Assembly (NCBI GenBank): GCA_035390125.1
Contig: DAOOTD010000002.1
Span: forward strand, 105,908 to 169,907
Source of the DNA: Candidatus Moraniibacteriota bacterium
GTDB taxonomy: Bacteria; Patescibacteriota; Minisyncoccia; Moranbacterales; GWC2-37-73
Direction: 5' to 3'
Length of the DNA: 64,000 nucleotides
A program made the translations under genes and the position numbers. Of the stretch, positions 1 through 64,000 are shown one piece after another (positions within the stretch are counted from its first letter, which is position 1; every line of letters starts with the position of its first letter). The notes beneath the pieces are model-generated. The model was given only the letters and a program-made list of their open reading frames with translations. It did not search any database and was not told the origin of the DNA.

Positions 1-253
1 AAAACCGAGATGGTCATTATCCGGAACAAGCAATACTCTGGCAAATGCGCAGAGCAGTGTGCGAATTTCGCCGAAGGCAAATGCAATTCTTGCCTCGGTC
101 GTCGCACGAAAGACTTGACCAATGAGAACTTGTTGGCCAAGGGTGCAGTTGAAACAATCGGTTGCTGGAACTTTCGCAAGAAAGTCTAGCAGCTGACATA
201 GGGCAGAGCGATAAAATCATTCTGCCCTTTTCTTATATAAAAATTTTTTTATT

Positions 254-1075
254 TTATCCCCGAAGTTTTTTGATAAGTTCAATATCTTCTTTGACTTTTT
301 CATGTTCTGTTTCCAGAATCATGTCGATATTTTTTTCTTGAGCGAGCTTTACTATTTTTTGAAAAATTTCTGCGCCGATTTTTCCTTGGCCGATGTGTTC
401 GTGGCGATCTTTTTTAGAATTAAATTCTGTTATAGAATCATTGGCGTGGATAAGTTTGATATTTTCAAGTCCTATTTCAGTATTGATTTTTTTAATAGTG
501 TTTTCAAAATTATGCCAATCATAGCCGGACGCAAAAGAATGCTGTGTGTCGAGACATATGCCAACCAGTTTTGAATGATTTACTTTTTTAATTATTTTTG
601 CAATTTCTAAAAAAGAATCACCAATTATCTTTCCGGCACCAGCACTATTTTCAATTAAAAGTTTTGCAGATCCAGTATAGCCGTCCAAAGTTTTTTTGAG
701 CATTTCAATTATCTTTTCGCTTGCTTCATTTTCAGAAAGTTCGCCAGCGCTGCCTAGATGTGTCATGACATATTTTGCGCCTAAAAGAGAAGCACGCTCA
801 AGTTCATCACGCACAACACTCACGCTGCCATAGCGGATACGGTTATTGGCAGAAGCAAAATTAATATAATATGGAGTATGAACAACAACAGCTTTTAGCT
901 TATAGTTTTTAGCTTTTAACTTAAAGTCGCTGATAATTTCAGAAGTAAGTTTAGGGGCTGGTCCGCCCTGAGGAGAGCGGGTAAAAATCTGCATGGTCTC
1001 ACAGCCAAGATTATGTGCGCGCTCAGGTGCGTTTTGGATTCCGCCTGCAATAGAAACATGACAACCTATGTGCAT
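254..1075 (-). CDS. nfo: Endonuclease IV (AP endonuclease family 2)
   Basis: 273 aa; N-terminal MHIGCHVSIAGG plus conserved His/Glu/Asp metal-ligand pattern of the xylose-isomerase-like TIM barrel Nfo family; ATG start at 1075. Confidence 0.85.
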   Translation of the reverse strand: MHIGCHVSIAGGIQNAPERAHNLGCETMQIFTRSPQGGPAPKLTSEIISDFKLKAKNYKLKAVVVHTPYYINFASANNRIRYGSVSVVRDELERASLLGAKYVMTHLGSAGELSENEASEKIIEMLKKTLDGYTGSAKLLIENSAGAGKIIGDSFLEIAKIIKKVNHSKLVGICLDTQHSFASGYDWHNFENTIKKINTEIGLENIKLIHANDSITEFNSKKDRHEHIGQGKIGAEIFQKIVKLAQEKNIDMILETEHEKVKEDIELIKKLRG

Positions 1076-1146
1076 AGTATTTAGTAGCTATTTTTTAGTG
1101 TCTTGTATATATACAAAATACCACATACTAAATACAAGATACAATG

Positions 1147-2106
1147 CTAAACTATTTCCCAGCCATTCTCAGTTTCTACAATTTTTCCTTTAATTTCGAA
1201 ACCCGAAGCCAGCTTATGTCCGCCACCGCCAAAAAGATGAGCGATTTCAGAAACATTAATACCTTTATATTCCTCACTTCTGAGGCTGCCTTTTATAATC
1301 CCATCTTCTCGTTCTGAAAGAACCAGAGATAATTTTGTTCCTGGAACAGTATTTAAAATAGAAGCTACTTGCCCAATGTCTTCAGTTGTGGCATTGCATG
1401 ATTCAATATCTTCTTTTGTCAAAACAGTAGTTATAAGCCCATTGGCCGGATTTATTTTTGCTTTTTCAAAAGCACGTCCCCATAATTTTAAAGTGGATAA
1501 TTTTTTGTTGGCAAAAGTAGCTTTAATGATTTTCGGTACGGAAGCTCCTTTTTTTAATAAATCAGCGGAAATTTCCATGACTCGACTAGTTGTATTTGAA
1601 TGTTGAAAGTTACCCGTATCTGATAGGATCCCTACCATAAGAAAGGTGGCAATATTTTTTGAAATAATGATATTTTGGGAAATAAAATATTCATAAATTA
1701 TTTCGCAGACGGAAGAGCTTTTTGAATCTATAATCACAACATCTGCAGTTAGATTGATATCTGGATGGTGGTCTATTATAACTGTGACTGTGTTTTCATT
1801 AATTGATGAAAGAACTGATTGAAAACCACGTTCAACACTGTCGCAGCCAATAATAATATCATAAGATTTAAAATCTAGATGTTCAGGGAATTCAAATTTT
1901 TGTTCGGTCAGCATTTCTAGGAAGGAAGGGATAGGATCGAAACAGGCAATATCTGCGGTCTTGTTTAAAGAGGTGATATATTCTTTCATGGCCAAAACAG
2001 AACCCGAAGTATCTCCGTCAGGATTAGTATGCGCGAAAAGAAGAATTTTTTTAGAATTCTTTATTATATAGGAAAGGGTTTTAAATTCTGTGTCTAGGTT
2101 TTTCAT
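1147..2106 (-). CDS. nrnA: DHH/DHHA1 phosphoesterase (NrnA-like nanoRNase/pAp phosphatase)
   Basis: 319 aa; DHH motif (IIDHHPD), Asp-rich N-terminal metal site (NPDGDTSGS), C-terminal GGGGH DHHA1 motif. Confidence 0.75.
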   Translation of the reverse strand: MKNLDTEFKTLSYIIKNSKKILLFAHTNPDGDTSGSVLAMKEYITSLNKTADIACFDPIPSFLEMLTEQKFEFPEHLDFKSYDIIIGCDSVERGFQSVLSSINENTVTVIIDHHPDINLTADVVIIDSKSSSVCEIIYEYFISQNIIISKNIATFLMVGILSDTGNFQHSNTTSRVMEISADLLKKGASVPKIIKATFANKKLSTLKLWGRAFEKAKINPANGLITTVLTKEDIESCNATTEDIGQVASILNTVPGTKLSLVLSEREDGIIKGSLRSEEYKGINVSEIAHLFGGGGHKLASGFEIKGKIVETENGWEIV

Positions 2107-2188
2107 GGTAATTATGTAGATCCAAGAAATAAAAATCTTAAATCCGGAAGATTTAAGAAGTTATAAAGATACTTTTTGTTTTTTTATT

Positions 2189-2518
2189 CTATAAATTCAT
2201 CAGTATTTTTTCGATTTCATCAGCTTTTTCTTCAGTCGAATCCAAGTGAAAGGTTATTTTAGGAAGAGGACGCATAGCTAATTTTTTATTTAGTAAACCC
2301 TGGATGAAATAAATTTCTTTCGATAGGGTTTTCATTGCATATCCCCCTTCTTTATAGGGAAAAACGCTTACGAACACTTGAGTATATCGAAGATCGGGAG
2401 TTGTGTCAACTTTTGAAATAGTCAAAAAAAGCCCTGGCTTCAGGCTTAATTCTTTTAAGAATATTTCTCCCAAGTGGCGCTTTATAAGTTTGTTTACCTT
2501 TTGAATTCTTTCTGACAT
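2189..2518 (-). CDS. rbfA: Ribosome-binding factor A
   Basis: Size and sequence (…RIQKVNKLIKRHLGEIF…) fit RbfA. Sits immediately downstream of infB as in the canonical operon. The ORF track starts at a TTG (2551); the internal ATG at 2518 is more plausible. Confidence 0.75.
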   Translation of the reverse strand: MSERIQKVNKLIKRHLGEIFLKELSLKPGLFLTISKVDTTPDLRYTQVFVSVFPYKEGGYAMKTLSKEIYFIQGLLNKKLAMRPLPKITFHLDSTEEKADEIEKILMNL

Positions 2519-2551
2519 ATACCAATATAAATTATATTGCAAAATATCCAA

Positions 2552-4333
2552 CTAAATTGTTCTAGTTTTTTCTTCCTCAGCATAGGCTATCAATGTGTCC
2601 CCTTCTTTTATCTTGATATTCCCCTGAAAAACTATTCCACATTCATTGCCTTTGCCTACCTCATTAGTAACATTTTTATTTTGTTGTAAACCTTCAAGCT
2701 TTCCCTTGCCTATAATTTCACCTTCCCTTTTCACTTCGATCAAAGCTCCCTTGATTATTTTTCCATCATTAACTCTTCCTCCGACAATCATGTCATGTTT
2801 TCCTGTTTTAAAAACAGCTAATATGCTGACTGTACCAATGTCTGTGCGGACTATTTCTGGCGGTAGCATTTCAATAATCATCCTTTTAACCTCTTCTACC
2901 AGCTCATAGATTATTTTAAATGTTTTTATTTTCATGTCATTCATTTCAGCCAAGCGTTTAGCAACGGGAGTTGTTTCAACATTGAAACCAAGCACAAAAG
3001 CCTTAGACGGAGCTCCCATTTTTATGTCTGATTCGGTTATATTTCCAACTCCTGTTTCAATAAGATTTATTTTTATTTCCTCGACTTTTATAGTTGAGAG
3101 AATTTGTTCAATTGCTTCGAGGGAGCCCTGAACGTCTGATTTAATGATCAGGTTTAATTTTTGTTTTTCATCACTTTCTATAATGCGTGTCATTTTTTGC
3201 AAAACATTCTTTTCTTTCTGTCCAATTATTCCTTCTGAAAATTCTTTTGATTTGATGCGCGCAAGAGATTTTCCATCAACAACCTGAAGGACATCGTTGG
3301 TGTTGGGATTGCTATTAAGACCCATTATTGTTACTGGTGTTGATGGAGAAGCACTTGCAAGACTTTTTCCTGTGAAATCTTCCATTTTTCTTATGCGTCC
3401 ATAAGTCGTTCCAGCTGTTACATCTTGACCAACTTTTAATGTTCCTGTCTTGATAAGAACAGTGGCTACAGGTCCTTTCTGGGGGTCAAGGTTAGATTCT
3501 AGCACAATAGCCAATCCATTGCGTTTATCATCCGATTTGAAATCTTCAACTTCAGCTACAAGTAAAATCGAATCAAGCAATTCATCAATCCCTATGTTTT
3601 CTTTTGCACTTACATTTACGCTGATGATATCCCCGCCCCATTGTTCAATGAGAATTCCATTTTCAGCTAATTCCTGTTTTACGCGTTGTGGATTTGCCTC
3701 TGGCTTATCTATTTTATTTATAGCCACAACCGTAGGTATTTTCTTGTCCTTTAAGTATTCAATGACTTCCTTTGTTTGCGGTCTTACTCCATCATCTGCA
3801 GCGACAACTAAAACTGCTATATCCGCGATGCTTACTCCTCTTTCTCTCATTCCAGAAAATGCTTCATGGCCGGGAGTATCCACAAAAGTTATTATTTTGC
3901 CCTTTTTTTTGACCTGGTAAGCACTTATATGCTGAGTAATACCACCCGCTTCCCTGGCTGCAACACTGGCTTTACGAATGGTATCAAGTAGGGTTGTCTT
4001 CCCATGATCTACGTGTCCTAAAATAGTTACGATTGGAGGGCGTGGTCTGAGATTTTTTCCTGACTCCTTTTCTTTTTTGCATATATCTACAAGCTTTTCA
4101 ACATCTATTGCTTTGTTGTCAGAAATTTCTAGGTCAACTTCAGTTTCAAATCCTAGATCCTGAGCAATAATAGTTGCGGTATCGAAATCAATCTCTTCAT
4201 TTATAGTAGCTAGAATTTTATTTTTTAAAAGTTCTGTAATTATTTGAGAAACAGGCAAGTCTAAAAGCTCACTGAACTTTTTAACAGTAATACTTGCTGG
4301 AATCTTTATTATTTTTTTCTCTGATTGTTCCAT
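2552..4333 (-). CDS. infB: Translation initiation factor IF-2
   Basis: 593 aa; G-domain motifs GHVDHGKTTLLD, DTPGH, NKID; C-terminal beta-barrel domains; followed by rbfA. Confidence 0.95.
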   Translation of the reverse strand: MEQSEKKIIKIPASITVKKFSELLDLPVSQIITELLKNKILATINEEIDFDTATIIAQDLGFETEVDLEISDNKAIDVEKLVDICKKEKESGKNLRPRPPIVTILGHVDHGKTTLLDTIRKASVAAREAGGITQHISAYQVKKKGKIITFVDTPGHEAFSGMRERGVSIADIAVLVVAADDGVRPQTKEVIEYLKDKKIPTVVAINKIDKPEANPQRVKQELAENGILIEQWGGDIISVNVSAKENIGIDELLDSILLVAEVEDFKSDDKRNGLAIVLESNLDPQKGPVATVLIKTGTLKVGQDVTAGTTYGRIRKMEDFTGKSLASASPSTPVTIMGLNSNPNTNDVLQVVDGKSLARIKSKEFSEGIIGQKEKNVLQKMTRIIESDEKQKLNLIIKSDVQGSLEAIEQILSTIKVEEIKINLIETGVGNITESDIKMGAPSKAFVLGFNVETTPVAKRLAEMNDMKIKTFKIIYELVEEVKRMIIEMLPPEIVRTDIGTVSILAVFKTGKHDMIVGGRVNDGKIIKGALIEVKREGEIIGKGKLEGLQQNKNVTNEVGKGNECGIVFQGNIKIKEGDTLIAYAEEEKTRTI

Positions 4334-4348
4334 TGTTGAATATTAGAC

Positions 4349-4852
4349 TTACATTTTTATAGGTTTTAATGCTGTAGCTGTTTTTATAGCCTGCTTTTCT
4401 TCTTCAGTTAGTTTATACTTTTCTGAATCACCTTTTATTATGGGTTTTGAATAGATACGTGTGCCTTCCCTAGTATGCAGAGAAGAAATTACGATGCCTG
4501 AATTTTTTCCGTCTAACAGGGCTAAAGCGAAACTCTGGTCCCCGCCGATATCCTTGAATGGGTTAAAGCGTATAATTCCAATTTTATGTATGCTTTTTTG
4601 TCCCAAGGCGTATAATTTATTTGAAATTTCAAACAACTCCTGAATTTCTTTGTCTAGTGTGGAAATTTCTTTTGTTTGAGATAATAAAATAGACTCAAGG
4701 TCTTTTGCCTGTTTTCCTGAAAAAAATATTTCGAGATTTTTATTCGTTTTTCTAATTTTGATAAGTGCTATAATAACAAATATTAAGCTTAATAAAGCCA
4801 AAAAAGCTCCGGAAACAGAAATAATAGTTAAAATTTGTGGCGTTAGTATCAT
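4349..4852 (-). CDS. Hypothetical membrane-anchored protein (N-terminal TM helix, coiled-coil-like middle)
   Basis: 167 aa ORF, clean ATG. Hydrophobic N-terminus followed by a charged K/E-rich segment. Immediately upstream of infB where nusA/ylxR usually sit. No recognisable motif. Confidence 0.45.
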   Translation of the reverse strand: MILTPQILTIISVSGAFLALLSLIFVIIALIKIRKTNKNLEIFFSGKQAKDLESILLSQTKEISTLDKEIQELFEISNKLYALGQKSIHKIGIIRFNPFKDIGGDQSFALALLDGKNSGIVISSLHTREGTRIYSKPIIKGDSEKYKLTEEEKQAIKTATALKPIKM

Positions 4853-5446
4853 AAAAGCTTCATATAAGATACATGGCTTATTTTAGCATCTGTTTTGCTG
4901 GATGTAAAGAAAAAATGAGAGGGATAACCTTTGTGATTATCCCTCTAAATTTTTCTGCGTATCGTTACAGCCAAGGGGATTTAGCCCTTGGGAATGCATG
5001 TATAATGCACTCTAGATAAGAATATTTTCAAAGAGAAAAAATCTTATCTTAGATTTGGAGATCACCCCCTTTCATGCCAATTCTGTAACAATAAGAAGGA
5101 ACTAAAAATTAAAAAATTTTTCATAATAGTACCTCCTACTCAGTAATAACAAATCATTTTCCAGCAGTTCTTGTTTGTGCGAATTATTACCATTGTATAC
5201 CGCACATTAATTTTGTTCCGCATTCTCCCCCGGAAATGGGGATGATGTCTATCGTAATAATTTTGAATATTGCATTTCCTCCTTTCGAAAAATTTTTTAA
5301 TAACAATTTCTTTATTCTATTTTATATTTTTCAAGAAATACTGTCAAAATTTTTTATAAAAGCAGGCACTAAAAGCCTATTTCTATAAGTATCTGCAAAT
5401 ATCTTATGTAATAGAGGATTCTCGTTCTATGCTAGACTATGAAAAT

Positions 5447-5537
5447 TGGCGGAAGAGGTGAGATTCGAACTCACGAGAGCATTTCTGCTCCGCGGCTTTT
5501 CGAGAGCCGTGCCTTCAGCCAACTCGGCCACTCTTCC
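5447..5537 (-). tRNA. tRNA-Ser (anticodon CGA)
   Basis: Reverse complement reads GGAAGAG…GTTCGAATC…CTCTTCCGCCA. 7-bp acceptor stem, T-loop GTTCGAATC, anticodon stem CGGCT/AGCCG with loop CTCGAAA (anticodon CGA), long variable arm typical of Ser, encoded CCA. Confidence 0.85.
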
Positions 5538-5713
5538 TAATTTATTCGCTTTTTGAAATTTATTGCGGAGTATGCTTCTGGGGAAATAGCTTTCTCGCCA
5601 CATTTCAAATGCAGCTCATTGAGCTAATCCAGAAACTATGCCAGTTAGCGTATACATTTTGTCATTTTTTGTTTTTGTTGTAAACTATATATATAAAAAA
5701 AGATATAAAAAAT

Positions 5714-6268
5714 ATGGAATATAATAAAAATGAGTTAGGAAAATTTCTTGATCCTGGTGCGATTGTAAAACAGTTAGAAATAAAACGGGGCAGTATAGTA
5801 GCTGACTTTGGATGTGGTCCTGGATATTTTTCAATACCCTTTGCAAAAATAATAGGAGAAGATGGAAAAGTTTATGCGTTGGATGTTCTGCCTCAAGCAT
5901 TGGAGGCTGTTGCGGCTAAGGCGAAAAATTACGGAATTAACAATATTATAACCAGTCGCGTTAACCTGGAAAAAGAAAACGGATCGAAAATGGAAGCTAA
6001 TTCTCTAGATTGGGTTATTTTGAAAGATATGTTATTTCAAAATCAAAAAAAGGATATAATTATAAAAGAAGCATACAGAGTTCTTAAAAATAATGGTCAA
6101 ATAATGGTGGTTGAATGGAACCAGAATGACTCAACTGTTGGTCCTGAATCTGAATTAAGGATTGCTGAAAATGATTTGAAAAAAATGTTTTCAGATCATG
6201 GATTTTTAATAGGCAAAAACATTAATGCGGGAGATTTTCATTATGCATTTGTTGCAATAAAAAAATAA
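5714..6268 (+). CDS. Class I SAM-dependent methyltransferase
   Basis: 184 aa; motif I VADFGCGPGYFS, acidic motif II (YALDV), Rossmann-like order. Confidence 0.7.
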   Translation: MEYNKNELGKFLDPGAIVKQLEIKRGSIVADFGCGPGYFSIPFAKIIGEDGKVYALDVLPQALEAVAAKAKNYGINNIITSRVNLEKENGSKMEANSLDWVILKDMLFQNQKKDIIIKEAYRVLKNNGQIMVVEWNQNDSTVGPESELRIAENDLKKMFSDHGFLIGKNINAGDFHYAFVAIKK

Positions 6269-6313
6269 TTTATTTCCGGGTATTTATATAAGAAAATTTA
6301 ATGAATTACAAAT

Positions 6314-7762
6314 ATGGAAATAATAAAAAAATACAAAAAAAATAAAATGAAAATAGTAATGGCTTTTCTTTCTTTTGCTATGATACCATTTTTTTCCGGC
6401 TGCGGGAGTTCTTCGTCAGCCGGATATCTAGTTCCACTTGAAATATGGGGACCACTCGATGATTCATTGGTATATAGTGATATTGTAGACCAATATAAAA
6501 AAATAAATCCATATGCCGGTGAAATAAAATATAAAAAATTTAGCCAAGATACCTATAGAGACGAACTTATTGATGCACTTGCCAGCGGGCAAGGCCCCGA
6601 TATATTCATGATAAACAACTCATGGTTTCCGTATTTTGAGAATAAAACATACCCTGCGCCAGCGCATCTTGTTAGTGAAATTGATGTGCAAAACAATTTT
6701 CCCGATGTCGTTTCCTCGGATTTTGTAAGTAACAAGAAAGTATATGCAGTTCCGCTAAGCATAGATTCTCTGCAGATGTATTATAATAAGGATATGTTTA
6801 ATGCAGCAGGTATTTCTTATCCGCCTAGAACTTGGGATGAATTTAAAGAAGATGTTCGTATTCTTGTATCAATAGACAATAGCGGAAACATAGTCAGATC
6901 GGGAGCGGCAATTGGAACCGCTAAGAATGTAAACAGATTTTCAGATATTTTCAGTATGTTGCTATTACAGAATGGGGTCAAAATGCCCATGAAAAATGGT
7001 GATGCAATAAATTTTGATGAAGGAATAGTTGGGCCTGATGGAAAAGTTATAAAAGCAGGAGAAAAATCACTAGAAATGTATACACAATTTGCAAGAATAA
7101 ATAATCCTGACGGTACAACAAATCCTTTTTATACATGGAATTCACAGCAGGATAATTCGATAGAAGCATTCGCTTCTGGATCAACAGCCATGATGCTTAA
7201 CTACTCATGGCAGAATGACGGAATCAAGAATAAAAATTCCAAATTGAACTACTCGATAGCTCCTGTTCCGCAGGTAGATCCAAACAAGCCCATTACAATA
7301 GCAAATTACTGGGGATATGCAGTTTCTTTGAATAAAATACCTACCAATACATCTAGAAATAGTGCGCAAAAAACAGCAGTTGTTTCTAATGATGTGCGCG
7401 CTCATGAAGCATGGCAATTCTTGAAATTTTTGACTCTAAAAAATTCAGGTAAAGTTACGCTCTATAATGCAAACACAAAAAACAGCAAAGACTTCGCAGT
7501 AAATTTTGATCCAGCAAATAATTATCTGGAGAGAACTAAAAAACCTGCCGCGCGTCGTGATATAATTGAATCACAAAAAGCAGATGCGTTGCTTGGAACT
7601 TTTGCAACCGGAAACCTTATAGCAAAAAATTGGTACAAAAAAGACGCAAATGCTGTAGAATCGGTTTTTTTGGAGATGATAAATTCAGTTAACAGCGGCA
7701 AGGCTCTGGATGAAAGTTTATCCATAGCGAAGAATAGAATAAATCAAATGCCAATCAATTAA
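6314..7762 (+). CDS. Extracellular solute-binding lipoprotein (ABC transporter substrate-binding protein, family 1-like)
   Basis: 482 aa; lipoprotein signal (…FFSGCGSSS), size and aromatic-rich periplasmic binding-protein-like sequence. Confidence 0.65.
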   Translation: MEIIKKYKKNKMKIVMAFLSFAMIPFFSGCGSSSSAGYLVPLEIWGPLDDSLVYSDIVDQYKKINPYAGEIKYKKFSQDTYRDELIDALASGQGPDIFMINNSWFPYFENKTYPAPAHLVSEIDVQNNFPDVVSSDFVSNKKVYAVPLSIDSLQMYYNKDMFNAAGISYPPRTWDEFKEDVRILVSIDNSGNIVRSGAAIGTAKNVNRFSDIFSMLLLQNGVKMPMKNGDAINFDEGIVGPDGKVIKAGEKSLEMYTQFARINNPDGTTNPFYTWNSQQDNSIEAFASGSTAMMLNYSWQNDGIKNKNSKLNYSIAPVPQVDPNKPITIANYWGYAVSLNKIPTNTSRNSAQKTAVVSNDVRAHEAWQFLKFLTLKNSGKVTLYNANTKNSKDFAVNFDPANNYLERTKKPAARRDIIESQKADALLGTFATGNLIAKNWYKKDANAVESVFLEMINSVNSGKALDESLSIAKNRINQMPIN

Positions 7763-7767
7763 TTTTT

Positions 7768-8211
7768 ATGATCAGAAATAAAACAAAAACTATGGGTAAA
7801 ATATTATTTATTTGCATAACTTTTGTTTTTGCACTTTTTCTTTTGTTTTCACCTGTTGCACATGCAGCTATTATTACTTGCGGAGCAACCTCAGATGACA
7901 TGTGCACTTTGTGTGATATGGTTGCAGGATTCAATACTATTATCCAGTATCTAATGAAAATTTCAATCGGTGTTGCGCTGCTGGCCATATCCATAGGAGG
8001 GATTTTGTATGTTGTTTCTGCCGGTGAACCTGGAGCTGTTGAAACGGCAAAAAAAGCAATCAAAAACGGAATCATCGGATTTGTTATTGTTTTTTCAGCC
8101 TTTATTATAATCGGTACAGTGATAAGTTATTTAGGAGTACAGGAAGGAATGGGAATACGTTCAGGAGTAACCTGGGGGACATTTGACTGTACAGCAGCAG
8201 GTGTTCGATAG
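7768..8211 (+). CDS. VirB2/TrbC-like T4SS pilin-family protein (CPR-type pilin)
   Basis: Signal peptide (…SPVAHA), Cys-containing mature N-terminus, then TM helix – VSAGEPGAVETAKKAIKNG – TM helix. Same architecture as the paralogs at 8264, 24506, 24852, 25323 and 25730. Confidence 0.55.
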   Translation: MIRNKTKTMGKILFICITFVFALFLLFSPVAHAAIITCGATSDDMCTLCDMVAGFNTIIQYLMKISIGVALLAISIGGILYVVSAGEPGAVETAKKAIKNGIIGFVIVFSAFIIIGTVISYLGVQEGMGIRSGVTWGTFDCTAAGVR

Positions 8212-8263
8212 TAAACCAAAAAGTAATTTATCGTTAGATTTTATTAATAATTTTTTTAAAAAA

Positions 8264-8896
8264 ATGATAAAATTTAAAAAAAATAAACTATTTTTAATGG
8301 CCGTTTTTGTTTTTTTGGCAATGATTTTTTTAAACCCCGTTAACGTATTTGCAGAAGATGCGGTAGTGAACTTTACTAACCCTCTAGGAGATATTACTAC
8401 TCTAGAAGGACTTGTATCTAATTTACTGTCAGCCGTTCAAAAAATAATAGTCTCATTGGCTTTGGTTTTTATTGTGGTGGGTGCGATAATGGTCCTTGTT
8501 TCAGCGGGAAGTCCGGAAACTGTGGAAAAAGGGAAAAAAGCTATTACTATGGCAATAGTAGGTCTCACAATTGGAATTGCAGCCCCATCGATATTAAAAG
8601 AAATCGCGAATGCTGTCGGTTGGAATTGTCCTGAAGGAGCTACAGATTGTGGAACTCTTACTGATGCACTTAATTTTTCCGATATTGCACTAAATGTTCT
8701 TAGTTTTCTTTTAGGTATAGCGGGAATACTAGCCATGATAATGCTGGTCATTGGAGGTATCATGTATTTGACTTCTGCTGGAGATGAAGAAAGAGTAGAG
8801 CAGGGCAAGAAAACATTCAAGTATTCCGTAATCGGAATCATAGTCATTATGAGTTCCATGATAATAGTAAGACAAATTGCTAATCTTTTTTTATAA
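8264..8896 (+). CDS. Tandem double-domain VirB2/TrbC-like pilin
   Basis: Signal peptide (MIKFKKNKLFLMAVFVFLAMIFLNPVNVFA), then two consecutive pilin units (…VSAGSPETVEKGKKAITMAIVG… and …LTSAGDEERVEQGKKTFKYSVIG…). The ORF track begins at an upstream TTG (8183) overlapping the previous gene; the ATG at 8264 is preferred. Confidence 0.55.
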   Translation: MIKFKKNKLFLMAVFVFLAMIFLNPVNVFAEDAVVNFTNPLGDITTLEGLVSNLLSAVQKIIVSLALVFIVVGAIMVLVSAGSPETVEKGKKAITMAIVGLTIGIAAPSILKEIANAVGWNCPEGATDCGTLTDALNFSDIALNVLSFLLGIAGILAMIMLVIGGIMYLTSAGDEERVEQGKKTFKYSVIGIIVIMSSMIIVRQIANLFL

Positions 8897-8934
8897 TCAA
8901 ATTACGCCCTTAAAAAATAAAAAAGAAAAATAAA

Positions 8935-9387
8935 ATGCTTATAAATGTTCCACAATATATAGATGTCGAAGATAAAATTGCAGGTCCGCTCACAGCTAAG
9001 CAGCTGGGGTGGGTTATAGGGCTAGGCATTACTCTTTTGGTAATGTGGAATATGTTGCCTAAGGTTTTGTTTTTTATTATAGGCATACCACTGTCCATTG
9101 CATTTTTAGCCTTTGCTTTTTACAAGCCATATGGTCAGCCACTGGGTAATTTTGTCATTTTTGGGATACTATATTTTTTCCGTCCAAAAATATATTTCTG
9201 GCAAAGAACTCCTCAGAAAAATATTCCCAGCAAGCAAAAAACAAAAACTGAAGAGTCCCGTCCGCCAGAAAAAAAACTTGATACTGAATCAATAATGGAT
9301 TTAGCAAGGGTCATGGACAGCGGTGGTTCTGAACGCAATGAAAGGATAGAAGAACTTTTAAAAAACGTTCCAATTAAAAAGAAATAA
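8935..9387 (+). CDS. PrgI/VirB3-like small conjugation membrane protein
   Basis: 150 aa; N-terminal VPQYIDVEDKIAGPLTAKQ motif then two TM helices and a K/E-rich tail. Directly upstream of the VirB4-family ATPase, as PrgI precedes PrgJ in Gram-positive T4SS. Confidence 0.45.
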   Translation: MLINVPQYIDVEDKIAGPLTAKQLGWVIGLGITLLVMWNMLPKVLFFIIGIPLSIAFLAFAFYKPYGQPLGNFVIFGILYFFRPKIYFWQRTPQKNIPSKQKTKTEESRPPEKKLDTESIMDLARVMDSGGSERNERIEELLKNVPIKKK

Positions 9388-9397
9388 CAAAAAAACC

Positions 9398-10087
9398 ATG
9401 GAATTATTGCACTCAAAAAATCTAACCAAAGGAACTTCCGGAGGAGGAAGTACCCAAAAATATGTCGACGTTGAAGAAGTCCGTGATGGGGTAGTTATAC
9501 TGAAAGATGGATCTATGCGCTCAGTACTTTTGGTTTCTTCAATTAATTTTGACTTAAAAGCTACAGAAGAACAAGATTCTATTATTAATCAATATCAAAA
9601 CTTTCTTAATTCACTAGATTTTCCAATTCAAATAGTGATAAGTTCGCGTAAACTGAATATTGCTCCTTATTTGGAATATCTTAAAAAAAAGGAAACACAA
9701 CTGACTAATGAATTGCTGATTTTACAGCTGGAAGAATATCGTAACTTCATAAAAAGCCTTACCGATGTTTCAAGTATAATGTCTAAATTCTTTTATGTGG
9801 TGGTGCCTTTCTACCCAGTTGAAAATGTTAAAACAAGTGTTTTTGACAGATTTTTCGGAGCTGCAAATACCCAGATGTCTGCTATGCGGAGAAGAGAACT
9901 TTTTGAAACTTACAAAAATCAGCTTTGGCAAAGAATAGAACATGTCAGTTCTGGTTTAAGCAGTACTGGCGTAAAAGCTGTTCCGCTTAAAACTGAAGAG
10001 CTTATAGAACTTTTGTATAATTCATATAATGCTACGACACATAATAATGCAATAATAAGAGATGTAGACAAGATTGAACTCAAATAA
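9398..10087 (+). CDS. VirB4/TraC-family ATPase, N-terminal domain (separate ORF)
   Basis: 229 aa; sequence (…VDVEEVRDGVVILKDGSMRSVLLVSSINFDLKATEEQDSIINQYQNFLNSL…) resembles the N-terminal domain of Gram-positive VirB4 homologues (TcpF/PrgJ type). Ends 72 nt before the ATPase ORF in a different frame. Confidence 0.5.
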   Translation: MELLHSKNLTKGTSGGGSTQKYVDVEEVRDGVVILKDGSMRSVLLVSSINFDLKATEEQDSIINQYQNFLNSLDFPIQIVISSRKLNIAPYLEYLKKKETQLTNELLILQLEEYRNFIKSLTDVSSIMSKFFYVVVPFYPVENVKTSVFDRFFGAANTQMSAMRRRELFETYKNQLWQRIEHVSSGLSSTGVKAVPLKTEELIELLYNSYNATTHNNAIIRDVDKIELK

Positions 10088-10158
10088 AAAAATAATCCAA
10101 ATTAATTTAAAATAAGTAGCTTCTCAGAAAGAGATTCAAATCTTATTTAATACTATAA

Positions 10159-11982
10159 ATGCTTGGAATAAACAAAAAAAATGACAAAAAACAAACTGTA
10201 AAAAGGGATCCGATTTTAGAAAGTGAGGAATTATATCAGCGTGGTGTTGCAACTATAAAAGATCTTATCGCCCCTTCTGCAATGAAGGTAAGTTCAAATT
10301 ACTTGCAAATAGGCGAAACGTTTGCCAGAACCGTTTTTGTTGTTGCCTATCCTAGATATTTGCATACAAACTGGTTTTCTCCGATTATAAACATTGATTT
10401 TTCCATGGATACTGCGATGTTTATACATCCTATTGATACAGTTGAAATATTAAAAACCCTCAGGAAAACATCAACCCAAGTGCAATCGCAGATTCACATG
10501 GAAGAACAGTCGGGAAAAATCCGAAATCCAATTTTGGAAACAGCCATTGAAGATATAGAAGATTTGCGCGATAAGCTCCAGCAAGGAACTGAAAAATTTT
10601 TCCGCTTCGGGCTCTACATGACTTTATATGCAAATAATTTGGAAGAACTTGAAAAAATACATTTGCAAATAGAAGCACTTCTCGAGGCGCAAATGGTTTA
10701 CATCAAGCCAGCGGTGTTAAAAGCTGAACAAGGTTTTTCCTCTACTTTGCCATTGGGAAATGATGAAATAGATATTGCTAATAATCTCAATACAGCACCA
10801 CTTTCTACGACATTTCCTTTTGTATCTTCAGATCTTTCATCTAATGAGGGTATTCTTTATGGGATTAATCGACACAATAACAGCCTTATTCTTTTTGACA
10901 GATTCCAAATGGAAAATGCCAATATGGTAGTTTTTTCTAAATCTGGCGGAGGGAAAAGCTATACTGTGAAACTCGAAATATTCCGTTCGCTGATGGTTGG
11001 AACCAATGTTGTTGTCATTGATCCAGAAAATGAGTACAAATATTTGTGTGAAACAGTAGGGGGAACTTTCATAAAACTTTCACTTAATTCTCCATATCAT
11101 TTGAATCCATTCGATCTTCCTAAAATTGGCGATGAAGAAGATCCTGAAGATGTTCTTAGGAGCAACATAGCCAGTCTTATAGGACTGCTTCATCTTATGC
11201 TTGGCAATGTAACTCCCGAAGAAGATTCAATTCTGGATATAGCTATTCGTGAAACATATGCGATGCGTGATATTACTGCCCGAAGCAATTTTAAGGCTCT
11301 TAATTCATCTTCTTTTCCGACCATGTCGGACCTTTATGCTGTTATTCGAAATTCAGAAGGCGGAGAATCAATAGCAAAAAGATTGGAAAAATACACAGAG
11401 GGTATTTTTGCTGGGGTGCTTAATCATACAACAAATGTACAGGTTGATAATCAAATGGTTGTCTTTAATATACGCGATCTTGAAGAACAGCTTAGGCCCA
11501 TTGCCATGTATACAGTCTTGCAGTTTATCTGGAATGAAATGCGGTCTTCACTTAAAAAAAGAATTGTAGTTGTGGATGAAGCTTGGGTTATGATGCAAAA
11601 TGATGATGCAGCATCTTTTTTATTTGGTATTGCAAAGCGTTGCAGAAAATATTATACAGGCTTAACAACAATAACTCAGGACATAGCAGATTTTATGACC
11701 TCGCGCTATGGAAAGCCGGTAGTAACTAATTCGTCATTGCAGCTGCTATTGCGTCAGTCTCCGGCAGCTATAGAAACAATTTCTGACACCTTTTTTCTAA
11801 CTGATCAGGAAAAGTTTCTCTTATTGGAAAGTGGGGTTGGAGAAGGAATTCTTTTTGCGGGAGCAAAGCATGTTGCAATAAAAGTTATTGCTTCATATCC
11901 TGAAGATCAAATCATAACATCTGATCCGCGCCAATTGATTGAAATTGAACAAGCCAAAAAAGAATTGGAAGAAGATGAATAA
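10159..11982 (+). CDS. VirB4/TraC/TrbE-family type IV secretion ATPase (ATPase-domain ORF)
   Basis: 607 aa; Walker A FSKSGGGKSY, Walker B VVVDEAW, overall CagE/TrbE/VirB4 domain order. Confidence 0.8.
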   Translation: MLGINKKNDKKQTVKRDPILESEELYQRGVATIKDLIAPSAMKVSSNYLQIGETFARTVFVVAYPRYLHTNWFSPIINIDFSMDTAMFIHPIDTVEILKTLRKTSTQVQSQIHMEEQSGKIRNPILETAIEDIEDLRDKLQQGTEKFFRFGLYMTLYANNLEELEKIHLQIEALLEAQMVYIKPAVLKAEQGFSSTLPLGNDEIDIANNLNTAPLSTTFPFVSSDLSSNEGILYGINRHNNSLILFDRFQMENANMVVFSKSGGGKSYTVKLEIFRSLMVGTNVVVIDPENEYKYLCETVGGTFIKLSLNSPYHLNPFDLPKIGDEEDPEDVLRSNIASLIGLLHLMLGNVTPEEDSILDIAIRETYAMRDITARSNFKALNSSSFPTMSDLYAVIRNSEGGESIAKRLEKYTEGIFAGVLNHTTNVQVDNQMVVFNIRDLEEQLRPIAMYTVLQFIWNEMRSSLKKRIVVVDEAWVMMQNDDAASFLFGIAKRCRKYYTGLTTITQDIADFMTSRYGKPVVTNSSLQLLLRQSPAAIETISDTFFLTDQEKFLLLESGVGEGILFAGAKHVAIKVIASYPEDQIITSDPRQLIEIEQAKKELEEDE

Positions 11983-12015
11983 AAAATAGAATCTTTATTG
12001 AATTAACAATTTATT

Positions 12016-12519
12016 ATGCCTGAAGATATTGCAAGAAATTTTAAAAACAACAGCGATAACCTTGATAGAGCTAGGCGAGAAAGGCCCAGCTCTTTTAGCA
12101 ATGGAAATCCTGTTGATATGACAAAAAATATTTCTAAAGCGGCTATAGCTAAAGGTTTTTTCCCTTTACTGAAAGAAATAGATCTTTCCAAAGATATGCC
12201 ATTTGTAGCTGCGCTTCTGGGTGCTTTAGGAAAAGATGTCTCTGACTTTGTTTTTGCTGAAACAATAATACTTTCCATGCTTACCTCAATTCTTTGTTCT
12301 ATATTTATTTTCATGATGTTAATTCTTGCTGGTTCTGGGCGAAGAAATAAGTCGGCAAGAGGCTTTGCTAAAAAAGCACTTACATTAATAGGAGGCGGAG
12401 CAGCTGATTCATTGCCCGGAGTAGATTTTTTACCAATTGAAACACTTACTGTCGGAATGATATATATTATGGTGTTGGCAGAAAGAGCAAGTGAAAAAAA
12501 TAATAAATTCAAACTCTAA
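12016..12519 (+). CDS. Hypothetical membrane protein (T4SS-cluster associated)
   Basis: 167 aa ORF with ATG on the same strand as the flanking operon. Charged N-terminus plus two hydrophobic segments. The overlapping minus-strand ORF looks low-complexity and was not chosen. Confidence 0.3.
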   Translation: MPEDIARNFKNNSDNLDRARRERPSSFSNGNPVDMTKNISKAAIAKGFFPLLKEIDLSKDMPFVAALLGALGKDVSDFVFAETIILSMLTSILCSIFIFMMLILAGSGRRNKSARGFAKKALTLIGGGAADSLPGVDFLPIETLTVGMIYIMVLAERASEKNNKFKL

Positions 12520-12609
12520 ATAATATATAGGCTTCACAATTAATTTTATAGCTGATCAGCTAATAATTAAGCACAAAAAAGTGTCAAGCTGATCTTTTCT
12601 TTTTTATTT

Positions 12610-14136
12610 ATGTCTTCTAAAATATATTCTGCCGCAACTATAGGTCTGGACGGAGAAATTGTAGAAGTTGAAGTTGATATTCTAGGATCCGGCCTGCACA
12701 ATTTTTCAATCGTTGGTCTCCCGGATATTGCAATCAAGGAGTCGCGTGATCGTGTTTCGAGTGCTATAAAAAATAGCGGATTTAAGCCACCACATCAGTG
12801 CGGTCGCATTACGGTGAATCTAGCTCCGGCAGACTTGCCAAAGGCCAGCCCTATTTATGATCTTCCTATCGCTATGGGATTTTTGCTTGCGACCAAACAA
12901 TTGCAATTTGATTTTAATGGCAGGATGATTGTAGGAGAACTTTCTCTTGACGGGCGCATACGTCCTATACAGGGAACTTTACCTATAGCTCTCTTGGCAA
13001 AAGAAAAGGGGTTTAATGAATTATATGTTCCATTAGAAAATGCAGCTGAAGCCAGTGTAGTTAAGGGAATAAATATTGTACCTGTAGATACTCTTTATTC
13101 TTTGGCTGATCATTTTTCTGGCAATAGAAAAATTGATTATTTCCCATCATTAGACGGGGATGTCCTATTTTCAACAGCAGATTATGAAATAGATATGGCT
13201 CATATTAAAGGTCAACAACATGCCAAGCGTGCTCTGGAAATTGCAGCAGCTGGTGGGCACAATGTTATTTTAAACGGACCTCCAGGATCAGGAAAGACTT
13301 TATTGGCTAAGGCTATTCCTACTATTCTCCCCCAGTTAACATTGGAAGAAGCATTGGAAATAACAAAAATATTTTCAGTTTCCGGAAAACTTAGGAAAGG
13401 ACAACCTCTAGTTACTTCAAGGCCATACAGAAATCCACATCATAGTGCCAGTAGTGTTTCTTTGATTGGTGGGGGGAGTTATCCAAAGCCTGGAGAAATA
13501 AGCTTAGCGCACAGGGGAGTTTTGTTTTTGGATGAGTTTGCTGAGTTTCCTAAAAGTGTTTTAGAGAATTTGCGCCAGCCACTTGAGGATGGTATGATAA
13601 CAATCTCAAGAGCCAAAGGATCTTTATATTTTCCAGCCCGGTTTATTTTGGTGGCCGCTATGAATCCCTGTTTTTGCGGGAACGCTACTGATCCGGAAAA
13701 AATATGCACATGTACGCCAGCACAGATTTCCCGGTATAAGCAAAAAATTTCTGGACCAATTATGGACCGCATTGATCTGCACATTGAAGTGCCACGTTTA
13801 AGTTTTGACAAGCTTCAAGAAGGAATAAGTGAAGAAAAAAGCGAGCAGATACGTGCCAGAGTGGAAGCAGCCAGAAAAATACAAGCTAAAAGATTTGAAA
13901 ATTTGTCGGTAATTTCTAACAGCGAAATGTCTTCTGATCAAATAAGACAATTTTGTCCTTTAGACGAAGAGTGCAAACAGCTTTTAAGAAATGCTGTATC
14001 AGCTCTAAAGCTTAGTGCCCGAGCTTATCACCGTATAATAAAAATCGCGCGTACTATTGCAGATCTTTCAAATAGTGAAAATATTCAGCCGGCACATATT
14101 GCCGAAGCCATTCAATACAGATTCAAAATGGAATGA
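12610..14136 (+). CDS. comM: YifB/ComM-family Mg-chelatase-like AAA+ ATPase
   Basis: 508 aa; N-terminal Lon-like domain (MSSKIYSAATIGLDGEIVEVEVDI), Walker A GPPGSGKT, Walker B LFLDEF, C-terminal ChlI/MoxR-like region. Confidence 0.85.
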   Translation: MSSKIYSAATIGLDGEIVEVEVDILGSGLHNFSIVGLPDIAIKESRDRVSSAIKNSGFKPPHQCGRITVNLAPADLPKASPIYDLPIAMGFLLATKQLQFDFNGRMIVGELSLDGRIRPIQGTLPIALLAKEKGFNELYVPLENAAEASVVKGINIVPVDTLYSLADHFSGNRKIDYFPSLDGDVLFSTADYEIDMAHIKGQQHAKRALEIAAAGGHNVILNGPPGSGKTLLAKAIPTILPQLTLEEALEITKIFSVSGKLRKGQPLVTSRPYRNPHHSASSVSLIGGGSYPKPGEISLAHRGVLFLDEFAEFPKSVLENLRQPLEDGMITISRAKGSLYFPARFILVAAMNPCFCGNATDPEKICTCTPAQISRYKQKISGPIMDRIDLHIEVPRLSFDKLQEGISEEKSEQIRARVEAARKIQAKRFENLSVISNSEMSSDQIRQFCPLDEECKQLLRNAVSALKLSARAYHRIIKIARTIADLSNSENIQPAHIAEAIQYRFKME

Positions 14137-15089
14137 TAAGAATTTCAAAAAAACTAAAATACATCTTTTTTTTAACTGGACTGGCAATCCTTTTTTTCTT
14201 TATATTCAATAAAGATAAAAATGATATTGCTATAAACTTTAATTCTGAAAAAAAGAAAATTGAATTGACTGATAGCAATATCACTTTTGAATTAATGTCT
14301 GCGGCCAAAACTGTAGAAGATTTTATGAACGAGCAAAAAATAGTCCTGGAAGAAAATGATTTAATTGTGCCTGATAAAAATAAAGAAATTTTTTCTGGTA
14401 CTCATATAATCATCAAACGAGCAAAAAACATAACAATTAAAGAAGCGGATAAAAAAACTAAAACGCATACTCTTTTGGATACTATCGAGCAAGCTGTTTG
14501 GGAGAATAAAGAAATAACTTTGTCCGATGATGATATTACGAATCCATCAAGGCGAGTATTGGTCAAAGAAGAAATGACAATTATTGTTACACATGTTGTC
14601 ATAAAAGAAGAAATAAAAAAGCAGGATATCGATTTCAAAACAATTTCTAATGAAGATGATAAATTAGGTTGGCGCGTTAAAAAAGTCACCCAAAAAGGAA
14701 TAAAAGGCACGCGTGAAATAAAATATAAAGTAGTTTATCATGACAATAAGGAAATATCGCGCAAAATTCTGGAAAGCAATGTTACAAAAGAACCAATTGA
14801 AGAAATTGTTACGCAAGGAACATATATGAAATTAGGCAAGGCTAATAAAGGACAGGGTACCTGGTATGCCTGGAAAGGGGGACTTTTTGCTGCCAGCACG
14901 ACTCTTCCGCGCGGCGCATATGCCAAGGTGACCAATGCGGAAAATGGCAAATCGGTCGTTGTCCAAATCAATGATTATGGCCCGCAAGGTAAAGGACGCA
15001 TTATTGATTTGGACAAAGTTGCTTTTGAAAAAATAGCTTCATTAGGTGCGGGAGTTATTGGAGTCAAAGTGGAGCAAGTACTCAATTAG
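14133..15089 (+). CDS. RlpA-like double-psi beta-barrel (DPBB) domain protein, secreted/anchored
   Basis: 318 aa; N-terminal TM/signal anchor. C-terminal GTWYAWKGGLFAAS…VVVQINDYGPQGKGRIIDLDKVAFEKI matches the RlpA/expansin-like DPBB fold motif. Start overlaps the comM stop (ATGGAATGA). Confidence 0.55.
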   Translation: MIRISKKLKYIFFLTGLAILFFFIFNKDKNDIAINFNSEKKKIELTDSNITFELMSAAKTVEDFMNEQKIVLEENDLIVPDKNKEIFSGTHIIIKRAKNITIKEADKKTKTHTLLDTIEQAVWENKEITLSDDDITNPSRRVLVKEEMTIIVTHVVIKEEIKKQDIDFKTISNEDDKLGWRVKKVTQKGIKGTREIKYKVVYHDNKEISRKILESNVTKEPIEEIVTQGTYMKLGKANKGQGTWYAWKGGLFAASTTLPRGAYAKVTNAENGKSVVVQINDYGPQGKGRIIDLDKVAFEKIASLGAGVIGVKVEQVLN

Positions 15090-15133
15090 TTTATAAAGTT
15101 ATAAAGTTCATAAGGTTCATAAGGTTCATAAAG
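15089..15133. repeat. Short tandem repeat, about 5 copies of GTT(C)ATAA(A/G)
   Basis: gtttataaa gttataaa gttcataag gttcataag gttcataaa read directly in the sequence, ending at the ksgA start. Confidence 0.7.
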
Positions 15134-15135
15134 TT

Positions 15136-15969
15136 ATGGAAATCAAAGCGAAAAAATCTTTAGGACAGAATTTTTTGAAAGACGAGGCAATTTTGCAACG
15201 GATTATTGAAAGTGCGAAACTTTCTGCTGATGATGTTGTCATTGAAATCGGGCCGGGGCAAGGAGTGCTGACGGAACTGCTGACTGAGGTTGCCAAAAAA
15301 GTCATGGCGATTGAATTGGATGACCGACTGGTTGAAATGTTAAATAACAAGTTGCGTAACAAAGAAAATATTGAAATTATCCATGATGATATACTAAAAA
15401 TAAATCTTCCAGAGCTTATTTTTAACAAGCTGAAGAAGCTGAAAGCTAAGGAAGTTAAATATAAAGTTGTCGCTAATATTCCATATTACATTACTGCTCC
15501 AATTATTAAATTATTTTTAGAAACCAAATTTCCACCGAGTGAAATGATTCTGATGGTGCAGAAAGAAGTAGCGGAAAGAATCTGTGCCAAGGCAGGAAAA
15601 ATGAGCATTTTGGCAGTGTCGGTGCAATACTATGCTCAGCCGGAATATTTATTCACTGTGTCGAAAGAATCTTTTGAGCCGATGCCGAAAGTGGATAGTG
15701 CAGTAATTAGAATCATAAGAAACAAAAAACCTGCTTCGCCGGCAGGCAGACGAGAAACAAGAAACAAGCAGGACGTTAAAAAATTTTTTAGAATTGTGCG
15801 GGCGGGATTTTCAGCCAAAAGAAAAACTTTAGCTAATAATCTTTCTAATGGATTTCAAATAGACAAAAAAACTTCTGAAGAAAAATTAATCGCGCTTGGT
15901 TTTTCGAAAAATACTCGCGCTCAGGAACTGACAGTGGAAGATTGGAGGAAAATAGAGAATATTTTATAA
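15136..15969 (+). CDS. rsmA: 16S rRNA (adenine1518/1519-N6)-dimethyltransferase
   Basis: 277 aa; N-terminal KKSLGQNFL motif, SAM-binding VIEIGPGQG, KsgA/Dim1 family. Confidence 0.9.
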   Translation: MEIKAKKSLGQNFLKDEAILQRIIESAKLSADDVVIEIGPGQGVLTELLTEVAKKVMAIELDDRLVEMLNNKLRNKENIEIIHDDILKINLPELIFNKLKKLKAKEVKYKVVANIPYYITAPIIKLFLETKFPPSEMILMVQKEVAERICAKAGKMSILAVSVQYYAQPEYLFTVSKESFEPMPKVDSAVIRIIRNKKPASPAGRRETRNKQDVKKFFRIVRAGFSAKRKTLANNLSNGFQIDKKTSEEKLIALGFSKNTRAQELTVEDWRKIENIL

Positions 15970-15982
15970 AAATAAATTTTAT

Positions 15983-18172
15983 ATGGGCATAGTCTCTGAA
16001 TTAAATGAAAAACAAAAAGAAGCGGTAATGACAACAGATGGACCGCTTTTGATTATTGCCGGAGCGGGGTCGGGCAAAACCAAAACACTGACACATCGGG
16101 TAGCCTATCTGATTAAAAATCACGGAGTCAATCCGCGCAATATTTTGGCAGTGACTTTTACTAACAAGGCGGCGGGGGAAATGTGTGAAAGGATCATGCG
16201 AATTTTATATCCCGAGGCAGACAAAAATTATAAATATAGTTTGTATAACAATTCGAATCTGCCAACCATTGGAACGTTTCATGCAATCTGTTCCAAAATA
16301 CTGCGCAGTGAAATAGAAGTTTTGGGATATGAAAAATCGTTTCACATCATTGATGACCAGGATCAGCAGGCTTTAATGAAAAAAATTCTAAAAGAAATGG
16401 AAATAGATCCACAGCAGTTCAATCCAAGAGCAATTCTATCAACCATAAGTAAGGCTAAAAATGAGCTGATAAGTAGGGAAGAATTTGAAAATCAAGCCCA
16501 TGGATATTACGAAGAAATTGTGGCTAAGTGCTATAAACGCTACCAATCACATCTTAAAGAAAACAACAGTCTGGATTTTGATGATATTCTTGTTTTTATA
16601 GTAAAAATTTTTCAGAATTTTCCTAAAGTGCTGGAAAAATATCAGAAACAATTCAAATATATTTTAGTGGATGAATATCAGGATACCAATCGGGCGCAAT
16701 ATTTATTTATAAATATGTTGGCCGGGAAGCACAGAAATTTATGCGTTGTGGGAGATGATTGGCAAAGTATTTATAAGTTCCGAGGCGCAGACATTAAAAA
16801 TATCCTCAATTTTGAAAATGATTATCCAGAAGCCAAAGTAATACATCTGGAACAGAATTACCGTTCAACCCAGGTTATTCTGGATGCGGCCTATGGTGTT
16901 ATTTCCAAAAACATAAATCGCAAGGATAAGAAACTTTGGACGGAAAAAGAAGCCGGGCATTTGGTAACTTCTTTTGAGGCTGAGGATGAATGCGACGAAG
17001 CTGAGTTTGTCGCAGATGAAATAAAAAAAGGAGGCATGCCTTATAGCAAATACGTAGTTTTATACCGTACCAATGCACAATCACGCGTTATTGAAGAAAC
17101 TTTTCTAAAAAAATCAATACCCTATCGAATTATCGGAGGCATTAAGTTCTACCAGCGAAAGGAAATAAAGGACGTGATTGCTTATCTTAAATTAATTTCA
17201 AATCATAGTGACACAATTTCATTGGAGAGGATAATCAATGAACCAAAAAGAAATCTGGGTCTAGTTACATTCAAAAAGTGGGTAGATATCGCTAAGAAAA
17301 AAAATTTAAATCTTATTGAAGCCGGATTAAAATTTTCAGAATCTGAATTTAAATTTCCAGAAAGTCTGCAACTAGTAAATTCAAAAATTGATGCAATAGC
17401 TAAGCTCTGCGACTTTATAAAAAGAATGAAAGAAATCCAGCCGAGAATAACATTAGCTGATTTTATTGAAAAAGTTTTTAAGGAAAGTGGATACGAAAAA
17501 ATGCTGTTGGATGACGGAGTTGAAGGTGAAATGCGCTGGGAAAACGTAAAAGAACTTATAACCGTGGCGCATAAGTATGATGAAAATAAAGCAGAGTATG
17601 GAGATATTTTAAGAGCGTTTTTAGAAGAGGTTGCACTCACATCTGAAGCAGACAACGTTGACCAAAATCAAGATGCAGTGTATCTTATGACTCTGCATAG
17701 CGCTAAAGGTCTAGAATTCCCTGCGGTTTTTATAGTCGGTTTGGAAGAAGGAATATTGCCGCACTCCAGAAGCATGCTTTCCTATGAAGAAATGGAAGAA
17801 GAAAGGCGTTTGATGTACGTAGGCTTAACTAGAGCCAAGGAAAAAATATATCTTTTATTCACGCGCCAACGCAATTTGTTCGGTTCAACGCAGATGAATT
17901 CTCCTTCCAGATTTTTGGACGATATACCTGAAAAACTTGTAAAACATAACTCATGCCGTGAAACAGAAAAAAAGATATTTGAATCGCTTTTAAAAAAGAA
18001 GAAGAAATCAGAAAAAAAAGCGAATTTTTTCAAAGGGGGAGAGAAAGTCAAACATGAACAATTTGGGGAAGGCATAGTTGTTTCGTCTGTTGGCGACATT
18101 ATTACAGTGGCATTTAAAAAAGCCGGAATCAAAAGATTGTCGGCAGAATTTGCAAAGCTTGAACAAATTTAA
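15983..18172 (+). CDS. uvrD: UvrD/PcrA-family ATP-dependent DNA helicase
   Basis: 729 aa; motif I AGAGSGKTKTLTHR, motif II VDEYQDTN, motif Q and helicase superfamily 1 motif order. Confidence 0.85.
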   Translation: MGIVSELNEKQKEAVMTTDGPLLIIAGAGSGKTKTLTHRVAYLIKNHGVNPRNILAVTFTNKAAGEMCERIMRILYPEADKNYKYSLYNNSNLPTIGTFHAICSKILRSEIEVLGYEKSFHIIDDQDQQALMKKILKEMEIDPQQFNPRAILSTISKAKNELISREEFENQAHGYYEEIVAKCYKRYQSHLKENNSLDFDDILVFIVKIFQNFPKVLEKYQKQFKYILVDEYQDTNRAQYLFINMLAGKHRNLCVVGDDWQSIYKFRGADIKNILNFENDYPEAKVIHLEQNYRSTQVILDAAYGVISKNINRKDKKLWTEKEAGHLVTSFEAEDECDEAEFVADEIKKGGMPYSKYVVLYRTNAQSRVIEETFLKKSIPYRIIGGIKFYQRKEIKDVIAYLKLISNHSDTISLERIINEPKRNLGLVTFKKWVDIAKKKNLNLIEAGLKFSESEFKFPESLQLVNSKIDAIAKLCDFIKRMKEIQPRITLADFIEKVFKESGYEKMLLDDGVEGEMRWENVKELITVAHKYDENKAEYGDILRAFLEEVALTSEADNVDQNQDAVYLMTLHSAKGLEFPAVFIVGLEEGILPHSRSMLSYEEMEEERRLMYVGLTRAKEKIYLLFTRQRNLFGSTQMNSPSRFLDDIPEKLVKHNSCRETEKKIFESLLKKKKKSEKKANFFKGGEKVKHEQFGEGIVVSSVGDIITVAFKKAGIKRLSAEFAKLEQI

Positions 18173-18178
18173 TTTTTT

Positions 18179-19090
18179 TTATTTCTTTTTTCCGTGAAAC
18201 TGCTTGTGTATTTCTTTGAGTTGCTTGTTGGTAATGTGCGTATAAATTTGAGTTGTCGTTATGGAAGAATGTCCCAACATTGTTTGCACGCTTCGGATGT
18301 CAGCTCCATTAGAAAGTAAGTCTGTGGCAAAACTATGCCTTAGCGTGTGCGGATGTACATTTTTCACGATACCTGCTTTGGCTGCATAAAATTTTACTAT
18401 TCTTTGAATTGAACGTGGGGTCAAGCGCTTTGTTTTTTCGTTTCCAATTCCCCCTTTTTCGGATAATCGAATAAATAAAGCCGGATCCAAGTCCATGCGC
18501 TTGCTCAAATATTTTTCCAACGCCTCTTTTGCAGTATCAGAAATGAAAACTATTCTCATTTTATCGCCCTTGCCAATCACGCTAAATTCTTGTCTGGAAA
18601 TGTTCAATTGGTCGCAGTTTATATTTATAAGTTCAGAAACACGAAGTCCTGCCGAAAAAAGAAGCTCCAAGATTGCCCTATCGCGCATGGACTTTATGTC
18701 TGATCCTTCTGCGGCATGCAAAAGGCGGTCAAGCTCACCACTATCAAGAAACTCAATTTCATGTGATGGATTTTTACCAACTTCCAATTTTTCAGCGGCC
18801 AAACTTTTAATATCGCGCTTGGCAAGATATTTCAGAAAACTGCGGATGGCTATTATATGATAATTTTGAGTAACTTTTTTCAGTTCCTTGCCATGGCTAT
18901 CTTTCTGCCGGTTCAGATATAAACGGTAGCTCCTTATAAGCTCAGCAGTGATATCCTTGGGTTCGGATATTTTTGCCCAGGTCAAAAAGCGCTTGAGATA
19001 ATGATGATAATTCTCAATAGTCTTCTGCGAACGGTTACGTTCAATCTCCAAATATTCAAGAAATTCAGTCAGAAGGTTTTTTAATTTCAT
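18179..19090 (-). CDS. xerC: Tyrosine site-specific recombinase (XerC/XerD-like)
   Basis: 303 aa; catalytic R…HxxR…Y pattern (HTLRHSFATDLL, …QIYTHI), N-terminal SAM-like core-binding domain. Confidence 0.8.
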   Translation of the reverse strand: MKLKNLLTEFLEYLEIERNRSQKTIENYHHYLKRFLTWAKISEPKDITAELIRSYRLYLNRQKDSHGKELKKVTQNYHIIAIRSFLKYLAKRDIKSLAAEKLEVGKNPSHEIEFLDSGELDRLLHAAEGSDIKSMRDRAILELLFSAGLRVSELININCDQLNISRQEFSVIGKGDKMRIVFISDTAKEALEKYLSKRMDLDPALFIRLSEKGGIGNEKTKRLTPRSIQRIVKFYAAKAGIVKNVHPHTLRHSFATDLLSNGADIRSVQTMLGHSSITTTQIYTHITNKQLKEIHKQFHGKKK

Positions 19091-19234
19091 AAATTATTTC
19101 CGATTATTCATAAAAAAGCTTTTCATGCCTTTTACGATCTAATTGTACTCTTTTTTTGAAATATAAAAAAGATATAACCCCAAAAAATGGCTTAAAAAAA
19201 GGAAAAAAAATAATTTTAAGACAAAACATCTTTG

Positions 19235-19265
19235 ACAAAAATATCCCTAGGTATATACTTGAAAC
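19235..19265 (+). promoter_or_regulatory. Candidate sigma70-like promoter (TTGACA, about 17 nt, ATACTT/TATATA) for the hydrolase/VirB6 module
   Basis: Perfect TTGACA hexamer at 19235-19240 with an A/T-rich -10-like hexamer about 17 nt downstream; lies in a 415-bp intergenic region. Confidence 0.25.
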
Positions 19266-19505
19266 CAGTTAAAAATTAAGGTTGCGGGTGATGAGTAATG
19301 ACATGAGGCGGTTTTTTATCATTATTCTCTAAGCCTGTCAACCAACCGAAAGGACTTATTTATTAGCAAAAAATCCATTTTTTCTTATATATACGAATCA
19401 ATCAGAAAAATTGACCTCAAGGGCTTAAACACTAAAATTCATCTTAAACAACGCTCAATAGCAAACTTCATAAAGGAGCACAGAACCATAAAACTGCTCC
19501 ACGTT

Positions 19506-20567
19506 TTGCGTAATTATTCAGCCTTTGCAGTGGTGGTATCAAGTTCACTTCTTGTTTCAGCAACAAATGTTGCCTCAGGCAATAATTATGGCAAACTTCT
19601 TTTTGGTTATTGGGATGCATCAGCTGAGACCATTCCAGCGGTGAATGGCAGTAAAATAAGCGGACAGGTAAATAAAAAAAATGATTTAGCTCTTGTTCCC
19701 CTTTCCAAATCAAACACATCCATTGAACCAGAAAAAAAAGAAGATGATTCAAACAGGAGCATTATAAAGGATGACGGAATAATGCTGGTTTCTGGCGGAG
19801 CCAATCCGATGAAAGATCCTGAAGAAGAGGGCGGGGTTAAAATGTATATTGTACAATCCGGTGACACTCTCGGTTCAATCGCTGAAAAAAATGGAGTTTC
19901 GGTTAATACTATTTTGTGGGCAAATGACATCAGTAATGCCGACTCCATAATGCCAGGAGATACTATGTTCATTCTGCCTGTTTCAGGAGTAAAATATGTC
20001 ATAAAATCGGGAGACAATCTTGATGCTATCGCTAATAAATTTAAAGCAGAAAAAGATAAAATAATAGCCTTTAATGATTTGCCAGCGAATGGAGAAATAA
20101 AAGTGGGAGAAGAAATAATTATTCCTGATGGCCAGGGAGAAGCTCCTAAGCCAGCTGTTCCAAGCAGCAGCCAATCCTTAATCAATAAGAGGCAATATGC
20201 GAATACTGCAGGAGGAGTTCCCCAGATTACGGGCAGAATTCTTTCAGGGAAAGCCGGCACTGGTCATAGATTTCCATATGGATATTGCACTTGGTTTGTC
20301 GCCCAGAAACGTTATGTTCCCTGGGGTGGCAACGCTGGAACATGGCTGTACCATGCAAAAGCTGCCGGGTATGCAACCGGAAAAACTCCACGACCAGGAG
20401 CTATCGTAGTGACTACCGAGAACAGATATTATGGTCATGTGGCTTATGTTGAAAAAGTCAGCGGAAACAGTTTTACTGTTTCTGAAATGAATTATGTCGG
20501 TTATGCAAAAACAAGTCGCAGAACAATCTCAACTTCAAGCAGAGTTATTAAAGGTTTCATTTATTAA
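19506..20567 (+). CDS. Secreted peptidoglycan hydrolase with two LysM domains and a C-terminal CHAP amidase/peptidase domain
   Basis: Signal peptide; LysM repeats (YIVQSGDTLGSIAEKNGVS…, YVIKSGDNLDAIANKF…); CHAP Cys (GYCTWFVAQKR) and His (GHVAYVEKV). The ORF-track start is a TTG at 19506; the true start is uncertain. Confidence 0.75.
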   Translation: MRNYSAFAVVVSSSLLVSATNVASGNNYGKLLFGYWDASAETIPAVNGSKISGQVNKKNDLALVPLSKSNTSIEPEKKEDDSNRSIIKDDGIMLVSGGANPMKDPEEEGGVKMYIVQSGDTLGSIAEKNGVSVNTILWANDISNADSIMPGDTMFILPVSGVKYVIKSGDNLDAIANKFKAEKDKIIAFNDLPANGEIKVGEEIIIPDGQGEAPKPAVPSSSQSLINKRQYANTAGGVPQITGRILSGKAGTGHRFPYGYCTWFVAQKRYVPWGGNAGTWLYHAKAAGYATGKTPRPGAIVVTTENRYYGHVAYVEKVSGNSFTVSEMNYVGYAKTSRRTISTSSRVIKGFIY

Positions 20568-20642
20568 AATTGGCTGGTTAAAACAGGTTGAAAAAGTTAA
20601 ATTTTATATATAAATATAAAATATTTTCGTGAAAATAAATAA

Positions 20643-20678
20643 AGCCCCGTTTTTGTTAAAAGGGGCTTTTTATTTTTT
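20643..20678 (+). terminator. Rho-independent terminator
   Basis: AGCCCC-gtttttgttaaaa-GGGGCT stem-loop followed by TTTTTATTTTTT. Confidence 0.6.
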
Positions 20679-20689
20679 GATTAAAGTTA

Positions 20690-20719
20690 TTGCCTGACAT
20701 TACGAAAGTATGCTATAAT
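20690..20719 (+). promoter_or_regulatory. Candidate promoter: TTGCCT -35, 18 nt, extended TGcTATAAT -10
   Basis: Perfect TATAAT at 20714-20719 with TG two bases upstream, 31 nt before the VirB6-like ORF start. Confidence 0.35.
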
Positions 20720-20749
20720 TTTCACATATAGAATTAGATTGGAATCCTA

Positions 20750-22711
20750 ATGAATCTGATCTCGAAAAACAAAAAATTTTTCTGCAAAATCAAATTATTT
20801 TTTGGAATTTCCAGGGTTAAACTGGCAAGTCTTTTGCGGGACAAAAAATTCCAAACTTTTGTGGTCGCCGGATGCATTTTTCTTTGCGTCTTTTTTTTGG
20901 CGGTTCATGGGGTCTTTGCCGCTGACGCTGTTCCTGAAAAACCCGAAGAACCGGGTTTATTAAGTAAATTTTTTGGGGGAATACTTGATGGGGCAAGTGC
21001 AGTTTTTGTCACTGCCATATCCTTTATCTTGAGTGCAATTCAAGGCGTTATGAGTTTTCTAATCGGCGTGGCAGCTTCTCTTTTTTCAGCAGTTATTAAT
21101 CCTGATTTAATTTCCGGAGATAAAGGTTTATTGAACAATAATCCAGTTGTTAAGGATATCTGGATTATGGTGCGGGATACTTTCAATATGTTTTTTATTC
21201 TAGTCCTTCTTTTTTCCGCCTTCTGCACTATTTTCCAGATCGAAAAATGGAACCTTAAAAAAGTCTGGCTCAACATTCTCATCAATGCCCTGCTGGTTAA
21301 TTTCAGTTTTCCAATTGCATGCTTTTTTATTGATGTTGCGAATGTAGCTATGTATTATTTTGTTAATTCTATGTTTGGTGACAATACTGGCGCAGTTACA
21401 GGAAACGCAATTTTTGCCCAGTTGGGGGATGAATCAAGACTTTCGGCATTGTGGGGCCATGATGCTGATGGAACTACGATGCTAATGTATCAGGTTATGA
21501 ATATCATAATGTCTTTTATTTTGGGAATAACACTCTTGGTTTGTGCAGTTCTTTTTGCTATAAGGCTTATAGCCCTGGTAATCCTGGTTATGTTTTCGCC
21601 GATAGGTTTTGTCGGTTACATTTTTCCCGCAACCAGTAAATTTGCAGACGACTGGTGGAAAAATCTTTTCAGCTATTCTTTTTTTGGTCCGATAATGATT
21701 TTTGTCATAGGAGTTGCTGTCAAAATAAACCAATCAATAGGTGAAAATATATTTAAACAGTCGGCCGCTGACAATGCTGCATCGGTTCCTGGCGCAAGCG
21801 AATGGATTGCCAGTGCTTCCATGTTTGCTATTCCCATAATCATTTTGTGGATGGGCATGGGAGTAGCAAAATCATTGGGAATCGCAGGGGCGGATACAGT
21901 GGTTGGGGCAGGACAGAAATTTGCAAAATTTGCCGGTACAGCTACAGCCATGGCAGCTGGCGGAAATTGGGCTGCAAAGAATTGGAAGATGTATAAAGAA
22001 AAGCGTGATGAACGCCAAAAAGAGATTGACAAGAAACGTTTTGGGGGAAGCTTCGCCAAAGGACTCAATAAATGGGAAGATACTGGAATTGGTTTTGCAG
22101 GTGAAAAAATATCAAAAGGTATTGGAAAAGCTACTGGTGGCAAATGGACACCTAAGTTTGGAGAAAATGCTAAGGCAAGAGTCAAAGGATATCAGAACAC
22201 GGAATTTGATGAATTAGCTAAAAAACAGGCTGAGAGAATTAAGAATTCTGAAGACACTGGACATACTGCACAACAAATGAATGATTTTATTAAAAATAAT
22301 AATCAAATAACAGACGAATCAAAAGATTCAGAGGTAAATGATTTCGTTGGCAGATACAAACAAATGAGAGAAGATCCAGGAGCAAAAGCTGCTTTTGAAT
22401 ATAACATTAGAAACAATGCGGACAATATAAGGCAGTCAATTGAACAAGGAAAAATAGAGGCACAAAAATTAGTTGATAATGGTACTTTTGAAGAGGGATC
22501 TAATGAACATAAGGCCGCAATGAATTCTTTCCAAAAATCTCACATGGAGTCAATTGTAAAAAATCACTGGGCTCATTTAGCTCAAGAAAATAAGAACGCC
22601 CAGAAAAGGAAGAAAGGCGAAAAAATTAAGGATGATGAGCATAAGGCACCTCCTCCACCTCCTCTACCTCCTCCACCAAAACCTGCAAAACAGAGAGCTG
22701 GTTTTGTTTAA
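20750..22711 (+). CDS. VirB6/TrbL-like polytopic membrane protein with proline-rich C-terminal tail
   Basis: 653 aa; signal/anchor then about 7 hydrophobic helices over the first 370 aa, then a long hydrophilic K/E/Q-rich C-terminal domain ending KAPPPPPLPPPPKPAKQRAGFV. Call based on topology and neighbourhood only. Confidence 0.4.
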   Translation: MNLISKNKKFFCKIKLFFGISRVKLASLLRDKKFQTFVVAGCIFLCVFFLAVHGVFAADAVPEKPEEPGLLSKFFGGILDGASAVFVTAISFILSAIQGVMSFLIGVAASLFSAVINPDLISGDKGLLNNNPVVKDIWIMVRDTFNMFFILVLLFSAFCTIFQIEKWNLKKVWLNILINALLVNFSFPIACFFIDVANVAMYYFVNSMFGDNTGAVTGNAIFAQLGDESRLSALWGHDADGTTMLMYQVMNIIMSFILGITLLVCAVLFAIRLIALVILVMFSPIGFVGYIFPATSKFADDWWKNLFSYSFFGPIMIFVIGVAVKINQSIGENIFKQSAADNAASVPGASEWIASASMFAIPIIILWMGMGVAKSLGIAGADTVVGAGQKFAKFAGTATAMAAGGNWAAKNWKMYKEKRDERQKEIDKKRFGGSFAKGLNKWEDTGIGFAGEKISKGIGKATGGKWTPKFGENAKARVKGYQNTEFDELAKKQAERIKNSEDTGHTAQQMNDFIKNNNQITDESKDSEVNDFVGRYKQMREDPGAKAAFEYNIRNNADNIRQSIEQGKIEAQKLVDNGTFEEGSNEHKAAMNSFQKSHMESIVKNHWAHLAQENKNAQKRKKGEKIKDDEHKAPPPPPLPPPPKPAKQRAGFV

Positions 22712-22753
22712 TATACAGATAAAAATGTCAAGAATATTTTTTAATAAATTGTT

Positions 22754-23152
22754 ATGGATATAGATGCTATAAAAGACAGACTGACGAATAAATTTTCTTT
22801 GCCGCACGTTTCTTTTGAACAGGACACGATAGAACAAAAGAAATTGCTTGCGCTGTATGTGCTTGCTTCTGATAGCCAGCTTGTGTTGTTGCCGACTTAT
22901 TTTGCTTTTTCTTATCCCGCTTTCATTGCCGGTCTTAATGAAAAACATATTGAATATATAGCCAAAAACGCTCCAGCTGATTACAAAAGAGAGCTTATGA
23001 AAGCAATCAGCCAGAGCTACGTGCTGAAAGAAGTTTTTGAAATTGCAAAATCCATGGATGAAGATTTGGGCAGAAGCAGCACAACTAATCAGGACAGAAT
23101 AAAAAATGTCATGCGGTATATCAGGGATAACAGAGTAATTTTTGAATTCTAA
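22754..23152 (+). CDS. Hypothetical protein (T4SS-cluster associated)
   Basis: 132 aa soluble ORF, ATG start, protein-like composition. The overlapping minus ORF is not protein-like. Confidence 0.4.
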   Translation: MDIDAIKDRLTNKFSLPHVSFEQDTIEQKKLLALYVLASDSQLVLLPTYFAFSYPAFIAGLNEKHIEYIAKNAPADYKRELMKAISQSYVLKEVFEIAKSMDEDLGRSSTTNQDRIKNVMRYIRDNRVIFEF

Positions 23153-23162
23153 AAAACAAAAA

Positions 23163-24500
23163 ATGACAGTCATATATACAAATCAAAACAACATCTCTCC
23201 CAAAAATAATGCCGGCCAGTATGATTTGAATGAGGAAAGGAAAATAGCGGATGAAATAACCGAAGAGATAAAAGAAGACCTTATTGAAAAATGGAGAACA
23301 ACATATGAAAATGCTGAAATTTTTCCGTATAAAATCAGTGCCATGCATTCGGATGTCCTTGATTTTCTCTTGGGATTTGATCTGATTTCCATTTATGACA
23401 ATATAGCCAGACAGGCAGGACTTGATATGAAAGGCAGAAGCATTCTTCCTCAAGTTGTGTGGAGCGTTGCGCAAAGCAAAAAATGGAGTGAGGCAGAACA
23501 GGAATTGCAGAAAAGAATATTGCTTCCCCCGAATACTAAAGCTTTGACTTTGCAGCTTCTTGAACAAAACATAATAAGCAAACTTATCATGCTTTCGGCT
23601 AAGCCTTCGGCCAAAAAAAGTCCTGCCCAGAGCGAAACAGAAAGAAGAATCCAGTTGCCGCTTTCAGAAGCATTGCAAAAATACAAGGAACTGGGAGAAC
23701 AAAACATTACTATCAATCAGCTGAAACTCAAATATTTTCCTACGCCTGTCAGGCCATCTATAAGAAACTGGATTACTGATTTCCATGACAACATGGGAAG
23801 CGGAAAGCATGGTACAGTCGATAGGGCGAATTATTTATTTCACAGCGAAAATGGGAAAAAACTCACGCCCGTAGAAAGGCAGAAACTTTCATTGATTCTT
23901 AAATCACTGGACGAAAAAACTCCTTTAATCATCGATACGGAACTGCAACGGATTATTTTCACAGAAGGCAAGGTTTTTCCAAATGAACAAACTGAAAATT
24001 TGCCAAGCCGGAGCGGACAAACAGCAGAAATAAATATGTATTCAAAAAATGAAGAGTCTAATAGCTTTGCTGCTATAGAAGATAATTATCTGCAAGTTCC
24101 GAAATATCAGCCGCCCCAAGAAAATAAAAAATATTCTCCCAACTTCAAGGACTTGACGGAGCCGAGCGTTTTGCCGGAACAAAAAATAGTAAATTCAAAT
24201 CAGGATGATTCAAGAGGTTCGGTTGTGGATGAAGGCAAGGTAAGTTTTTCTTCTCCGCAAAAGTTTTCAAATGAAAAAGAAAATGAAAAACCAATAAGGC
24301 CTGCTAGTACGATTAGCCAGCAAAAAACATTTATGACCCCAACGCCACAAGCAGATAGAGAAAAAACATTTGGAAATAAAGCATCTGAAATAAAACCGTG
24401 GGTCATCAAGCCGTCTGCTTATTTTAATGAAGAAAAAACGGATGAAGAACAAACTTTACAGGCAAAAATAAGAGGAAACATTGTTGATTTAAAAGGCTGA
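23163..24500 (+). CDS. Hypothetical protein with low-complexity Q/K/E/P-rich C-terminal half
   Basis: Long ORF on the operon strand. The ORF-track start is a TTG at 23142; the ATG at 23163 is preferred. No recognisable motif. Confidence 0.4.
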   Translation: MTVIYTNQNNISPKNNAGQYDLNEERKIADEITEEIKEDLIEKWRTTYENAEIFPYKISAMHSDVLDFLLGFDLISIYDNIARQAGLDMKGRSILPQVVWSVAQSKKWSEAEQELQKRILLPPNTKALTLQLLEQNIISKLIMLSAKPSAKKSPAQSETERRIQLPLSEALQKYKELGEQNITINQLKLKYFPTPVRPSIRNWITDFHDNMGSGKHGTVDRANYLFHSENGKKLTPVERQKLSLILKSLDEKTPLIIDTELQRIIFTEGKVFPNEQTENLPSRSGQTAEINMYSKNEESNSFAAIEDNYLQVPKYQPPQENKKYSPNFKDLTEPSVLPEQKIVNSNQDDSRGSVVDEGKVSFSSPQKFSNEKENEKPIRPASTISQQKTFMTPTPQADREKTFGNKASEIKPWVIKPSAYFNEEKTDEEQTLQAKIRGNIVDLKG

Positions 24501-24505
24501 AAATT

Positions 24506-24778
24506 ATGGATATCATAAATACAGCATATGCAGGAGTTATTACAGACGCTCCTACAGTAAGAGAAATTGGAGCGAATGTTCTGTCTTTTTTATTGTCAAT
24601 AATGGGAATAATTGCTATAATATCATTAGTTGTCTCTGGAATAATGTATTTTTTTTCAGCCGGCGACTATAAAAGAATAGAGATTGCAAAAAAATCCACC
24701 AAATACTCAATACTGGGAATCGTCATTGCCTTAGGAGGAATGATAATAATCAGATTTATCGGCAGTTTTTTAAATTAA
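24506..24778 (+). CDS. VirB2/TrbC-like pilin-family protein (paralog 3)
   Basis: 90 aa; TM – FSAGDYKRIEIAKKSTKYSILG – TM; same motif as the other paralogs. Confidence 0.55.
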   Translation: MDIINTAYAGVITDAPTVREIGANVLSFLLSIMGIIAIISLVVSGIMYFFSAGDYKRIEIAKKSTKYSILGIVIALGGMIIIRFIGSFLN

Positions 24779-24851
24779 TCAGGATTCAAACGAATAAAGG
24801 AAAGTTTAAAATAAATAAAAAAATTTATAAACTAGAATGGGAGGTGTTACT

Positions 24852-25199
24852 ATGCTGAATAAAGTTAAAAAAATTTTTTATGCAATCGCCAGTTTAATCG
24901 CAATTGCTCCATCAGCAGTTTTGGCTATCAATGTGCCTGATGCAGATCTTCCGGATGCAACCCTTACAGATATAATCACTGGTTTTATGAACTGGCTTTT
25001 AGCTATCGTAGGTATTTTAGCAGTTATAGGATTCGTTATCGCTGGAATTATATATCTTACAGCTGCTGGAGATGAAGACCAGATCGCTCGTGGCAAGAAA
25101 ACCATGATTTACTCGTTGGTAGGTATTATCGTGGCTCTTATGGGAGTCATAATAATCAAAGCGGTGCAGTCAATGTTGGGCGGTGGCAGCAGTTTCTAA
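24852..25199 (+). CDS. VirB2/TrbC-like pilin-family protein (paralog 4)
   Basis: GGAGGT Shine-Dalgarno 7 nt upstream of the ATG at 24852 (ORF-track start 24837). Signal peptide …APSAVLA; TM – LTAAGDEDQIARGKKTMIYSLVG – TM. Confidence 0.6.
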   Translation: MLNKVKKIFYAIASLIAIAPSAVLAINVPDADLPDATLTDIITGFMNWLLAIVGILAVIGFVIAGIIYLTAAGDEDQIARGKKTMIYSLVGIIVALMGVIIIKAVQSMLGGGSSF

Positions 25200-25226
25200 A
25201 TTTTTTGTATGCATATAAAAGCAGAA

Positions 25227-25252
25227 GGCGATTCCTCGGAATCGTCTTTTTT
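25227..25252 (+). terminator. Rho-independent terminator
   Basis: GACGATTCC/GGAATCGTC stem (1 mismatch) followed by TTTTTT. Confidence 0.5.
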
Positions 25253-25322
25253 GCAAAGTGTACATAATTTAAGGATTATGATATAATTAAATTATAATAA
25301 TAATTTTTTATACTTTAAAAAA

Positions 25323-25685
25323 ATGAATATCAAAAAGAAAACATTGGGTACTATTATTTCAACAATTCTACTTTTTCCAATGTCTGTTCTGGCCGCAGAT
25401 GGAGAAGGATGGCAAATAGGAGATGATTATGGTCTTCCTACGGGAACCATAAGCGGAATTCTCGAGGGTCTTTTGAATTGGCTTTTGGGAATTTTTGCAG
25501 TCTTAGGAGTTATAGGCTTTATAATTTCAGGAATTATGTATTTAGTGTCCGCAGGTGATGAAGACGGAATTGCACGAGCTAAAAAAGCTATGATTTACTC
25601 GCTGATAGGAATTATTGTCGGCCTTTCCGGTATTATCCTGATAGCAGCTGTGGATAGCTTTTTAATGGGTAGCGGTACATTCTAA
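25323..25685 (+). CDS. VirB2/TrbC-like pilin-family protein (paralog 5)
   Basis: 120 aa; signal peptide …MSVLA; TM – VSAGDEDGIARAKKAMIYSLIG – TM; about 50 percent identical by eye to paralog 4. Confidence 0.6.
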   Translation: MNIKKKTLGTIISTILLFPMSVLAADGEGWQIGDDYGLPTGTISGILEGLLNWLLGIFAVLGVIGFIISGIMYLVSAGDEDGIARAKKAMIYSLIGIIVGLSGIILIAAVDSFLMGSGTF

Positions 25686-25729
25686 AATTCTTAATGACCT
25701 ATTTTTATCACCAATAATCTGCTAAAAAA

Positions 25730-26227
25730 ATGATCAAAACAAGAAAAAATATCTTTCTATTTTTTGTTGCAATATCTTTTGTAAGCTTGTTTTTTGTGAG
25801 TGTTGATATAACAAAAGCTGGGGATGCTGAATATGCTAGTTGTCTACTGGGTTGTTCTCCTACGGATACTGAGTGTACTCGTGCATGCAGAGCTCTTAGA
25901 GGAGATGGTGAAGGAGATTGCGGTGCAGGCTTTACACCTGTCGGCGGGGTTTGTTTCCCTGATGAAACAGGGTTGCCAGACTCTCAGGATATTCCGGGAA
26001 TTCTTTCCAGCGTATTAAAATGGCTATTGGGAATATTTTCAACCATTGCGCTCATCTCATTTGTGATATCCGGCGTGTTATATATTACTTCATCCGGCGA
26101 CACCGACCAGATCGAAAAGGCAAAACGCAATGCTTTGTATTCTATTTTAGGCGTTATCGTGGGTCTTTCTGGGTATATCATAATTGTGGCGATTCAGGCT
26201 GCTCTGGGAGGAAACAGTACGTTTTGA
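25730..26227 (+). CDS. VirB2/TrbC-like pilin-family protein with Cys-rich N-terminal extension (paralog 6)
   Basis: 165 aa; signal anchor, then an 8-Cys module (CLLGCSPTDTECTRACRALRGDGEGDCGAGFTPVGGVCF), then TM – TSSGDTDQIEKAKRNALYSILG – TM. Confidence 0.55.
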   Translation: MIKTRKNIFLFFVAISFVSLFFVSVDITKAGDAEYASCLLGCSPTDTECTRACRALRGDGEGDCGAGFTPVGGVCFPDETGLPDSQDIPGILSSVLKWLLGIFSTIALISFVISGVLYITSSGDTDQIEKAKRNALYSILGVIVGLSGYIIIVAIQAALGGNSTF

Positions 26228-26278
26228 TTGACATTTGCGAGGATTATTGCTAATATTAAAACGGATGGAAAGAAGTGG

Positions 26279-26303
26279 GTTCGCATGGATGCGGACTCTT
26301 TTT
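26279..26303 (+). terminator. Candidate Rho-independent terminator
   Basis: GTTCGCAT-gg-ATGCGGAC imperfect hairpin followed by TCTTTTT. Confidence 0.4.
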
Positions 26304-26339
26304 AATAAGAAATAATAATTTTAAAAATAATTTAATCTT

Positions 26340-27563
26340 ATGCCTAAGCGCAAAAAAATAACAGATGAAAACAAAAACCCAAGCGGCAGGCTGGGGGAAT
26401 TCGGAAGTGCTATAATGCAAATTGCTGAAGAAAAAGGCATACCGAAAAATGTTGTTATTGAAACCATAGAAGCGGCTTTAGCGGCTGCTTATAAAAAAGA
26501 TTACGGCAAGCGCGGACAAAGAATCAGGGCTGAATTCAATGAAGTTTCAGGAGAGGCTAAGTTTTTTTTAGTGAAGGATGTGGTTGATGAAACCTTGAGG
26601 GAATTTATCAAGCCGGGGGAAGAAAATGAGATAAATGAAGAGGAAGTCTCAGGAGAATTGGAAGATGGAGAAAGATTGATGCGCTACAATCCAGAGAGGG
26701 ATATTGTGCTTGAAGACGCAAAAAAAATAAAAAAGAACGCAAAAGTCGGAGATGTTATTGAAATAAAACTTGAAGATAAAAGCGAATATGGACGTGTTGC
26801 TGCCCAAACTGCCAAACAAGTCATCATACAAAGAATACGCGAAGCAGAAAGAGATTCGATGTTTTCTGAATATAAAGAAAAAGAAGGCGAAGTTATAAGC
26901 GGGACGGTACAGCGCATCGAAGGCAGAAATGTTTACATAGACCTCGGCAAGTCTGTGGGAGTTTTGTTTCCTTCAGAACAAGTTCATGGAGAAATATTCA
27001 GAATCGGGCAAAGAGTCAAGGTATATTTATATAAAGTAGAATCTGATCCTAAAGGACCCGGAATTACACTTAGCCGAACTCATGCAGATATGGTGAAAAA
27101 ACTTTTTGAGCTGGAAGTTCCTGAAATTTTTGCCGGTACAGTTGAAGTAAAATCAATCGCCCGTGAAGCTGGATCACGCACAAAAATAGCAGTTGCTTCA
27201 ACTGAAGAAGGAATAGATCCGATTGGTTCCTGTGTCGGTCAAAAGGGAATACGTGTGCAAGCTGTAATCGAAGAGCTGGGTGGAGAAAAAATAGATATTA
27301 TCGAATGGAGCGAAAAACCGGAAAAATTTATTGCAGCGTCAATCAGCCCGGCAAAAGTTATTTCTGTGGATATCGATGAGAATAAAAAAGAAGCCAAAGT
27401 TTTAGTTCCTGAAGACCAACTATCCTTGGCTATAGGAAAGCAGGGGCAAAACGTGCGCTTGGCTGCAAAATTAACCGGATGGAAAATAGATGTAATTGGG
27501 CAAGCCACTCAAAACAACGAAGAAGAACAGGAAAATATTGAAGAAGGACAGGTTGAAGAATAA
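26340..27563 (+). CDS. nusA: Transcription termination/antitermination factor NusA
   Basis: 407 aa; N-terminal NusA domain, S1 domain (…VISGTVQRIEGRNVYIDLG…), two KH domains (…GSCVGQKGIRVQAV…, …LAIGKQGQNVRLAAKLTGWKIDV), acidic C-terminus. Confidence 0.9.
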   Translation: MPKRKKITDENKNPSGRLGEFGSAIMQIAEEKGIPKNVVIETIEAALAAAYKKDYGKRGQRIRAEFNEVSGEAKFFLVKDVVDETLREFIKPGEENEINEEEVSGELEDGERLMRYNPERDIVLEDAKKIKKNAKVGDVIEIKLEDKSEYGRVAAQTAKQVIIQRIREAERDSMFSEYKEKEGEVISGTVQRIEGRNVYIDLGKSVGVLFPSEQVHGEIFRIGQRVKVYLYKVESDPKGPGITLSRTHADMVKKLFELEVPEIFAGTVEVKSIAREAGSRTKIAVASTEEGIDPIGSCVGQKGIRVQAVIEELGGEKIDIIEWSEKPEKFIAASISPAKVISVDIDENKKEAKVLVPEDQLSLAIGKQGQNVRLAAKLTGWKIDVIGQATQNNEEEQENIEEGQVEE

Positions 27564-27652
27564 ATTTTTTAGTTTATTAATTTTTTAAATAAATTCTATT
27601 TCTATTTTGTCTTGCATGTATCAAAAAAGACAATGGGAATAAGATAAAAATT

Positions 27653-29659
27653 ATGTCAGTAGAAATCTATGCGATTATCGCAGCAATGCTTTCGATCATT
27701 TTTGCTCTTTATCTCAGCTGGTTAGTCGACAAAATGCCGGCCGGAGAAGGAAAAATGGTTGATATAGCAAATGCCATCAAGGAAGGAGCAAAGGCATTCC
27801 TTAACCGCCAGTATAAAACTGTAGCCTATGTGGCAATTGTTGTAGCTGTAGCCCTTTATTATTTTCTGGATTTCAATACCAGTCTCGGTTTCTTGATTGG
27901 AGCTGCTGCTTCAGCTTTAGCTGGATATATAGGCATGAATGTTTCAGTTAAAGGCAATGTCAGGACAACGGAGGCAGCTAAAACGGGACTAAAAAAAGCA
28001 TTGGATGTAGCTTTTAAAGCTGGATCAGTAACTGGTCTTCTGGTTATTGGTTTGGGACTTCTTGTGGTAGCTGGTTTTTATTGGTTTACGAATGGAGATA
28101 TAAAAGCTTTGGTTGGAGTTGGTTTTGGAGGCAGTTTAATCAGCGTGTTTGCGCGGCTTGGAGGAGGTATTTTTACCAAAGCAGCCGATGTCGGAGCTGA
28201 TCTTGTTGGAAAAGTAGAAGCTGGCATTCCTGAAGATGATCCTCGCAATCCTGCAGTTATTGCTGACAATGTTGGTGATAATGTAGGTGACTGTGCCGGA
28301 ATGGCAGCTGACCTTTTTGAAACATATGCAGTTACGGCTATTGCGGCAATGATTCTTGGGTCGTTAACTTTCACAGCATTTGGCGGCGCCGTAGTTTTTC
28401 CTTTAGCGATAGGAGCTGTTTCTATCATAGCTTCAGTTTTAGGCGTATACTTCGTTCGTCTTAGTGATAAGGATAAAGATAATGGAGAAAAAATAATGGG
28501 AGCATTGTATAAAGGCTTGATAGCTTCTTCTGTTTTTGCACTTGTTGGCTTTTATCCAGTAACAAAATATTTAATGGAAGGAAGTGGAACGGATTTTATA
28601 AGTGTTTATTTAACTGCCGTAATCGGAATTTTGGTAACAGCTGGCATGGTTGTCATAACTGAATACTACACTTCAAAAAGCTATCGTCCGGTGAAGGAAA
28701 TAGCCAAGGCTTCAAAATCCGGACATGGAACTAATGTTATTATGGGTTTAGCTATGGGTATGGAATCAACGGCTATGCCAATAATAGTTATTGTAGCTGG
28801 TATTATGGCTTCTTTCTGGCTAGCTGGACTTTACGGAGTGGCAATTGCTGCTATGAGCATGCTTTCTATGGCAGGAATTATTGTAGCTATAGATTCTTTT
28901 GGTCCTGTAACTGACAATGCAGGTGGTATTGCTGAAATGTCAGAGCTTGGTCCTGAAATCAGGAAAGTTACTGATGCTCTTGATTCAGTTGGTAACACAA
29001 CAAAGGCTGTCACTAAAGGATACGCCATTGCTTCAGCTGGGCTGGCTGCTGTAGTACTCTTTGCTTCCTATTCGCAAGAACTTATTGAGAAAGGTGCAAA
29101 AATAACTTTCGGGCTTGATAATGTTAATGTTTTAGCAGGGCTATTGATTGGCGGTATGATACCTTATTTATTTTCCTCTATCAGCATGCGCGCAGTTTCA
29201 AAAGCTGCCGGCTCTGTAGTAGAAGAAGTCCGCAGGCAGTTCCGTGAAATCAAAGGGATCATGGAAGGGACAGCTAAACCTGATTATGCCAGCAGCGTTG
29301 ATATTGTGACTAAAGCAGCCTTGAAAGAAATGGTTATACCGGCAATTCTTCCGGTGGTTGCTCCAATAATAGTAGGTTTTATTCTTGGTCCGGAAGCCCT
29401 CGGAGGTTTATTGGTAGGCTCAATAGTTACAGGAGTTTTTCTGGCTATTTCTATGACTTCTGGCGGGGGTGCTTGGGATAATGCCAAAAAATTCATTGAA
29501 GATGGGGAATATGGTGGCAAAGGATCATTTGCCCATCAAGCTGCAGTGACCGGAGACACTGTCGGAGATCCATACAAAGATACAGCTGGTCCTGCCATCA
29601 ATCCGATGATTAAGATCATGAACATCGTCGCCTTGCTAATTGCTGGATTTATTATCTAA
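27653..29659 (+). CDS. hppA: Membrane-bound H+/Na+-translocating pyrophosphatase
   Basis: 668 aa polytopic protein; signature GGG(I)[16 protein letters not shown] and [19 protein letters not shown] motifs. Confidence 0.9.
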
Positions 29660-29757
29660 AATTTTAATGCGGAGGTTATTTTTTGTTTTTCTTTTTTCTA
29701 GTTTTTTTATTATGAAATTGCAAAAAATAATTTTTTCCCAATTGTTAATATAATATT

Positions 29758-31053
29758 ATGCCTATAACATCAGAAATTAAAAAACTTCCCGATTCTCAAA
29801 ATGAAATCAGGGTCCATGTTCCATGGGATGAATGGAAAAAATATATTGATATGGCGACTGCGGATTTTTCCAAAGAAATAAAAATAGAGGGATTCCGCAA
29901 CGGGAAAGCTCCACGTGATATAGTTGAAAAAAAAGTTGGCAGAGGCGCATTACTTGAAGCTGCTGCCCAACGTGCGATTCAAGAAACGTATCCGAAAGTC
30001 GTAAAAGAAAAAAAGGTTGATGCAATTGGAAAACCGCAGGCTGAAATTTTAAAATTAGCTGAAGAAAATGAATTAGAATACAAGATTATCTGCACAGTTA
30101 TTCCTGAAGTTAAAATGAAACCATGGAAAAGTTCAATTGAAAAAATAAATAAGAAATATGCCGAGAAAAAAGCTGATGTTTCAGAGGATGAAATAAACAA
30201 AGAAATCGATAATATTGCCAAAAGCCGCGTGCAACACATAAAAGTAGAGCGTGAAGCGAAGGACGGAGATAATGTTATTTTAGATTTTCAAATCAAGAAA
30301 GAAGGAGTTCCAATTGAAAACGGTTCTAGTAAAAATCATCCGCTAATTCTTGGAAGAGGGGTTTTCATTCCTGGATTCGAAGAGCAGATAGTAGGTATGA
30401 AAGTTGGGGAAACAAAAGATTTTGAACTTAATTTTCCCAAAGATTATCACGAGAAAAATTTGGCTGGCAGTCCCGCTCAGTTTACGGTGACGGTAAATGA
30501 AGTTCAGGAAAGAAAATATCCTGAATTGTCAGATGAATTTGCTAAGTCATTGGGAAAATTTAAAGATCTGGCAGATATGCGGAAAAGTGTGGCTGAAGGG
30601 ATGAAAGAAGAAAAGCAACATGAACTTAAAAATAAACACCGTGCTGAAATTATAGATATCCTGATAGAATTTGCTGAAGTTGATCTTCCGAATTTGCTTG
30701 TGCATGAAGAACTGCATAAAATGATCAATGAGTTCGACATGCAACTTCAAGGTATGGGCATGTCTTTTGACCAATATTTACAGCAAATAGGAAAAAAAAT
30801 TGAAGAATTAGAGCATGAATGGGAGCCCCAGGCGATTAAGCGCGTGAAAGCCGCATTAGCTCTTGAAGAAATAATTAAAGAAAAAGAAATTAAAGTTGCC
30901 AGTGAAGAAATAGAAGCTGAAATGAATAAAACTCTGGCGCAGTATAAGAAAATTAAAGATGTGGAAAAGAATATTGATTTGGGAAAATTGTATAACTATA
31001 TCAAGGGAATGATGCAAAATGAAAAGGTTTTAGAAATGTTGGAAAAAATATAA
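29758..31053 (+). CDS. tig: Trigger factor
   Basis: 431 aa; N-terminal ribosome-binding domain, central FKBP-type PPIase region (…GFEEQIVGMKVGETKDFELNFP…), immediately upstream of clpP. Confidence 0.85.
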   Translation: MPITSEIKKLPDSQNEIRVHVPWDEWKKYIDMATADFSKEIKIEGFRNGKAPRDIVEKKVGRGALLEAAAQRAIQETYPKVVKEKKVDAIGKPQAEILKLAEENELEYKIICTVIPEVKMKPWKSSIEKINKKYAEKKADVSEDEINKEIDNIAKSRVQHIKVEREAKDGDNVILDFQIKKEGVPIENGSSKNHPLILGRGVFIPGFEEQIVGMKVGETKDFELNFPKDYHEKNLAGSPAQFTVTVNEVQERKYPELSDEFAKSLGKFKDLADMRKSVAEGMKEEKQHELKNKHRAEIIDILIEFAEVDLPNLLVHEELHKMINEFDMQLQGMGMSFDQYLQQIGKKIEELEHEWEPQAIKRVKAALALEEIIKEKEIKVASEEIEAEMNKTLAQYKKIKDVEKNIDLGKLYNYIKGMMQNEKVLEMLEKI

Positions 31054-31107
31054 AATCTTTTTATTTTTTTGTCTTTTGGAATTTATAATTAATAAGGAAC
31101 AATAATT

Positions 31108-31692
31108 ATGAAAAGCCAGTATCTTATCCCCACCGTAATTGAAAAAACTAATTACGGAGAAAGAGTTTATGATATTTATTCCCGTTTGCTTAAGGACAGG
31201 ATAATTTTTTTGGGAACTGCCATTGATGATAATGTTGCGAATTCTGTAATTGCTCAACTTCTCTTTCTTGACCAGCAAAATCCCAAGGAAGATATAAAGC
31301 TATACATAAACTCCCCAGGAGGAATTGTAAGCAGTGCGTTGGCAATTTATGATACTATGCAATATGTCCGTTCTGACGTACAGACAATATGCATTGGAAC
31401 AGCAGCTTCGGCTGCATCCATGCTTCTAGCGGCAGGAAAAAAAGGAAAGCGTTTTATTTTGCCAAATGCTGAAGTTATGATTCACCAAATAATGGGGGGA
31501 GCTCAAGGGCAAGCCTCAGATATTGATATTCATGCCAAACATATTCTTAAAATGAAAAGTTTACTGAATCAGATTTTGGCAAAACATACTGGACAGAAAA
31601 TTGCTAAAGTTGAAGAAGATACTGACCGCGACTATTTTATGAATGCTAAAGAAGCAAAGGAATATGGGATTGTAGATAAGGTGATATCATAA
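31108..31692 (+). CDS. clpP: ATP-dependent Clp protease proteolytic subunit
   Basis: 194 aa; catalytic Ser (TAASAASML), His (MIHQ) and Asp triad context; canonical tig-clpP arrangement. Confidence 0.95.
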
Positions 31693-31717
31693 AAATTATT
31701 GTTTTTCATGAATATAA

Positions 31718-31743
31718 AAATCTCCCATGCGGGAGATTTTTTT
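31718..31743. terminator. Bidirectional Rho-independent terminator between clpP(+) and gpmI(-)
   Basis: AATCTCCC-atgc-GGGAGATT hairpin with A-run upstream and T-run downstream. Confidence 0.6.
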
Positions 31744-31762
31744 AGCACAATTTTTTTAAGTA

Positions 31763-33334
31763 CTATTTTAATATTGACAATAGGCTTTCTCCATTCATTT
31801 CAGGTGGTTTCTCGATATTTAAAATTTCAAGAATAGTAGGTGCAATATCACTAAGAAGTCCACCAACTTCACTTTGTTGGCGCGCTATTTCTTCTGGGCT
31901 TTTTGAGCGATGATTATTGGCTGTTATAAACCATAAAGGGACGGGGTTAGTAGAGTGTTCTGTGTCAACCTGTCCTGTATGGGAATTTTTAATTTCTTCG
32001 ATATTCCCATGGTCAGCTGTTATAAGCAAACATCCTCCATTTTTCAGAACTTCCGGGATTAAACGTGAAAGATTTTCATCTATAGTTTGGACAGCAACCA
32101 TACAAGCTTTCTCATTTCCGGTGTGTCCGACCATGTCAGCGTTGGCATAATTTATAAGCATAAAATCGTATGTATTTTTTTTGATTGCATCTATCACTTT
32201 TTCAGTTATAATTGCAGCACTCATTTCTGGGGCTTCATCAAATTTTGAAACTGCGGGAGACGGTACAAGTATTCTGTCTTCACCTGGCCATGGTTCCTCC
32301 TTTCCTCCATTAAAAAAATATGTAACATGTGCATATTTCTCTGTCTCAGCGATCCTGAGTTGCTTAAGTTTGTTTTTGCTAAGTATTTCCCCGAGGCCTT
32401 TTTCAAGCACTATTGGAGGAAAAGCTATTTCTACCGGAAGATCTGCTTCATATTCTACCATAGTCACAAAATCTATTTTTAACATTTCGCGTTTAAAATT
32501 CTCAAAACCCGGAAGTACAAATGCTTTAGTCAGTTCCCGGGCACGATCTTCGCGAAAATTAAAAAATATAATTGCATCACCATCATTTACTGTAGTTATT
32601 GGTTTTCCATTTTCAATAACTATTGCGGGTTCTATATATTCATCGCTAATTTCTTTAGCGTAAGAATCTTCTAAATAGCTTGTAGGATCAGAAATTTGAA
32701 CACCCTTGCCTTCTGTTATTAATCGATAGGCTTTTTCAACTCTATCCCAATTGTTATTCCTATCCATTGACCAATTTCTTCCACAAAGTGAAGCAATTTT
32801 ACCTATACCTAGCGATTTTATATGATCCTGTATGTCTTTTATTGTTTTCACTCCTGAAGTGGGCGGAGAATCCCGTCCATCAGTAAAGGCGTGGATAAAA
32901 ACCTTGTTATTAAGCTCTTTTTCTTTTGCCATTTCTAAAATAGCAAAGAGATGGTCTAGATAGGAATGAACACTCCCTTGTCCTACAAGTCCCATTATAT
33001 GAAGATTGGAATCATTGTTTTTAACTGATTCCATGGCTTTTAATAATGTAGGATTAGAAAAAAAAGATCTATTTTGCACAGAAAGAGTTATGCGTGGCAG
33101 ATTCTGATAAACAATTTTTCCTGCACCCAAGGTTATGTGTCCGACCTCACTATTTCCGCACTCTCCCCAAAAAAGTCCAGCAGAAATGCCTGATGCTTGG
33201 AGAGTCGTTGTTGGATAATTATTGTTAAGTTTTTCTATAGTAGGGAGTGTTGTTTCCTTTAGGACGTTTCCTTTGGTATTATTACTTATTCCCCATCCGT
33301 CAAGAACGACAAGTACAACTGGTTTCATTGACAT
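31763..33334 (-). CDS. gpmI: 2,3-bisphosphoglycerate-independent phosphoglycerate mutase
   Basis: 523 aa; N-terminal …KPVVLVVLDGWG, metal-binding Asp/His/Ser motifs of the iPGM alkaline-phosphatase superfamily (…ITADHGN…). Confidence 0.9.
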   Translation of the reverse strand: MSMKPVVLVVLDGWGISNNTKGNVLKETTLPTIEKLNNNYPTTTLQASGISAGLFWGECGNSEVGHITLGAGKIVYQNLPRITLSVQNRSFFSNPTLLKAMESVKNNDSNLHIMGLVGQGSVHSYLDHLFAILEMAKEKELNNKVFIHAFTDGRDSPPTSGVKTIKDIQDHIKSLGIGKIASLCGRNWSMDRNNNWDRVEKAYRLITEGKGVQISDPTSYLEDSYAKEISDEYIEPAIVIENGKPITTVNDGDAIIFFNFREDRARELTKAFVLPGFENFKREMLKIDFVTMVEYEADLPVEIAFPPIVLEKGLGEILSKNKLKQLRIAETEKYAHVTYFFNGGKEEPWPGEDRILVPSPAVSKFDEAPEMSAAIITEKVIDAIKKNTYDFMLINYANADMVGHTGNEKACMVAVQTIDENLSRLIPEVLKNGGCLLITADHGNIEEIKNSHTGQVDTEHSTNPVPLWFITANNHRSKSPEEIARQQSEVGGLLSDIAPTILEILNIEKPPEMNGESLLSILK

Positions 33335-33700
33335 ATATTGATTACCAAAATTAAATATTTAATATTTTTTTACATTACTTATAATAGCATTTATAGAATT
33401 TTTTGACAAAAAGTTTATTTTGCGTTAGCATGGTAAAGCATATGGACGCCTTTGCGTCAAAATATATGCGTATCAATCAACTGAATAGTAACGCACTTGT
33501 TGATTGTTAGTTTCTATAATATATAAAAACTTGAACGGCTCGAAATGATTTATAACACAGAATAGACATTAAAGCACGATTTTGCACTATCATGAAGTCT
33601 ATTTTTACTTCAGAAACAAAAAAAACTTGCATTCAGTCGTAAAGCGCATAGCGCTTGCTTTAACTTTGTGTTGCAATTCATTCGTGTCGAATGAAAACTT

Positions 33701-35224
33701 ATGGGAATATCAATATTATTTGCAATTGTCGGCGTAGTAGCCGGTAGTCTTATTGGTTATGTGGGAAGACAGATTATCGCGCGCAAACGTCTAGATACTG
33801 TTGAAGGAAAAATTGAAAAAATGGTCGAAGAAGCTGAGAAAAAATCGCAGGAAACTGTTTTAAATGCCAAAAATAAAGCAGTTGAAATTCTTGAAGAGGC
33901 TAAAAAACAGGAAAAAGAACGTGAAGATCAAATATTAAGAACTGAACAAAGACTGGAAAAACGTGAAACCATAATTGATCAGAAAACCGATGAGATAGAA
34001 AAAAATCATAAAATGCTTGAACAGAAAGTTGAAGAAGTAAGAAAAATAAAACAAGAAGCAGAAGATGCAAGAAAAAAAGAGCTTGATAGGCTTGAAAAGA
34101 TAGCCGGTCTTTCCAAAGAGCAAGCTAAAGCGATACTGCTTCAACTTACAGAAGAGGAAAATCGTGAAGTAATTGCCCAGCGTATTGCAAAAATAGAAAA
34201 AGAAGGGCAAGAAGACATAGAAAAAAGAGCCAAAACTCTAATGACAAGTATTATTCAGAAATATGCCGGATCTCATTCTGCAGAAGTAGTAACTACAACT
34301 GTTTCTATACCTTCAGATGAGGTTAAGGGGAGAATAATTGGAAGAGAGGGGCGCAATATTAAAGCTCTTGAAAAACTTACAGGAGTCGAAATAATTGTTG
34401 ATGATACTCCTGAGGCTGTAGTTATTTCCGGATTTGATCCTGTAAGAAGAGAAATTGCGCGTATAGCCTTGGAAAAACTTATCAATGATGGGCGTATTCA
34501 TCCTACTAGAATTGAGGAAGCTGTAGATTATGCTAAGGAAGAAATTGATACCAAGGTTAAAGAAGCAGGAGAAGCTGCCACTTATGACTTAGGTATAGCT
34601 GGGCTTGATCCAAAAATTGTTAACCTTATTGGTCGCTTAAGATACAGAACAAGTTTTGGACAAAACGTTCTCCTTCATTCATTGGAAGTTGCACATCTTT
34701 CTGGAGCATTAGCTGCAGAACTGGGGGCTGATGTTGCTGTTGCAAAAAAAGCAGGTCTCTTGCACGATATAGGCAAAGCTGTTGATCACGAAATACAGGG
34801 AACCCATGTTGAGATTGGCATAAAAATAATGGAAAAATTTAATATGCCTAAGGAAGTTATTGATGCGGTAAAATCACACCATGAAGATTATCCTTTTGAA
34901 ACTCCAGAATCTTTTATTATTGCTGCAGCTGATGCGATTTCTGCCAGTAGGCCAGGAGCCAGAAAAGATACTTTAGAAAAATATCTTAAAAGACTGGAAG
35001 AACTAGAGTCAACTGCAAATTCATTTGCCGGTGTTGAAAAAACATATGCAATTCAAGCGGGGAGAGAAATAAGGGTTTTTGTTAAACCTGAAGAAATCGA
35101 TGATCTCGGTGCATTAAAATTAGCCAGAGAAATTGCTGATAAAATTGAGCAGGATCTTAAATATCCCGGAGAAATAAAAGTAAACGTACTTAGAGAGACA
35201 AGGAGCGTAGAGTATGCTAGATAG
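33701..35224 (+). CDS. rny: Ribonuclease Y
   Basis: 507 aa; N-terminal TM anchor, long coiled-coil (K/E-rich), KH domain (…GRIIGREGRNIKALEKLTGVEIIV…), HD domain (…LHSLEVAHL…HDIGKA…). Confidence 0.9.
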   Translation: MGISILFAIVGVVAGSLIGYVGRQIIARKRLDTVEGKIEKMVEEAEKKSQETVLNAKNKAVEILEEAKKQEKEREDQILRTEQRLEKRETIIDQKTDEIEKNHKMLEQKVEEVRKIKQEAEDARKKELDRLEKIAGLSKEQAKAILLQLTEEENREVIAQRIAKIEKEGQEDIEKRAKTLMTSIIQKYAGSHSAEVVTTTVSIPSDEVKGRIIGREGRNIKALEKLTGVEIIVDDTPEAVVISGFDPVRREIARIALEKLINDGRIHPTRIEEAVDYAKEEIDTKVKEAGEAATYDLGIAGLDPKIVNLIGRLRYRTSFGQNVLLHSLEVAHLSGALAAELGADVAVAKKAGLLHDIGKAVDHEIQGTHVEIGIKIMEKFNMPKEVIDAVKSHHEDYPFETPESFIIAAADAISASRPGARKDTLEKYLKRLEELESTANSFAGVEKTYAIQAGREIRVFVKPEEIDDLGALKLAREIADKIEQDLKYPGEIKVNVLRETRSVEYAR

Positions 35225-35272
35225 AAATTTATAATCTAGAATCCGCTTTTTTGTAATGTGTATAACATTATT

Positions 35273-35302
35273 TGCTTTATTTGCGGGATAAATAGTATAA
35301 TA
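35273..35302 (+). promoter_or_regulatory. Candidate promoter for hup: TTGCTT, 18 nt, TATAAT
   Basis: Perfect TATAAT at 35297-35302 with TTGCTT 18 nt upstream, about 110 nt before the hup start. Confidence 0.35.
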
Positions 35303-35411
35303 ATGTAAGCTGAATAACCAATAAATAAAATAAACCCTGTTAAATATCTAATGGATTAGTGACTATGCAGTATAATTTAATAAGGGTAAAAATAGAAAGG
35401 ATGGTGATAAT

Positions 35412-35693
35412 ATGGCAAATATAAACAAAGATGCTCTTATAGACTCAATTGCGGCTAAAACTGACCTTTCAAAAAAGGCAGTAGAAAGCTTTTTAGAAGC
35501 TCTTGAAGAAAAAATCACCAACGAAATCCGCCAGGGAAACAAGGTAACTTTGACAGGATTCGGAACTTTCCGCGTTTCTAAGCGAGCTGCCCGTGAAGGA
35601 ATCAATCCTCAGACAAAAGAAAAAATACAAATTCCAGCCATGACAGTTCCTAAATTCACTGCCGGTAAATCTCTTAAAGAAGCTGTTAAATAA
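35412..35693 (+). CDS. hup: HU-family nucleoid DNA-binding protein
   Basis: 93 aa; …GFGTFRVSKRAAREGINPQTKEKIQIPA… arm region typical of HU/IHF. Confidence 0.9.
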   Translation: MANINKDALIDSIAAKTDLSKKAVESFLEALEEKITNEIRQGNKVTLTGFGTFRVSKRAAREGINPQTKEKIQIPAMTVPKFTAGKSLKEAVK

Positions 35694-35730
35694 ATCTGTC
35701 TTTTTTAAATGTAAATTCAAAAGATGGAAA

Positions 35731-35760
35731 TAAAATCCCCTTATGGGGATTTTATTGTAA
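35731..35760 (+). terminator. Rho-independent terminator after hup
   Basis: AAAATCCCC-tta-GGGGATTTT perfect 9-bp hairpin then ATTGTAAAAAAA. Confidence 0.6.
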
Positions 35761-35882
35761 AAAAATGCGACTATTGCCAAAAGATAATTATTATGTTAAT
35801 AATGTAAGAAGTTTTGTAATTAATAATTTTTGTAAATTTCGCCCTCCTAATGCTCTCAGGATGCGAAATTTCATAAACTGAA

Positions 35883-36155
35883 GTGCCAATCAAAAAATCA
35901 GCCAAAAAATACATGCGCGTAACTGAAAGAAAGACACTCAAAAACAGGAAAATTAAAGGTGTCCTAAAAAATGCTGTGAAACAAACCAAAGAATATCTTT
36001 CAGCGGGAAAAATAGATGAGGCGCAAGCATCTCTTAAGGTTGCAATCAAGGCCATCGATAAAGCTGCGCAAAAAAAGGTAATTAAAAAAAACACAGCCGC
36101 CAGAAAGAAATCCAGACTTAATGCCTTAGTTAAAAAAGTCGCTCTCAAAAAATAA
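35883..36155 (+). CDS. rpsT: 30S ribosomal protein S20
   Basis: 90 aa, GTG start; (M)PIKKSAKKYMRVTERK… matches the S20 N-terminus (ANIKSAKKRA…); basic, helical. Confidence 0.8.
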   Translation: MPIKKSAKKYMRVTERKTLKNRKIKGVLKNAVKQTKEYLSAGKIDEAQASLKVAIKAIDKAAQKKVIKKNTAARKKSRLNALVKKVALKK

Positions 36156-36173
36156 TCTTCAAAATATTAAAAA

Positions 36174-36200
36174 CATCCCGATTAAGTGGGATGTTTTTAA
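36174..36200. terminator. Bidirectional terminator between rpsT(+) and holA(-)
   Basis: ACATCCC-gattaagt-GGGATGT hairpin followed by TTTT. Confidence 0.55.
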
Positions 36201-36262
36201 ATTTCTCTGTCAAATCGTGACACCTCTATTTAATCAGGAGAGAAGAATAAAGAAGAAAACTT

Positions 36263-37228
36263 TTACAGGGAAACAATAAAAATATCTAAAGCTAGAACAG
36301 GGTCAATTTTTCCGATTTTGGCGTCCTGATCTATTTGAGCAAGGTCACAAAATATTTGTTTAGCTTTTTTTTCACCTAAAACCTTGGCTTGTGGAAGTGT
36401 TTTTCGGACAACATAAGGGTGAAGTTTAGAGGTCTTGGCTATATCATAAGTATTGGAGATCCCTTGCCACAAAAAATCGCCAATTTTCAAAATAGTTCTC
36501 AGTTGGTAGGCGTACATAGAAAGAATATAAAAAATATCCTCCCCTTTTTCCAATTGTTCATGCAGGAGTGCTAAGGCACGATTCTTATCTCCACTGCAAA
36601 GCGCTTCAATTGTTTCAAATATAGTTGAATCAATTTTGGATTTTACCAAAAGCTCGATATCTTCTTCTTTTATAATTCCGCTGCCCTTATAATTTATAAG
36701 TTTTGTAATCTCATTGCTTAAAACATACAAATCATTTCCAGTAGCGGCTAAAAGCATATTAAGAGCATTTCTGGAAAAAGAAACATCAGAGGATATTTTT
36801 TTGGCGTAAGCCAATACCCAGTTTGCGAGATGTGCTCCGTCATAGGGAGAGAATTCCTGACTTTTAGCATGGGCAGATAAGAATTTAAACAAGGAACTAT
36901 TTTTCTTCGGGCTGTCTTTCTCAAAAAAAACAATTATCGCATCATTATCATTTTCTAATTCATCTCGTGATTTTAAAAATTCTAAAACATCTTTTTGTTT
37001 CTCAATTGATCCGCTGAGCAAAATATTTTTAACTATTATTAATTGCTTAGTGGAAAAAAGTCCCTGTGCCGACAGGATATCAGATAAGTTTTTAATTGCA
37101 GAAGCATTGTCATAGTCAAGAACGCTCAGGTCAGTACCTGAGCTGTTCTTTTCCAGATATTTATTTTTAAGGGCGCTTAATTTTTCTAATGAACGGAAAG
37201 TATCAGCGCCGTATAGAAAAATAAACAT
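36263..37228 (-). CDS. holA: DNA polymerase III delta subunit
   Basis: Starts MFIFLYGADTF…, the typical HolA N-terminus. Size and helical C-terminal domain fit. ORF-track start 37249 is a GTG; the ATG at 37228 is preferred. Confidence 0.65.
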   Translation of the reverse strand: MFIFLYGADTFRSLEKLSALKNKYLEKNSSGTDLSVLDYDNASAIKNLSDILSAQGLFSTKQLIIVKNILLSGSIEKQKDVLEFLKSRDELENDNDAIIVFFEKDSPKKNSSLFKFLSAHAKSQEFSPYDGAHLANWVLAYAKKISSDVSFSRNALNMLLAATGNDLYVLSNEITKLINYKGSGIIKEEDIELLVKSKIDSTIFETIEALCSGDKNRALALLHEQLEKGEDIFYILSMYAYQLRTILKIGDFLWQGISNTYDIAKTSKLHPYVVRKTLPQAKVLGEKKAKQIFCDLAQIDQDAKIGKIDPVLALDIFIVSL

Positions 37229-37230
37229 AT

Positions 37231-38334
37231 TTACGCAGAAGGAGTCCACCTTAATGATTGTCCCGGGTCTATAATGTTAACCCAAATTTGTCCGGGAACG
37301 AATCTTATTTCTTGTCCTGATTCATCATAAAACATGAGTTTGCTTTCAACTTTGCTTCTATCTTTTTTCCAAGTGCCTTTGTATTGTTGGCCGTTCATGT
37401 AGTAGAAAGCAGAGCCTGAATCAATAGTGTCAAACCATGGGTCTCCAACTTGAACATTAACATATTGTTCTCCAACCTTGATTGGAGCAGCATCGGCGAT
37501 CATAACTACCACGTTTTTTGGTGCAATTCTTTCTTTAGTGTTGCGATCAGTATCAGCCACATCTCCCCAGGTTCTAAGATATGAATTGCTGGCTTTGTCA
37601 TAATCATATTCAACATCATAAGGTTTAGCGTAGGCAACCCTAAGATTGCCGCCATTTGGTCTTTGGTCTAAAGCAATCTCTGTTTGGTGCGGATATCCTA
37701 CAAATTTATTCTCTGTGCTATATCCAAAAGATTTAGCTCCAACTAAAATTTCCGAAAATTTTGCATAGCCGGAATCAACTCCTCTTTCCATTCCTTCTTT
37801 TCTGAAGCAGTATTGTCCTGCTGATTTTCCGGCATCATTATTGCAATTCATGTTATCAATAATTCCATTATTAAGCACATCCCTGAATTGCTCTATATCA
37901 GCTCTTCCCCAATGCACATAAATTGAATCTAGGCTTTTAGCGATATGCACAAAATCGTGTCTTGCACTCCTGAGAGAGCCAACTTCTTCCGGTAAAGTGC
38001 ATCCATATACTCCCATGAGACGCGTGATACTGCCATAAACAGCTTGCATTTCGATCACCATATCAGCTTGTGACAGTCCGGCTAGAGGACGGGCAGGAAC
38101 GTCAGCTGGTTGCATTACAGCAAATGTCCTTTTATTCCAGTTATCGCAGCCAATCCCTGTGATGGGACTGACATCGCCTTGATTTGATGGCTCGGTGGAT
38201 TCGGGAACATTGGTTATTTGGATTTGTTTACCTTTTTTGCTTCTTAACATTTGCCGACCCTTAGCAAAATAAAAAACTCCGCCAACGATAATTGCGGCAA
38301 TAAGCACTATAATGGCTATTTGTTTCCTGTCCAT
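37231..38334 (-). CDS. DUF3048-like secreted/anchored protein (YerB-like)
   Basis: 367 aa; N-terminal TM anchor; …ARPLAGLSQADMVIEMQ… and W/Y-rich C-terminal half resemble the DUF3048 family. Stop abuts the holA start. Confidence 0.4.
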   Translation of the reverse strand: MDRKQIAIIVLIAAIIVGGVFYFAKGRQMLRSKKGKQIQITNVPESTEPSNQGDVSPITGIGCDNWNKRTFAVMQPADVPARPLAGLSQADMVIEMQAVYGSITRLMGVYGCTLPEEVGSLRSARHDFVHIAKSLDSIYVHWGRADIEQFRDVLNNGIIDNMNCNNDAGKSAGQYCFRKEGMERGVDSGYAKFSEILVGAKSFGYSTENKFVGYPHQTEIALDQRPNGGNLRVAYAKPYDVEYDYDKASNSYLRTWGDVADTDRNTKERIAPKNVVVMIADAAPIKVGEQYVNVQVGDPWFDTIDSGSAFYYMNGQQYKGTWKKDRSKVESKLMFYDESGQEIRFVPGQIWVNIIDPGQSLRWTPSA

Positions 38335-38355
38335 TTTATTTTTTTTGTTAAATTA

Positions 38356-39234
38356 TTAATTTTGACACTTTGGACAATAAAAAGCACTTCTTTGGCCCAA
38401 AGTCATTCGCTTGATTATTGTAGCACACTTAATACAATTTTTTCCAGCTCGACGGTAGACTCTTAATGCTTTTTGGAATTTTCCCGGAGCCCCGTCTGTA
38501 TCTCTATAATCACTGTCAGATGTTCCACGCATTTTTATGGCTTTTTTAAGCACAATTAAAGTGGCTTTATATATCTTATTAATTTCATTTTTTGATAAGG
38601 ATGCAATTTTTCTTTGCGGTAAAATTCCGGCTGAATATAAAATTTCACTGCGGTAGATATTGCCTATTCCTGCAATAAGTTCCTGTTCCATAAGCACTAA
38701 ACCAATTGACTTATTTTTCCTTTTATCTAGAATTTCATTAAATTTTTTCAGAGCGAATTCTTTGCTGGTTGCATCTACGCCAAGTTTATTTATTTCTTTA
38801 AGGTTGTTGATTCTATCTGTATCTTCTAAAACAATTTTAGCGAATTTTCGAACATCAGAAAATTCCAAATTAATTTTATTTTTATTTTTTTTAATTTTCC
38901 AAATATGATGAATATAGCTGTTTACCTTATCATTAAAATAATTTTTGTCTTTCGTCTTTTGTCTCTTGTTTCTTTCTTCTGGTTTTACCAGCAGGTGTCC
39001 GGTCATTTTAAGATGAATGTATAAAGTTTTTCTATCTGATAAATCAATAAAAATATTTTTTCCAATTCTTCGCACTCCCAATATTTTTCTATTTTTTATT
39101 TCTTTTTTAAAATTGGCTAACGTCTTATTTCTGATGGCCTTTGGCCAGTCACTCCAAAAATCAGCTATCGTATAGCCGACAATTTTTTTATTCAGATCCG
39201 AAACAATTGTTTGTACTTCGGGTAGTTCTGGCAT
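38356..39234 (-). CDS. mutM: Formamidopyrimidine-DNA glycosylase / endonuclease VIII family
   Basis: 292 aa; N-terminal MPELPEV (catalytic Pro2/Glu3), H2TH region, C-terminal CxxC…CxxC zinc finger (CIKC…CPKCQ). Confidence 0.8.
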   Translation of the reverse strand: MPELPEVQTIVSDLNKKIVGYTIADFWSDWPKAIRNKTLANFKKEIKNRKILGVRRIGKNIFIDLSDRKTLYIHLKMTGHLLVKPEERNKRQKTKDKNYFNDKVNSYIHHIWKIKKNKNKINLEFSDVRKFAKIVLEDTDRINNLKEINKLGVDATSKEFALKKFNEILDKRKNKSIGLVLMEQELIAGIGNIYRSEILYSAGILPQRKIASLSKNEINKIYKATLIVLKKAIKMRGTSDSDYRDTDGAPGKFQKALRVYRRAGKNCIKCATIIKRMTLGQRSAFYCPKCQN

Positions 39235-39352
39235 AAATCAGTTTTTAGTTGGTCGTTTATGGTTTTTAGAGATATACAAAGTATAACACTTATATAAAAA
39301 ATAAAAAAAGTGGGCAGTCATAAGTTCTGACTGCCCACGAGAGGGGTTGAAA

Positions 39353-40057
39353 TTAGAAGGCGATAATCAGACCTAACCGAATTTTATCAGTTATATCTGT
39401 TTCCCTTTCCATTGTGGTCACTGTTGTTGATTCCGCTATTGTTTCTACCGCAACTTTTTTAACATTCCATTCGCGAGAAACTCGAATGTAAATGCTTACA
39501 TCTTTGGTTATTTGGTAGACTGCCCTCGGGCCGAAGAAATACCAATTGTGTTCGTTTCCTTCCCACCAATGATCATAACCGAAATCAATTCCAGCCGAAA
39601 GCTTATCGGTAATAGGATACATAACTCGCACAAAATTATCGATGTATCCATTTTCCTGACTTGTTATGCTGAAGTAATTTCGGGCATCCACTAAAACCTT
39701 GAATTTCCCGAAACTATCTGCATACCAAATTCCTACCTGGAAAAAATCACTGCCTGTATCGTTAGTGGACAATCCTACTAAAGCCGACAACGGTCCTTTG
39801 GAAAACTGGATTGAGGGCTTAATTGTGAACGAGTGACTTTCGCTGATATAACTGGTTTCCAGCAAACCGGAATACTGTTTGTATTTCCAGAAAGCGTTCA
39901 AAGATTGGCCAGTTATATTTTCTCCTTTCTCCGGATAGACAAAGTCACTAATTCTAATATCGATTGATCCGGAAATTTTTTCGGAATTTGCATCCTGGGC
40001 GAGAGCTGAACCTGCCGTCAAAAACATTACACATATCCAAATGAAAAACTTTTTCAT
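39353..40057 (-). CDS. Secreted beta-strand-rich protein, outer-membrane beta-barrel-like
   Basis: 234 aa; strong AGGAGG RBS; signal peptide …SALAQD; alternating hydrophobic/polar dyads throughout; C-terminal …LGLIIAF with terminal Phe. Confidence 0.45.
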   Translation of the reverse strand: MKKFFIWICVMFLTAGSALAQDANSEKISGSIDIRISDFVYPEKGENITGQSLNAFWKYKQYSGLLETSYISESHSFTIKPSIQFSKGPLSALVGLSTNDTGSDFFQVGIWYADSFGKFKVLVDARNYFSITSQENGYIDNFVRVMYPITDKLSAGIDFGYDHWWEGNEHNWYFFGPRAVYQITKDVSIYIRVSREWNVKKVAVETIAESTTVTTMERETDITDKIRLGLIIAF

Positions 40058-40061
40058 ATTT

Positions 40062-40080
40062 TCCTCCTTTACCGGAGGAA
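40062..40080. other. Perfect hairpin CCGGAGG-aaa/ttt-CCTCCGG between two co-directional genes
   Basis: 7-bp GC-rich palindromic stem just 5' of the AGGAGG RBS of the 39353-40057 gene. Confidence 0.4.
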
Positions 40081-40088
40081 ACCTCCGG

Positions 40089-41282
40089 TTATTCAGTAAT
40101 TAAATTTAATACTTTAACTTTGCACTGAATAACCGAAAAAATTGGAACATGATCGATTTGACGGCAGAATTCTTTCAGCCGCAATAAATTTTTCTGAATC
40201 TTATTAATACTACAAGATAAAACAACTTGCAGATTAAAAGTTTCAACAATCAGTGAATTAACATCTTGCTGGCCAACATTTTTTTGACTTTGGTTATCGC
40301 TAGATATACTCATCCGCGCTAAGTGCTGACCTTGATCCGCAATTTGTTCCCAAGCAGTTTCGGGCAAAAAGTTTTTGGCTTTTGCTTTTGTTTCCGCCTG
40401 CACTAAATTCGGAATGAAACTGATCAGTAATGTGGCAATTAATGCCAGAGCCAATCCGTGTCGCGGTGTTAAACCTGCTTCTGCCAGCTGGTTTCTCCAA
40501 GAACGTAGAGATAAAGCATTTTCTCTGAACTCTTTTATTTTTTGAATTTCTTCATTTGATAAATAAGTAAAGAGATTTTGCTTGGTTCTTCTGTACTCGG
40601 CTTCAACCAAATAATGCCGTTCCTTTTTCTTCACCCACTGGATAAAAATATAACCAATTACTGCTGGGTAAGAAATCAGCATCAGCAAAAATCTCAACGG
40701 TCTAGGGAACATGCTTTTTTCTTTGTCCTTATTTTCGCTCGCCCAAATAACGAACAGCATGAAAGCAAATGGCATAAATCTAAAATAAACAAACAAAAAC
40801 CATTTTAAAACTCCGCGCCAGCCAAGAGCCTTCAATTCATCTTGAGCTTTTTCTCTTGGAATTCGAGCAGGATCAATAAATTCCTTGTAATCTTCCCGTG
40901 CTTTTTCCAAGGCGACATAATCTTTTTTAGTTTTTAAACTATCTCGGCTGATCTGATTCAATTCTGATACACCAGAAACTGTCCCAAGACCATCTATGCC
41001 CATCTCTTTACCTTTTCGGGAAAAATCTTTTAGATCGCTAAAATAATCAGTGACTGTATAAACTTCTCCACGAGATTTTTTTTCTTTTGCCTTGGTTACT
41101 TTTTCTTCCATGTATTTATGAAGAATTTGTTGTCTTTTAAAAAGTTCCTCTCTCGGTATATCTGGGACTTTAGCCTCATTCTCTTTATGAAGTTGCCAGC
41201 AAGATTGCGGCAATCCTGTAAAGAAAATGAACAAAAACAGCAAACCCAGCTTCATAAACCACGGTTTACGGATAATACGCAT
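40089..41282 (-). CDS. Hypothetical membrane protein
   Basis: Signal/anchor (MRIIRKPWFMKLGLLFLFIFF), charged middle, two to three TM helices, charged C-terminus. The ATG at 41282 is preferred over the GTG at 41294. Confidence 0.45.
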   Translation of the reverse strand: MRIIRKPWFMKLGLLFLFIFFTGLPQSCWQLHKENEAKVPDIPREELFKRQQILHKYMEEKVTKAKEKKSRGEVYTVTDYFSDLKDFSRKGKEMGIDGLGTVSGVSELNQISRDSLKTKKDYVALEKAREDYKEFIDPARIPREKAQDELKALGWRGVLKWFLFVYFRFMPFAFMLFVIWASENKDKEKSMFPRPLRFLLMLISYPAVIGYIFIQWVKKKERHYLVEAEYRRTKQNLFTYLSNEEIQKIKEFRENALSLRSWRNQLAEAGLTPRHGLALALIATLLISFIPNLVQAETKAKAKNFLPETAWEQIADQGQHLARMSISSDNQSQKNVGQQDVNSLIVETFNLQVVLSCSINKIQKNLLRLKEFCRQIDHVPIFSVIQCKVKVLNLITE

Positions 41283-41410
41283 CTTGCTCACCACCTTTCA
41301 TATTTTATTTTGTTCTTAAAGAACAAGAACAAATAAACATAGCATAAAATACTATGTTTGTCAATATCTAAATGATTTATTGGTAGTTGTAAAAAGTATT
41401 GATTTTAAAG

Positions 41411-44137
41411 TTATATTTCTCCCCAATTATCTCCAATTTTGACATCGGCAACGAGAGGAACTTCGAGCTTGATGATATTTTCCAAAATTTCTTTAACTTT
41501 TTTAGCAACTTCTTCAGCAATAGCTTCTTTAACTTCAAGAATTATTTCATCGTGAATTTGCAGAATTATTTTAACACTATCATTTTTAGAAAATTCATTA
41601 TGAACACCTATCATGGCTATTTTCATTATATCGGCAGCTAATCCCTGGATTGGCATATTGATAGCCATGCGTTCAGCAGCATTGGCAACTTGCATGTTAG
41701 GTGAATTGATTTCCGGAATATTTCGGCGTCGTCCCAGCAATGTTTCCACATAACCATTTTTTCTGGCAAATTCGCGAGTATTTTTCATGTACCTAGCTAC
41801 ATCCCCAAACTTTTCCATATAAGTGTTTATAAATCTTTGCGCTTCTTCCCTTGAAATCCCAGCTGACTGTGAAAAACCATAGGCGCTCATACCATAGATA
41901 ATTCCAAAATTAAGAGCTTTAGCGCCTGAACGCATTTTCTCAGTAACTTGCGAAAGAGTTACTTTATTAATTTCTGCTGCAGTCAGCTTGTGAATATCAT
42001 CTCCGCGATGAAAGGCCTCAATAAGTTTTTTATCATTGCTAACATGAGCTACACAACGAAGATCTATTTGAGAATAATCAGCGCTGATTAATTTATACCC
42101 GTCTCTGGCAACAAAAGCAGTTCTAAGCAACTGACCCAATTCTGTCTTAATCGGAATATTCTGTAAATTTGGTTCGGCTGAAGAAAGTCGGCCGGTAGCA
42201 GTCACTGCCTGATTGAAGGTGGTGTGGATACGAGAATTTTTATCAACAAGTTTAGGTATTGTGTCTAGGTAGGTTGTCTTTAATTTGAAAAGTTCCCGAT
42301 ATTCTTCGATCTTTTTTATAATCTTATGACTGTCTTTTAATTTTTCCAGTTCATCTGCTGCAGTAGAAAAACCGGTCTTACCTTTTTTTATATTAAAAGT
42401 CGGAAGTTTTAATTTAACAAAAAGAACTTCTGCTAGCTGTTGTGGTGAATTAATATTGAATTCTTTACCAGCCAAAGCATAAATTGATTTTTCAAGATTT
42501 TGGAGAGTACCTGATATTTTTTCTGAAATGCCTTTGAAAATAGTAGTATTTATTTCAATGCCTTCGAGTTCCATTTTGTCCAGTATTTTCACCAGTGGCA
42601 TCTCAATATTATAAAAAACATTCTCTAAATTTCCTGGCACATGTTTATTTTTTTTCTGTTCTTCGCTGATGCGAGCCATTTCTTTTTCCATAGAAAGCTT
42701 AAGCTTCAAGGCATAGTCAGCTTTTTTGCATGTTTCCATGGCAGCATTTTCCTTATCTTCTTCACTGGCAACCAGTGACAACTGAATTTTTTGTTTTTTC
42801 CCAAAATCAATTTCTTCTCCCAATTCTGACATCGCAAGCTTTTCCAGTGTTATTTTTTCTCCCGGGTTCAGGACATAGGCGGCAATCATCACGTCCCAAT
42901 AAATATTTTGCAGATTTATATTTGCGCTAGATAATTGTTTGAATATGGATTTCAAATCAAAGCCAATTTTTTTTATGGCAGGATTTTCCAAGATGTTTTT
43001 TATCTCCGGATTTATATTATCAATAGGGAAATAAGCCGAGCGTCCGGTTTTGTAGGAAAGGGCGATGTCATTTAAAATTCCATTATTAATTTCTGTGGCA
43101 ATGGTAATTTCTTTGACATCTTTCAGTTCGGAAATAATCTCGGCGATATTTTTTTCATCAGCAATAAAATATTTGAAATCTTTTACTCCGGTATTTCCAT
43201 TTGCATATTCAGGTTTAATCTGCTTGCCAGAATCAGGAAGTCTCTTAATAAGGCTGTAAAAATTAAGCTCGCTGAAAAGTTTTACTATTTTGTCGCGGTC
43301 AAAATCATGCAGCCTGGATTTTTCCAAATCAAATTTTATTGGCGCATCCAGGGTTATGGTGGCCAATTCTTTGCTTAGAATAGCGTTGGACTTATCTCTT
43401 TCCAGTTTTTCTTTAACTGCACCCTTAATTTCATTGATATTTTTATAAACCCCATTAATGTCTTTGTATTTTTTAAGCAGATCAACAGCCGTTTTTTCGC
43501 CTATGCCTTTGACGCCCGGGATATTGTCTGATGGATCACCCCTAAGTCCCTTGTAATCAATAAGCTGCTCTGGTTTTAAGCCATAACGCTCGAAAACTTT
43601 TTCCTCGTCATATATAACAGCATCGCTTAGGCCGCGTTTCATAGTATATACTTTTGTTTTGTCATCGATAAGCTGCAACGTGTCCATGTCGCCGGTCACG
43701 ATAATTGTTTCAATTTGCTCTTCATTATTTTCAACTTGTTTTGCAACAGTTCCAATAATGTCATCGGCTTCAAATCCAGCTTTTTCATAAATGGGAATAT
43801 TGAATTTTTCCACGACCTCTTTTACTCGTGGGATTTGGGCATAAAGCTCATCATCGGCTTTTACACGGTTAGCTTTATATTTCTCAAATTTTTCATGGCG
43901 GAAAGTCGGTCCTGCCAGGTCAAAAGAAGCAGCCACATAATCCGGCTTGAATTTTTCTATGACACTAAGGAGGGTCGAAGAAAATCCGTAAACAGCATTG
44001 ACTAGTTCGCCTTTTTTGGTGGAAAGAGGTGGCAAAGCGTGATAGGAACGATGAATAATCGCATTCCCATCAATTAAAATAAGTTTTTTCCCGCCTTGGG
44101 ATAATTTTGTCTTTTTTTCCATATATTCATTATACAT
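41411..44137 (-). CDS. polA: DNA polymerase I
   Basis: 908 aa; N-terminal 5'-3' exonuclease (…LILIDGNAIIHRSYHAL…), C-terminal polymerase motifs A (…DYSQIDLR…), B (…RRRNIPEIN… / KALNFGIIYG) and C (…QIHDE…). Confidence 0.9.
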   Translation of the reverse strand: MYNEYMEKKTKLSQGGKKLILIDGNAIIHRSYHALPPLSTKKGELVNAVYGFSSTLLSVIEKFKPDYVAASFDLAGPTFRHEKFEKYKANRVKADDELYAQIPRVKEVVEKFNIPIYEKAGFEADDIIGTVAKQVENNEEQIETIIVTGDMDTLQLIDDKTKVYTMKRGLSDAVIYDEEKVFERYGLKPEQLIDYKGLRGDPSDNIPGVKGIGEKTAVDLLKKYKDINGVYKNINEIKGAVKEKLERDKSNAILSKELATITLDAPIKFDLEKSRLHDFDRDKIVKLFSELNFYSLIKRLPDSGKQIKPEYANGNTGVKDFKYFIADEKNIAEIISELKDVKEITIATEINNGILNDIALSYKTGRSAYFPIDNINPEIKNILENPAIKKIGFDLKSIFKQLSSANINLQNIYWDVMIAAYVLNPGEKITLEKLAMSELGEEIDFGKKQKIQLSLVASEEDKENAAMETCKKADYALKLKLSMEKEMARISEEQKKNKHVPGNLENVFYNIEMPLVKILDKMELEGIEINTTIFKGISEKISGTLQNLEKSIYALAGKEFNINSPQQLAEVLFVKLKLPTFNIKKGKTGFSTAADELEKLKDSHKIIKKIEEYRELFKLKTTYLDTIPKLVDKNSRIHTTFNQAVTATGRLSSAEPNLQNIPIKTELGQLLRTAFVARDGYKLISADYSQIDLRCVAHVSNDKKLIEAFHRGDDIHKLTAAEINKVTLSQVTEKMRSGAKALNFGIIYGMSAYGFSQSAGISREEAQRFINTYMEKFGDVARYMKNTREFARKNGYVETLLGRRRNIPEINSPNMQVANAAERMAINMPIQGLAADIMKIAMIGVHNEFSKNDSVKIILQIHDEIILEVKEAIAEEVAKKVKEILENIIKLEVPLVADVKIGDNWGEI

Positions 44138-44215
44138 TCAAAAGAAGCTTTTTCAAACAAAAAACGGGCTGTGCAAACACTTAACCCGCTTCAAGTTTTA
44201 GATCAATTTATTTTT

Positions 44216-44407
44216 TTATTGTCTGTCCCAATTTTCTATTTTTTCAATCTGTTCCTTGATACTCTTTGATTCTATAATTGTCCCATCAGGACCAATGGTC
44301 CTTATTTTTTCCTTTTTTTCCGCCTCGTTTTTCTCTTTGATATCTAAATCATCAAAATCATTTAAATCTGGTGGAATAGGTTTTAAAAACATGTCTTCTT
44401 TTCCCAT
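44216..44407 (-). CDS. Small acidic hypothetical protein
   Basis: 63 aa ORF, protein-like composition. Separated from the upstream gene by a strong minus-strand terminator, so it would need its own promoter. Confidence 0.25.
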   Translation of the reverse strand: MGKEDMFLKPIPPDLNDFDDLDIKEKNEAEKKEKIRTIGPDGTIIESKSIKEQIEKIENWDRQ

Positions 44408-44446
44408 ATTAGTTTTTTTTGGTTTTTGCCAAAATAGTTAATTATT

Positions 44447-44483
44447 ATAAATAAAAAAGAACGGGGAAAACTCACCCGTTCTT
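44447..44483 (-). terminator. Rho-independent terminator (minus strand) after the 44521-44988 gene
   Basis: AAGAACGGG/CCCGTTCTT 9-bp stem followed on the minus strand by TTTTTATTTAT. Confidence 0.6.
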
Positions 44484-44520
44484 GTCTATGCTACCATTGT
44501 AGCATACTTTTTGAAAAAAA

Positions 44521-44988
44521 TCAAGTTTTTAAAGCATTACGCCTTCTTTTGGCAAGAGAAATTGTCATTTCCTTTTCTCTTTTTGTGGCGTTGCTTTCCA
44601 GAGATTTTTTTTCTGCATAATTAATTTGTTTTAACAAAACTTCTTTTGGGTTTTTATATATCTTGCCCAAAAGCACTAGTGCTTTTTTGTCTGCTTCTAT
44701 GCAACTGGTTTCATGTGATTCACGATCTTTTATTACATGTCCGATCTCATGTGAAAGCATTGCATATACAATTTCAACAGCCGCTTCTTCACAAATCATT
44801 TCTTTAACTTTTATGTTTATAAGAATGAAATGTTTTCCCAACCCTTCGTTAAAAATGGTGTATCCTAAAAAAGGAACATCAGTGACAAAAATAAAATTTA
44901 TCATCCCTTCTTCCATAGGATCAATCAATTTTAAAATCATTTCTTGTATTTTTTCGCTTAAATCAGAATCATTGACTCTTTCAAGCAT
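44521..44988 (-). CDS. ImmA/IrrE-like small metallopeptidase (HEXXH)
   Basis: 155 aa; YAMLSHEIGHVIKDRESHE zinc-binding HExxH plus downstream His/Glu, size typical of the DUF955/ImmA family. Confidence 0.45.
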   Translation of the reverse strand: MLERVNDSDLSEKIQEMILKLIDPMEEGMINFIFVTDVPFLGYTIFNEGLGKHFILINIKVKEMICEEAAVEIVYAMLSHEIGHVIKDRESHETSCIEADKKALVLLGKIYKNPKEVLLKQINYAEKKSLESNATKREKEMTISLAKRRRNALKT

Positions 44989-45082
44989 TGCGCATCACTT
45001 CCTTTCTTGATTTATTTTATTTTTAAAGAAGACCATAAACATTAGCACTATTCATGCTTTTTGTCAATGGGTGTGGCAAACT

Positions 45083-45505
45083 CTATTCATTTAGGGATAT
45101 TTTTCTTTCCTTATCTCTTATCCATTTAAAATTAATCCAAAGAGAATTTTTGGGGATTATTTTTTTTACTCTTTCCGCCCATTCGATAATGACGATAGAG
45201 TTTGGTTTCCCAGCGAAATCTTTCCAGCCTAATTCTAATAAATCCTTAGCTTCAATACGGTAAGCATCAATATGATAAATAATTTTTGATTTAATTTTAT
45301 ATGTTTTTATTATATTAAAAGTTGGGCTGGTAAAAGGGCCTTTAATTTTAAGTCCTTTTAAAATTCCTTGTGTGAAAGTAGTTTTGCCGGAACCTAAGTC
45401 TCCGGAAAGGCAGATTATTTCTCCGCCACGAAGTTCCTTAGCTAATATTTCGCCAATCTTTTTAGTCTGAACTGATGAAGTTGTAACAAATGATGTAATG
45501 GCCAT
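45083..45505 (-). CDS. tsaE: tRNA threonylcarbamoyladenosine biosynthesis protein TsaE
   Basis: 140 aa; P-loop LSGDLGSGKTTFTQG and overall YjeE family layout. Confidence 0.8.
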   Translation of the reverse strand: MAITSFVTTSSVQTKKIGEILAKELRGGEIICLSGDLGSGKTTFTQGILKGLKIKGPFTSPTFNIIKTYKIKSKIIYHIDAYRIEAKDLLELGWKDFAGKPNSIVIIEWAERVKKIIPKNSLWINFKWIRDKERKISLNE

Positions 45506-45595
45506 ATAGCAAAAACATATAACATAAAAGAAAAATAAGCAATAAAAAACGGCAGCTAAGACAAATTTTTGTCAAAGCTGCCGTGGCAGGTTCCT

Positions 45596-45850
45596 TTAAT
45601 ACCTATAGTGTCTATAATAACGTCCCTGATGATGTGTATATGGATAACTATATGAATGATGAAAAAAAACATCATTAACAGCACCAAGGAACAGTAACGC
45701 GGCAACAGCACCAACCACCGAAGGATCAATAGTCAAAACGGCCTGTTGCCTGACGCCGTACGAGTCAGTTACATATCTGTTTTGTACGGCACAGCCGCTA
45801 ATCGCATTGAATAATAAAACTGCCAGCAAAATAGTAAAAAGTTTTTTCAT
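45596..45850 (-). CDS. Small secreted/lipoprotein-like protein with Tyr/His/Arg-rich tail
   Basis: 84 aa; signal peptide with lipobox-like …AISGC; C-terminus HHSYSYPYTHHQGRYYRHYRY. Confidence 0.35.
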   Translation of the reverse strand: MKKLFTILLAVLLFNAISGCAVQNRYVTDSYGVRQQAVLTIDPSVVGAVAALLFLGAVNDVFFHHSYSYPYTHHQGRYYRHYRY

Positions 45851-46020
45851 TGCCCAAACCTCCTTATATTTTAAAAAACTTGTGATTTTCTATTAAACTC
45901 AAAAATTAATATTTTGTCAAGACTAGAAGTTTTTTATTGACATTATCGAATAAGCTTGCTAATTTATATTACCATGCTAATTTAATCAGCAACTATCGTT
46001 TTATATAAAAAGTTCAACAT

Positions 46021-47166
46021 ATGAGTCTTGATAGCGCGCAACAACTTAATAATGTTTTGAATAATGCCAAGAACATCTTAATTTTTATGGGACGTGGTTC
46101 AGAAGGTGACTCGATAGGATCAGCTTGGGCAATATATTTCTTTCTGAAAAAAATGGGAATTCAGTCAACTGTAGTAACTCCTGATATTAAAAATAATTTT
46201 GACCGTTTTTCTTTCTTAACAAAACCAGAAGAAACGATAAGCAGTCTAGCTGGTGCGCGTGATTTTGTACTTTCATTCAATACTGAATTCAATAAAATAA
46301 CTAACGTACGTACTGAGCGCAATAATCAACAATTAAATATTTTTATTACTCCGGAAAAAGGCTCTATTGATCCGCGTGATTTTTCTTTCATTCCTGCAAA
46401 ATTCAAATATGATCTTGTGATCGTGCTAAATAGCCCAGACAAAGAATCTTTAGGAAAAGTTTACGAAGAAAATCCAGACATTTTTTATGAAGTTCCGGTT
46501 ATAAATATAGATTATCATGCCGATAATGATAATTTTGGACAGCTTAATATAGTTGATATAACCGCTTCTTCAACTTCTGAGATAGTGGCTGACCTAATAC
46601 AAAAAATTAACGCGGAAAATTTGGATGAAACTATAGCAGAAAGCCTGTTGACCGGAATCATTGATGCGACAAACAGTTTTCAGAAGAAAAACACTACTCC
46701 GAAATCATTACAGATATCTGCGGCCTTGATGGCTAAAGGCGCAAACCAACAAAAGATAATTCGCTATTTATACAAAACCCAGCCATTGCATCTTTTGAAG
46801 CTCTGGGGAAGAATAATGGCACGTTTATATTGGGAAGATGATATTAGTCTGGCTTGGGCACCTGTATATATAGAAGATTTTGTACAGAGTCGCAGTAATC
46901 CGGATGATATTACATTTATTCTTGATAAAATTAAAGACAATTACTCTGCAGGTAAAATTTTTATGGTTCTTTACAATGAAATGCCTGGAGAAGTTTGCGG
47001 AATTATAAAATGTAACAATGCAGAACAATTAAAAAAGATAGCTGAAACATTAGAAATATCTGCTAACGGTGACACATGTCAATTTAAGCAGGAGGCTGTC
47101 GATACAGTAGAAGCTGGCCAACGCATAGTTGAAAAGATAAGAATGCAAATAGCAGATCAGCAATAA
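46021..47166 (+). CDS. DHH-superfamily phosphoesterase-like protein (degenerate DHH motif)
   Basis: 381 aa; N-terminal layout like NrnA (…ILIFMGRGSEGDSIGSAWA…), but the DHH triad reads DYH (NIDYHADN) and no GGGH motif. Confidence 0.45.
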   Translation: MSLDSAQQLNNVLNNAKNILIFMGRGSEGDSIGSAWAIYFFLKKMGIQSTVVTPDIKNNFDRFSFLTKPEETISSLAGARDFVLSFNTEFNKITNVRTERNNQQLNIFITPEKGSIDPRDFSFIPAKFKYDLVIVLNSPDKESLGKVYEENPDIFYEVPVINIDYHADNDNFGQLNIVDITASSTSEIVADLIQKINAENLDETIAESLLTGIIDATNSFQKKNTTPKSLQISAALMAKGANQQKIIRYLYKTQPLHLLKLWGRIMARLYWEDDISLAWAPVYIEDFVQSRSNPDDITFILDKIKDNYSAGKIFMVLYNEMPGEVCGIIKCNNAEQLKKIAETLEISANGDTCQFKQEAVDTVEAGQRIVEKIRMQIADQQ

Positions 47167-47343
47167 AAATACTTAAAGGACTTTTTCCTGGTTAATGATT
47201 TTTTAATTGATAATAGATGTCTCTTGGATTAATCCTACTTGTGGTAGGTTTTTTATTATGATTATTTTTTGTAATTTTTGTCTATTTATAGTACAATTAC
47301 ACTAAACTTGAACGGAATAGGAATATTTAAACAAAAAATAATT

Positions 47344-50300
47344 ATGGTAAAAGTTTCTGATAAACAATTAATTAGAGACAAGGAAAAAGAAACACAAACC
47401 GGGAAGCTTCTGAAAAAAATGAGTGGCCAGTCAGAAGAGGAAATCGCATCCCAGCTAGCTGCTGAATGTGGGCTTGCTTATGTCGATTTGAATATTTTTC
47501 CAGTGAGCTCAGATGACATGCGTTCTATTAGTGAAGAAGAATCAAGGAGGTACAAAATGATAGTTTTTCAGAAAGCTGGCAAAGAACACAGAATCGGGGT
47601 TGTCAATCCTACGAGTCAAGAAACCATATCTTTTATAGAAAAACTTAAAAATGAAAACGGATGGTTAATTCATTTGTATGTTATTTCGAATTCTTCTTTT
47701 AATAAAATATGGAAAAGATATGCTGCTATACCTTTTCTGGAAAACCTGGAATCAATGCAGATATCTCTCAGTGGCAAAGATTTAGATGATTTTGATAAAG
47801 AATTTGGAAATTTACTCGAATTAAAGAAACGTATAAATGAAATTCCCACTTCTCAGATAATTTCTATAATCATGGCAGGGTCCGTAAAGATGAAGGCAAG
47901 TGACATACATTTTGAACCGGGTGAACAAGAAGTACGTATGAGATTTCGCATAGATGGAGAACTTCAGGATATAGCTAGTTTTCCATTAGACACTTATCAT
48001 TTCATTTTGTCACGTATAAAAATGATGGGTAAAATGAAAATAAATGTACGTGATATTGCACAAGATGGCCATTTTTCTGTTGATATAGAAAATGGCAAAA
48101 TAAATGTAAGAACCAATATAATTCCCGGAAATCACGGAGAGTCAATAGTTATGCGTATTTTGAGTCAGGCTGACATAATGTTGGGAATTGAAGATTTGGG
48201 ATTGAGGGGATTAGCCTATGAACGGTTACAAAAGGAAGTTTCAAAACCGCATGGCATGATTTTAACAACAGGGCCTACTGGCAGTGGAAAGACTACGACC
48301 CTTTATGCTCTTGTTAATAAGCTCAACACCGCAGGAGTTAAAATTATAACAATCGAGGATCCAATTGAATATGAAGTTAAAAATATCTCTCAAACTCAGG
48401 TTGAAAAAGGAAGAAGCTATACTTTCGCAGAAGGGCTCAGAGCCATTGTACGTCAAGATCCAGACGTTATTTTAGTAGGTGAAATCCGTGATGATGAAAC
48501 AGCAGATATAGCTGTTAATGCAGCTTTAACCGGTCACCTTGTTCTTTCTACATTGCATACAAACAATGCCCCGGCATCAATACCAAGGTTTGTAGAGCTT
48601 GGTATAAAACCTAATTTAATATCACCTTCAGTGAATGCATTTATTGCGCAAAGGCTTGTACGCAAGCTTTGTCCACATTGCAGAGAAGAATATGCTCCGG
48701 CGCGTGAAACAATCGATTCTATTAAAAAGATTCTTTCTATAATTTCACCTAAGGCAAAAGTAGAAATACCAAAAACAGTTGAAAAACTATATCGTCCAGT
48801 CGGATGTTCTAAATGCCACAATATTGGATTTAAAGGACGCATTGGAATCTTCGAGATCTTAACGATAACCGAACCAATAGAAAAACTTATTTTGGAAATG
48901 GGTAGTGAAAGGGAAATAACACAGGCTGCGCTGGAAGATGGAATGATAACAATGGCGCAGGATGGAATTTTAAAAGCTATCGAAGGACTGACTTCCATGG
49001 AAGAGGTTTGGCATGCAACAGGCCAGACAGAATTTCTTGAAGAAATATATACAAAATTAATGGAGCAGTCGCTATCCAGGTCAGTTGAAATTCACGAAGA
49101 AGATCTGAAACTAGTTTCAGAAAACATGACCTCAATTGAATCTTTAGGTAAATTCTTACAAAACTCCAATCAAAAAGAAGTGGCTAATTATATTTTTGCT
49201 AGCAGTTTATTACTTAATGTTGGAGATATACACATAGAACCCGAAGAAAAAGTAGTAAAAATAAGATACAGAATGGACGGAATTTTGCAAACAATTGCAG
49301 AAATTCCAATTAACGAGTATCCCAGTTTGTTGGGAAATATAAAATTTTTAAGCGGATTCTCTTCTGAAATAAGGGGAGGAGTCATGGATAGTCGTTTTAC
49401 TATTGCATTAGAAAAACCATATAAAAATATAACTGAAACAAAAGTAGATGTTCGTGTATCAATAATACTTGGGGGGTATGGAGAGACAGTCGTTATGAGG
49501 CTTCTAAATAAATCATCTGTTGCTCTTGATTTAGAGAAACTCGGTATTCGCAAGCAAAACATGGAAAAAATAATTGAAGAGACGAGAAAACCAAACGGAA
49601 TATTTTTAAACACAGGGCCTACAGGATCCGGCAAGACCACGACACTTTATAGCATTATGAAGATTTTAAATAAACCTGAAGTGAAAATAATAAGCGTTGA
49701 AGATCCGATTGAATATCAGCTAGAAGGTATACTTCAAACTTCTGTTAATGATAATGAAGGATATACTTTTGGCACCGCTTTGCGCGCGCTTCTGCGTCAA
49801 AATCCCGACATTATGATGATTGGTGAAATTCGCGATGAAGAAACAGCCAATATAGCAGTTCAAGCTGCTCTGACTGGGCACTCTATCCTTTCTACTCTAC
49901 ATACAAATAATGCGGCTGGTTCTATACAACGTTTAATTAATATGGGAGTACGTAGTGATGATTTAGCAACAGCTGTCAATGCTTTGATGGCGCAAAGGCT
50001 TGTGCGTAAGCTTTGTGATTGCAAAACAAAAAGACAAATGACGGAAGAAGAAAAGAATAAAGTCAAAAAAATACTTCAGAACGTGTCTGACAAATCTGGA
50101 GTGGCTATTCCACCAATAGAAAGTGTTTATGAACCAAAAGGCTGTGATAAATGTAATGGCGTAGGATATAAAGGCAGAACAACAATAAGCGAGGTTTTTG
50201 TAATCGATCGAGACATAGAAGAATTGATTATGCAAAGCGCTTCCGCCACACAGCTTCAAGATAAAGCAGTGGAAAATGGAATGATAACAATGGAACAAGA

Positions 50301-50361
50301 TGGAATTTTAAAAGTTCTGGAAGGCGAAACAACTTTTGATGAAGTGGACAGGGTAGTATAG
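47344..50361 (+). CDS. Tandem-fused double GspE/PilB-family secretion ATPase (two complete ATPase units)
   Basis: Two successive units, each with a GspE N-terminal-like domain, Walker A (GPTGSGKTTTLY twice), Asp/His boxes, Walker B (…VGEIRDDETA… / …IGEIRDEETA…) and a CxxC…CxxC zinc module. ORF-track start 47278 is a TTG; the ATG at 47344 is preferred. Confidence 0.8.
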   Translation: MVKVSDKQLIRDKEKETQTGKLLKKMSGQSEEEIASQLAAECGLAYVDLNIFPVSSDDMRSISEEESRRYKMIVFQKAGKEHRIGVVNPTSQETISFIEKLKNENGWLIHLYVISNSSFNKIWKRYAAIPFLENLESMQISLSGKDLDDFDKEFGNLLELKKRINEIPTSQIISIIMAGSVKMKASDIHFEPGEQEVRMRFRIDGELQDIASFPLDTYHFILSRIKMMGKMKINVRDIAQDGHFSVDIENGKINVRTNIIPGNHGESIVMRILSQADIMLGIEDLGLRGLAYERLQKEVSKPHGMILTTGPTGSGKTTTLYALVNKLNTAGVKIITIEDPIEYEVKNISQTQVEKGRSYTFAEGLRAIVRQDPDVILVGEIRDDETADIAVNAALTGHLVLSTLHTNNAPASIPRFVELGIKPNLISPSVNAFIAQRLVRKLCPHCREEYAPARETIDSIKKILSIISPKAKVEIPKTVEKLYRPVGCSKCHNIGFKGRIGIFEILTITEPIEKLILEMGSEREITQAALEDGMITMAQDGILKAIEGLTSMEEVWHATGQTEFLEEIYTKLMEQSLSRSVEIHEEDLKLVSENMTSIESLGKFLQNSNQKEVANYIFASSLLLNVGDIHIEPEEKVVKIRYRMDGILQTIAEIPINEYPSLLGNIKFLSGFSSEIRGGVMDSRFTIALEKPYKNITETKVDVRVSIILGGYGETVVMRLLNKSSVALDLEKLGIRKQNMEKIIEETRKPNGIFLNTGPTGSGKTTTLYSIMKILNKPEVKIISVEDPIEYQLEGILQTSVNDNEGYTFGTALRALLRQNPDIMMIGEIRDEETANIAVQAALTGHSILSTLHTNNAAGSIQRLINMGVRSDDLATAVNALMAQRLVRKLCDCKTKRQMTEEEKNKVKKILQNVSDKSGVAIPPIESVYEPKGCDKCNGVGYKGRTTISEVFVIDRDIEELIMQSASATQLQDKAVENGMITMEQDGILKVLEGETTFDEVDRVV

Positions 50362-50433
50362 ATAGCTTTTTAGGCGTTAGCTTCATTAGCTTTTTAGAAA
50401 ATATAAAATACAATTTTTTCGACAATTTTAAAA

Positions 50434-50507
50434 GGCAGGGATTTTTCAATCATCTGCCTTTTTTAAGCATAAAAGATTTAAGGCAGGGCGAATATCTCGC
50501 TCTGCCT
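50434..50507. terminator. Two hairpins between convergent genes (likely bidirectional terminators)
   Basis: GGCAG…CTGCC + TTTTTT (50434-50464) and AGGCAGGGCGA-atatc-TCGCTCTGCCT, an 11-bp stem with 1 mismatch (50481-50507). Confidence 0.4.
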
Positions 50508-50512
50508 TTGTT

Positions 50513-50833
50513 CTACTTGGTAGGTTCAGCCCAGGTTGGGTTAAATGATCCTCTCCGTTCGACAAATTGGATATATCCAGACTTGCCGATGGATTTTATG
50601 GTCATTGGAGATTTCTCTCCTTTGATATTTACTTTCATTCCGGGAGCCAGAGCTTTCTCCTTGACGGAAGAGAGTCTGAAATTTTCTCCTTTTTCTTTTC
50701 TCTCTCGGTCTATTTTCACGTCAATGATCCTCCTAATTGAGTTCATCTCCTTTCGACTCCGTTCTTTCTTAAAATCAAATCCGGGCATGAACTTCCGGAT
50801 TATATTTTTGTATCCCTCATTTGTAAATATCAT
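50513..50833 (-). CDS. Hypothetical basic protein
   Basis: 106 aa; very strong SD (AAGGGAGGGGGAG) upstream of the ATG; K/R-rich; no recognisable motif. Confidence 0.45.
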   Translation of the reverse strand: MIFTNEGYKNIIRKFMPGFDFKKERSRKEMNSIRRIIDVKIDRERKEKGENFRLSSVKEKALAPGMKVNIKGEKSPMTIKSIGKSGYIQFVERRGSFNPTWAEPTK

Positions 50834-50854
50834 TTTCTCCCCCTCCCTTGTTTT

Positions 50855-51027
50855 TTGTTTTTATTGATCTGTAGACAAGTCCCAAAAGACGGATCCTTCG
50901 GGGAAGGAACAGTGTCGAGGAACTCCGCAGCCGAAACCGCAAAGCCCATATCTTGGCAAAAAAGTTCCCAAATTGAGGACAAAAGATAGAAGCCCCCAAC
51001 TGCCTACAGGTCAATAAAAACAACAAG
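50855..51027. other. GC-rich ~125-bp core closed by a ~24-bp imperfect inverted repeat; candidate structured RNA leader or MITE-like insertion
   Basis: Left arm TTGTTTTTATTGATCTGTAGACAAG, right arm CTGCCTACAGGTCAATAAAAACAA (2 mismatches). Core has internal hairpins (TCCTT-cgggg-AAGGA) and is much more GC-rich than its surroundings. Confidence 0.35.
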
Positions 51028-51264
51028 AGATAAGTATTTTTTCGTTGATTTTAGAGTTTAGCACAGCTTTGTTTTTTTGTCAACTCCACGCTAAATTTTG
51101 TAATCATGGTATAATATTAACGGAAATGTCGAAAACTTGGTTTAGGGGTCAAGCCGTGCTAAAATAAACTTATAGAAAGCGAAAATTAGCGTAAAAGGCA
51201 ATAAGATAGCTTACTATAACTATACTATATAATACGCCAGAATAAGTGATTTTTTTCAAAATAT

Positions 51265-52275
51265 ATGATTACAACCTCAAATGAGCAGGAAGAGGACAAA
51301 AATTTAGATACGACACTTCGTCCACAGAGACTTTCGGAATATGTAGGACAACAGAAAATTCGCAAAAATCTGCAAATGTTCCTTGATGCTGCCAAGAAAA
51401 GAGGAGAACCAATCGAACATGTTTTATTATATGGACCAGCTGGGTTAGGAAAAACTACTTTGGCGCATATTATTGCCAATGAAATGGGAGTAAAAATAAG
51501 AGTAACATCTGGTCCTGCTATTGAAAAAGTAGGAGACTTAGGATCAATACTGACAAATTTACAGGATGGCGACGTTCTTTTCATTGATGAAATACACAGG
51601 TTAAATAAGCTTATCGAAGAAGTTCTTTATCCTGCTATGGAAGACTATAAGCTGGATGTGATTATTGGTAAGGGTCCTTCTGCCAGGACATTGCAGCTTG
51701 ATCTTCCAAAATTCACTCTTATCGGAGCAACAACTAAGCTTGGATCAATTTCGAATCCACTCCGAAACAGATTTGGAGCTATCCATCGCTTGGAATTTTA
51801 CGACGAAGATGAGATGAAGCAGATTATTAATCGTAGCGGAAAAATATTGGGTGTGAACATAGATGAAAGCGGTGCTAAAGAAATAGCTAAATCCAGCCGC
51901 CGGACGCCACGTGTAGGCAACAGGATGATAAAAAGAGTGCGTGACTTTGCCCAAATAAAAGATCATAAAATAATAGATTCAATTGTGGCAAGAAAGGCTT
52001 TAGCTATGATGGAAATAGATGAATTGGGTTTGGAACCGACCGACCGTCACATCTTAGAAACTATCATAAAAAAATTTAACGGTGGCCCGGTAGGCATACA
52101 AACAATTGCAGCGGCTACATCTGAAGAAATTGAAACTATAGAAGATGTTTATGAACCATTTTTAATCCAGCTAGGATTTTTAGCCCGTACGCCCAGAGGA
52201 AGGATAGCAACTAATCTGGCTTATGAACATTTAGGTTTTCCTATCCCAAAAGATAGTCAAGAAAAATTGCTTTAA
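51265..52275 (+). CDS. ruvB: Holliday junction branch-migration ATPase RuvB
   Basis: 336 aa; Walker [15 protein letters not shown], Walker [10 protein letters not shown], sensor motifs, C-terminal winged helix. Confidence 0.95.
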
Positions 52276-52330
52276 TTTTCTTTATTTTTGGTGAAAAATA
52301 ATATATAATAACTTTATAAATTGTTAAATT

Positions 52331-52552
52331 ATGATTGCAATTTTTCAGATATTATATTTTCTTGTCTTTTTCGTTATGTTTTTAATGAGTATTTTTATCG
52401 TTTTTCATATTGTTTTTTATTCATATACCCAGGTCTCTAAAATAATAACACTTGTAATATTTGTTCCAGTGTCAGCGGTCCTTTTATTTACAAATCTTGC
52501 ATTGTTTTTTTCAATACCGCTCGAAAATGTTTTTTCAGATATTATAAAATAG
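52331..52552 (+). CDS. Small hydrophobic membrane protein (hypothetical)
   Basis: 73 aa, two predicted TM helices, upstream of a membrane PH-domain protein. Confidence 0.3.
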   Translation: MIAIFQILYFLVFFVMFLMSIFIVFHIVFYSYTQVSKIITLVIFVPVSAVLLFTNLALFFSIPLENVFSDIIK

Positions 52553-52594
52553 TTTTTTATTCAAATTAACAAATATTTTTTTAAATTTTCCATT

Positions 52595-53164
52595 ATGGAT
52601 GGATTTCCAAAATATAATTTTAAAGATTTACGTCAAGATGAAAAAATTATCAAAGTTCTTCACCGCAACTGGTTTTATCTTTTTCAGCAATTCTTCATTT
52701 TAATTCTAGTAGCGTCTGCTTTTGTGGCTAGTTCTTTTTTTGCTCCTGTTTTTTTTCCAAACTTTCTTGAAAAAGTTGACAAATCAGTCATTCTTTTTGC
52801 TCAAAATTTTTTTATACTTGCAATTTGGCTTTATGGATTCATGATTTGGATAGATTATTATTTCGATATTTGGATAATAACATCTGAGCGGATTATAAAT
52901 ATAGAACAAAAAGGGATGTTTTCCCGTGAAGTTAGTGAACTTAGATTCCAAAAAATCCAGGATGTTACCACGAAAGTTGTTGGATTCATACCTACTGTTC
53001 TTAATTACGGTGATGTAAGAGTTCAAACAGCAGGAGAAGAAAGGGAATTTATTTTTCTTACGATTTCTAATCCATATGATATTAAAAATCTTATAATGAG
53101 CTTGCAAAAGCAGTGTGAAGAACATTCCAAAAATGAAATAGAGGAAATGCTCAAAGCAAATTAG
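52595..53164 (+). CDS. Membrane protein with bacterial PH domain (YdbS/YdbT-like, bPH_2)
   Basis: 189 aa; two TM helices followed by …ITSERIINIEQKGMFSREVSELRFQKIQDVTTKV…GDVRVQTAGEE… typical of bPH_2/DUF304. Confidence 0.5.
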   Translation: MDGFPKYNFKDLRQDEKIIKVLHRNWFYLFQQFFILILVASAFVASSFFAPVFFPNFLEKVDKSVILFAQNFFILAIWLYGFMIWIDYYFDIWIITSERIINIEQKGMFSREVSELRFQKIQDVTTKVVGFIPTVLNYGDVRVQTAGEEREFIFLTISNPYDIKNLIMSLQKQCEEHSKNEIEEMLKAN

Positions 53165-53188
53165 GAAAGTAAACTGAATAAAATTCGG

Positions 53189-55132
53189 GTGAAAACAAAA
53201 AGAAAAATAAAAATAGCATATTTTTTTTGCATACTGCTAATTATACCGGCAGCTTTTTTTGTTTTTAATTATTCATGTTTTGCCAACGAAAATCCTATAA
53301 TAAGCGCTGTGCAAACTAAAGGAAATAATGCCAACGATGATTTCATAGAAATATATAATCCAAGTTGTAATGACATTAATATCTCCGATTGGAAAATAAT
53401 AAAAAGAACGGCTTCTGGAACCGAATCATCAATAAAGGTTATAAGTCATGGAACAGTTATTAAAGCAAAAAGCTATTTTCTCTGGAGCAATTCAGGATTT
53501 TCTGAAACAGTACGAGCTGATCAGTCAACAGTATCTATCTTATCGGATAACTATAGCATTGCCTTATTTAATGACGATAAAATTACTGATTCAATAACCT
53601 GGGGAATTAATTCAAATCCATTTTTTGGGAGCTATTTTTATTCTGAAAACTTACTTAAATCCCAAGTTCTTAAAAAAGATGCGGATGGTGATTTTTCAAC
53701 GGAGATAAATTATTTACCTAAAAACTCTTCAATTGTAAATGAAGCAGAATTGTCTTTATGCAAAAAAGAAGATCCTGTGTCTGTTGAATATTCAAATAAG
53801 CTTCAAATTAGTGAGTTATTGCCTAATCCAGAAGACGGTGATGAAGAATATATTGAATTTTACAATAATTCGGATGAAAAAATTAATCTTAAGGGTTGGT
53901 CTTTACATGACGCATCAAAATCAGGCGAATATGTTTTTTTATCAGCCGATTACATGGAGCCGGAAGAATATTTTGTAATTTATAAATCAGATTTTAAATT
54001 TGCGCTAAACAATAGTGGAGATGAAAATTTAGTGCTTTTTGACCCAAATAAAAAAGATATTTTTGAAGTCTCGTATTCTGGCAGTAAAAAGGGTATTTCA
54101 TATAGCTTTGATGGGAATGAATGGCATTGGAGCAAGTTTCTGACTCCGGGAGAAGAAAATAAATTTGAAAAAATTCACAAGGGAAAGCCGGATATTGACG
54201 AAAATATATATGTGAATGTGTATGCTAATTTTAAAATTGGTAGACTTTCCAAAAAAGCTAAAGTGACATGGGACTTTGGAGACGGACATAAGAGCTATCT
54301 TAAAAAAACAAAACATAAATATAAAAAAGCTGGAAAATATGAAGGCAGTGTAAAATATTCAGAGGGCAGCGAAGACAGGATAGAAAAATTTACTATAGAA
54401 GTCGTGAAAATGAAACATCCGGAAGTTAAAATTATTTCGGTTAATGCTAATCCCATAGGTAGCGATACGGAAAATGAAACTATTACGGTAGAGAACAAAT
54501 CTAAGAAGAAAATAAACCTCAATGGCTGGAGTATAGCGACGGGCTGGAAAAAACTCATTAATCATCCTATTTCGATCGATTTTGAAATTAAAGCTGGAAA
54601 AAGCAGAGAAATTACCCGTGAAATTTCCAAATTTACTTTGAATAATACGAAAAACGAAATAGAACTTCGCTATCCGGACGGAAAAGTTGCCTATGATTTA
54701 AAATATAAAAAGAAAAATGACTCTATTAAGGAAGGAGAAATTTATACAAAAAGTAAAGGCGGATGGATATGGGTTGGTAGTAATAAGCAGGTAGAAAGCA
54801 GTAATCAGGAAGCAATAAATAGCGAGCAGGAAGATATAAATATAAATGGAAGTGATGATATGGAAAATATTTCAGAAGCAGATATTATTTCAAAGCCGAT
54901 GTTTGAAAGAGAAAATAAATTGGTTTCAAACAATAAAAAAATATTCAAAATAGAATTATCAAATAATTATCCGCGTGTTTTAGGCGAAGAAACAGTCAGA
55001 GAAATTGATGGTACTTATTTTTTCACGGCAGAACTACCAAGGCAATCTCATTACATGATTATTTTTATAAAAGATTTATTTACGGTAATAAATTTAAAAT
55101 TAAATTTTATAATAAACTTTTTCCTAAACTGA
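53189..55132 (+). CDS. Secreted lamin-tail-domain (LTD) repeat protein with PKD-like segment
   Basis: 647 aa, GTG start, signal anchor. Three LTD-like units (NPIISAVQTKGNNANDDFIEIYNPS…DWKI; ISELLPNPEDGDEEYIEFYNNSDEKINLKGWSL; KIISVNANPIGSDTENETITVENKSKKKINLNGWSI) and a PKD-like WDFGDGH motif. Confidence 0.55.
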   Translation: MKTKRKIKIAYFFCILLIIPAAFFVFNYSCFANENPIISAVQTKGNNANDDFIEIYNPSCNDINISDWKIIKRTASGTESSIKVISHGTVIKAKSYFLWSNSGFSETVRADQSTVSILSDNYSIALFNDDKITDSITWGINSNPFFGSYFYSENLLKSQVLKKDADGDFSTEINYLPKNSSIVNEAELSLCKKEDPVSVEYSNKLQISELLPNPEDGDEEYIEFYNNSDEKINLKGWSLHDASKSGEYVFLSADYMEPEEYFVIYKSDFKFALNNSGDENLVLFDPNKKDIFEVSYSGSKKGISYSFDGNEWHWSKFLTPGEENKFEKIHKGKPDIDENIYVNVYANFKIGRLSKKAKVTWDFGDGHKSYLKKTKHKYKKAGKYEGSVKYSEGSEDRIEKFTIEVVKMKHPEVKIISVNANPIGSDTENETITVENKSKKKINLNGWSIATGWKKLINHPISIDFEIKAGKSREITREISKFTLNNTKNEIELRYPDGKVAYDLKYKKKNDSIKEGEIYTKSKGGWIWVGSNKQVESSNQEAINSEQEDININGSDDMENISEADIISKPMFERENKLVSNNKKIFKIELSNNYPRVLGEETVREIDGTYFFTAELPRQSHYMIIFIKDLFTVINLKLNFIINFFLN

Positions 55133-55275
55133 AAAAAGCTTATCTAAAAAAGATGCTTTTATTTTCTCTAAGTAAAAATCATAAATAATTACGAGCTTTA
55201 CAAAAAAGCCCACCTTCACTTGCATAAGCTATGGCGGGCAGGACAATAGAAGTTACGCTAAACCTTCTTGCCATA

Positions 55276-55509
55276 TTACGTGGTTATTTCATCTACTATT
55301 CTGATAAGTTCTCCAATTGAGTGCCAATTATCTTTGGGTATGTAATCGTGAGCTTTTTGGGCAAAAGAATATAAATTCATTTTTTCTCCAAAATTAAGAA
55401 ACCTTGCTTCTGAAGGCAGAAGTTTTTCGTATTCAGGCTTGATGTCATTGGGAATCCATTTAATAATTGAGTTTAAAATAGATCTTAGTCTTTCCAATTT
55501 TTCTCTCAT
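55276..55509 (-). CDS. Small hypothetical protein
   Basis: 77 aa ORF with ATG on the opposite strand to its neighbours; helical, charged. Confidence 0.3.
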   Translation of the reverse strand: MREKLERLRSILNSIIKWIPNDIKPEYEKLLPSEARFLNFGEKMNLYSFAQKAHDYIPKDNWHSIGELIRIVDEITT

Positions 55510-55675
55510 TTTTCAACTCCTTTCTCTTTAAAATTAAAAGAACTTTTCTATTTATGTCCGTTTTAGCTTAATACAATATTTAAAACAGATTATTACAAAA
55601 TTATAAGATGTTTACCTTGAAATAGATTTTTATGAGTGATAATATTAGTTTGTATAAAATATAAAAAATAAATCT

Positions 55676-56392
55676 ATGTCCGGACATTCGCATTGGGCAG
55701 GAATCAAACAAAGAAAGGGCGTTAACGATGCCAAGAAAGCGAACGTATTTACCAAATATGGACGGCTTATTTCTATTGCCGCCAAACAAGGTGGCGGCAA
55801 TCCGGATCATAATTTTTCCTTGCGTTTAGCTATTGATCAGGCGCGGTCGGTCAATATGCCAAAAGACACCATCGAACGTGCTATTAAAAAAGGCACAGGC
55901 GAACTCAAAGATGGATCGGAAATTGAAGAAGTAATTTATGAAGGCTATGGACCAGGCAATGTGGCAATGCTGATCAAGACGGCTACTGATAATCGCAATC
56001 GGACCTTCAGTGAAATTAAAAGTTTATTCACTAAAGGGGGAGGTAAACTAGGCAGTGAAGGCAGTGTCAAATTTATGTTCAAACAAGTAGGCAGTATTGA
56101 AATCTTAAATGAAAATAGAAATTCAGATGAAATTGAAATAGCAGCTATTGAAGCTGGAGCAGAAGACATGGCTTATGAAAAAGATTTTATTATTATTTAT
56201 ACGGCCACAACGGAATTACAAAATGTCAAAGAAAGCTTAGAAAAGAATGGGATTAAAATAGAAGGTGCTGGATTGATCTATGTGCCGTTGCAAAAAATAG
56301 AACTTCTTCCTGAGGCTAAGACAGCTTATGAAAATCTTTGGGAAAAATTGGATGAGCATGATGATGTACAAGAAATTTTTGACAATCTTTAA
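55676..56392 (+). CDS. yebC: YebC/PmpR-family transcriptional regulator
   Basis: 238 aa; N-terminal MSGHSHWAGIKQRKG and conserved YebC layout; immediately upstream of ruvC. Confidence 0.9.
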   Translation: MSGHSHWAGIKQRKGVNDAKKANVFTKYGRLISIAAKQGGGNPDHNFSLRLAIDQARSVNMPKDTIERAIKKGTGELKDGSEIEEVIYEGYGPGNVAMLIKTATDNRNRTFSEIKSLFTKGGGKLGSEGSVKFMFKQVGSIEILNENRNSDEIEIAAIEAGAEDMAYEKDFIIIYTATTELQNVKESLEKNGIKIEGAGLIYVPLQKIELLPEAKTAYENLWEKLDEHDDVQEIFDNL

Positions 56393-56403
56393 TTGTTTAT
56401 CAG

Positions 56404-56925
56404 ATGAAAAAAAAATCAAAAAATATTGAGAAATTAAGAGTTCTCGGTATCGATCCCGGATCAGCAACTGTTGGTTGGGCAGTTTTAGACGAAAAAAATG
56501 GGAATGTAGAATCTGTGGCTTATGGACACATTTCAACTTCACCCAAAAATAATACCGCAGAAAGACTTCTTGAGGTTTCTAGCGACTTAGAGCAGATAAT
56601 AAAAAAATATAAACCAGATGAAGCGTCTGTAGAAGAATTGTTTTTCTTTAAAAATGTAAAAACAGTCATGAAAGTCAGCCAGGCCAGAGGAGCTATACTC
56701 TTGACTTTGGAAAAAAATCGTGTTAACGTATGCGGTTATACTCCGCTCCAAGTCAAGCAGGCTTTAACAGGATATGGACGGGCGGAAAAAAAGCAGGTTC
56801 AATCGATGGTTAAAGAGGTATTAAAGCTTAAGAACATTCCTAAGCCAGATGATACAGCCGATGCAATTGCAATTGCTCTCTGTCATTTGAATAGTAGAAA
56901 AATGAAATCAATAAAATGTAAATAA
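56404..56925 (+). CDS. ruvC: Crossover junction endodeoxyribonuclease RuvC
   Basis: 173 aa; …VLGIDPGSATVGWAVL… RNase-H-fold catalytic Asp, …DAADAIAIA… C-terminal acidic motif. Confidence 0.9.
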   Translation: MKKKSKNIEKLRVLGIDPGSATVGWAVLDEKNGNVESVAYGHISTSPKNNTAERLLEVSSDLEQIIKKYKPDEASVEELFFFKNVKTVMKVSQARGAILLTLEKNRVNVCGYTPLQVKQALTGYGRAEKKQVQSMVKEVLKLKNIPKPDDTADAIAIALCHLNSRKMKSIKCK

Positions 56926-56978
56926 ATACGAATTTGAATTTAAAATTAATTCAAATTCCTAGAAATTAGAATAAAATT

Positions 56979-57635
56979 ATGCAAAACATAAATCCTTTTA
57001 TAAGCTACCTTGTTAATCAAGGGGTGCCTCTTGATACTGTCATCTTATTATTAATGCTGCCTATCGTTGTCACTCTCATAGCTTTTTTTCGTCAAGTTAT
57101 TGGTATTAAGGCATTTGGAATTTATACGCCAGCTATTATAACATTTGCTTTTTTAGCTATGCCACAACTCAGGTATGGCCTCGTAATTTTCATAAGTGTT
57201 ATCTTAATGGGTATGCTTATGCGCTTCATGCTTAAAAAACTGCGTATATTATATCTGCCAAGAGTTGCCATAATGCTTAGCATAATTGCTGTTGCAATTT
57301 TGATAATGCTTGGTTTTGGAGGCTCTATGCACAGAACAGGCTTAGCTTCTGTTTCAATTTTTCCTATATTGATAATGATTACAATTGTAGAAAAATTTGT
57401 TGCTACCCAAATAGAAAAAGGAAATAAAGTCGCCTTAATTCTTGCTGCAGAAACTTTAATAATTTCAATAGCCGGTTACTATTTAGCAAGCTGGCCATTT
57501 CTTATAAAAAGCATAGTAGCATTTCCGTGGTTAGTTCTTTTTACGATACCGGTCAATATATTACTTGGCAAATGGAATGGTTTAAGAATAAGCGAGTATA
57601 TAAGATTTAGAGAAGTTTTAAAAAACATAAAGTAG
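56979..57635 (+). CDS. Seven-TM membrane protein (partner of alpha-L-glutamate-ligase-like ATP-grasp)
   Basis: 218 aa with about 6-7 hydrophobic helices; stop 4 nt before the start of the ATP-grasp gene. Confidence 0.5.
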   Translation: MQNINPFISYLVNQGVPLDTVILLLMLPIVVTLIAFFRQVIGIKAFGIYTPAIITFAFLAMPQLRYGLVIFISVILMGMLMRFMLKKLRILYLPRVAIMLSIIAVAILIMLGFGGSMHRTGLASVSIFPILIMITIVEKFVATQIEKGNKVALILAAETLIISIAGYYLASWPFLIKSIVAFPWLVLFTIPVNILLGKWNGLRISEYIRFREVLKNIK

Positions 57636-57639
57636 AAAA

Positions 57640-59049
57640 ATGTTTGATTATATAAAAAATGCACATAAGTTGCTTGGCATGAATGCTCGCAATCTTGAAT
57701 ATATACGTCAATATAATCGCAAAAATGCGAAACGCCTTGCTGATGATAAAATCATGAGCAAGCGTATATTAAAAAAAGCAGGTATTCCCGTGCCAGAACT
57801 TATTGCTAAAATTAAATCAGTTGAGGAATTGGATGATTTTAACTGGGATCAATTGCCAAACTCTTTTGTTTTGAAGCCCAGCCGAGGTTTTGGTGGCGGT
57901 GGAATTTTAATTGTGTATGGAAAAAAGAAAAATAAAAGTGACATTTGGATTAAAGCTGATGGGTCTACAATCACAGTTGAAGATATTAAAAGCCATGTAC
58001 TGAACATATTAGATGGATCATTTTCACTTTCTAATCTTCCTGATGTTGCATTTTTTGAAGAAAGGCTTGCACTTCTTAAACTCTTTAAGCCCTATGCCTA
58101 CAAAGGAGTTCCTGATATTCGTGTAATTGTTTTTAACAGTATTCCTGTAATGGCAATGCTTCGTCTTCCAACCAAAGAATCAAAAGGAAAAGCTAATCTG
58201 CAACAAGGTGGAATAGGAATAGGAATAGACCTGGCATCAGGTATAACAACTACAGCAGTTTTGGGAAAAGGTAAAATTATTGACTATGTTCCAGGAACCA
58301 GACTCCTGCTTTCAGGTATAAAAATTCCTTATTGGAAAGAAATTTTGCTTTTAGCTGTCAAGGCACAGGAAATTTCTGGCATGGGATATTTAGGTGCTGA
58401 TATTGCCATTGATAGAGAAAGAGGACCAGTTTTCTTAGAGATAAATGCACGTCCAGGGCTTTCCATACAGATTGCAAATTTATCAGGATTAAGAGAGCGG
58501 CTGGAAAGAGTAAAAGGAATTAAAATCAAGTCAGCTGAAAGAGGAGTTCGTGTAGGAAGAGACCTATTTGGAGGGGAAGTCGAAGAGGAGTTGGAGGACA
58601 TTTCTGGGAGAAAAGTTATCGGTACTATAGAAAAAATAAAAATTATTTATAAAGACGGAAAAGAAATTGAAGTTGATGCCAAAATAGATACTGGAGCTAA
58701 TTCAACATCTATAGATTATGAGCTAGCAAAAGAAATTGGTTTTGGCGAAACAGTTGATGAATTTTCTAAAATAGATTTATCACAATATCAAATACTTCCA
58801 GAGAATGAATCTGAAATCAAGAAAGATATCCTAGCAAAATATAAAGAAAAAATTACAAGTCTGGAAGATGTCGCAGTTATTTTTTCTTCTAGCGGCTCAT
58901 CAATAAGACCGGTTATTAAAGTAAGTTTTATTATGGATGATATAGAAATAACATCAAAAGCAAATTTAGTAAAAAGAGAAAATCTTAAGTGTCCTGTCAT
59001 TATTGGAAAAAGAGATCTGAAGAAATTTCTAATAGATGTGAATAAATAA
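57640..59049 (+). CDS. RimK-type ATP-grasp amidoligase (alpha-L-glutamate-ligase-like) fused to C-terminal retropepsin-like aspartic peptidase domain
   Basis: 469 aa; N-terminal …MNARNLEYIRQYNRKNAKRLADDKIMSKRIL…FVLKPSRGFGGGGI… ATP-grasp. C-terminal …KIDTGANSTSID… (DTG) and a second …IIGKRDLKKF… flap-like segment of the 'putative ATP-dependent zinc protease'/retropepsin fold. Confidence 0.6.
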   Translation: MFDYIKNAHKLLGMNARNLEYIRQYNRKNAKRLADDKIMSKRILKKAGIPVPELIAKIKSVEELDDFNWDQLPNSFVLKPSRGFGGGGILIVYGKKKNKSDIWIKADGSTITVEDIKSHVLNILDGSFSLSNLPDVAFFEERLALLKLFKPYAYKGVPDIRVIVFNSIPVMAMLRLPTKESKGKANLQQGGIGIGIDLASGITTTAVLGKGKIIDYVPGTRLLLSGIKIPYWKEILLLAVKAQEISGMGYLGADIAIDRERGPVFLEINARPGLSIQIANLSGLRERLERVKGIKIKSAERGVRVGRDLFGGEVEEELEDISGRKVIGTIEKIKIIYKDGKEIEVDAKIDTGANSTSIDYELAKEIGFGETVDEFSKIDLSQYQILPENESEIKKDILAKYKEKITSLEDVAVIFSSSGSSIRPVIKVSFIMDDIEITSKANLVKRENLKCPVIIGKRDLKKFLIDVNK

Positions 59050-59054
59050 ATTAT

Positions 59055-60020
59055 ATGAAAAATAAAAAAATAAAAAATGTAGTAGTTATATATTGGGGAA
59101 ATGATTGGAATTGCAAGATACCTATTTCAAATGAAATTACCCGGCATTCATTTGAAAAATGGCATGAAATGGGCATTAAAAAAGGTATTGAGATGTATCG
59201 AGCTTCAATCAATTGGTATGATTTGCGGAAGAATGTTTTTATAAAATCCTGGGCCTTTCGGAACAAAAAATGGATAAAAATTGAAAAAAACATAAGGCCA
59301 GATCTTGTATATGATAAGGTTGGAGGAAAGCGCGACTTTAAGTCTTTTGAAAAAAAATTGCACATAGCTAAGAATGTTAAAATGTTCAATAACCCATTGT
59401 TTAGAGTGATGGTCAACAGTAAACTTTCTCAGTATGCAATTTTTGGAGAGTTTATGCCAAAATCATTTGTGGCTATGGACAAAAGCGAACTTATTCAAAT
59501 GTTTTCTAAAATAAAATCAAAAAAAATAGTTATAAAACCACTTTATGGATCTGGCGGGCACGGAATTGTTATTGATGAAAAAGAAAAAGCAATAAATAAA
59601 AAATACCAGTACCCAGTGCTTGTGCAGGAATTTATTGTTAGCGAAAAAGGAATTCCCGGTTTTTCAAAAAAGAAAGAGATTTCGGACCTGCGTTTAGTTT
59701 TTATGAATCACAAATTAAGCTATGCTCTTTCACGTATTGCCAAAAAGGGTTCTTTATTCACGAATTTACATCAGGGTGCAAGTGGAACTCTTGTTCCTGT
59801 GAAATATATACCCAAAGAAGTAGTTAAAATTGCAGAGAAAATAATTAAAAAACTAAAAATTTTCCCTGAAGCGCAATATTCCTTGGATTTTATTTTTTCA
59901 AATTCAGGAAAGCCTTATTTTGTTGAAATGAATACTACACCTGGCATAGATCTTATAACGGTTTTAGGTGACGAAAAAATTAAGCGAAAAAGCTTCGAAG
60001 ATATAATTAATTTAGCCTAA
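59055..60020 (+). CDS. Second RimK-like ATP-grasp ligase
   Basis: 321 aa; …VIKPLYGSGGHGIVI…, …VLVQEFI…, …DLRLVFMNHKLSYALSRIAKKGSLFTNLHQGASG…, …YFVEMNTTPGID… follow the ATP-grasp motif order. Confidence 0.55.
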   Translation: MKNKKIKNVVVIYWGNDWNCKIPISNEITRHSFEKWHEMGIKKGIEMYRASINWYDLRKNVFIKSWAFRNKKWIKIEKNIRPDLVYDKVGGKRDFKSFEKKLHIAKNVKMFNNPLFRVMVNSKLSQYAIFGEFMPKSFVAMDKSELIQMFSKIKSKKIVIKPLYGSGGHGIVIDEKEKAINKKYQYPVLVQEFIVSEKGIPGFSKKKEISDLRLVFMNHKLSYALSRIAKKGSLFTNLHQGASGTLVPVKYIPKEVVKIAEKIIKKLKIFPEAQYSLDFIFSNSGKPYFVEMNTTPGIDLITVLGDEKIKRKSFEDIINLA

Positions 60021-61081
60021 TGAAAAAAAACAAGCTATCTGTAGCTATAGTTGCTCCATCTTTTTCGGAAATAGGTGGTCCGGAAGTGGCTACAAAAAAC
60101 ATGGCCCATGCTCTAAAAAAAAAAGGAGTCAATGTTGTACTTTTTGCTCCGAGTGATTGGAAGATCAATACTAAACATATAGCAACATTGGAAAAAAGCA
60201 TTTGCAACATGTCTTTATCAGAAAAAATTGGAAAGGTTGAAGAGCTGAGAATAAAAAGTCAGATGGAAATTATAAATCACCAGCAAAAATTTGACATTAT
60301 ACATCTTAATTCTCAAAAAGACGCTTATTTGGTTTCTAAACATATAAAAAAACCTTGTTTGCTGACATTTCATAATAAGATTACTGAACCTATTCTATCT
60401 CAGATAAAGAAAAACGGTGTTTACGCGGTTGCCTTGTCGTCTTCTCACGGAAATAATTTGCCTGTCGATGCGGTTATAGAAAACGGAATAGAAATAAAAA
60501 AAATAAAACCTTCTTTTAAAAAAGGAAAATACCTTATGACTGTTGGAAGGCTTACTGAACCAAAGGGTATAGATATAGCTATTAAAATAGCAAATAAAGC
60601 AAATAAAAAGCTTTTAATTTTCGGACGTGTTGGGAAGTCTTTGGATAGGAAAAGATATTTTAAGCATAAAATAAAACCTTTTTTAAATGATAGAATTGTA
60701 TTTATGGGTGAAGTTTCTCAGCTTGAAATTTTCAAACATTTAAGAAAAGCTGAGGCACTGCTTTTCCCTATCAGGAGAAACATAAAAGTTTGTCCTTTAA
60801 TTATAGCTGAATCGCTTGCTTGCGGAACGCCTATTATAGGAACACCCATAAACCCAACGCCGAAAATCCTTAATAATCCTAAAATTGCCTGCTTATCTAA
60901 AAATTTAAATGTTATGGTTAAAGCCGCTAAACTAGCCGGAAGATTTGATAGGAAAAAATGCAGAGAAGTTGCAGAAAATATTTTCGACAGTTCTATTATG
61001 GCTGAAAAATATATGTCCCTGTATAAAAAAATTATTAGCAAAAAAAGATTAAGGATAATAGGTGATTTTCTTGAAAAATAA
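60020..61081 (+). CDS. GT4-family (GT-B) glycosyltransferase
   Basis: 353 aa; …LIFGRVG…, E-x7-E-like …FPIRRNIKVCPLIIAESLACGTPIIG… C-terminal nucleotide-sugar-binding motif; start overlaps the previous stop (TAATGA). Confidence 0.6.
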   Translation: MKKNKLSVAIVAPSFSEIGGPEVATKNMAHALKKKGVNVVLFAPSDWKINTKHIATLEKSICNMSLSEKIGKVEELRIKSQMEIINHQQKFDIIHLNSQKDAYLVSKHIKKPCLLTFHNKITEPILSQIKKNGVYAVALSSSHGNNLPVDAVIENGIEIKKIKPSFKKGKYLMTVGRLTEPKGIDIAIKIANKANKKLLIFGRVGKSLDRKRYFKHKIKPFLNDRIVFMGEVSQLEIFKHLRKAEALLFPIRRNIKVCPLIIAESLACGTPIIGTPINPTPKILNNPKIACLSKNLNVMVKAAKLAGRFDRKKCREVAENIFDSSIMAEKYMSLYKKIISKKRLRIIGDFLEK

Positions 61082-61149
61082 GATGCTTTATGTATAATTA
61101 AGTTAATTCGAAAAGCACCTAAATAATAAAATTTTAATTTTTTATTAAA

Positions 61150-63684
61150 ATGATACCTATATTTATACCGAACAAATTTAAAAGTATTTCCTCCCAAAAA
61201 AGATGGAAACTTGCAGGGAAAATTGCCCTCTGTGTTTTTGGGGCAATATTGATTTTTATAGCAAGTATTTTTATATATTTTGCCAAAGACATACCTAGTA
61301 CGACCTCAGTAAAAACGCGTCCTGTTATCGAGTCTACAAAAATATATGATAAAACCGGAGAGCACTTGCTTTATGATATACACGGGGAAGAAAAACGCAC
61401 TATAATACCATTTGAACAAATTCCTGATACAGTAAAATATGCTGCAATTTCTCTCGAAGATCAAGATTTTTATTCTCATCACGGAATAAAAATTTCATCT
61501 ATTGTTCGTAGTGCCCTTAAAGACATTATTAAAGGAAGTGCTGCACAGGGCGGATCTACAATTACTCAACAATTCGTGAAGAAGGCTCTTCTTACAGATG
61601 AAAAGACATTAACTAGAAAAATTAAGGAGGTTATTTTATCCATAGAAATTGAAACTAAATATTCAAAGGATGAAATTTTAGGAATGTATCTAAACCAGAT
61701 TCCTTATGGTTCAAGTGCGTATGGAATTGAAGCAGCGGCTCAAACTTTTTTTAACAAATCAGCTCGAGAAATAAATTTACCGGAAGCTGCTCTTCTTGCT
61801 TCTTTGCCAAATGCGCCGACATATTATTCTCCCTTTGGCCTGCACGTTAATGAATTAAAGGCACGTCAGGAATTGACATTGCAAAAAATGGCTGACCAGG
61901 GCTATATAACAAAAGAGCAAGCTGATGAAGCTAAAGGTGTTGATATCCTTTCGGAAATAAGTCCCAAACAAGACAATATAGCAGCTCCTCATTTTGTTAT
62001 GTATGTTAAAGATTATCTAGTTAATAAATATGGAGAACAAGTTGTTGAACAAGGAGGTTTGAAAGTTTATACAACTTTAGATTGGGATATGCAGCAAGCG
62101 GCCGAATCAGCAATTGCTGAAGGAACCGCAAAAAATATTGGAAATAATGCTTATAACGCGGCATTAGTAGCTGAAGATCCGAAAACAGGGCAAATTTTAG
62201 CTATGGTTGGATCTAAAAACTATTTCGGAAAATCAGAACCACAGGGATGCGTTTCTGGAAAAAACTGTAAATTTGAGCCTCAAGATAATGTGTCAATTCG
62301 TAATCGACAACCAGGTTCATCATTTAAACCCTATGTTTATTTAACAGCCTTTACAAAAGGATACACTCCGGAAACCCTCCTTTATGATACAGAAACAAGT
62401 TTTACTGCCAGTGACTCTTCGCAGGAAGATTATAAGCCGAAAAATTATGATGGAAAATTTCATGGTTCATTGCAAATGAAAAATACGCTAGCTATGTCGC
62501 TTAACATTCCTGCTGTAAAAACTCTTTATCTTGCTGGGGTTAAAAATTCTATACAAATTGCTAAAAACTTAGGAATAACAGGGCTTAATCAGCCAGAACG
62601 GTATGGATTATCGCTAGTATTGGGTGGCGGAGAAGTAAAACTTATCGATCATGTTAATGCCTATGCCTCACTAGCTCGTGGTGGTGTTTATAAAAAGCAG
62701 ACGTTTATAACGCGTGTACATGATAAAAATGGAAAAATTTTGGAGGAATATAAATCATCGGATGGACAACGTATCGTAGAAGAAAAATATATAGGAATGC
62801 TTGATTATATAATGTCAACAAATGATTTGCGTGCCCCGGTTTTCGGTTCAAATAACCCCTTTAGGTTTGATAATCGTCCAGTAGCTGCAAAAACAGGAAC
62901 AACAAATGAATTCAGAGATGGCTGGGCAGTAGGCTATACTCCTTCAATTGCGGTTGGAGTTTGGGCTGGAAATAATGACAATTCACCAATGAAAATGGGA
63001 GCCGATGGTATTATAGTAGCAGCTCCAATATGGAGAAATTTTATGGATAAAGTTCTGGTAAATTATCCTATAGAGCAGTTCCCTAAATATGAAAAAGAAG
63101 ATGCTGGTAAAGATATTTTAAATGGTAAGATTAATGAACAAAAAGACGTTAAAGTTTGTGAAATTCCTGGAAAAGACGATGAATACTGTTTAGCAAGCGA
63201 TGCATGTCCCGAATCATATGTTAAAAAGAAAGATTTTTCTGATGCGCATACCATATTGTATTATGTCAAAAAAGATGATCCTCGCGGAGAATATCCTGAA
63301 AATCCAAAGGATGATCCTCAATTTAAAAATTGGGAAAAAGGAGTTAAAGATTGGCTTAAAAAGAATAGTAAAAACGAGAATGAACCAGCCCCAGAGGAAA
63401 AATGCACAGAAAATGATTTTGCAGAAATAGAGCCGGAAATCTCAATTTCTGTCAGTAGGGATGGGTATGAACTTTCAATTTCAGCAAAAATTGATTCTCC
63501 TTTTAATGTTGATGAGGTAAGGTTCCTAGTGGATGGAGACGAGATTGATTCTATGAAATCAAGTCCATATAAAACATCCTATGATGCTTCCGGTAAGTCG
63601 GGATCAACATTAGAAATAAAGGCTACGGTTAAGGATGAAAAAGGCAAGACAGATTCTGTTTCTAAAAACATATCAATTCCTTAA
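61150..63684 (+). CDS. Class A penicillin-binding protein (transglycosylase + transpeptidase), PBP1A-like
   Basis: 844 aa; N-terminal TM; GT51 motifs (EDQDFYSHHGI, GGSTITQQ); transpeptidase SSFKP (SxxK), SLN, KTGTT; long C-terminal extension. Confidence 0.85.
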   Translation: MIPIFIPNKFKSISSQKRWKLAGKIALCVFGAILIFIASIFIYFAKDIPSTTSVKTRPVIESTKIYDKTGEHLLYDIHGEEKRTIIPFEQIPDTVKYAAISLEDQDFYSHHGIKISSIVRSALKDIIKGSAAQGGSTITQQFVKKALLTDEKTLTRKIKEVILSIEIETKYSKDEILGMYLNQIPYGSSAYGIEAAAQTFFNKSAREINLPEAALLASLPNAPTYYSPFGLHVNELKARQELTLQKMADQGYITKEQADEAKGVDILSEISPKQDNIAAPHFVMYVKDYLVNKYGEQVVEQGGLKVYTTLDWDMQQAAESAIAEGTAKNIGNNAYNAALVAEDPKTGQILAMVGSKNYFGKSEPQGCVSGKNCKFEPQDNVSIRNRQPGSSFKPYVYLTAFTKGYTPETLLYDTETSFTASDSSQEDYKPKNYDGKFHGSLQMKNTLAMSLNIPAVKTLYLAGVKNSIQIAKNLGITGLNQPERYGLSLVLGGGEVKLIDHVNAYASLARGGVYKKQTFITRVHDKNGKILEEYKSSDGQRIVEEKYIGMLDYIMSTNDLRAPVFGSNNPFRFDNRPVAAKTGTTNEFRDGWAVGYTPSIAVGVWAGNNDNSPMKMGADGIIVAAPIWRNFMDKVLVNYPIEQFPKYEKEDAGKDILNGKINEQKDVKVCEIPGKDDEYCLASDACPESYVKKKDFSDAHTILYYVKKDDPRGEYPENPKDDPQFKNWEKGVKDWLKKNSKNENEPAPEEKCTENDFAEIEPEISISVSRDGYELSISAKIDSPFNVDEVRFLVDGDEIDSMKSSPYKTSYDASGKSGSTLEIKATVKDEKGKTDSVSKNISIP

Positions 63685-63699
63685 TTAGTAAATATTATT

Positions 63700-64000
63700 A
63701 TGATTTCTAAGATAAAAGGTACAATTGAATTTTTGCATGACAACTATGTTGTTGTAGATGTCAACGGCATTGGCTATAAAATTTTTGTGACATCACATAC
63801 CCTCGGTATTATTGCAGGGAAAAAAGAAGCAGATTTTTATACACACACCTATGTTCGCGAAGATGCCCTAGCTTTGTATGGTTTTCTTGATATGGAAGAA
63901 CTTGAAATGTTTGAACTTCTTATTTCCATTTCGGGGATCGGTCCGAAGGCAGCTATGGGAATATTAACAATCGCCGATCCAAAAACAATAAAAACAGCTG
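63700..64000 (+). CDS. ruvA: Holliday junction DNA helicase RuvA (5' part, runs off window)
   Basis: MISKIKGTIEFLHDNYVVVDVNGIGYKIFV… OB-fold N-terminus then helix-hairpin-helix (…ISISGIGPKAAMGIL…). Confidence 0.8.
   Translation, partial: MISKIKGTIEFLHDNYVVVDVNGIGYKIFVTSHTLGIIAGKKEADFYTHTYVREDALALYGFLDMEELEMFELLISISGIGPKAAMGILTIADPKTIKTA

Follow-up and report, generated by a model that had tools for sequence, protein, structure and literature searches.

The eight genes at positions 19506-26227 very probably represent the second half of a single chromosomal T4SS in Candidatus Moranbacteria, of the Patescibacteria type and with kinship to the monoderm MPF-FATA class. The window, by which we mean the whole analysed stretch of 64,000 nucleotides, comes from the chromosome of a Candidatus Moranbacteria (Patescibacteria) MAG. 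Within the Patescibacteria T4SS, which has otherwise already been described, the new part is a 445-aa protein, here called X.

Gene content of the block and of the upstream module

All eight ORFs of the block lie on the + strand, at the same coordinates as in a preliminary description made from the DNA alone. They encode a LysM-LysM-CHAP hydrolase, a 653-aa TrbL/VirB6-like protein, two proteins without a family (u132 and X) and four PF18895 pilins. These genes, the putative signals around them and the relevant genes upstream are as follows:

7768..8896, + strand: two additional pilin genes belonging to this system; PF18895 matches two stretches in the second ORF
8935..9387, + strand: PrgI/VirB3-like membrane protein (PF12666, E 2e-9)
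9398..10087, + strand: TrsD-like protein, resembling the N-terminal part of VirB4 (NCBIfam: VirB4 N-region, TrsD)
10159..11982, + strand: VirB4 ATPase (P-loop_TraG, E 1e-27; AAA_10; DUF87)
12016..12519, + strand: u167, small membrane protein (167 aa), directly after VirB4, conserved
14133-15089: G5-DPBB protein, a gene separate from that of the hydrolase
18179-19090, - strand: tyrosine recombinase, XerC/D-like, immediately upstream of the block
19232..19259, + strand: putative promoter-like site TTGACA-16-TATACT (11/12 consensus matches; a consensus match only)
19506..20567, + strand: LysM-LysM-CHAP peptidoglycan hydrolase, candidate VirB1-type wall-opening enzyme (Pfam)
20690-20719: second promoter-like site, between the hydrolase and VirB6 genes
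20750..22711, + strand: 653-aa polytopic membrane protein resembling VirB6/TrbL (28.5 bits for PF04610, cut-off 25.9)
22754..23152, + strand: u132, small protein without TM segments, 132 aa, no family match
23163..24500, + strand: X, 445-aa protein without TM segments (synteny, profile, predicted model)
24506..24778, + strand: VirB2-like pilin 1, 90 aa (PF18895, 29.9 bits), two hydrophobic helices, no obvious leader peptide
24837..25199, + strand: VirB2-like pilin 2, 120 aa (PF18895, 44.9 bits), signal peptide and two helices
25323..25685, + strand: VirB2-like pilin 3, 120 aa (PF18895, 34.5 bits)
25730..26227, + strand: VirB2-like pilin 4, 165 aa (PF18895, 34.9 bits), Cys-rich N-terminal insertion
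26277..26298, + strand: terminator-like hairpin, 9-bp stem with 5 GC pairs, followed by TTTTT

Between the VirB6 gene and the first pilin gene the packing is operon-like, with intergenic gaps of 42, 10 and 5 nt. The first promoter-like site is located inside the 416-nt divergent gap that separates xerC (- strand) from the hydrolase gene, and the hairpin has the last pilin gene on one side and nusA on the other; together with the second promoter-like site, they agree with the proposal that the block carries its own candidate promoter and terminator. No riboswitch or known RNA was found in the leader of ~245 nt 5' of position 19506, and the only Rfam match in the whole window was one tRNA.

The assignment of the 653-aa protein as VirB6/TrbL-like, originally made from its topology, is supported at the level of sequence profiles. 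Its PF04610 score exceeds the threshold by a small margin of 2.6 bits; in Pfam searches with 24 members of its family, TrbL was matched by six and no competing family recurred. A hydropathy scan, read by eye, places TM-like segments in residues 32-381, as about seven hydrophobic stretches. The C-terminal domain is, as first described, hydrophilic, with a length of ~270 aa and a poly-proline tail, and ends in APPPPPLPPPPKP. Searches with the family profile against PDB sequences gave no match at E up to 1, and the C-terminal domain had none in PHROGs.

The four tandem pilin genes are also recognised in the profile searches: each product exceeds the PF18895 (T4SS_pilin) cut-off of 26.6 bits, with scores of 29.9-44.9 bits. 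All have the two-hydrophobic-helix topology of VirB2, in line with the VirB2-like paralogues originally proposed. The paralogues are 34-50% identical to pilin 1 over the aligned stretch, and no DNA-level repeats, as a sign of gene conversion, were detected among the pilin genes. Counting the two upstream, there are six pilin genes, all within 20 CDS of virB4.

The upstream module ends with the VirB4 gene at 11982, 7.5 kb from the block, close to the earlier estimate of about 7 kb across comM, ksgA, uvrD and xerC; the u167 and G5-DPBB genes lie in this interval as well, giving the order u167, comM, G5-DPBB, ksgA, uvrD, xerC (- strand). The flanks, including ksgA, uvrD and nusA, constitute a chromosomal housekeeping context. 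Judged by sequence comparison, the window VirB4 appears related to the VirB4 of monoderm MPF-FATA systems: its best plasmid relatives, at ~35% identity, are from Firmicutes and Actinobacteria and carry the CD1110 family annotation. No VirD4/coupling protein or relaxase domain was found among the scanned window ORFs, which comprised the larger ORFs up to 27.6 kb and, from 36 kb onwards, those with 130 aa or more except for a few that are nested; the stretch in between, 27.6-36 kb, is mostly covered by the annotation of the source database.

Gene order in related genomes

The relation between the two modules was analyzed by comparing the neighbourhoods of X in 80 species-level genomes, with locus flanks of 10 kb. 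VirB6 is located directly upstream of X in 73 of the 73 loci with readable upstream sequence. Directly downstream of X, the 80 species loci have PrgI-TrsD-VirB4 (44 loci), a pilin array (29) or nusA (7), so that in the contiguous layouts the VirB6 homologue stands one gene upstream of PrgI-TrsD-VirB4. Two of the loci, L005 and L006, have a membrane protein 32% identical to the window VirB6-like protein in front of X-PrgI-TrsD-VirB4, and their Pfam annotation in the database lists PrgI, TraC-like and P-loop_TraG directly after X; the VirB4 of L005 is 69% identical to that of the window. The TrsD-like homologues of related loci carry PF26593 (TraC-like), and in most loci of the contiguous layout VirB4 is followed by u167, which has no match in PHROGs. 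Five loci (L030, L042, L050, L052, L079) are hybrids with the order xerC (- strand)-LysMCHAP-VirB6-X-PrgI-TrsD-VirB4. Among the layouts like that of the window, flanks of 10 kb make a VirB4 of the same genome visible for the window alone.

Given the invariable VirB6-X pair and the continuation into PrgI-TrsD-VirB4 in 44 of 80 loci, the block and the upstream module are one T4SS that was split by genome rearrangement. The 80 species loci document VirB6-X-PrgI-TrsD-VirB4 as the ancestral order. The preliminary description had called the block a second T4SS-like module, to be abandoned if the 653-aa protein folded as an unrelated transporter and the block and VirB4 were not conserved together in related genomes. 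Their co-conservation is strong, but the count is wrong: since VirB4, VirB3 and VirB6 each occur just once in the window, the block is the complementary half of the same system.

That the block is an independent second T4SS, or what is left of an integrated conjugative element that arrived through the adjacent tyrosine recombinase, is highly improbable. The recombinase gene does directly precede the block, and the block has promoter-like and terminator-like signals of its own; yet the enzyme is XerC/D-like and in many species has the same place, flanked by uvrD and the hydrolase gene, the GC content of the block (0.36-0.39) is similar to that of the remaining window, and the scanned window ORFs include neither relaxase nor coupling protein. 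Moreover, VirB4, VirB3 and TrsD are all missing from the block, whose content exactly complements that of the upstream module and whose genes are contiguous with VirB4 in more than half of the related species, as counted above.

Where the block begins is less certain, as the LysM-CHAP enzyme may have a housekeeping role and merely neighbour the cluster. Pfam finds two LysM stretches (E 3e-22) and a CHAP domain (PF05257, E 7e-19) in it, exactly as had been read from the raw sequence, behind a signal-peptide-like N-terminus. The motifs GYCTWF and GHVAYVE, which we take to hold the catalytic Cys and His of CHAP, are intact. The proposed likeness to PrgK and TcpG holds for the CHAP domain with its Cys and His motifs and fails for the other half of those enzymes, as LysM and CHAP were the only domains found with Pfam and NCBIfam, with no lytic transglycosylase (SLT/lysozyme-like) domain. 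The G5-DPBB protein was considered as the missing transglycosylase half of VirB1 and rejected; it sits beside ksgA whatever the layout of the T4SS, and with such conserved neighbours is probably a housekeeping protein.

That the hydrolase serves the cell wall or cell separation, next to the T4SS by chance, with the T4SS block starting only at VirB6, is a reading we regard as possible, though the less probable one. The closest NCBIfam resemblance of its CHAP domain is to the cell-separation hydrolase PcsB, a gap of 183 nt containing the promoter-like site 20690-20719 sets its gene off from VirB6, and the 39 loci whose layout is purely contiguous showed no LysM-CHAP gene close to VirB6; in two of these, checked gene by gene, the cluster has an SLT-domain protein at its opposite end instead. 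Both the PcsB resemblance and the missing adjacency in the 39 loci are grounds for the housekeeping reading. Against it, the gene lies between xerC (- strand) and VirB6, on the VirB6 strand, in every related locus where both were detected, including the five hybrids in which VirB4 follows. CHAP domains also belong to the VirB1-type hydrolases of monoderm T4SSs, such as pIP501 TraG and pCF10 PrgK. In Paceibacteria, LysM-bearing VirB1 homologues have been reported near virB4 (PMC12102498).

Two proteins without a family match

The middle genes of the block had been described as lacking recognisable motifs, and indeed neither u132 nor X has a match in Pfam, NCBIfam or PHROGs. The further suggestion that they might have VirB8- or TcpC-like folds does not hold. 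A hydropathy scan found no TM or hydrophobic segment in either, and hence no N-terminal TM anchor; their structure models show no NTF2-like alpha+beta fold, which likewise speaks against VirB8, TcpC and PrgL, and do not match any solved structure.

The u132 gene is a sporadic, lineage-specific accessory gene, whose sole location is between VirB6 and X. Its product, which would be cytoplasmic, is all-helical in the structure model. It is not a split-off C-terminal domain of VirB6 or N-terminal domain of X, the hhalign probabilities for both being below 1%.

For X we place the start at the ATG at 23163, as first described, and not at the TTG at 23142, because its homologues align from that residue onwards. 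In the predicted model, a helical N-domain (residues 60-146) is followed by a conserved core of 110 residues (160-270), which forms a small alpha/beta structure, and by a disordered tail (270-445). Two short motifs, VSFSSPQK and W-x-I-x-P, lie in the tail, which has GNIVDLK at the C-terminus; this last motif, in the form N-V-V-D/N-L-K/R, is present in 72-75 of 84 X proteins. As it was found in X alone among the ORFs of the window and the labelled ORFs of the loci, it is not a tag common to other proteins.

The family is large: 81 homologues were collected, and a search with the core profile extends it to at least 1147 representative clusters at 50% identity. The X proteins of the window and of L005 are ~32% identical, about as much as their VirB6 proteins, against 69% for VirB4. 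Pfam searches with all 29 members of the X family gave, even at E up to 1, only scattered chance matches of single members, the family profile found nothing among PDB sequences at E up to 1, and tblastn found no match to X in 72,556 plasmids. Three readings of the core were discarded by inspection. What resembles a Walker A motif reads GSGKH and not GK[ST], and a Fic motif is absent; the R-x5-H spacing is like that of HEPN domains, but some homologues have Q, R or G in place of the His, for which reason the HEPN reading was dropped. All three were judged by eye.

X may be a cytoplasmic adaptor or a substrate of the T4SS. We tentatively propose, as one possibility among several, that X founds a T4SS family specific to Patescibacteria: a VirB6-linked cytoplasmic hub whose C-terminal peptide docks on VirB4/TrsD or on the cytoplasmic domain of VirB6, and which either recruits or gates substrates in place of the coupling protein or is itself a conserved translocated substrate. 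That X regulates transcription of the operon, or binds its DNA in some other role, appears unlikely, as X has no match to a helix-turn-helix or other DNA-binding family, and a disordered tail of 175 residues with conserved peptide motifs would be unusual for a bacterial repressor. X is a concrete candidate for a missing cytoplasmic part; it belongs to a large family for which there is no family model, and it accompanies VirB6 wherever the locus could be read.

Proposed machine and its relation to known systems

By analogy to characterized T4SSs, the LysM-CHAP enzyme would be exported by Sec, anchor to peptidoglycan and cleave its peptide stems, opening space for the machine, in the role of VirB1. 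The VirB6-like protein and PrgI/VirB3 would form the membrane translocon, powered by the split VirB4 (TrsD-like protein and ATPase) encoded 7.5 kb upstream; VirB4 would also extract the subunits of the six VirB2-like pilins from the membrane, for a pilus or conduit directed towards a host cell. X, and u132 where present, may be located at the cytoplasmic face of this machine, where the C-terminal peptide motifs of X could dock on the C-terminal domain of VirB6 or on VirB4/TrsD, with X serving either as a conserved substrate or as an adaptor that takes over from the absent coupling protein.

In Southlakia epibionticum, the T4SS encoded by SEML1_0006-0019 is essential (Wang et al. 2023, PMC10633639). 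Among T4SSs, that of Patescibacteria is the first known to be essential to its own bearer. From the Southlakia Tn-seq work we infer that the window system may likewise serve epibiotic host interaction, through the transfer of protein or other material, and not conjugation.

A T4SS for DNA uptake (ComB-like) or DNA release, instead of a device for protein or nutrient exchange with a host, seems improbable to us. Its appeal lies in the neighbours: comM, the gene of a competence-associated helicase, directly follows the VirB4 module and in many of the related loci is likewise close to the cluster, and uvrD and xerC are located between the two halves. The order comM, G5-DPBB, ksgA, however, resembles conserved housekeeping synteny. 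Presumably Bacillus subtilis is similar in this respect, with its G5 gene yabE also close to ksgA. In class ABY1, T4SS loci have been reported next to comF, recG and radA (PMC12102498); on the other hand, as summarised in one publication, competence in Southlakia proceeds via type IV pili and ComEC, and the T4SS is still essential in a comEC mutant (PMC12857230). DNA transfer also fits poorly with the result that no relaxase or coupling protein turned up in the scanned window ORFs.

The window system is closest to the published T4SSs of Patescibacteria, whose pilin arrays are also already known (PMC10633639, PMC12102498). This type has a VirB4 clade sister to MPF-FATA, and its VirB2-like pilin genes often form arrays of 2-11. 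The phylum-wide survey of Quinonero-Coronel et al. 2025 reported pilin arrays, VirB6, TrsD, PrgI, LysM-bearing VirB1 homologues and ksgA near virB4, defined as within 20 CDS (PMC12102498). The window shares with these systems the chromosomal location, VirB4 with a separate TrsD-like protein, PrgI/VirB3, VirB6, divergent PF18895 pilin arrays, a nearby cell-wall hydrolase, ksgA close to virB4, and a cluster without relaxase or coupling protein. Four features in particular place it in the Patescibacteria type: the kinship of its VirB4, the TrsD-like protein and PrgI/VirB3 beside virB4, the pilin arrays, and scanned ORFs free of relaxase and T4CP. It differs in that its genes form two blocks with six genes in between (u167 and five housekeeping genes), still within 20 CDS. 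The window adds little to the general picture, but shows that the Moranbacteria version is a single system cut in two by rearrangement. Neither X nor u132 is named in the main text of PMC10633639 or PMC12102498, where unmatched neighbours are unannotated.

With the MPF-FATA systems (pCF10 Prg, pIP501 Tra, pGO1 Trs and the CTn2/CD1110 family), to whose VirB4 that of the window is closest at the ~35% identity given above, the window also shares the PrgI and TrsD matches and a wall hydrolase with a CHAP domain; outer-membrane core components are lacking in both. MPF-FATA systems, however, include surface adhesins and VirB8-like proteins besides a relaxase and a coupling protein, and are without VirB2 pilins, whereas the window has six pilin genes, no VirB8-like protein and, in its scanned ORFs, no relaxase or T4CP. 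Its hydrolase carries LysM in place of the MPF-FATA SLT domain, and X is without a match in the 72,556 plasmids.

Several divergent VirB2 paralogues in tandem beside one machine are also a feature of the T4SSs of Bartonella and Anaplasma. These are diderm pathogens of animal cells, for whose VirB2 arrays antigenic variation is the proposed driver. In the window, by comparison, the pilins are 34-50% identical to pilin 1 over the aligned stretch, with no repeats at the DNA level, and if there is a host, it would be another microbe.

Composition of the pilin-array block

The block at 19506-26227, which the preliminary description had presented as a second T4SS-like module, contains the eight ORFs proposed for it, all of them on the + strand.

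Genes of the block
19506-20567, +, LysM-LysM-CHAP hydrolase (Pfam: LysM in two stretches, E 3e-22; CHAP, E 7e-19)
20750-22711, +, TrbL/VirB6-like protein, 653 aa (PF04610, 28.5 bits; cut-off 25.9)
22754-23152, +, u132, 132 aa (no Pfam, NCBIfam or PHROGs match)
23163-24500, +, X, 445 aa (likewise unmatched in Pfam, NCBIfam and PHROGs)
24506-24778, +, VirB2-like pilin 1 (PF18895; the four pilins score 29.9-44.9 bits against a cut-off of 26.6)
24837-25199, +, VirB2-like pilin 2 (PF18895, above the 26.6-bit cut-off)
25323-25685, +, VirB2-like pilin 3 (PF18895, above the 26.6-bit cut-off)
25730-26227, +, VirB2-like pilin 4 (PF18895, above the 26.6-bit cut-off)

Pfam profiles thus support the hydrolase, VirB6 and pilin assignments made from sequence, and the two proteins described as motif-less match none of the three databases. 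The VirB6 assignment exceeds its threshold by 2.6 bits only; TrbL is also matched by 6 of 24 relatives of the 653-aa protein, among which no other family recurs. In a hydropathy scan, the TM-like segments of this protein lie within residues 32-381, followed C-terminally by a hydrophilic domain that ends in a poly-proline tail, and each of the four pilins has the two-helix VirB2 topology. The same scan found no hydrophobic segments in u132 and X; neither protein is of the VirB8/TcpC-like type that had been considered for them.

In agreement with the candidate promoter and terminators claimed for the block, there is a strong promoter-like site at 19232-19259, a second one at 20690-20719, and a terminator-like hairpin with a T-run at 26277-26298, directly past the last pilin gene. 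The successive gaps between VirB6, u132, X and the first pilin gene are 42, 10 and 5 nt, which suggests a single transcript for these genes. The start codon of X is the ATG at 23163; homologue alignments begin at that residue. From the best promoter-like site, a leader of about 245 nt (19260-19505, +) runs up to the start codon of the hydrolase; Rfam detected no known RNA in it. A strong AAGGAG (19473-19478) is located 27 nt 5' of the called TTG start of the hydrolase, so that translation may begin at an unusual upstream codon, ATA 19488 or CTG 19494.

One secretion system in two blocks

The T4SS genes upstream, from the first pilin through VirB4 (the VirB4 module), follow a solute-binding protein in the order pilin, two-pilin-domain ORF, PrgI/VirB3, TrsD-like protein and VirB4 ATPase. 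They are separated from the block by u167, comM, a G5-DPBB gene, ksgA, uvrD and xerC (-), in line with the comM-ksgA-uvrD-xerC order described earlier; nusA lies downstream of the block. The G5-DPBB gene beside ksgA looks like housekeeping synteny rather than part of the T4SS. VirB4 is split into a 229-aa TrsD-like protein (9398-10087, +), which resembles the VirB4 N-terminal region, and a 607-aa ATPase (10159-11982, +); related loci likewise have a separate TrsD-like gene just 5' of the ATPase gene. Directly after VirB4, u167 (12016-12519, +) encodes a protein of 167 aa that has two hydrophobic segments but matches no family. As its homologues keep this position in most loci of the contiguous layout (see below), it probably represents a further membrane component associated with the T4SS, as yet without a name.

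Just upstream of this module, the 482-aa extracellular solute-binding protein SBP_bac_1 (6314-7762, +) ends 5 nt before the first pilin; its last 40 residues weakly resemble a lactococcal phage receptor-binding head domain (E 0.0025, below cut-off). The pilin ORF at 8183-8896 (+) has two PF18895 stretches, i.e. it is a tandem double pilin. Its listed TTG start overlaps the preceding pilin gene by 29 nt, and the true start may therefore be further downstream.

Searching with a profile built on the conserved X core (alignment A4) gave 128 species-level genomes, from which we kept 80 loci, nearly all from Moraniibacteriota, Parcubacteria or Patescibacteria MAGs, and labelled their ORFs by the window's own proteins and the pilin profile. 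Sequence 5' of X was readable in 73 of the 80; VirB6 directly precedes X in 64 of these and is followed by u132 in the other 9, without exception. Directly 3' of X are PrgI-TrsD-VirB4 (44/80), a pilin array (29/80) or nusA (7/80). The loci were read with flanks of 10 kb, within which the window-like loci other than the window itself show no VirB4.

Gene orders around X
Window-like: ksgA-uvrD-xerC(-)-LysMCHAP-VirB6-[u132]-X-pilins-nusA
Contiguous: comM-G5DPBB-ksgA-VirB6-[u132]-X-PrgI-TrsD-VirB4-u167-pilins
Hybrid (L030, L042, L050, L052, L079): xerC(-)-LysMCHAP-VirB6-X-PrgI-TrsD-VirB4

The 44 loci clearly show the co-conservation with VirB4 whose absence had been named among the refuting outcomes for the block. 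Independently, the database's own Pfam annotation places PrgI, TraC-like and P-loop_TraG right 3' of the X homologue in two related loci, L005 and L006; identity between the window and L005 is 69% for VirB4 and about 32% for VirB6 and X. VirB4, VirB3 and VirB6 each occur only once in the window. Its two blocks are therefore the complementary parts of one machine that rearrangement has separated, and not a first and a second module.

In L005 (14851-20113) and L006 (13146-18765), VirB4 is followed by two family-less proteins of 213-237 aa, one of which, in L006, is a u167 homologue, then by an unknown protein (about 1000 aa) and one with an SLT domain, which in L006 is fused to a pilin domain. 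Apart from the u167 homologue, tblastn found no counterparts of these proteins in the 64-kb window. In contiguous-layout genomes, the stretch between UbiA(-) and VirB6 (L005 5011-7063, L006 4561-6734) encodes a protein with TSP3_bac repeats and an unknown one of 312-342 aa. Both may be further cluster members, and both are absent from the window. Many MAG records with this Moranbacteria-type cluster are titled 'uncultured Bdellovibrionales bacterium' (L011, L020, L026, L028, L032, L035, L040 and others), which looks like mislabelled taxonomy.

Relation to known systems and the X family

In the saccharibacterium Southlakia, Wang et al. 2023 (PMC10633639) showed that the T4SS is essential for epibiotic growth; its pilin array is itself essential, and neither a coupling protein nor a relaxase can be recognised in it. 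A phylum survey described a clade of VirB4 proteins related to the MPF-FATA class of monoderms, along with abundant TrsD and PrgI, VirB6, arrays of 2-11 divergent VirB2 pilins, ksgA as a frequent neighbour and LysM-containing VirB1 homologues that are virB4-associated mainly in Paceibacteria (Quinonero-Coronel et al. 2025, PMC12102498). Association there meant a position within 20 CDS of virB4, and the present block lies within that distance. The closest plasmid relatives of the window VirB4 are proteins of Firmicutes and Actinobacteria, at about 35% identity. From these comparisons, the window system is a known one in a new lineage and layout; it also has one component family, X, that is well defined, tightly linked and as yet unnamed.

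Neither a coupling protein nor a relaxase was found among the window ORFs scanned (the larger ones up to 27.6 kb and, past 36 kb, those of 130 aa or more except some nested ones; for 27.6-36 kb the source database annotates mostly housekeeping genes); the remaining scanned ORFs are housekeeping or cell-surface genes. GC content is even across the window, and proteins identical to its own occur in Candidatus Moranbacteria MAGs, in contigs that reach 375 kb.

Following established T4SS biology, the LysM-CHAP enzyme would open the wall, VirB6 and PrgI together with the split VirB4 would form and power the membrane translocon, and the six pilin paralogues would assemble into a pilus or conduit. 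As neither relaxase nor T4CP was found in the scanned ORFs, the system would serve interaction with a host rather than conjugation. The LysM-CHAP gene could instead be a housekeeping neighbour of the T4SS genes: loci of the contiguous layout do not have it next to VirB6, and its CHAP domain is similar to PcsB. We consider this the less likely reading and retain the enzyme as the putative wall-opening component, which precedes VirB6 in both the window-like and hybrid layouts.

A word-indexed search with X gave 81 matches, and its core profile reached 1147 representative clusters with E ≤1e-3, of which 438 had E ≤1e-30. In the predicted model, X comprises a helical N-domain (residues 60-146), a confident core (160-270, pLDDT ~92) and a disordered tail of 175 residues. 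The N-domain and the residues before it differ in sequence among subgroups. The core has eight invariant and many near-invariant residues, mostly polar, and contains the stretch RPSIKNWITDF...GKH...DRGNYLFHSENGKKL...ERQKL. Short conserved motifs occur in the tail, VSFSSPQK(L/F)P and W/Y-x-I-x-P, and the extreme C-terminus is a conserved N-[IVTM]-[IV]-[DN]-L-[KRS], present in 72-75 of 84 X proteins and in no other window ORF or other labelled ORF of the loci. Unstructured C-terminal signals generally engage T4SS ATPases. Judging by architecture, X might work at the cytoplasmic face, its C-terminal peptide docking on VirB4/TrsD or the VirB6 cytoplasmic domain, as an adaptor or gate or as a conserved substrate; we offer this role as a tentative proposal.

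Its neighbour u132 belongs to a much smaller family, with seven detectable homologues besides the window's own sequence (51-59% identity). It occurs in 9 of the 80 loci, which include both layouts, and in each of them it lies between VirB6 and X. By hhalign it is related neither to the N-terminus of X nor to the C-terminus of VirB6.

Further features of the window

A 1027-aa ORF (47278-50361, +) matches the T2SSE profile of PilB/GspE-type secretion ATPases with 758 bits in two separate stretches, with P-loop matches near residues 320 and 750-800, which suggests that two complete secretion or pilus ATPase domains are fused in tandem. The 234-aa ORF at 39353-40057 (-) has a sub-threshold match to Porin_4, a Gram-negative porin family (E 3e-5; 24.5 bits, cut-off 27), which is odd in a presumed monoderm and probably due to chance. 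The 647-aa product of 53189-55132 (+), which has one PKD and three lamin-tail domains, is probably a surface or adhesion protein. Finally, a cluster at 56979-61081 (+) encodes two ATP-grasp proteins, one fused to a Zn-protease domain and the other RimK-like, as well as a 7TM_transglut membrane protein and a family-1 glycosyltransferase.

Follow-up and report, generated by a model that had tools for sequence, protein, structure and literature searches.

A stretch of 64,000 nucleotides of Candidatus Moraniibacteriota DNA (hereafter, the window) encodes six small membrane proteins that an initial annotation had taken for diversified paralogues of one pilin, with a signal peptide and two TM segments around a charged loop. 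This reading raises the questions of which kind of pilin these proteins would be, if pilins at all, and whether their divergence reflects separate roles in one structure or the variation of a surface antigen.

The Six Genes Encode VirB2-like Pilins

All six ORFs matched the Pfam family PF18895 (T4SS_pilin), with whole-protein scores that exceed the curated gathering threshold (26.6 bits) in every case (Table 1). For PF04956 (TrbC/VirB2; gathering cut-off, 27.9 bits), the tandem protein encoded at 8264 scored 39.8 bits, above the cut-off, the product of 24506 scored 20.1 bits, below it, and the remaining four were absent from the matches at E ≤ 0.1. BLASTP comparison of the pilin units gave significant matches for 21 out of 21 pairs, with E-values from 1e-11 to 5e-36 and identities of 24–58%. 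Alignment of the units placed an S/T-A/S-G-D/E ... K-K/R loop between the two hydrophobic helices and revealed three invariant non-hydrophobic positions, G53, K62, and G71. As the loop aligns between the helices and the pairwise matches are significant, the units are truly homologous instead of sharing a generic TM composition. The common hairpin architecture was thus borne out; hydropathy segments and the charged loop motif were present in all six proteins, and AF2 also predicted the helices. The signal peptide, also attributed to all of them, was found in five, but the product of 24506 carries a short leader only. A profile of the unit matched 69,266 cluster representatives at E ≤ 1e-3, whereas a search of the window in six reading frames detected no seventh copy, and nothing beyond the six pilins was recovered among its 983 ORF segments (next best match, E 0.46).

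That the shared motif could be generic TM-hairpin composition, and the genes unrelated small membrane proteins, is suggested by the inflation of similarity scores by hydrophobic helices and by the lack of specificity of the fold searches, as the AF2 models of the pilins retrieved generic helical hairpins only, and Foldseek with the tandem model against the PDB gave nothing at E ≤ 1e-3, the hits being F-BAR and 14-3-3 helical noise. A profile search of the PDB sequences with the unit alignment matched no solved VirB2 or TraA pilin, but alphavirus E1 TM helices and similar noise, so the tie to canonical pilins is drawn from the Pfam profiles only. However, the curated thresholds passed by the six proteins, the invariant positions with the alignable SAGD/E...KK loop, and the specificity of the unit profile refute this explanation, to which we give practically no credit. 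A type IV pilus (T4P) identity was likewise refuted, through the lack of a prepilin motif and through the membership in PF18895 and, for the tandem protein, in PF04956: a regular-expression scan for a class III prepilin leader (G followed by F-T-L-I-E, searched as G followed by [FM]T[LI][IV]E) found it in none of the six, and no type IV pilin family appeared among their Pfam matches at E ≤ 0.1. The window does encode a T2SSE/PilB-type ATPase (47278–50361), and T4P are widespread and functionally important in Patescibacteria, but that this ATPase assembles the six proteins as T4P major and minor pilins is hardly conceivable, as a hairpin with a second, C-terminal TM helix differs from the T4P fold and the pilin genes adjoin homologues of VirB3, VirB4, and VirB6, not the PilB-like gene. 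The label "pilin" is, therefore, correct in the sense of a VirB2/TrbC-like type IV secretion pilin, on the basis of PF18895 and the VirB-gene context, and not in that of a type IV pilus pilin. At least two of the six genes are so named at NCBI, where proteins called "pilin" from Candidatus Moranbacteria are 100% identical to the products of 7792–8211 and 25730–26227.

The Pilin Arrays Flank a Chromosomal Type IV Secretion System

In this ultrasmall Moranbacteria genome, a MAG of the CPR/Patescibacteria, the pilin genes are grouped in two arrays, about 15.6 kb apart, which flank a chromosomal T4SS of monoderm type with PrgI/VirB3, TrsD-like, VirB4, LysM-CHAP hydrolase, and VirB6 genes (Table 1). 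The first three of these lie immediately 3' of the tandem pilin gene, and VirB6 is located 1.8 kb upstream of 24506. Such a context agrees with the layout published for Patescibacteria T4SSs, including the nearby gene for KsgA (PMC12102498). No homologues of VirB5, VirB7, VirB9, or VirB10 were detected among the genes checked.

Table 1. Pilin genes and neighbouring genes of the window (pilin scores are whole-protein bits against PF18895).
Feature	Coordinates	Strand	Characteristics
Solute-binding lipoprotein, orphan ABC-type	6314–7762	+	Lipobox FFSGC; PF01547 SBP_bac_1, E 2.4e-28; directly 5' of pilin array
Class A pilin	7792–8211 (alternative start, 7768)	+	Signal peptide, N-head CG...MCTLCD, TM hairpin, C-tail WGTFDC; 37.6 bits
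Class B tandem pilin	8264–8896	+	Signal peptide, unit 1, 21-residue linker, unit 2; four TM helices; 85.8 bits
PrgI/VirB3-like T4SS membrane protein	8935–9387	+	PF12666 PrgI, 38.2 bits
TrsD-like protein	9398–10087	+	Resembles VirB4 N-terminal region; PF26593 TraC-like (precomputed annotation)
VirB4-family T4SS ATPase	10159–11982	+	PF19044 P-loop_TraG, 97 bits; also AAA_10, DUF87, CagE_TrbE_VirB
LysM-LysM-CHAP cell-wall hydrolase	19311–20567	+	PF01476 LysM (two), PF05257 CHAP; candidate VirB1 analogue
Extended VirB6/TrbL-like polytopic membrane protein	20750–22711	+	653 aa; PF04610 TrbL, 28.5 bits (cut-off, 25.9)
132-aa protein	22754–23152	+	Syntenic with VirB6 and pilins in sister strain; conserved in L005
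Hydrophilic protein	23142–24500	+	About 445–452 aa; directly 5' of four-pilin array
Class C minimal pilin	24506–24778	+	90 aa; 29.9 bits
Class D pilin	24852–25199	+	115 aa; signal peptide, short N-terminus, hairpin; 44.9 bits
Class E pilin	25323–25685	+	120 aa; 34.5 bits
Class F head-bearing pilin	25730–26227	+	165 aa; signal peptide, 6-Cys head, neck VGGVCFPDETGLPD, hairpin; 34.9 bits

The TrsD-like protein matched the NCBIfam models NF041427 (TrsD, E 7.5e-8) and VirB4_plasma (E 3.9e-11), in both cases under the curated cut-offs. The longest ORF listed for the LysM-CHAP hydrolase starts at 19506, and the gene call (419 aa) of a sister strain, whose housekeeping proteins are 95–99% identical, aligns from 19311. 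The VirB6-like protein showed 88.6% identity to that of the sister strain over its first 631 residues, with the C-terminal ~25 residues unaligned. Neither the 132-aa protein nor the hydrophilic protein encoded before the second array had a Pfam or NCBIfam match; the latter is 90% identical to its sister-strain counterpart (omega 0.21). A frameshift or readthrough joining this 452-aa ORF to 24506 was rejected, as the frames differ and the sister strain also has two separate genes. Out of 50 related loci, about 23 have a homologue of the solute-binding lipoprotein as the immediate 5' neighbour of the first pilin gene, and four others have one about 2 kb before it; this recurrent association extends to loci of Falkowbacteria and Saccharibacteria. 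Scans for promoters (18 sites versus 12.8 ± 3.6 in shuffled sequence) and terminators (21 versus 16.8 ± 4.0) showed no excess.

The Paralogues Fall into Conserved Classes

The paralogues were assigned to about five classes, A (7792), B (8264), C (24506), D/E (24852 and 25323), and F (25730), with a clear separation of A, B, and C, whereas D/E and F are close to each other. Clear orthologues of these classes exist in other species, in a largely conserved order, A-C-D-F-Bx2 or A-Bx2-PrgI-TrsD-VirB4 being found in most of 37 species loci of the Moranbacteria type. The one apparent lineage-specific duplication is the D/E pair: D/E is a single gene in most related arrays, and the class E gene probably arose from the D class within this lineage. 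Regarding the claim that 24852 and 25323 are close duplicates, they are indeed the closest pair, but with only 58% amino acid identity and a weak similarity at the DNA level, 73.6% over 125 nt. The six paralogues are not recent copies.

The likelier start of the class A gene is 7792 (MGKILF) rather than 7768, because NCBI calls a 139-aa protein there and the similarity to the sister-strain orthologue begins at this point. After removal of the signal peptide, which contains a fifth Cys, its Cys cluster comprises four residues, of which the N-terminal head holds three and the C-terminal tail the other. Residues C30, C38, C41, and C133 were invariant across 21 homologues, and the indels and substitutions with respect to the sister-strain orthologue (85% identity) were restricted to head and tail. 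As the AF2 model has a pLDDT of about 50 in these two regions, the pairing of the Cys cannot be read from it, but the invariant Cys of the N-head (CG..CxxC) and the C-tail (FxC) may, as a disulfide, stand in for the head-to-tail cyclisation known from T-pilin and TrbC.

The class C pilin has no Sec-type signal peptide, but a 9-residue leader (MDIINTAYA, followed by G and then VITDAP), and orthologues of about 89–97 aa with the same short AxA-G[VS]IT[DN]AP N-terminus were found at 15 Moranbacteria loci. Its nearest paralogous unit is the C-terminal unit of class B (53%). Two observations back the start of the class D gene, the GGAGGTG Shine-Dalgarno sequence in front of it and the gene call of the sister strain, in which the class D product is 100% identical (0 nonsynonymous and 12 synonymous differences). 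In class F, the extracellular module described initially as having eight cysteines is a head with six (C38, 42, 49, 53, 64, and 75); among its orthologues, the C...GVCFP neck is conserved and the heads are variable and Cys-rich, with totals from 0 to 18 Cys.

Exposed Heads and Tails Evolve Faster than the Hairpin Cores

Pooled Nei-Gojobori counts, obtained from a single strain pair (window and sister strain), gave nonsynonymous to synonymous differences of 52.5:30.5 in the exposed parts versus 10:81 in the hairpin cores (Fisher p = 4e-13, with rounded counts). Among the five pilins with differences from the sister strain, the omega of the core ranged from 0 to 0.04 in four and reached 0.15 in class C. 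In class F, the head showed an omega of 0.85 versus zero nonsynonymous changes in the core, a value that fits relaxed constraint as much as positive selection. Regarding recombination, searches for direct repeats and by blastn within and between the clusters detected no gene-conversion tracts between paralogues, the longest exact match common to both clusters being 16 nt. The antigenic diversification proposed at first is consequently upheld in a limited sense, that of heads and tails changing faster than near-invariant cores, but not in that of recombining cassettes.

A Conserved Two-Unit Pilin and Longer Concatenates

The class B gene had been described as encoding two complete pilin units in one polypeptide, and this was confirmed by two separate Pfam stretches and by the unit HMM (i-E 8e-31 and 1e-37). 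Two units were present in 119 of the 120 class B homologues listed, which makes it a conserved class. Its linker holds a Cys pair (C122 and C129); class B linkers have lengths of 21–45 residues, and the number of Cys in those of the homologues was always 0 or 2. The AF2 model (pLDDT 79) showed four long helices (47–79, 84–118, 138–169, and 175–209) in a two-hairpin layout. In addition, other metagenomic proteins were found with 3, 4, 5, 6, 7, 8, or 17 concatenated pilin units, three-unit pilins occurring, for example, in loci of Peregrinibacteria and Gracilibacteria, and a literature search of incomplete coverage returned no description of fused or multi-unit VirB2-like pilins. We tentatively propose, as a possibility rather than an expectation, that the class B protein is the smallest "poly-pilin" of an apparently undescribed class with 2 to 17 VirB2-like hairpins per polypeptide, and that the Cys of class A are the disulfide counterpart of cyclisation. 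If poly-pilins were built into the T4SS filament or channel, the protomers of this conjugative-type pilus would be joined covalently before assembly, so that their neighbours in the structure would be fixed. It would then have to be explained how VirB4 draws 4 to 34 TM helices out of the membrane; for such a transfer of a 4-TM tandem protein into a pilus, we know of no precedent.

A Model for the Pilin Set and Its Alternatives

The six genes probably constitute the VirB2-like pilin set (PF18895) of a chromosomal monoderm-type T4SS of Moranbacteria that builds a filament or conduit from classes with divided roles, in a scheme for which we infer membrane topology, disulfides, pilus assembly, and role assignment. 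Each pilin would insert as a helical hairpin with N- and C-termini outward and the conserved and positively charged S-A-G-D...K-K loop in the cytoplasm, and the signal peptide would be cleaved, class C having a leader of only 9–13 residues. The VirB4 ATPase, together with PrgI/VirB3, the TrsD-like protein, and VirB6, would then extract the hairpins and polymerise them into a T4SS-associated filament or conduit that would cross the wall and contact the host cell. The loop would line the inside of this structure, whose outer face would bear the N-terminal heads, C-tails, and tandem linker. The likeliest bulk subunits would be the minimal, strongly constrained classes C and D/E. Minor, tip, or host-recognition positions would most likely be taken by class A, with its presumed Cys staple, and class F, with its hypervariable, Cys-rich head, and class B would provide two covalently linked protomers. 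A set of major and minor pilins or of tip adhesins, as suggested initially, agrees with the data without being proven by them, since the classes keep a largely conserved order, C and D/E are minimal, and A and F have Cys-bearing exposed heads.

Several divergent paralogues of a surface protein, with exposed regions that differ between strains, could also be antigenic or phase-variation cassettes in which one copy is expressed and the others are gene-conversion donors, as for Neisseria pilE/pilS or Anaplasma msp2, and an analogy with the VirB2 paralogues of Bartonella and Anaplasma has been published (PMC12102498). This is very improbable here, as the paralogues share no DNA tracts beyond the 16 nt between clusters and the weak D/E similarity, the copies are all complete ORFs with separate start codons, and in five cases separate signal peptides, the classes have orthologues in largely conserved order across species, and in Southlakia epibionticum each of the six homologues is essential by itself (PMC10633639). 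The conservation of classes and order, the fast heads, and the absence of conversion tracts favour specialised roles with host-facing variable heads over cassette variation. Rather unlikely, though deserving more credit, is an arrangement in which the VirB2-like proteins make up a T4SS ring or channel, embedded in the membrane or spanning the wall, with no extended pilus, the concatenated units pre-assembling part of the ring like fused c-ring subunits. The conserved concatenation of hairpins (two here and up to 17 elsewhere), along with the difficulty of picturing the membrane extraction of such proteins, would be accommodated by it; pili are generally absent from monoderm T4SSs (PMC12102498), and no filament has been observed to date for the T4SSs of Patescibacteria, whose pilus is termed hypothetical (PMC12857230). 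However, the variable, Cys-rich, fast-evolving N-terminal heads resemble exposed interaction surfaces, the tandem scores above the gathering cut-off for TrbC/VirB2, a family that forms pili, and published opinion favours a pilus-like conduit (PMC12857230).

Significance and Comparison with Known Systems

Patescibacteria account for much of the diversity of bacteria and have a host-attached lifestyle, and the T4SS with its pilin array is essential in the one species tested. Arrays of VirB2-like genes in these bacteria have already been published (PMC12102498, PMC10633639, PMC12857230), so the phenomenon itself is known; what the locus adds is a conserved two-in-one pilin and fast-evolving Cys-rich surface heads, and nothing categorically new. 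The comparative picture obtained is one of ordered pilin classes, a covalent two-unit pilin, and almost invariant cores versus quickly changing Cys-rich heads. It raises the questions of what class supplies the bulk subunit, of whether host range depends on the heads, and of how a filament accommodates fused pilins, and it flags the concatenation of VirB2 units as a wider, seemingly undescribed phenomenon.

The closest systems are the 441 arrays of 2–11 divergent VirB2-like pilin genes reported in Patescibacteria by Quinonero-Coronel et al. in 2025 (PMC12102498), and the six PF18895 pilins SEML1_0014–0019, shown in 2023 to be essential in the cultivated Saccharibacterium Southlakia epibionticum ML1 (PMC10633639; reviewed in PMC12857230). 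The set of the window resembles them in PF18895, in the PrgI, TrsD, VirB4, and VirB6 neighbourhood, where neither a relaxase nor a coupling protein was seen, in its number of six genes, as in S. epibionticum, and in the low identity between paralogues (published mean 25% and maximum 54%, PMC12102498; 24–58% here). In contrast, its lineage is Moranbacteria and not Saccharimonadia, a difference at class level, the set is split into two arrays, and it includes a two-unit fusion and Cys-stapled and Cys-rich-headed classes that we did not find described in PMC12102498 or PMC10633639. The VirB2 families of Bartonella and Anaplasma phagocytophilum share with it the divergent tandem copies, a host-dependent bacterium, and a proposed host-facing variation (PMC12102498), but they belong to diderm pathogens of eukaryotic cells, whereas the classes of the window have cross-species orthologues and their variation is confined to exposed heads.

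With VirB2 of Agrobacterium and TrbC of RP4, the pilins of the window have in common the signal peptide, the hydrophobic two-helix hairpin with a short basic loop, the neighbouring genes for VirB3 and VirB4 homologues, and, for the tandem, membership in PF04956; on the other hand, five of the six fall under the threshold of this family, and their host is a monoderm. T-pilin and TrbC are head-to-tail cyclised, whereas the class A pilin has invariant Cys in its N-head and C-tail, which would allow a disulfide staple. Finally, the best NCBIfam match of all six pilins was NF045849 (Mbov_0395/MMCAP2_0565, the "pilin-like conjugal transfer protein" of Mycoplasma ICEs), with E-values from 2e-9 to 2e-4 over nearly the full 80-position model; as the scores, 20.8–37 bits, are all below the equivalog cut-off of 40 bits, they are relatives of this family and not members. 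Mbov_0395 also belongs to a monoderm system of the MPF-FATA type, where it is encoded beside the VirB4 protein Mbov_0397, which the TrsD-like protein of the window matched as well.

Six Homologous Pilins in Two Clusters

The window has a low GC content (approximately 36%) and tightly packed genes, and the six pilin genes listed in the initial annotation were all recovered as ORFs of the forward strand (Table). Their products scored 29.9 to 85.8 bits against the Pfam family T4SS_pilin (PF18895, gathering cut-off 26.6 bits), and the claimed tandem fusion in 8264–8896 was borne out by two PF18895 stretches in one protein, which also exceeded the PF04956 TrbC/VirB2 cut-off (39.8 versus 27.9 bits). 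When the six proteins were divided into seven mature units for pairwise and multiple alignment, all unit pairs were significant (BLASTP E 1e-11 to 5e-36, identity 24–58%), with G53, K62, and G71 as invariant non-hydrophobic positions within the S-A-G-D/E...K-K loop, located between the two hydrophobic helices of each unit. The unit profile detected no seventh copy among 983 six-frame ORF segments (next best E 0.46). These alignments, invariant positions, and profile specificity contradict chance similarity or a merely generic TM-hairpin composition. The six paralogs are real and had been read almost correctly.

The term pilin was also right, in the sense of a T4SS VirB2-like protein, as indicated by PF18895 and the VirB gene neighbours. 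The absence of a class III prepilin motif from all six rules out type IV pilus pilins. The proteins from 7792–8211 and 25730–26227 are 100% identical to Candidatus Moranbacteria MAG proteins that NCBI calls "pilin". Some details had to be corrected. Six cysteines, not eight, were counted in the 25730 head, and the signal peptide attributed to all six does not apply to 24506, which lacks a Sec-type one (N-terminus MDIINTAYA followed by GVITDAP). Genes 24852 and 25323, described as close duplicates, are indeed the closest pair, but their proteins share no more than 58% identity and their DNA 73.6% over 125 nt. For the first gene, 7792 is a more probable start than 7768, as NCBI's identical protein has 139 aa and similarity to the orthologue of the sister strain (sample ERR7570002, loci L005 and L006) starts at MGKILF. 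For 24852, a GGAGGTG Shine–Dalgarno sequence and an independent gene call agree with the proposed start.

Table. Pilin genes, neighbouring T4SS genes, and related features in other genomes (L, loci; P, metagenomic homologue proteins)
Feature	Position	Strand	Remark
Pilin class A	7768/7792-8211	+	ORF matches annotated gene
Pilin class B (tandem)	8264-8896	+	two PF18895 stretches
Pilin class C	24506-24778	+	ORF matches annotated gene
Pilin class D	24852-25199	+	ORF matches annotated gene
Pilin class E	25323-25685	+	ORF matches annotated gene
Pilin class F	25730-26227	+	ORF matches annotated gene
PrgI/VirB3	8935-9387		downstream of 8264
TrsD-like, resembles VirB4 N-terminus	9398-10087		downstream of 8264
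VirB4 ATPase	10159-11982		downstream of 8264
LysM-CHAP hydrolase			upstream of 24506
Extended VirB6/TrbL protein	20750-22711		upstream of 24506
132-aa protein, function unassigned			upstream of 24506
452-aa protein, function unassigned	23142-24500		upstream of 24506
Upstream solute-binding lipoprotein	L007-L013, L016, L017, L021, L022, L027, L028, L032, L035, L036, L040, L041, L045, L048, L051, L053, L054		
Multi-unit pilin	P0183		555 aa, 6 units
Multi-unit pilin	P0185		820 aa, 8 units
Multi-unit pilins	P0186, P0187		7 units each
Multi-unit pilin	P0196		1775 aa, 17 units
Multi-unit pilin locus	L044 4716-11749		two three-unit genes, then ORF >1,600 codons
Multi-unit pilin locus	L046 2-6456		one-unit and three-unit gene, then ORF >1,600 codons
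Multi-unit pilin locus	L047 3131-9277		three-unit and two-unit gene, then large ORF ending at contig end
Multi-unit pilin locus	L049 4996-11961		two three-unit genes, then ORF >1,600 codons ending at contig end
Multi-unit pilin locus	L050 1903-5996		three-unit and two-unit gene, then large ORF ending at contig end

Pilin Classes and Gene Order across Relatives

Using the tandem pilin as query, 50 species-representative loci were retrieved. Best-hit assignment recovered the class order in most Moranbacteria-type loci, with clear bit-score margins for A, B, and C and small ones for D/E versus F; L021, L026, and L028 departed from it. Two layouts were found in these Moranbacteria-type loci: that of the window, solute-binding lipoprotein–A–Bx2–PrgI–TrsD–VirB4, and one in which A–C–D–F–Bx2 form a single array with NusA after it. 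Since most arrays hold one D/E-class gene, class E seems to have arisen by lineage-specific duplication of class D.

Class A showed four cysteines invariant in 21 homologues, three of them (C-G...M-C-T-L-C-D) lying in the head at the N-terminus and the fourth (W-G-x-F-D-C) in the C-terminal tail. The class F neck is conserved (C...G-V-C-F-P-x-x-T-G-L), whereas the head ahead of it differs greatly between species, with 0 to 18 cysteines per protein. Class C is kept as a minimal protein of ~89–97 aa (orthologues in L014–L043), and its N-terminus is also conserved, with a leader of 9–13 residues that ends in A-x-A and precedes G-[VS]-I-T-[DN]-A-P; a Sec signal peptide would have to be longer.

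The two-unit tandem pilin is a conserved class, with two units in 119 of the 120 listed homologues, the exception being a fragment. Its inter-unit linker starts with G-W and ends with A-L-T-L-S-x-I-A, spans 23 to 45 residues in between, and contains exactly two cysteines in 12 of 60 sequences and none in the rest. AF2 predicted two consecutive helical hairpins (mean pLDDT 79). In a wider search, the unit profile matched 69,266 cluster representatives at E ≤ 1e-3, and among the best 150 of these, 34 carried at least three units per polypeptide, with a maximum of 17. In Peregrinibacteria/Gracilibacteria loci, multi-unit pilin genes lie adjacent to each other, followed by a very large ORF with one pilin unit; these ORFs were called with code 11, and Gracilibacteria may use code 25. 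The two-unit covalent pilin of this locus is linked to this broader group of multi-unit pilins, and no description of concatenated or tandem VirB2-like pilins was found in the searchable literature, the coverage of which is incomplete.

Divergence from the Sister Strain

Housekeeping proteins were 95–99% identical between the window and the sister strain. The hairpin cores of the pilins were identical or nearly so, with zero amino-acid changes in class D, and substitutions and indels clustered in the exposed N-terminal heads, the class A C-terminal tail, and the signal peptides. Nei–Gojobori omega for this one strain pair was 0–0.04 in the cores of four pilins, 0.15 in that of class C, and 0.85 in the class F head, where all six cysteines were kept. 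Pooled nonsynonymous to synonymous counts for the pair were 52.5:30.5 in exposed parts versus 10:81 in cores (Fisher p = 4e-13, rounded counts); an omega below 1 does not prove positive selection. Sequence comparison revealed no gene-conversion tracts within or between the two pilin clusters, which contradicts cassette-type antigenic variation; the suggested antigenic diversification would be wrong if it meant recombining cassettes.

Two other proteins outpaced the neighbouring housekeeping genes: the VirB6-like one (88.6% identical in residues 1–631, the C-terminal ~25 unaligned, omega 0.20) and the hydrophilic 452-aa one (90% identity, omega 0.21).

Gene Neighbourhood

Housekeeping genes (ComM/ChlI, G5-DPBB, KsgA, UvrD, tyrosine recombinase, NusA, H+-PPase, and trigger factor) lie amid and around the T4SS genes, and a 279-kb JGI metagenome contig carries the same VirB4 sequence in identical gene order. 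No family match was obtained for the 132-aa and 452-aa proteins. The ComM/ChlI-like gene (12610–14136) is missing from the sister strain (window 12610–15969 versus L006 11153–13517), and the G5-DPBB and KsgA proteins beside it are 81–82% identical, versus 95–99% for the remaining region; these sequence differences suggest a local recombination or replacement event beside the T4SS genes.

The gene immediately upstream of the pilin array (6314–7762) codes for an ABC-type solute-binding lipoprotein (PF01547). It is an orphan in the window, where neither a permease nor an ATPase gene adjoins it. In about half of the 50 related loci, Falkowbacteria and Saccharibacteria among them, a homologue occurs at this position, and the lipoprotein may serve the pilin system as a conserved accessory; within an incomplete literature coverage, the 2025 T4SS paper (PMC12102498) makes no mention of it. 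Further away, a separate PilB-like ATPase is encoded at 47278–50361; this 1,027-aa protein, with two T2SSE (PilB/GspE-type ATPase) stretches and an MshEN domain, seems to unite a duplicated or fused secretion/pilus ATPase in a single polypeptide. A 647-aa protein (53189–55132) that combines a PKD domain with three lamin-tail (LTD) stretches is a probable surface protein.

Pilus or Channel

By analogy with VirB2, TrbC, and TraA, Sec-dependent insertion and signal-peptidase cleavage would leave the mature protein as a membrane hairpin with both termini outward and, following the positive-inside rule, its basic loop inward; the tandem protein would then adopt an out-in-out-in-out topology, with the linker outside. 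Subunits would be extracted and polymerised by VirB4 with PrgI/VirB3, the TrsD-like protein, and VirB6, the loop facing the lumen and the surface bearing the heads, tails, and linker. Near-invariant cores with variable exposed parts, and cysteines found solely in exposed parts and in even numbers, agree with this hairpin-polymer picture. The major and minor roles proposed initially are plausible, and we hypothesise that classes C and D/E are bulk subunits and A and F minor, tip, or host-recognition subunits.

The main rival still standing is a membrane or wall-spanning channel, built from these proteins in place of an extended pilus. Concatenated proteins of 3–8, and even 17, units speak for it, because extraction of such proteins from the membrane is hard to imagine; moreover, no pilus has yet been observed for a Patescibacteria T4SS, and a pilus-like conduit has been called attractive yet unproven (PMC12857230). 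Fold and PDB searches gave no connection between the models and solved pilins, since a helical hairpin is non-discriminating, and AF2 confidence was low in the class A head and tail.

Comparison with Known Systems

The central finding is a further example of an already published phenomenon. Quinonero-Coronel et al. (2025) screened 3,035 Patescibacteria genomes for PF18895 and PF04956, finding VirB2-like pilins in 1,948 assemblies and 441 arrays of 2–11 pilin genes each across 383 assemblies, with a within-array identity of 25% on average and 54% at most; by analogy with Bartonella/Anaplasma VirB2 paralogues, the arrays were read as a possible adaptation to different hosts (PMC12102498). The T4SS repertoire described there comprises TrsD, PrgI, VirB4, and VirB6, often with KsgA adjacent (PMC12102498). 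Wang et al. state that pilin subunits are essential (PMC10633639); in the portion of their supplementary tables considered here, SEML1_0014–0016 are PF18895 hits, SEML1_0019 is a "pilin", and SEML1_0014 and 0017–0019 each scored essential (PMC10633639).

Regarding Mycoplasma ICEs, the best NCBIfam match of all six pilins was NF045849, "pilin-like conjugal transfer protein" (Mbov_0395), and that of the TrsD-like protein was the Mycoplasma ICE Mbov_0397 VirB4, although both the pilins and the TrsD-like protein fell below the cut-offs. These matches hint that a VirB2-like component may have been already present in a monoderm MPF-FATA-type system, fit awkwardly with the published claim of monoderm T4SS classes without VirB2 homologues, and may bear on the origin of the Patescibacteria pilin.

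Follow-up and report, generated by a model that had tools for sequence, protein, structure and literature searches.

How is a type IV filament motor built when two of its ATPase units are encoded in a single polypeptide, as appears to be the case for the gene at 47344-50361 of the window (the whole stretch of 64,000 nucleotides analysed here)? Motors of the PilB, GspE and PilT types are rings of six identical subunits, and literature searches turned up no account of a tandem PilB or GspE. The solved structures matched by this protein are all single-unit, with no tandem PilT/GspE-family chain among them. The reading frame is free of internal stops on the forward strand from either a TTG at 47278 or an ATG at 47344 up to the stop at 50361. 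The public gene calls and the orthologs all start at the ATG (MVKV...), while the TTG is the start in no ortholog and falls within a promoter-like element (Table 1). The length of 1027 residues given in the preliminary description is that of the TTG-extended frame and is corrected here to 1005.

We found the fusion to be genuine. The identical 1005-residue protein is encoded on 11 contigs from independent assemblies (NCBI, JGI, Logan), and a full-length, uninterrupted tandem frame is intact in 72 of 80 species-representative Patescibacteria genomes; in five it is cut by contig ends, and in none of the 80 is it split at the junction between the units. At the DNA level the halves are 67% identical over 437 nt, with one additional 55-nt stretch at 87%. 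Taken together, the independent contigs, the intact frames and the DNA divergence of the halves rule out an artefact in which an error of sequencing or assembly has merged two neighbouring genes or produced a false repeat, for which we see practically no chance, and the conserved motif at the junction (see below) further speaks against joined genes. The earlier claim that this is no assembly duplication is thereby borne out. The fused form is no one-off but is shared, as a conserved family, by at least 72 related species. Across NCBI, JGI, ENA and Logan there are more than 110 tandem clusters of 66-100% identity and about 1005-1007 residues, and about 14 more at 39-54% identity were found among 1.84 billion representatives; one relative, P0004, has three ATPase units.

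Table 1. Coordinates of the tandem ATPase gene, its domains and motifs, and flanking elements (positions are those of the window, residues those of the 1005-residue protein)
Feature	Residues	Position	Strand	Basis or remark
DHH-like protein gene		46021..47166	+	381 aa; upstream neighbour; Pfam DHH 47.2 bits
Promoter-like element TTGTAA-17-TACAAT		47269..47297	+	5' of ATG; consensus match alone, weak evidence
Tandem PilB/GspE-type ATPase gene		47344..50361	+	single ORF, 1005 aa plus stop
N1 domain (GspE-N/MshEN-type)	1-130	47344..47733	+	single copy
N1-N2 linker	131-175	47734..47868	+	homologous to inter-unit junction; aligns with residues 571-615
Unit 1 N2D	176-290	47869..48213	+	alignment with PilB and GspE structures
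Unit 1 C-terminal ATPase domain	291-560	48214..49023	+	Pfam, alignments, Foldseek
Unit 1 Walker A GPTGSGKT	310-317	48271..48294	+	
Unit 1 Walker B (GEIRD, Glu380) to His box (TGH...HTN)	372-407	48457..48564	+	
Unit 1 tetracysteine module C443 C446 ... C488 C491		48670..48816	+	CxxC...CxxC
Inter-unit junction	561-611	49024..49176	+	flexible 561-578, helices after
Unit 2 N2D	612-738	49177..49557	+	7-residue insertion relative to unit 1
Unit 2 C-terminal ATPase domain	739-1005	49558..50358	+	
Unit 2 Walker A GPTGSGKT	758-765	49615..49638	+	
Unit 2 Walker B (GEIRD, Glu828) to His box	820-855	49801..49908	+	
Unit 2 tetracysteine module C891 C893 ... C934 C937		50014..50154	+	CxC...CxxC
Terminator-like hairpin		50480..50508	+	3' of gene; 12-bp stem, 7 GC pairs, T-run; consensus match alone

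Sequence and fold comparisons place the protein in the GspE/PilB clade. Its best solved relatives by sequence are PilB (E = 1e-105), followed by GspE and PilF, the PilBs of M. xanthus (3JC8) and G. metallireducens (5TSG, 5TSH, 6OLJ) giving the best full-length match of unit 1 including its N1 domain (E about 1e-105). An AF2 model (pLDDT 77) matches PilF (5oiu) and PilB (5tsh, 5tsg) in Foldseek with TMt values of 0.89-0.92 and an rmsd of 2.4-3.3 A, and the model and the matches agree in the two-domain N2D-plus-CTD fold of the PilT/GspE-like superfamily. Pfam T2SSE (PF00437) recognizes two separate stretches with 757.8 bits in total against a cut-off of 24.9. Against the PilB model TIGR02538 (cut-off 675.65), units 1 and 2 score 483.9 and 398.3 bits, both below the cut-off, and the full protein lies above it at 871 bits through the summing of the two units; the canonical PilB of Moranbacteria likewise falls below this cut-off, at 527. 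The units also stay below the cut-offs of the GspE model TIGR02533 (473.1 and 412.3 bits against 630.25) and the ComGA model NF041000 (243.0 and 227.6 against 300), and no T2SS partner genes lie within the window.

These scores also bear on whether unit 1 might be a PilB fused to a PilT-like retraction motor in unit 2. Such a fusion of extension and retraction would be in keeping with the want of an N1 domain in unit 2, as in PilT. The PilT/PilU model TIGR01420 (cut-off 319.1), however, gives only 209.9 and 161.4 bits for the two units, so that unit 2 scores 412 bits as GspE and 398 as PilB against 161 as PilT/PilU; moreover, unit 2 keeps the cysteine module that is a trait of the PilB/GspE clade and is found in both units, in distinction from the PilT/PilU proteins with no zinc module. 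A placement of unit 2 within PilT/PilU was not seen in the phylogeny, and related genomes encode a separate PilT. The per-unit scores and the cysteine module rule out a PilB-PilT fusion, to which we attach almost no probability. The gene has been passed on vertically and goes back to a tandem duplication, within one gene, of a PilB-type ATPase (GspE/PilB clade) for type IV filament assembly.

The duplication did not leave two equal copies. The layout is N1-[N2D-CTD]-junction-[N2D-CTD], with about 50 residues between the units. The N1 domain aligns with the N-terminal part of the M. xanthus PilB 3jc8 and is modelled with an AF2 pLDDT of about 80-88 over residues 40-120; the Pfam MshEN match at residues 43-126 is borderline, at 22.7 bits against a cut-off of 23.1. 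Unit 2 has no N1 domain by Pfam or by alignment of one half against the other, and begins directly with a linker and the N2D. Walker A, Asp box, Walker B glutamate, His box and the four zinc-type cysteines are present in both units, although in unit 2 the first CxxC of the zinc-type module is replaced by CxC. Thus, the earlier statement that each half carries a complete ATPase unit holds for the catalytic motifs and the cysteines, whereas the GspE-N domain ascribed to both halves is probably present in the first and is lacking in the second. The N1-N2 linker has low pLDDT at 128-151 followed by a helix. The homologous junction falls below 50 at residues 561-578, which carry the motif FLEEIYxKLMEQSLSRS, kept throughout the family and at both junctions of the three-unit protein.

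Alignment of residues 131-555 with 571-1001 gives 43% identity over 432 residues (E = 4e-126), in agreement with the initial impression of diverged halves. The most diverged region between the units is the N2D, at 25-42% identity. Within the unit 1 N2D, R198/R200/R202, D241, R256 and R271 are invariant. Mean column conservation is 0.83-0.87 in both units, the unit 2 N2D standing at 0.83, and all four cysteines of each unit are invariant in the 85-member Moranbacteria family alignment. Further, both units retain their Walker A, Asp box, GEIRD and His box motifs across the diverged tandem clusters, and in the 85 family members these motifs do not vary. We identified 28 positions that are conserved within each unit and differ between them. 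Since each unit has its own conserved residues, both are likely to be active and partly specialised.

The contrary reading, in which one unit is a silent regulatory pseudo-ATPase and the hexamer has one working site per chain, draws on distant tandem proteins that show decay: the Walker A lysine of unit 1 is replaced by threonine in P0141, and unit 2 of P0128 has lost its cysteine module. Against it, neither unit of the window protein or of 85 family members departs from the Walker A lysine, the Walker B glutamate or the His-box residues, and we judge it very unlikely.

In a neighbour-joining tree the shallow nodes are well resolved, while the split between the unit 1 and unit 2 clades is recovered in only 40 of 100 bootstrap replicates; a single early duplication in the main clade is therefore supported mainly by reciprocal best hits. 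In two other tandem proteins the units are sisters within one protein (P0132 in 100 and P0131 in 97 of 100 replicates), and the N1-(N2D-CTD)x2 layout recurs in these proteins with sister units.

The gene lies in a housekeeping locus in the order TsaE / DHH-like, tandem ATPase, RuvB, and this context recurs across 85 loci (for instance in the window and in L006, L007, L009 and L092). No pilC, pilM or pilin gene is present within the window, as had been noted at the outset. The proposed search for pilC beyond it likewise found neither this gene nor pilM or pilins in the 10 kb past its 3' end, and the PilC homologs on long contigs belong to other organisms. Similarly, pilC, pilM/N/O, pilT and pilins are absent near the tandem gene at 84 of the 85 related loci, and at none of the 85 does it stand directly beside pilC, pilM or pilin genes. 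In related Moranbacteria (L079, L093) a single-unit PilB is already encoded within a canonical pilM-O/pilB/pilT/pilC/pilin operon, which makes the tandem protein an extra PilB paralog, of a Parcubacteria/Moranbacteria lineage distinct from the operon PilB, with which it shares only 47-48% identity in the CTD. Its nearest single-unit relative, P0136, occupies the same locus as the tandem gene.

The immediate upstream neighbour codes for a DHH-like protein with a degenerate motif III (DYH), in which only D164 is invariant; 73 of the 85 loci have such a gene upstream in the same orientation. We considered whether c-di-GMP might control the ATPase through N1 together with this neighbour. The MshE-type N1 binds this messenger through a 24-residue motif, RLGxx(L/V/I)(L/V/I)xxG(L/V/I)(L/V/I)xxxxLxxxLxxQ (PMC5013675), which none of 85 family members, nor the window protein, has in strict or relaxed form. 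With the DHH motif degenerate and terminator-like and promoter-like elements setting the two genes apart, we rejected this candidate. The adjacency of the DHH-like and tandem ATPase genes is conserved and is left here without an explanation.

What, then, might the tandem chain assemble into? The best overall explanation, which we favour with modest confidence, is a tandem PilB paralog of which three chains form a pseudo-hexameric type IV filament motor, and a trimer of covalent dimers, as suggested in the preliminary description, is a plausible and the most economical model for it. The three chains would close a six-unit ring in which units 1 and 2 alternate, and ATP-driven N2D movements would turn or lift a PilC-type platform so that pilins are added to a type IV filament. 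The two N2Ds of each chain may each be specialised for one cytoplasmic domain of a trimeric PilC platform, while the three N1 domains per ring might contact a PilM-type scaffold. A comparable arrangement appears in an AF2-multimer model of the PulF trimer on the PulE hexamer, in which each Cyto domain rests on one N2D (PMC10790770). The divergence of the units being greatest in the N2D, the unit counts of two and three (P0004) both being divisors of six, and the recurrence of the layout in P0131 and P0132 count indirectly in favour of such a ring. The dedicated PilB already present in related genomes, the want of adjoining pilC, pilM or pilin genes, the weak deep nodes of the tree and the per-unit scores below the PilB and GspE cut-offs count against this explanation. 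The full-length AF2 monomer, with its disordered linkers and a pTM of 0.44, gives no confident geometry between the units. We did not count as support P0141, which combines two soluble PilC-cyto-like repeats with two ATPase units and might be taken as a 'Rosetta-stone' for a 1:2 pairing; this argument is weakened by relatives of P0141 in which T2SSF-like sequence accompanies just one ATPase unit. A bolder form of the model, which we put forward tentatively, is that the protein is an obligate trimer of dimers pairing 3:3 with trimeric PilC, that the fusion has repeatedly arisen or been re-made at one locus in the candidate phyla radiation (main clade, P0131, P0132, P0004), and that it powers a second filament function, such as DNA uptake, beside the PilB/PilT pilus.

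Alternatively, in an arrangement absent from the preliminary description, six chains might stack a unit 1 ring on a unit 2 ring with 12 ATP sites, as in KaiC and ClpB, in which case only the unit 1 ring, with six N1 domains, would sit at the membrane platform and the unit 2 ring would have an auxiliary or regulatory role. Stacking, rather than alternation within one ring, is the usual outcome where a ring ATPase has been duplicated within its gene, as in KaiC, ClpB, p97 and EccC. The junction, with a disordered stretch of about 18 residues followed by helices, is long enough for either geometry, and each unit, having a full N2D and CTD, could close its own ring. Yet no stacking member of the PilT/GspE family is known, and all solved chains of this family are single-unit; stacked rings would also turn the unit 2 N2D towards the unit 1 CTD and away from any platform, despite its conservation of 0.83. 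Neither point is decisive, and we regard a double ring as somewhat unlikely. More doubtful still is a ring ATPase recruited away from pili, for example to take up or process DNA or to serve some other function of the envelope. Its location outside pil operons, the PilB and PilT already encoded in related genomes, the fixed neighbours (DHH-like protein, RuvB, PolA and an LTD surface protein) and the DHH-like partner conserved in 73 of 85 loci all hint in that direction. But housekeeping synteny is generally rigid in small genomes, making adjacency weak evidence, terminator-like and promoter-like elements lie between the DHH-like and ATPase genes in the window, and the sequence and fold signals, including N1 and the zinc module, are all of the PilB/GspE type.

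Comparison with known systems helps to place the tandem protein. It shares with PilB the N2D-plus-CTD fold, Walker A, Asp box, Walker B, His box and tetracysteine module, but the known PilBs have one unit per chain and form homohexamers, whereas here two diverged units share a chain, and the gene stands outside the pil operon while related genomes have a separate canonical PilB. GspE/EpsE of Vibrio (1P9R, 4KSR/4KSS, 4PHT) is alike in its comparable TIGR02533 scores, the N1-N2-CTD order and the zinc-binding CxxC...CxxC, and differs in having a single unit per chain and the outer-membrane T2SS as its partner, the tandem units falling below the equivalog cut-off. PilF of Thermus thermophilus (5IT5, 5OIU, 6F8L), a close structural match, likewise belongs to the PilB-type motors and contains a repeated module in its chain; in PilF, however, three copies of the N-terminal GSPII/N1 domain go with a single ATPase unit, whereas the tandem protein repeats N2D plus CTD behind a single N1. 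As is generally known, KaiC, ClpB/Hsp104, p97 and EccC also arose by intragenic duplication in P-loop ring ATPases followed by divergence of the sites, but they belong to other branches of the superfamily and form stacked rings. The PilC/GspF platform offers a parallel of another kind: it is internally duplicated into Cyto1 and Cyto2, is trimeric and, in the PulF model, pairs 3:6 with the ATPase, one N2D per Cyto domain (PMC10790770). Unlike the tandem protein it is a membrane protein and no ATPase, and its 3:3 pairing with the tandem chain is what we would predict from these two architectures.

Moranbacteria and other Parcubacteria, with genomes of about 1 Mb, thus keep, apart from the pilus operon, a third motor of the PilB family that is unusually large. 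This suggests a function in uptake or in a filament that has so far gone unrecognised, in bacteria whose host-dependent way of life is believed to rely on pili (PMC6744442). The family also touches two matters still argued for these motors, namely whether ATP turnover proceeds round the ring in two-fold or three-fold symmetric cycles, and how six subunits are coupled to a platform for which models show three internally duplicated proteins. Where two or three units are naturally linked in one chain, the order of subunits is fixed, so that the classes of sites become separately mutable; in engineered linked ClpX rings each site class has reportedly been mutated in this manner. Opposite subunits would be non-identical in a ring alternating units 1 and 2, and identical in a ring of the three-unit protein; the two- and three-unit proteins therefore predict different outcomes for a two-fold symmetric cycle.

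The gene lies in a single ORF without an internal stop, with the GC content of the adjoining sequence. The preliminary description gave 1027 residues, a figure that corresponds to an upstream TTG start; counted from the ATG at 47344, the protein has 1005. Public gene calls (NCBI, JGI, Logan contigs) of the identical protein, which occurs on a 375-kb contig of the Candidatus Moranbacteria MAG GCA_022709545.1 and also in JGI 3300025706 and Logan SRR4244739, start at this ATG, and 'MVKV...' is the N-terminus of all orthologs.

The fused gene is genuine and conserved. Among 5.8 billion proteins searched, more than 110 clusters from four independent sources were recovered at 66-100% identity, nearly all of 1005-1007 residues. 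The 1.84 billion 50%-identity representatives, searched exhaustively, yielded about 14 more tandem clusters (978-1018 residues, 39-54% identity), assigned to Parcubacteria or Paceibacterota wherever named; roughly 20 additional Patescibacteria clusters, 992-1030 residues long, were also listed. When one genome per GTDB species was scanned with a junction-region alignment, 295 relatives were confirmed. Among the best 80 of these, the junction was covered in one piece in every case, and in 72 the ORF was full-length, at 1005 residues or more; five were cut by contig ends, and the remaining three comprised one 900-residue ORF and two ORFs broken away from the junction. The clusters and the intact ORFs refute an assembly artefact, as does the DNA identity of the halves (67% over 437 nt, with one 55-nt stretch at 87%), in line with the preliminary description. 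Splits away from the junction, seen at loci L048 and L054 (the latter with about 220 extra nt in the matched region), could be frameshift errors, insertion or decay.

By its motifs, zinc module and fold, the protein belongs to the T2SSE superfamily and, within it, to the PilB/GspE clade. It shows two Pfam T2SSE matches (summed 757.8 bits), and the NCBIfam PilB and GspE models each match two stretches, with per-unit scores missing the equivalog thresholds for PilB, GspE, ComGA and PilT. GPTGSGKT (Walker A) occurs at residues 310 and 758, and the cysteines at 443/446/488/491 and 891/893/934/937. As initially proposed, both units carry complete ATPase motifs: Walker A, Asp box, GEIRD and His box are kept in both across diverged tandem clusters, and the 85 Moranbacteria-family sequences show no variation in these motifs or in any of the eight cysteines. 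A GspE-N domain in each half was not borne out, there being a single N1 (GspE-N/MshEN) domain, a borderline match at residues 43-126, with unit 2 consisting of a linker, N2D and CTD; the MshE c-di-GMP motif was not found in the tandem protein. Mean column conservation is alike in the two units (0.83-0.87) and lower in N1 (0.62) and the junction (0.69), the latter nonetheless holding a conserved motif, FLEEIYxKLMEQSLSRS. The units are indeed diverged from each other, residues 131-555 and 571-1001 aligning at 43% identity over 432 residues (E = 4e-126), ranging from a low of 25-42% in N2D to a high of 55-67% in the ATPase core, and 28 aligned positions are conserved inside each unit and different between them. 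One chain holds a pair of PilB-type units, both complete and conserved, and diverged from each other. That one of them is catalytically silent is improbable given the retention of the motifs in both. A PilB-PilT fusion, which we consider unlikely, is disfavoured by the HMM scores of the single units and by the cysteine module.

An AlphaFold2 model built from the 85-sequence alignment has well-folded domains (mean pLDDT 77) that match the PilF and PilB cores with a TMt of about 0.9. A role outside the pilus appears improbable, since the sequence and fold signals are all of the PilB/GspE type. Linkers 128-151 and 561-578 are disordered and the pTM is 0.44, so the arrangement of the units in the model carries no confidence. 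The solved chains of this family are all single-unit. We infer that three tandem chains would close into a ring of six units in which units 1 and 2 alternate: the unit counts found, two and three, both divide six, and the units differ most in N2D, the domain modelled as the platform contact. The PulF platform has been modelled as a trimer, with each of its two duplicated cytoplasmic domains on one N2D of the PulE hexamer (PMC10790770). By analogy, a 3:3 complex of the tandem ATPase with a trimeric platform may be the natural counterpart of the PulF-PulE model. Against such a ring speaks that tandem ring ATPases usually stack, and a double ring of six chains is a less likely alternative. The tandem protein would offer mechanistic studies PilB rings whose subunits are joined covalently by nature. 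Database labels for these proteins read 'GspE/PulE family protein' or 'PilB', nothing more, and full-text literature searches turned up no account of a tandem PilB or GspE; the ATPase family itself is known.

In the main clade, best hits across proteins run from unit 1 to unit 1 and from unit 2 to unit 2, and the window protein's units are sisters in 0/100 bootstrap replicates of a neighbour-joining tree. This pattern fits one old duplication, although only 40/100 replicates of that tree recover the deep split. Sister units are found in P0132 (74% identity, 100/100 bootstrap), P0131 (54%, 97/100) and P0141 (44%, 78/100). P0131 and P0132 occupy the same syntenic locus. Their sister units point either to repeated duplication or to gene conversion from one unit to the other. 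P0004 (1460 residues, JGI 3300022698), known from one contig at the same TsaE/DHH locus, has three units; the middle one matches unit 3 in N2D (70-77% identity) and unit 1 in its C-terminal part (60-67%). This makes it a chimera of a unit-2-type N2D and a unit-1-type C-terminus, a hallmark of unequal crossing-over between tandem units.

P0141 is the tandem-ATPase version of a family of GspE-like ATPases of about 610-620 residues with Pfam T2SSF (PilC-type) and T2SSE matches (P0456, P0460, P0484 and others). This family comes from bacteria that are not part of the candidate phyla radiation; Candidatus Brocadiia is the name given for one member. P0141 has two soluble PilC-cytoplasmic-domain-like repeats where N1 would be and a Lys to Thr change in the unit 1 Walker A, and its gene (GCA_964384625.1) adjoins an ECF sigma/anti-sigma pair.

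Components of type IV pili occur widely among bacteria of the candidate phyla radiation (PMC6744442), and PilC homologs are common among Moranbacteria. The preliminary description correctly noted no adjoining pilC, pilM or pilin: no pil genes were found in the window or 10 kb past its 3' end, nor at any of the 85 tandem-gene loci but L079. In this Moraniibacteriota genome a canonical operon, 7 kb downstream of the tandem gene, encodes PilB (591 residues, MshEN and T2SSE), a response regulator, PilT, PilC and three pilins. The L093 set is complete, comprising pilM, two ORFs of which one matches PilO faintly, pilB (554 residues), response regulator, pilT, pilC, pilins and prepilin peptidase. These PilBs share only 47-48% identity with either tandem CTD and fall, with weak support, in another part of the tree. 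Since the canonical operons of these related genomes have their own single-unit PilB, the tandem protein is an additional PilB paralog, not the assembly motor of the pil operon, and reveals a third PilB-family motor in Parcubacteria. In both operons pilB and pilT flank the response regulator, a stand-alone receiver gene.

P0136 (565 residues, 50% identity), the closest relative with a single unit, occupies the same DHH-PilB-RuvB locus. The DHH-like protein directly upstream of the tandem gene has NrnA and the TM1595 phosphodiesterase as closest solved relatives, a motif III reading DYH with the Asp alone invariant, and an invariant family-specific insert, TPEKGSIDPRDFSF. A canonical DHH gene elsewhere in the window makes it an extra, divergent paralog. 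Most genes of the conserved downstream block accompany the locus in relatives as well. The window also encodes a Patescibacteria-type, conjugation-like type IV secretion set in two blocks, which has no relation to type IV pili.

Features of the window (or of the named locus) and neighbours of the tandem gene across 85 loci
Feature	Coordinates	Loci (of 85)
Canonical DHH/DHHA1 (NrnA-type) gene	1147-2106	
Type IV secretion blocks 1 and 2	7768-11982, 19506-26227	
T4SS_pilin genes, block 1	7768-8211, 8183-8896	
PrgI, block 1	8935-9387	
TraC-like, block 1	9398-10087	
VirB4-like ATPase, block 1	10159-11982	
CHAP/LysM hydrolase, block 2	19506-20567	
TrbL/VirB6-like, block 2	20750-22711	
Four further T4SS_pilin genes, block 2	24506-26227	
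DHH-like protein, 381 aa (upstream, same strand)	46021-47166	73
Terminator-like hairpin, preceding the promoter-like element	47234-47248	
Promoter-like element, enclosing the upstream TTG	47269-47297	
Tandem ATPase ORF (+)	47278/47344-50361	
Conserved downstream block	53189-60020	
LTD/PKD surface-type protein, 647 aa	53189-55132	
YebC and RuvC	within 53189-60020	
7TM transglutaminase-like membrane protein	56979-57635	
Two ATP-grasp (RimK/YheCD-type) enzymes	57640-60020	
RuvB		67
bPH_2 protein		58
TsaE		54
74-aa protein		51
LTD protein		43
YebC		37
PolA		36
Three-unit P0004	L007 10001-14383	
Split tandem ORF, 893+119 aa	L048 8468-11480	
Split tandem ORF, 787+292 aa	L054 4508-7779	
Canonical pil operon	L079 14548-20569	
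P0141	L090 10001-13144	
Full pil set	L093 2094-12958

Follow-up and report, generated by a model that had tools for sequence, protein, structure and literature searches.

A candidate structured small RNA gene between ruvB and a PilB-type gene in Moranbacteria

Several described bacterial RNAs can be set beside the one reported here. 6S RNA (ssrS; RF00013) is encoded by a stand-alone gene of ~150–200 nt with a strong sigma-70 promoter, present in single copy and conserved within clades, and our locus resembles it in these respects. The Weinberg/Breaker surveys have contributed orphan, lineage-specific small RNAs (sRNAs), among them Bacteroidales-1, Chloroflexi-1, Acido-Lenti-1 and the raiA motif, and SAM-I is a riboswitch aptamer built as a four-way junction closed by helix P1. 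Members of the CPR, or Patescibacteria, have genomes of ~1 Mb and very little is known about their regulation; to our knowledge, almost no non-coding RNAs have been described for them beyond the universal ones. Candidatus Moraniibacteriota, the source of the DNA studied here, corresponds to the Moranbacteria and belongs to the Parcubacteria group.

We analyzed a 64-kb stretch of a Moranbacteria genome (the window), in which an initial annotation had drawn attention to a GC-rich core enclosed by an inverted repeat and had offered several readings of it, including a small RNA gene, a structured 5' leader and a mobile insertion. We conclude with high confidence that the minus strand encodes a structured sRNA from an independent, conserved gene, and that the inverted repeat is helix P1 of this RNA. 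The structured RNA gene is roughly 180 nt long.

The inverted repeat and its fold

The element had been placed between ruvB and an open reading frame (ORF) led by a strong Shine-Dalgarno (SD) sequence, and this placement is correct, with ruvB starting at 51265 on the plus strand. The locus is laid out as follows.

47278–50361 (+): gene for a double T2SSE/PilB-type ATPase of 1027 aa, the convergent neighbor
50480–50508 (no strand assigned): terminator-like hairpin between the ORF and the PilB-type gene, from a terminator scan
50513–50833 (−): ORF of 106 aa with its SD at 50837–50849 (AAGGGAGGGGGAG), lineage-specific and outside the conserved RNA family
50852–51026 (−): structured sRNA core, spanning both P1 strands and everything between them, as defined by covariance model R1 and covariation
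51265–52275 (+): ruvB (RuvB), the divergent neighbor of the RNA

A repeat search found arms of 26 nt at 50852–50877 and 51001–51026, 88% complementary and 123 nt apart, and the 24-bp inverted repeat with two mismatches reported initially forms the inner part of this longer one. The G+C fraction of the core is 0.48–0.50 (100-nt windows, 50850–50999), compared with 0.28–0.36 in the flanks and a window mean of 0.355; the core is thus richer than its flanks, as had been claimed, and the wording "far above" was somewhat generous. Both strands fold better than their shuffled versions, the minus strand at −73.9 kcal/mol (z = −6.6) and the plus strand at −55.9 kcal/mol (z = −4.2). We assign the RNA to the minus strand because it contains conserved G-U pairs, which would become C-A mismatches on the plus strand, and because the window element reaches 178.7 bits (E 5e-58) against R1 on the minus strand, compared with 27 bits on the opposite one. 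Read in this direction, the RNA forms a four-way junction: P1 is the closing helix, and the other branches are the hairpin P2, the long arm P3-P3b-P4 and a second hairpin, P5.

51001–51026 (−): P1 5' strand, the right arm of the inverted repeat, its inner part CUGUAGGCAG highly conserved
50973–50999 (−): hairpin P2, with an 8-bp stem (50992–50999 with 50973–50980) that includes a conserved G-U pair
50981–50991 (−): P2 loop of 11 nt, UUCUAUCUUUU, containing CUAUCUUUU
50906–50968 (−): long arm P3-P3b-P4, irregular, ~22 bp
50964–50968 with 50906–50910 (−): P3, added to the consensus by hand
50955–50958 with 50913–50916 (−): P3b, found later
50948–50954 (−): AAGAUAU, facing UC (50917–50918) in an asymmetric loop of the long arm
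50919–50947 (−): hairpin P4, with a UUCG loop (50932–50935) and several conserved G-U pairs
50882–50901 (−): hairpin P5 (50895–50901 paired with 50882–50888)
50852–50877 (−): P1 3' strand, the left arm of the inverted repeat, pairing with 51001–51026 as the closing stem

This fold is carried by covariation. RuvB was used to fetch 80 loci from GTDB species representatives, and alignment A2 comprises 24 sequences gathered through ruvB synteny, so that it is unbiased by any search pattern. The RNAalifold consensus on A2 had 42 pairs, 26 of them with compensatory changes; once P3 had been added, the structure comprised 47 pairs, with 93.9% of cells paired and changes on both sides in 30 of the 47. 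None of 500 shuffles reached any of these measures, and slid-partner controls paired at 43–48%. In a larger alignment of 84 distinct homologues (A4), 92.9% of cells pair (41–46% in slid controls) and 42 of the 56 tested pairs show compensatory changes. These are spread over every helix: P1 (15 of 17 pairs), P2 (6 of 8, with 99.8% of its stem paired), P3 (5 of 5), P3b (4 of 4), P4 (6 of 11) and P5 (6 of 6, with 94.3% of cells paired). The initial annotation had proposed such a comparison of homologous intergenic regions and had considered that the core might not be conserved at orthologous loci; it is conserved, and covaries, in 84 distinct homologues.

Some loops and junction segments are invariant or almost so. 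The metagenomic sequences had been pre-selected on motifs of the P2 loop and inner P1, and we therefore judged the invariance of those motifs on the 24 sequences gathered through ruvB synteny, in which CUAUCUUU of the P2 loop is invariant and the ninth position nearly so. The CCUCG 3' of P4 is likewise invariant in this alignment. The G-U pair of P2 is kept in 76 of 77 sequences. The P5 loop is GCUCCUAUG-like in most Moranbacteria and reads AUCCGU in this species. Insertions of variable length are confined to the tip of P4 and the 5' side of P3b. An additional stem read by eye in the core, TCCTT-cgggg-AAGGA (50894–50908), did not hold up: it is not conserved in the alignment, and the conserved hairpin at this place is P5. 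AUCUU of the P2 loop could also pair with AAGAU of J3/4, which 82% of cells in the 84-row alignment allow with no covariation, and this possible tertiary contact is a conjecture from the sequence.

The Rfam scan that had also been proposed was run with release 15. A gathering-level scan of the whole window assigned no family to the element, and three diverse queries (the window element, a Staskawiczbacteria member and a GC-rich Moranbacteria member) gave, at E ≤ 10, chance matches only, to a miRNA, an snoRNA, a coronavirus UTR and sok. The initial annotation's failure to match tmRNA, RNase P RNA, SRP RNA or riboswitches by eye is thus borne out: none of the first three has an Rfam match at E ≤ 10, and no known aptamer class matches in these scans. 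In the literature searched as full text we found no description of this RNA and no report of a 6S RNA in CPR bacteria, and large non-coding RNA discovery papers that we consulted mention neither ruvB nor these lineages. The sole gathering-level Rfam match in the 64 kb is a tRNA of 88 nt whose variable arm is long (5450–5537, minus strand).

Distribution, transcription and the adjoining 106-aa gene

In essentially all Moranbacteria-like loci (L014–L036 and L059), nhmmer finds the element divergently upstream of ruvB. Covariance model R1 finds diverged members in the same position and orientation, with E values of 1e-7 to 1e-12, in Staskawiczbacteria (L066, L083, L089), a Ryanbacteria genome (L045) and unclassified Patescibacteria (L042, L062). 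Of the parts of the RNA, the Staskawicz-type members lack only the P2 hairpin. A second model built from them (R2), aimed at additional CPR lineages, found no new members and gave weak partial matches to the P3-P4 arm of Moranbacteria only. A signature pattern spanning the P2 loop and inner P1 matches at least 120 metagenome contigs and no viral contigs, and 64 of the 80 metagenome contigs that we fetched contain the full or nearly full element, once per locus. In 55 distinct metagenomic loci, the RNA is flanked by a divergent ruvB and a convergent pilB wherever the contig reaches far enough.

The closest view of its constraint comes from a related species with the same gene order (L008), in which the element is 89.6% identical at the nucleotide level, versus 72% for the ORF; the ruvB-side spacer cannot be aligned, and the two species hardly differ in a promoter-like block. 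Within the element, substitutions are few and compensatory, as in GGAAC/GUUCC to GCAAC/GUUGC and a U-A to A-U change in P4. Neither blastn nor the covariance model found a further copy in the 64 kb; the blastn check, raised initially with a MITE in mind, returned only the element itself and its own arms. Throughout Moranbacteria the RNA gene passes by vertical descent and is present as a single copy per locus, in the space between ruvB and the PilB-type gene, with diverged members in some other Parcubacteria.

A distinct RNA candidate, ~130 nt long and of hairpin type, takes this place upstream of ruvB in two more CPR lineages, of which one is Kerfeldbacteria (L043:3700–3900 and L087:3690–3880, both on the minus strand). 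The two have the identical 13-mer CGACAAGCAUGGG in common and show compensatory changes in a long closing stem, and the L043 copy has a TTGACA promoter-like site. This candidate could be a positional analogue, or else a very distant relative.

Upstream of the RNA, a promoter scan and conservation agree on two elements.

51078–51083 (−): −35 hexamer TTGACA
51055–51063 (−): extended −10, TGcTAAACT, after a 17-nt spacer

Where a distinct homologue has 120 nt or more of upstream sequence, in all 79 cases, we find an exact TTGACA, a spacer of 16–18 nt and TGnTAnnnT; in an AT-rich genome, such conservation indicates a strong, constitutively used promoter. In L008 the −35 hexamer is kept while the surrounding spacer has diverged. 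From standard sigma-70 geometry, transcription from this near-consensus promoter (TTGACA-17-TGnTAAACT) would start near 51048. The −10 element usually ends 37–51 nt before the modelled P1, and some species have extra hairpins of their own in this interval (L008:2745–2800, L027:3712–3760 on the minus strand, and the equivalents in L028 and L029); L008 has a 34-nt insertion, UUAGCAUUUAAUGCUAA, after the promoter block, and L027 a GC-rich hairpin of 38 nt. The 5' leader of the primary transcript would thus vary among species, and the transcript may be processed.

At the other end, the stop codon of the convergent PilB-type gene lies 25–110 nt downstream of the RNA in most GTDB Moranbacteria. In Staskawiczbacteria a U-run directly follows the P1 3' strand, and the end of the covariance-model match, which takes in the U-tract and flank after P1, overlaps the stop codon of the convergent gene by 4–8 nt. 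Under a strict pattern, which required either a U-tract adjoining P1 or, no more than 90 nt away, a canonical hairpin with a U-tail, 48 of 82 loci qualified, and several more look terminator-like by eye. In most species, then, transcription would be expected to stop at P1 and its U-tract or at a hairpin terminator just after P1. The window copy has neither a U-tract nor a terminator hairpin after P1; the first terminator-like site reported outside the RNA and the ORF, downstream on the minus strand, is the hairpin at 50480–50508.

We rejected the idea that the element is a simple bidirectional intrinsic terminator: its 123-nt interior is conserved with four covarying helices, and the window copy has no U-tract. 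P1 and its U-tract do seem to terminate the RNA in other lineages.

Between pilB and the ORF in the window (50436–50508) there are two back-to-back terminator-like hairpins, both containing AAGGCAGGG (50442–50450 and 50481–50489). The 1027-aa ATPase itself combines two tandem T2SSE (PilB/GspE-type) ATPase stretches with an MshEN domain, and its counterpart in relatives L020, L021, L024 and L025 is ~590 aa instead.

In about 20 lineages the RNA is followed by small SD-led ORFs, which for the most part are not related to one another. No gene downstream is conserved, and the RNA therefore does not serve as a leader for a conserved gene. The slot between the RNA and pilB has the look of a hotspot for new small genes, which would be expressed from the strong RNA promoter. 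ORFs in this slot occur in L097, L105, L109, L115, L118, L130, L131, L137, L142, L144, L145/L116, L148, L149, L152, L160, L163 and L108/L171, many of them with hydrophobic N-termini. Short tandem repeats with periods of 7–9 nt also lie just 3' of the RNA in many lineages (L141, at 5578–5621 and 9915–9957, and L131, L137, L172, L023, L144, L149, L163, L018, L108/L171, L162 and L122), with units such as CATGAAA, CACTGATT, CGCGGAT and TAAAGTC. The same heptamer array recurs elsewhere in the L141 locus, so these repeats may be a general intergenic class in these genomes.

The 106-aa protein of the window falls into only two protein clusters in a database of 5.8 billion sequences, one from the same species, where it is called as 91 aa, and the other a 71%-identical orthologue. 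It has no significant family match in Pfam, PHROGs, NCBIfam or PADLOC (two chance-level PHROGs matches at E 0.13) and no relatives in the 55 distinct metagenomic loci. Compared with the L008 orthologue, dN/dS is 0.10 and the differences fall mostly at third codon positions (25/16/48 by position), with conservation from M1, and we therefore regard it as a real gene of 106 aa. Public calls start at M16; we place the start at M1 because the L008 protein is conserved from there and because the strong SD precedes it.

Between P1 and the SD, neither this species nor L008 has a terminator, and their RNAs contain no promoter-like site; the ORF is therefore most likely expressed by read-through from the RNA promoter. 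Our proposal is that this species and its closest relative have lost the terminator, that the transcript probably continues into the ORF, and that the RNA here would double as the promoter and 5' region of the 106-aa gene. By position, the RNA is probably the 5' part of the ORF mRNA in this one species.

Function and alternative readings

A single copy, an invariant promoter, ~56 supported pairs, invariant loops and one locus throughout a lineage of phylum level, and outside it too, make this RNA a strong candidate for a core cellular function. Invariant promoter, single copy, vertical inheritance and constrained fold, in so small a genome, point to a core trans-acting RNA that is probably recognized by a protein. 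We consider it most likely, from sequence conservation and predicted fold, that the RNA is an abundant housekeeping RNA whose invariant loops and four-way junction would bind a protein. The gene neighborhood suggests no protein partner, and the invariant loops could equally be tertiary contacts.

The most specific candidate for such a function, proposed by analogy, is a 6S-like decoy for RNA polymerase. It is suggested by the long closing duplex, the central opening, the long irregular apical duplex and the strong constitutive promoter. The lack of a match to the 6S model, the stable P2 and the branching apical arm lead us to regard it as unlikely all the same.

We are similarly doubtful that the RNA is a trans-acting, base-pairing sRNA whose pyrimidine-rich loops, CUAUCUUUU in P2 and GCUCCUAUG (with CUCC) in P5, serve as seeds for purine-rich or Shine-Dalgarno targets. 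Across Moranbacteria these loops vary hardly or not at all, CUCC is the complement of GGAG, and a stand-alone gene with its own promoter and terminator is the typical layout of sRNAs. The 64-kb window shows, however, no enrichment of loop complements: AAAGATAG was counted 6 times (4.3 expected), and CATAGGAG with at most one mismatch 40 times (30.8 expected), a count that 7 of 100 shuffles reach. The Staskawicz-type members, moreover, lack the P2 hairpin and keep the rest of the RNA, and 56 covarying or conserved pairs in a four-way junction far exceed the structure that a seed-pairing sRNA usually requires.

An RNA that responds to a ligand or signal, with P1 doubling as a terminator and read-through running antisense to the PilB-type gene or into the downstream ORFs, seems improbable. 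In Staskawicz-type members, P1 and its U-tract are the only terminator and the covariance-model match overlaps the ATPase stop; the P1-closed four-way junction resembles aptamers such as SAM-I, and SD-led ORFs often occupy the downstream slot. However, a P1 of 17–26 bp is very stable and so unlikely to be conditional, many Moranbacteria have a second canonical terminator after P1, and no known aptamer class matches.

The reading of the element as a 5' leader or riboswitch, favored in the initial annotation by its placement, did not survive the comparison with other genomes, and we now find it highly improbable that this is a cis-acting leader (riboswitch, thermometer or protein-binding) controlling the 106-aa gene. 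It is true that, here and in L008, only a few nucleotides separate the end of the RNA from a strong SD, with no terminator or separate promoter between, and that in the minimum free energy fold of the window the outermost extension of P1 (CUCUUG/CAAGGG) touches the first Gs of the SD. The 106-aa gene, however, occurs in two species only and the RNA in more than 80 distinct sequences; in most species a terminator and the convergent gene come next, and ORFs in this place, where present, are unrelated. No riboswitch family matches, and we saw no conserved alternative pairing that could act as an expression platform.

A mobile insertion with terminal inverted repeats, such as a MITE, has a negligible chance of being the correct reading: the one point in its favor is the 26-nt repeat around a compositionally distinct core, but the element is single-copy in the 64 kb and at each locus in 64 metagenome contigs, holds the same orthologous position next to ruvB in every species, has arms that change by compensatory substitutions as an RNA helix does (15 of the 17 P1 pairs) and flanks (...cccttg / gagata...) with no direct repeat or visible target-site duplication, and had no matches in viral contigs.

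The small RNA gene, which the initial annotation had listed among its options, is instead supported by the invariant promoter, the covarying structure and the terminators. As to what this gene does, the weight that is not taken up by the 6S-like, base-pairing and conditional-terminator readings goes to another protein or ribonucleoprotein (RNP) partner. A broader and more speculative view, which we offer tentatively as a possibility, is that this is an undescribed class of Parcubacteria housekeeping RNA, either a missing 6S-type regulator of RNA polymerase or an RNP subunit, with a promoter among the most conserved in the genome and a 3' flank that serves as a landing pad for lineage-specific genes. 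Jointly with that view, and just as tentatively, lineage-specific small genes, the 106-aa ORF included, may gain expression by read-through at this site.

Alignment A4 and covariance model R1 are ready for use by RNA biologists, and the partner hypothesis (RNA polymerase or another protein) can be tested. The locus may also illustrate how new small genes originate behind a highly expressed RNA, and the annotation of the neighboring orphan gene is corrected from 91 to 106 aa.

Comparison with known RNAs

In shape only, 6S RNA is one of the two closest analogues, the other being the orphan lineage-specific sRNAs. In its architecture, the RNA partly resembles 6S RNA in having a closing and an irregular apical duplex separated by an opened center, with a hairpin on the 3' strand of that center. 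The likeness is clearest in the Staskawicz-type members, whose consensus consists of a 22-bp P1, a 5' junction strand of 10 nt, a hairpin on the 3' junction strand, an irregular apical arm of ~22 bp with a 4-nt bulge, and a U-tail. It differs in that none of the three diverse members matches an Rfam 6S model even at E ≤ 10, and in that Moranbacteria have a true four-way junction, with a stable, covarying P2 hairpin and invariant loop where 6S RNA has its single-stranded template strand. Some members also have hairpin insertions of 10–130 nt in the middle of the apical arm, which would break the rod shape.

The four-way junction closed by P1 recalls SAM-I, as does the possible contact of the P2 loop with J3/4. 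Unlike SAM-I, the RNA has no conserved gene downstream and no Rfam match, and the pairing between the loop and J3/4 shows no covariation.

Bacteroidales-1, Chloroflexi-1, Acido-Lenti-1 and the raiA motif differ from our RNA in sequence and fold, with no Rfam 15 match between them and it, and unlike them it combines a CPR host with a rigid ruvB/RNA/pilB synteny and an invariant consensus promoter. In kind, however, the likeness is close: all are intergenic, independently transcribed, multi-helix RNAs, each belonging to one lineage and recognized by covariation. The RNA upstream of ruvB is thus a new family of a familiar kind, the bacterial structured sRNA.
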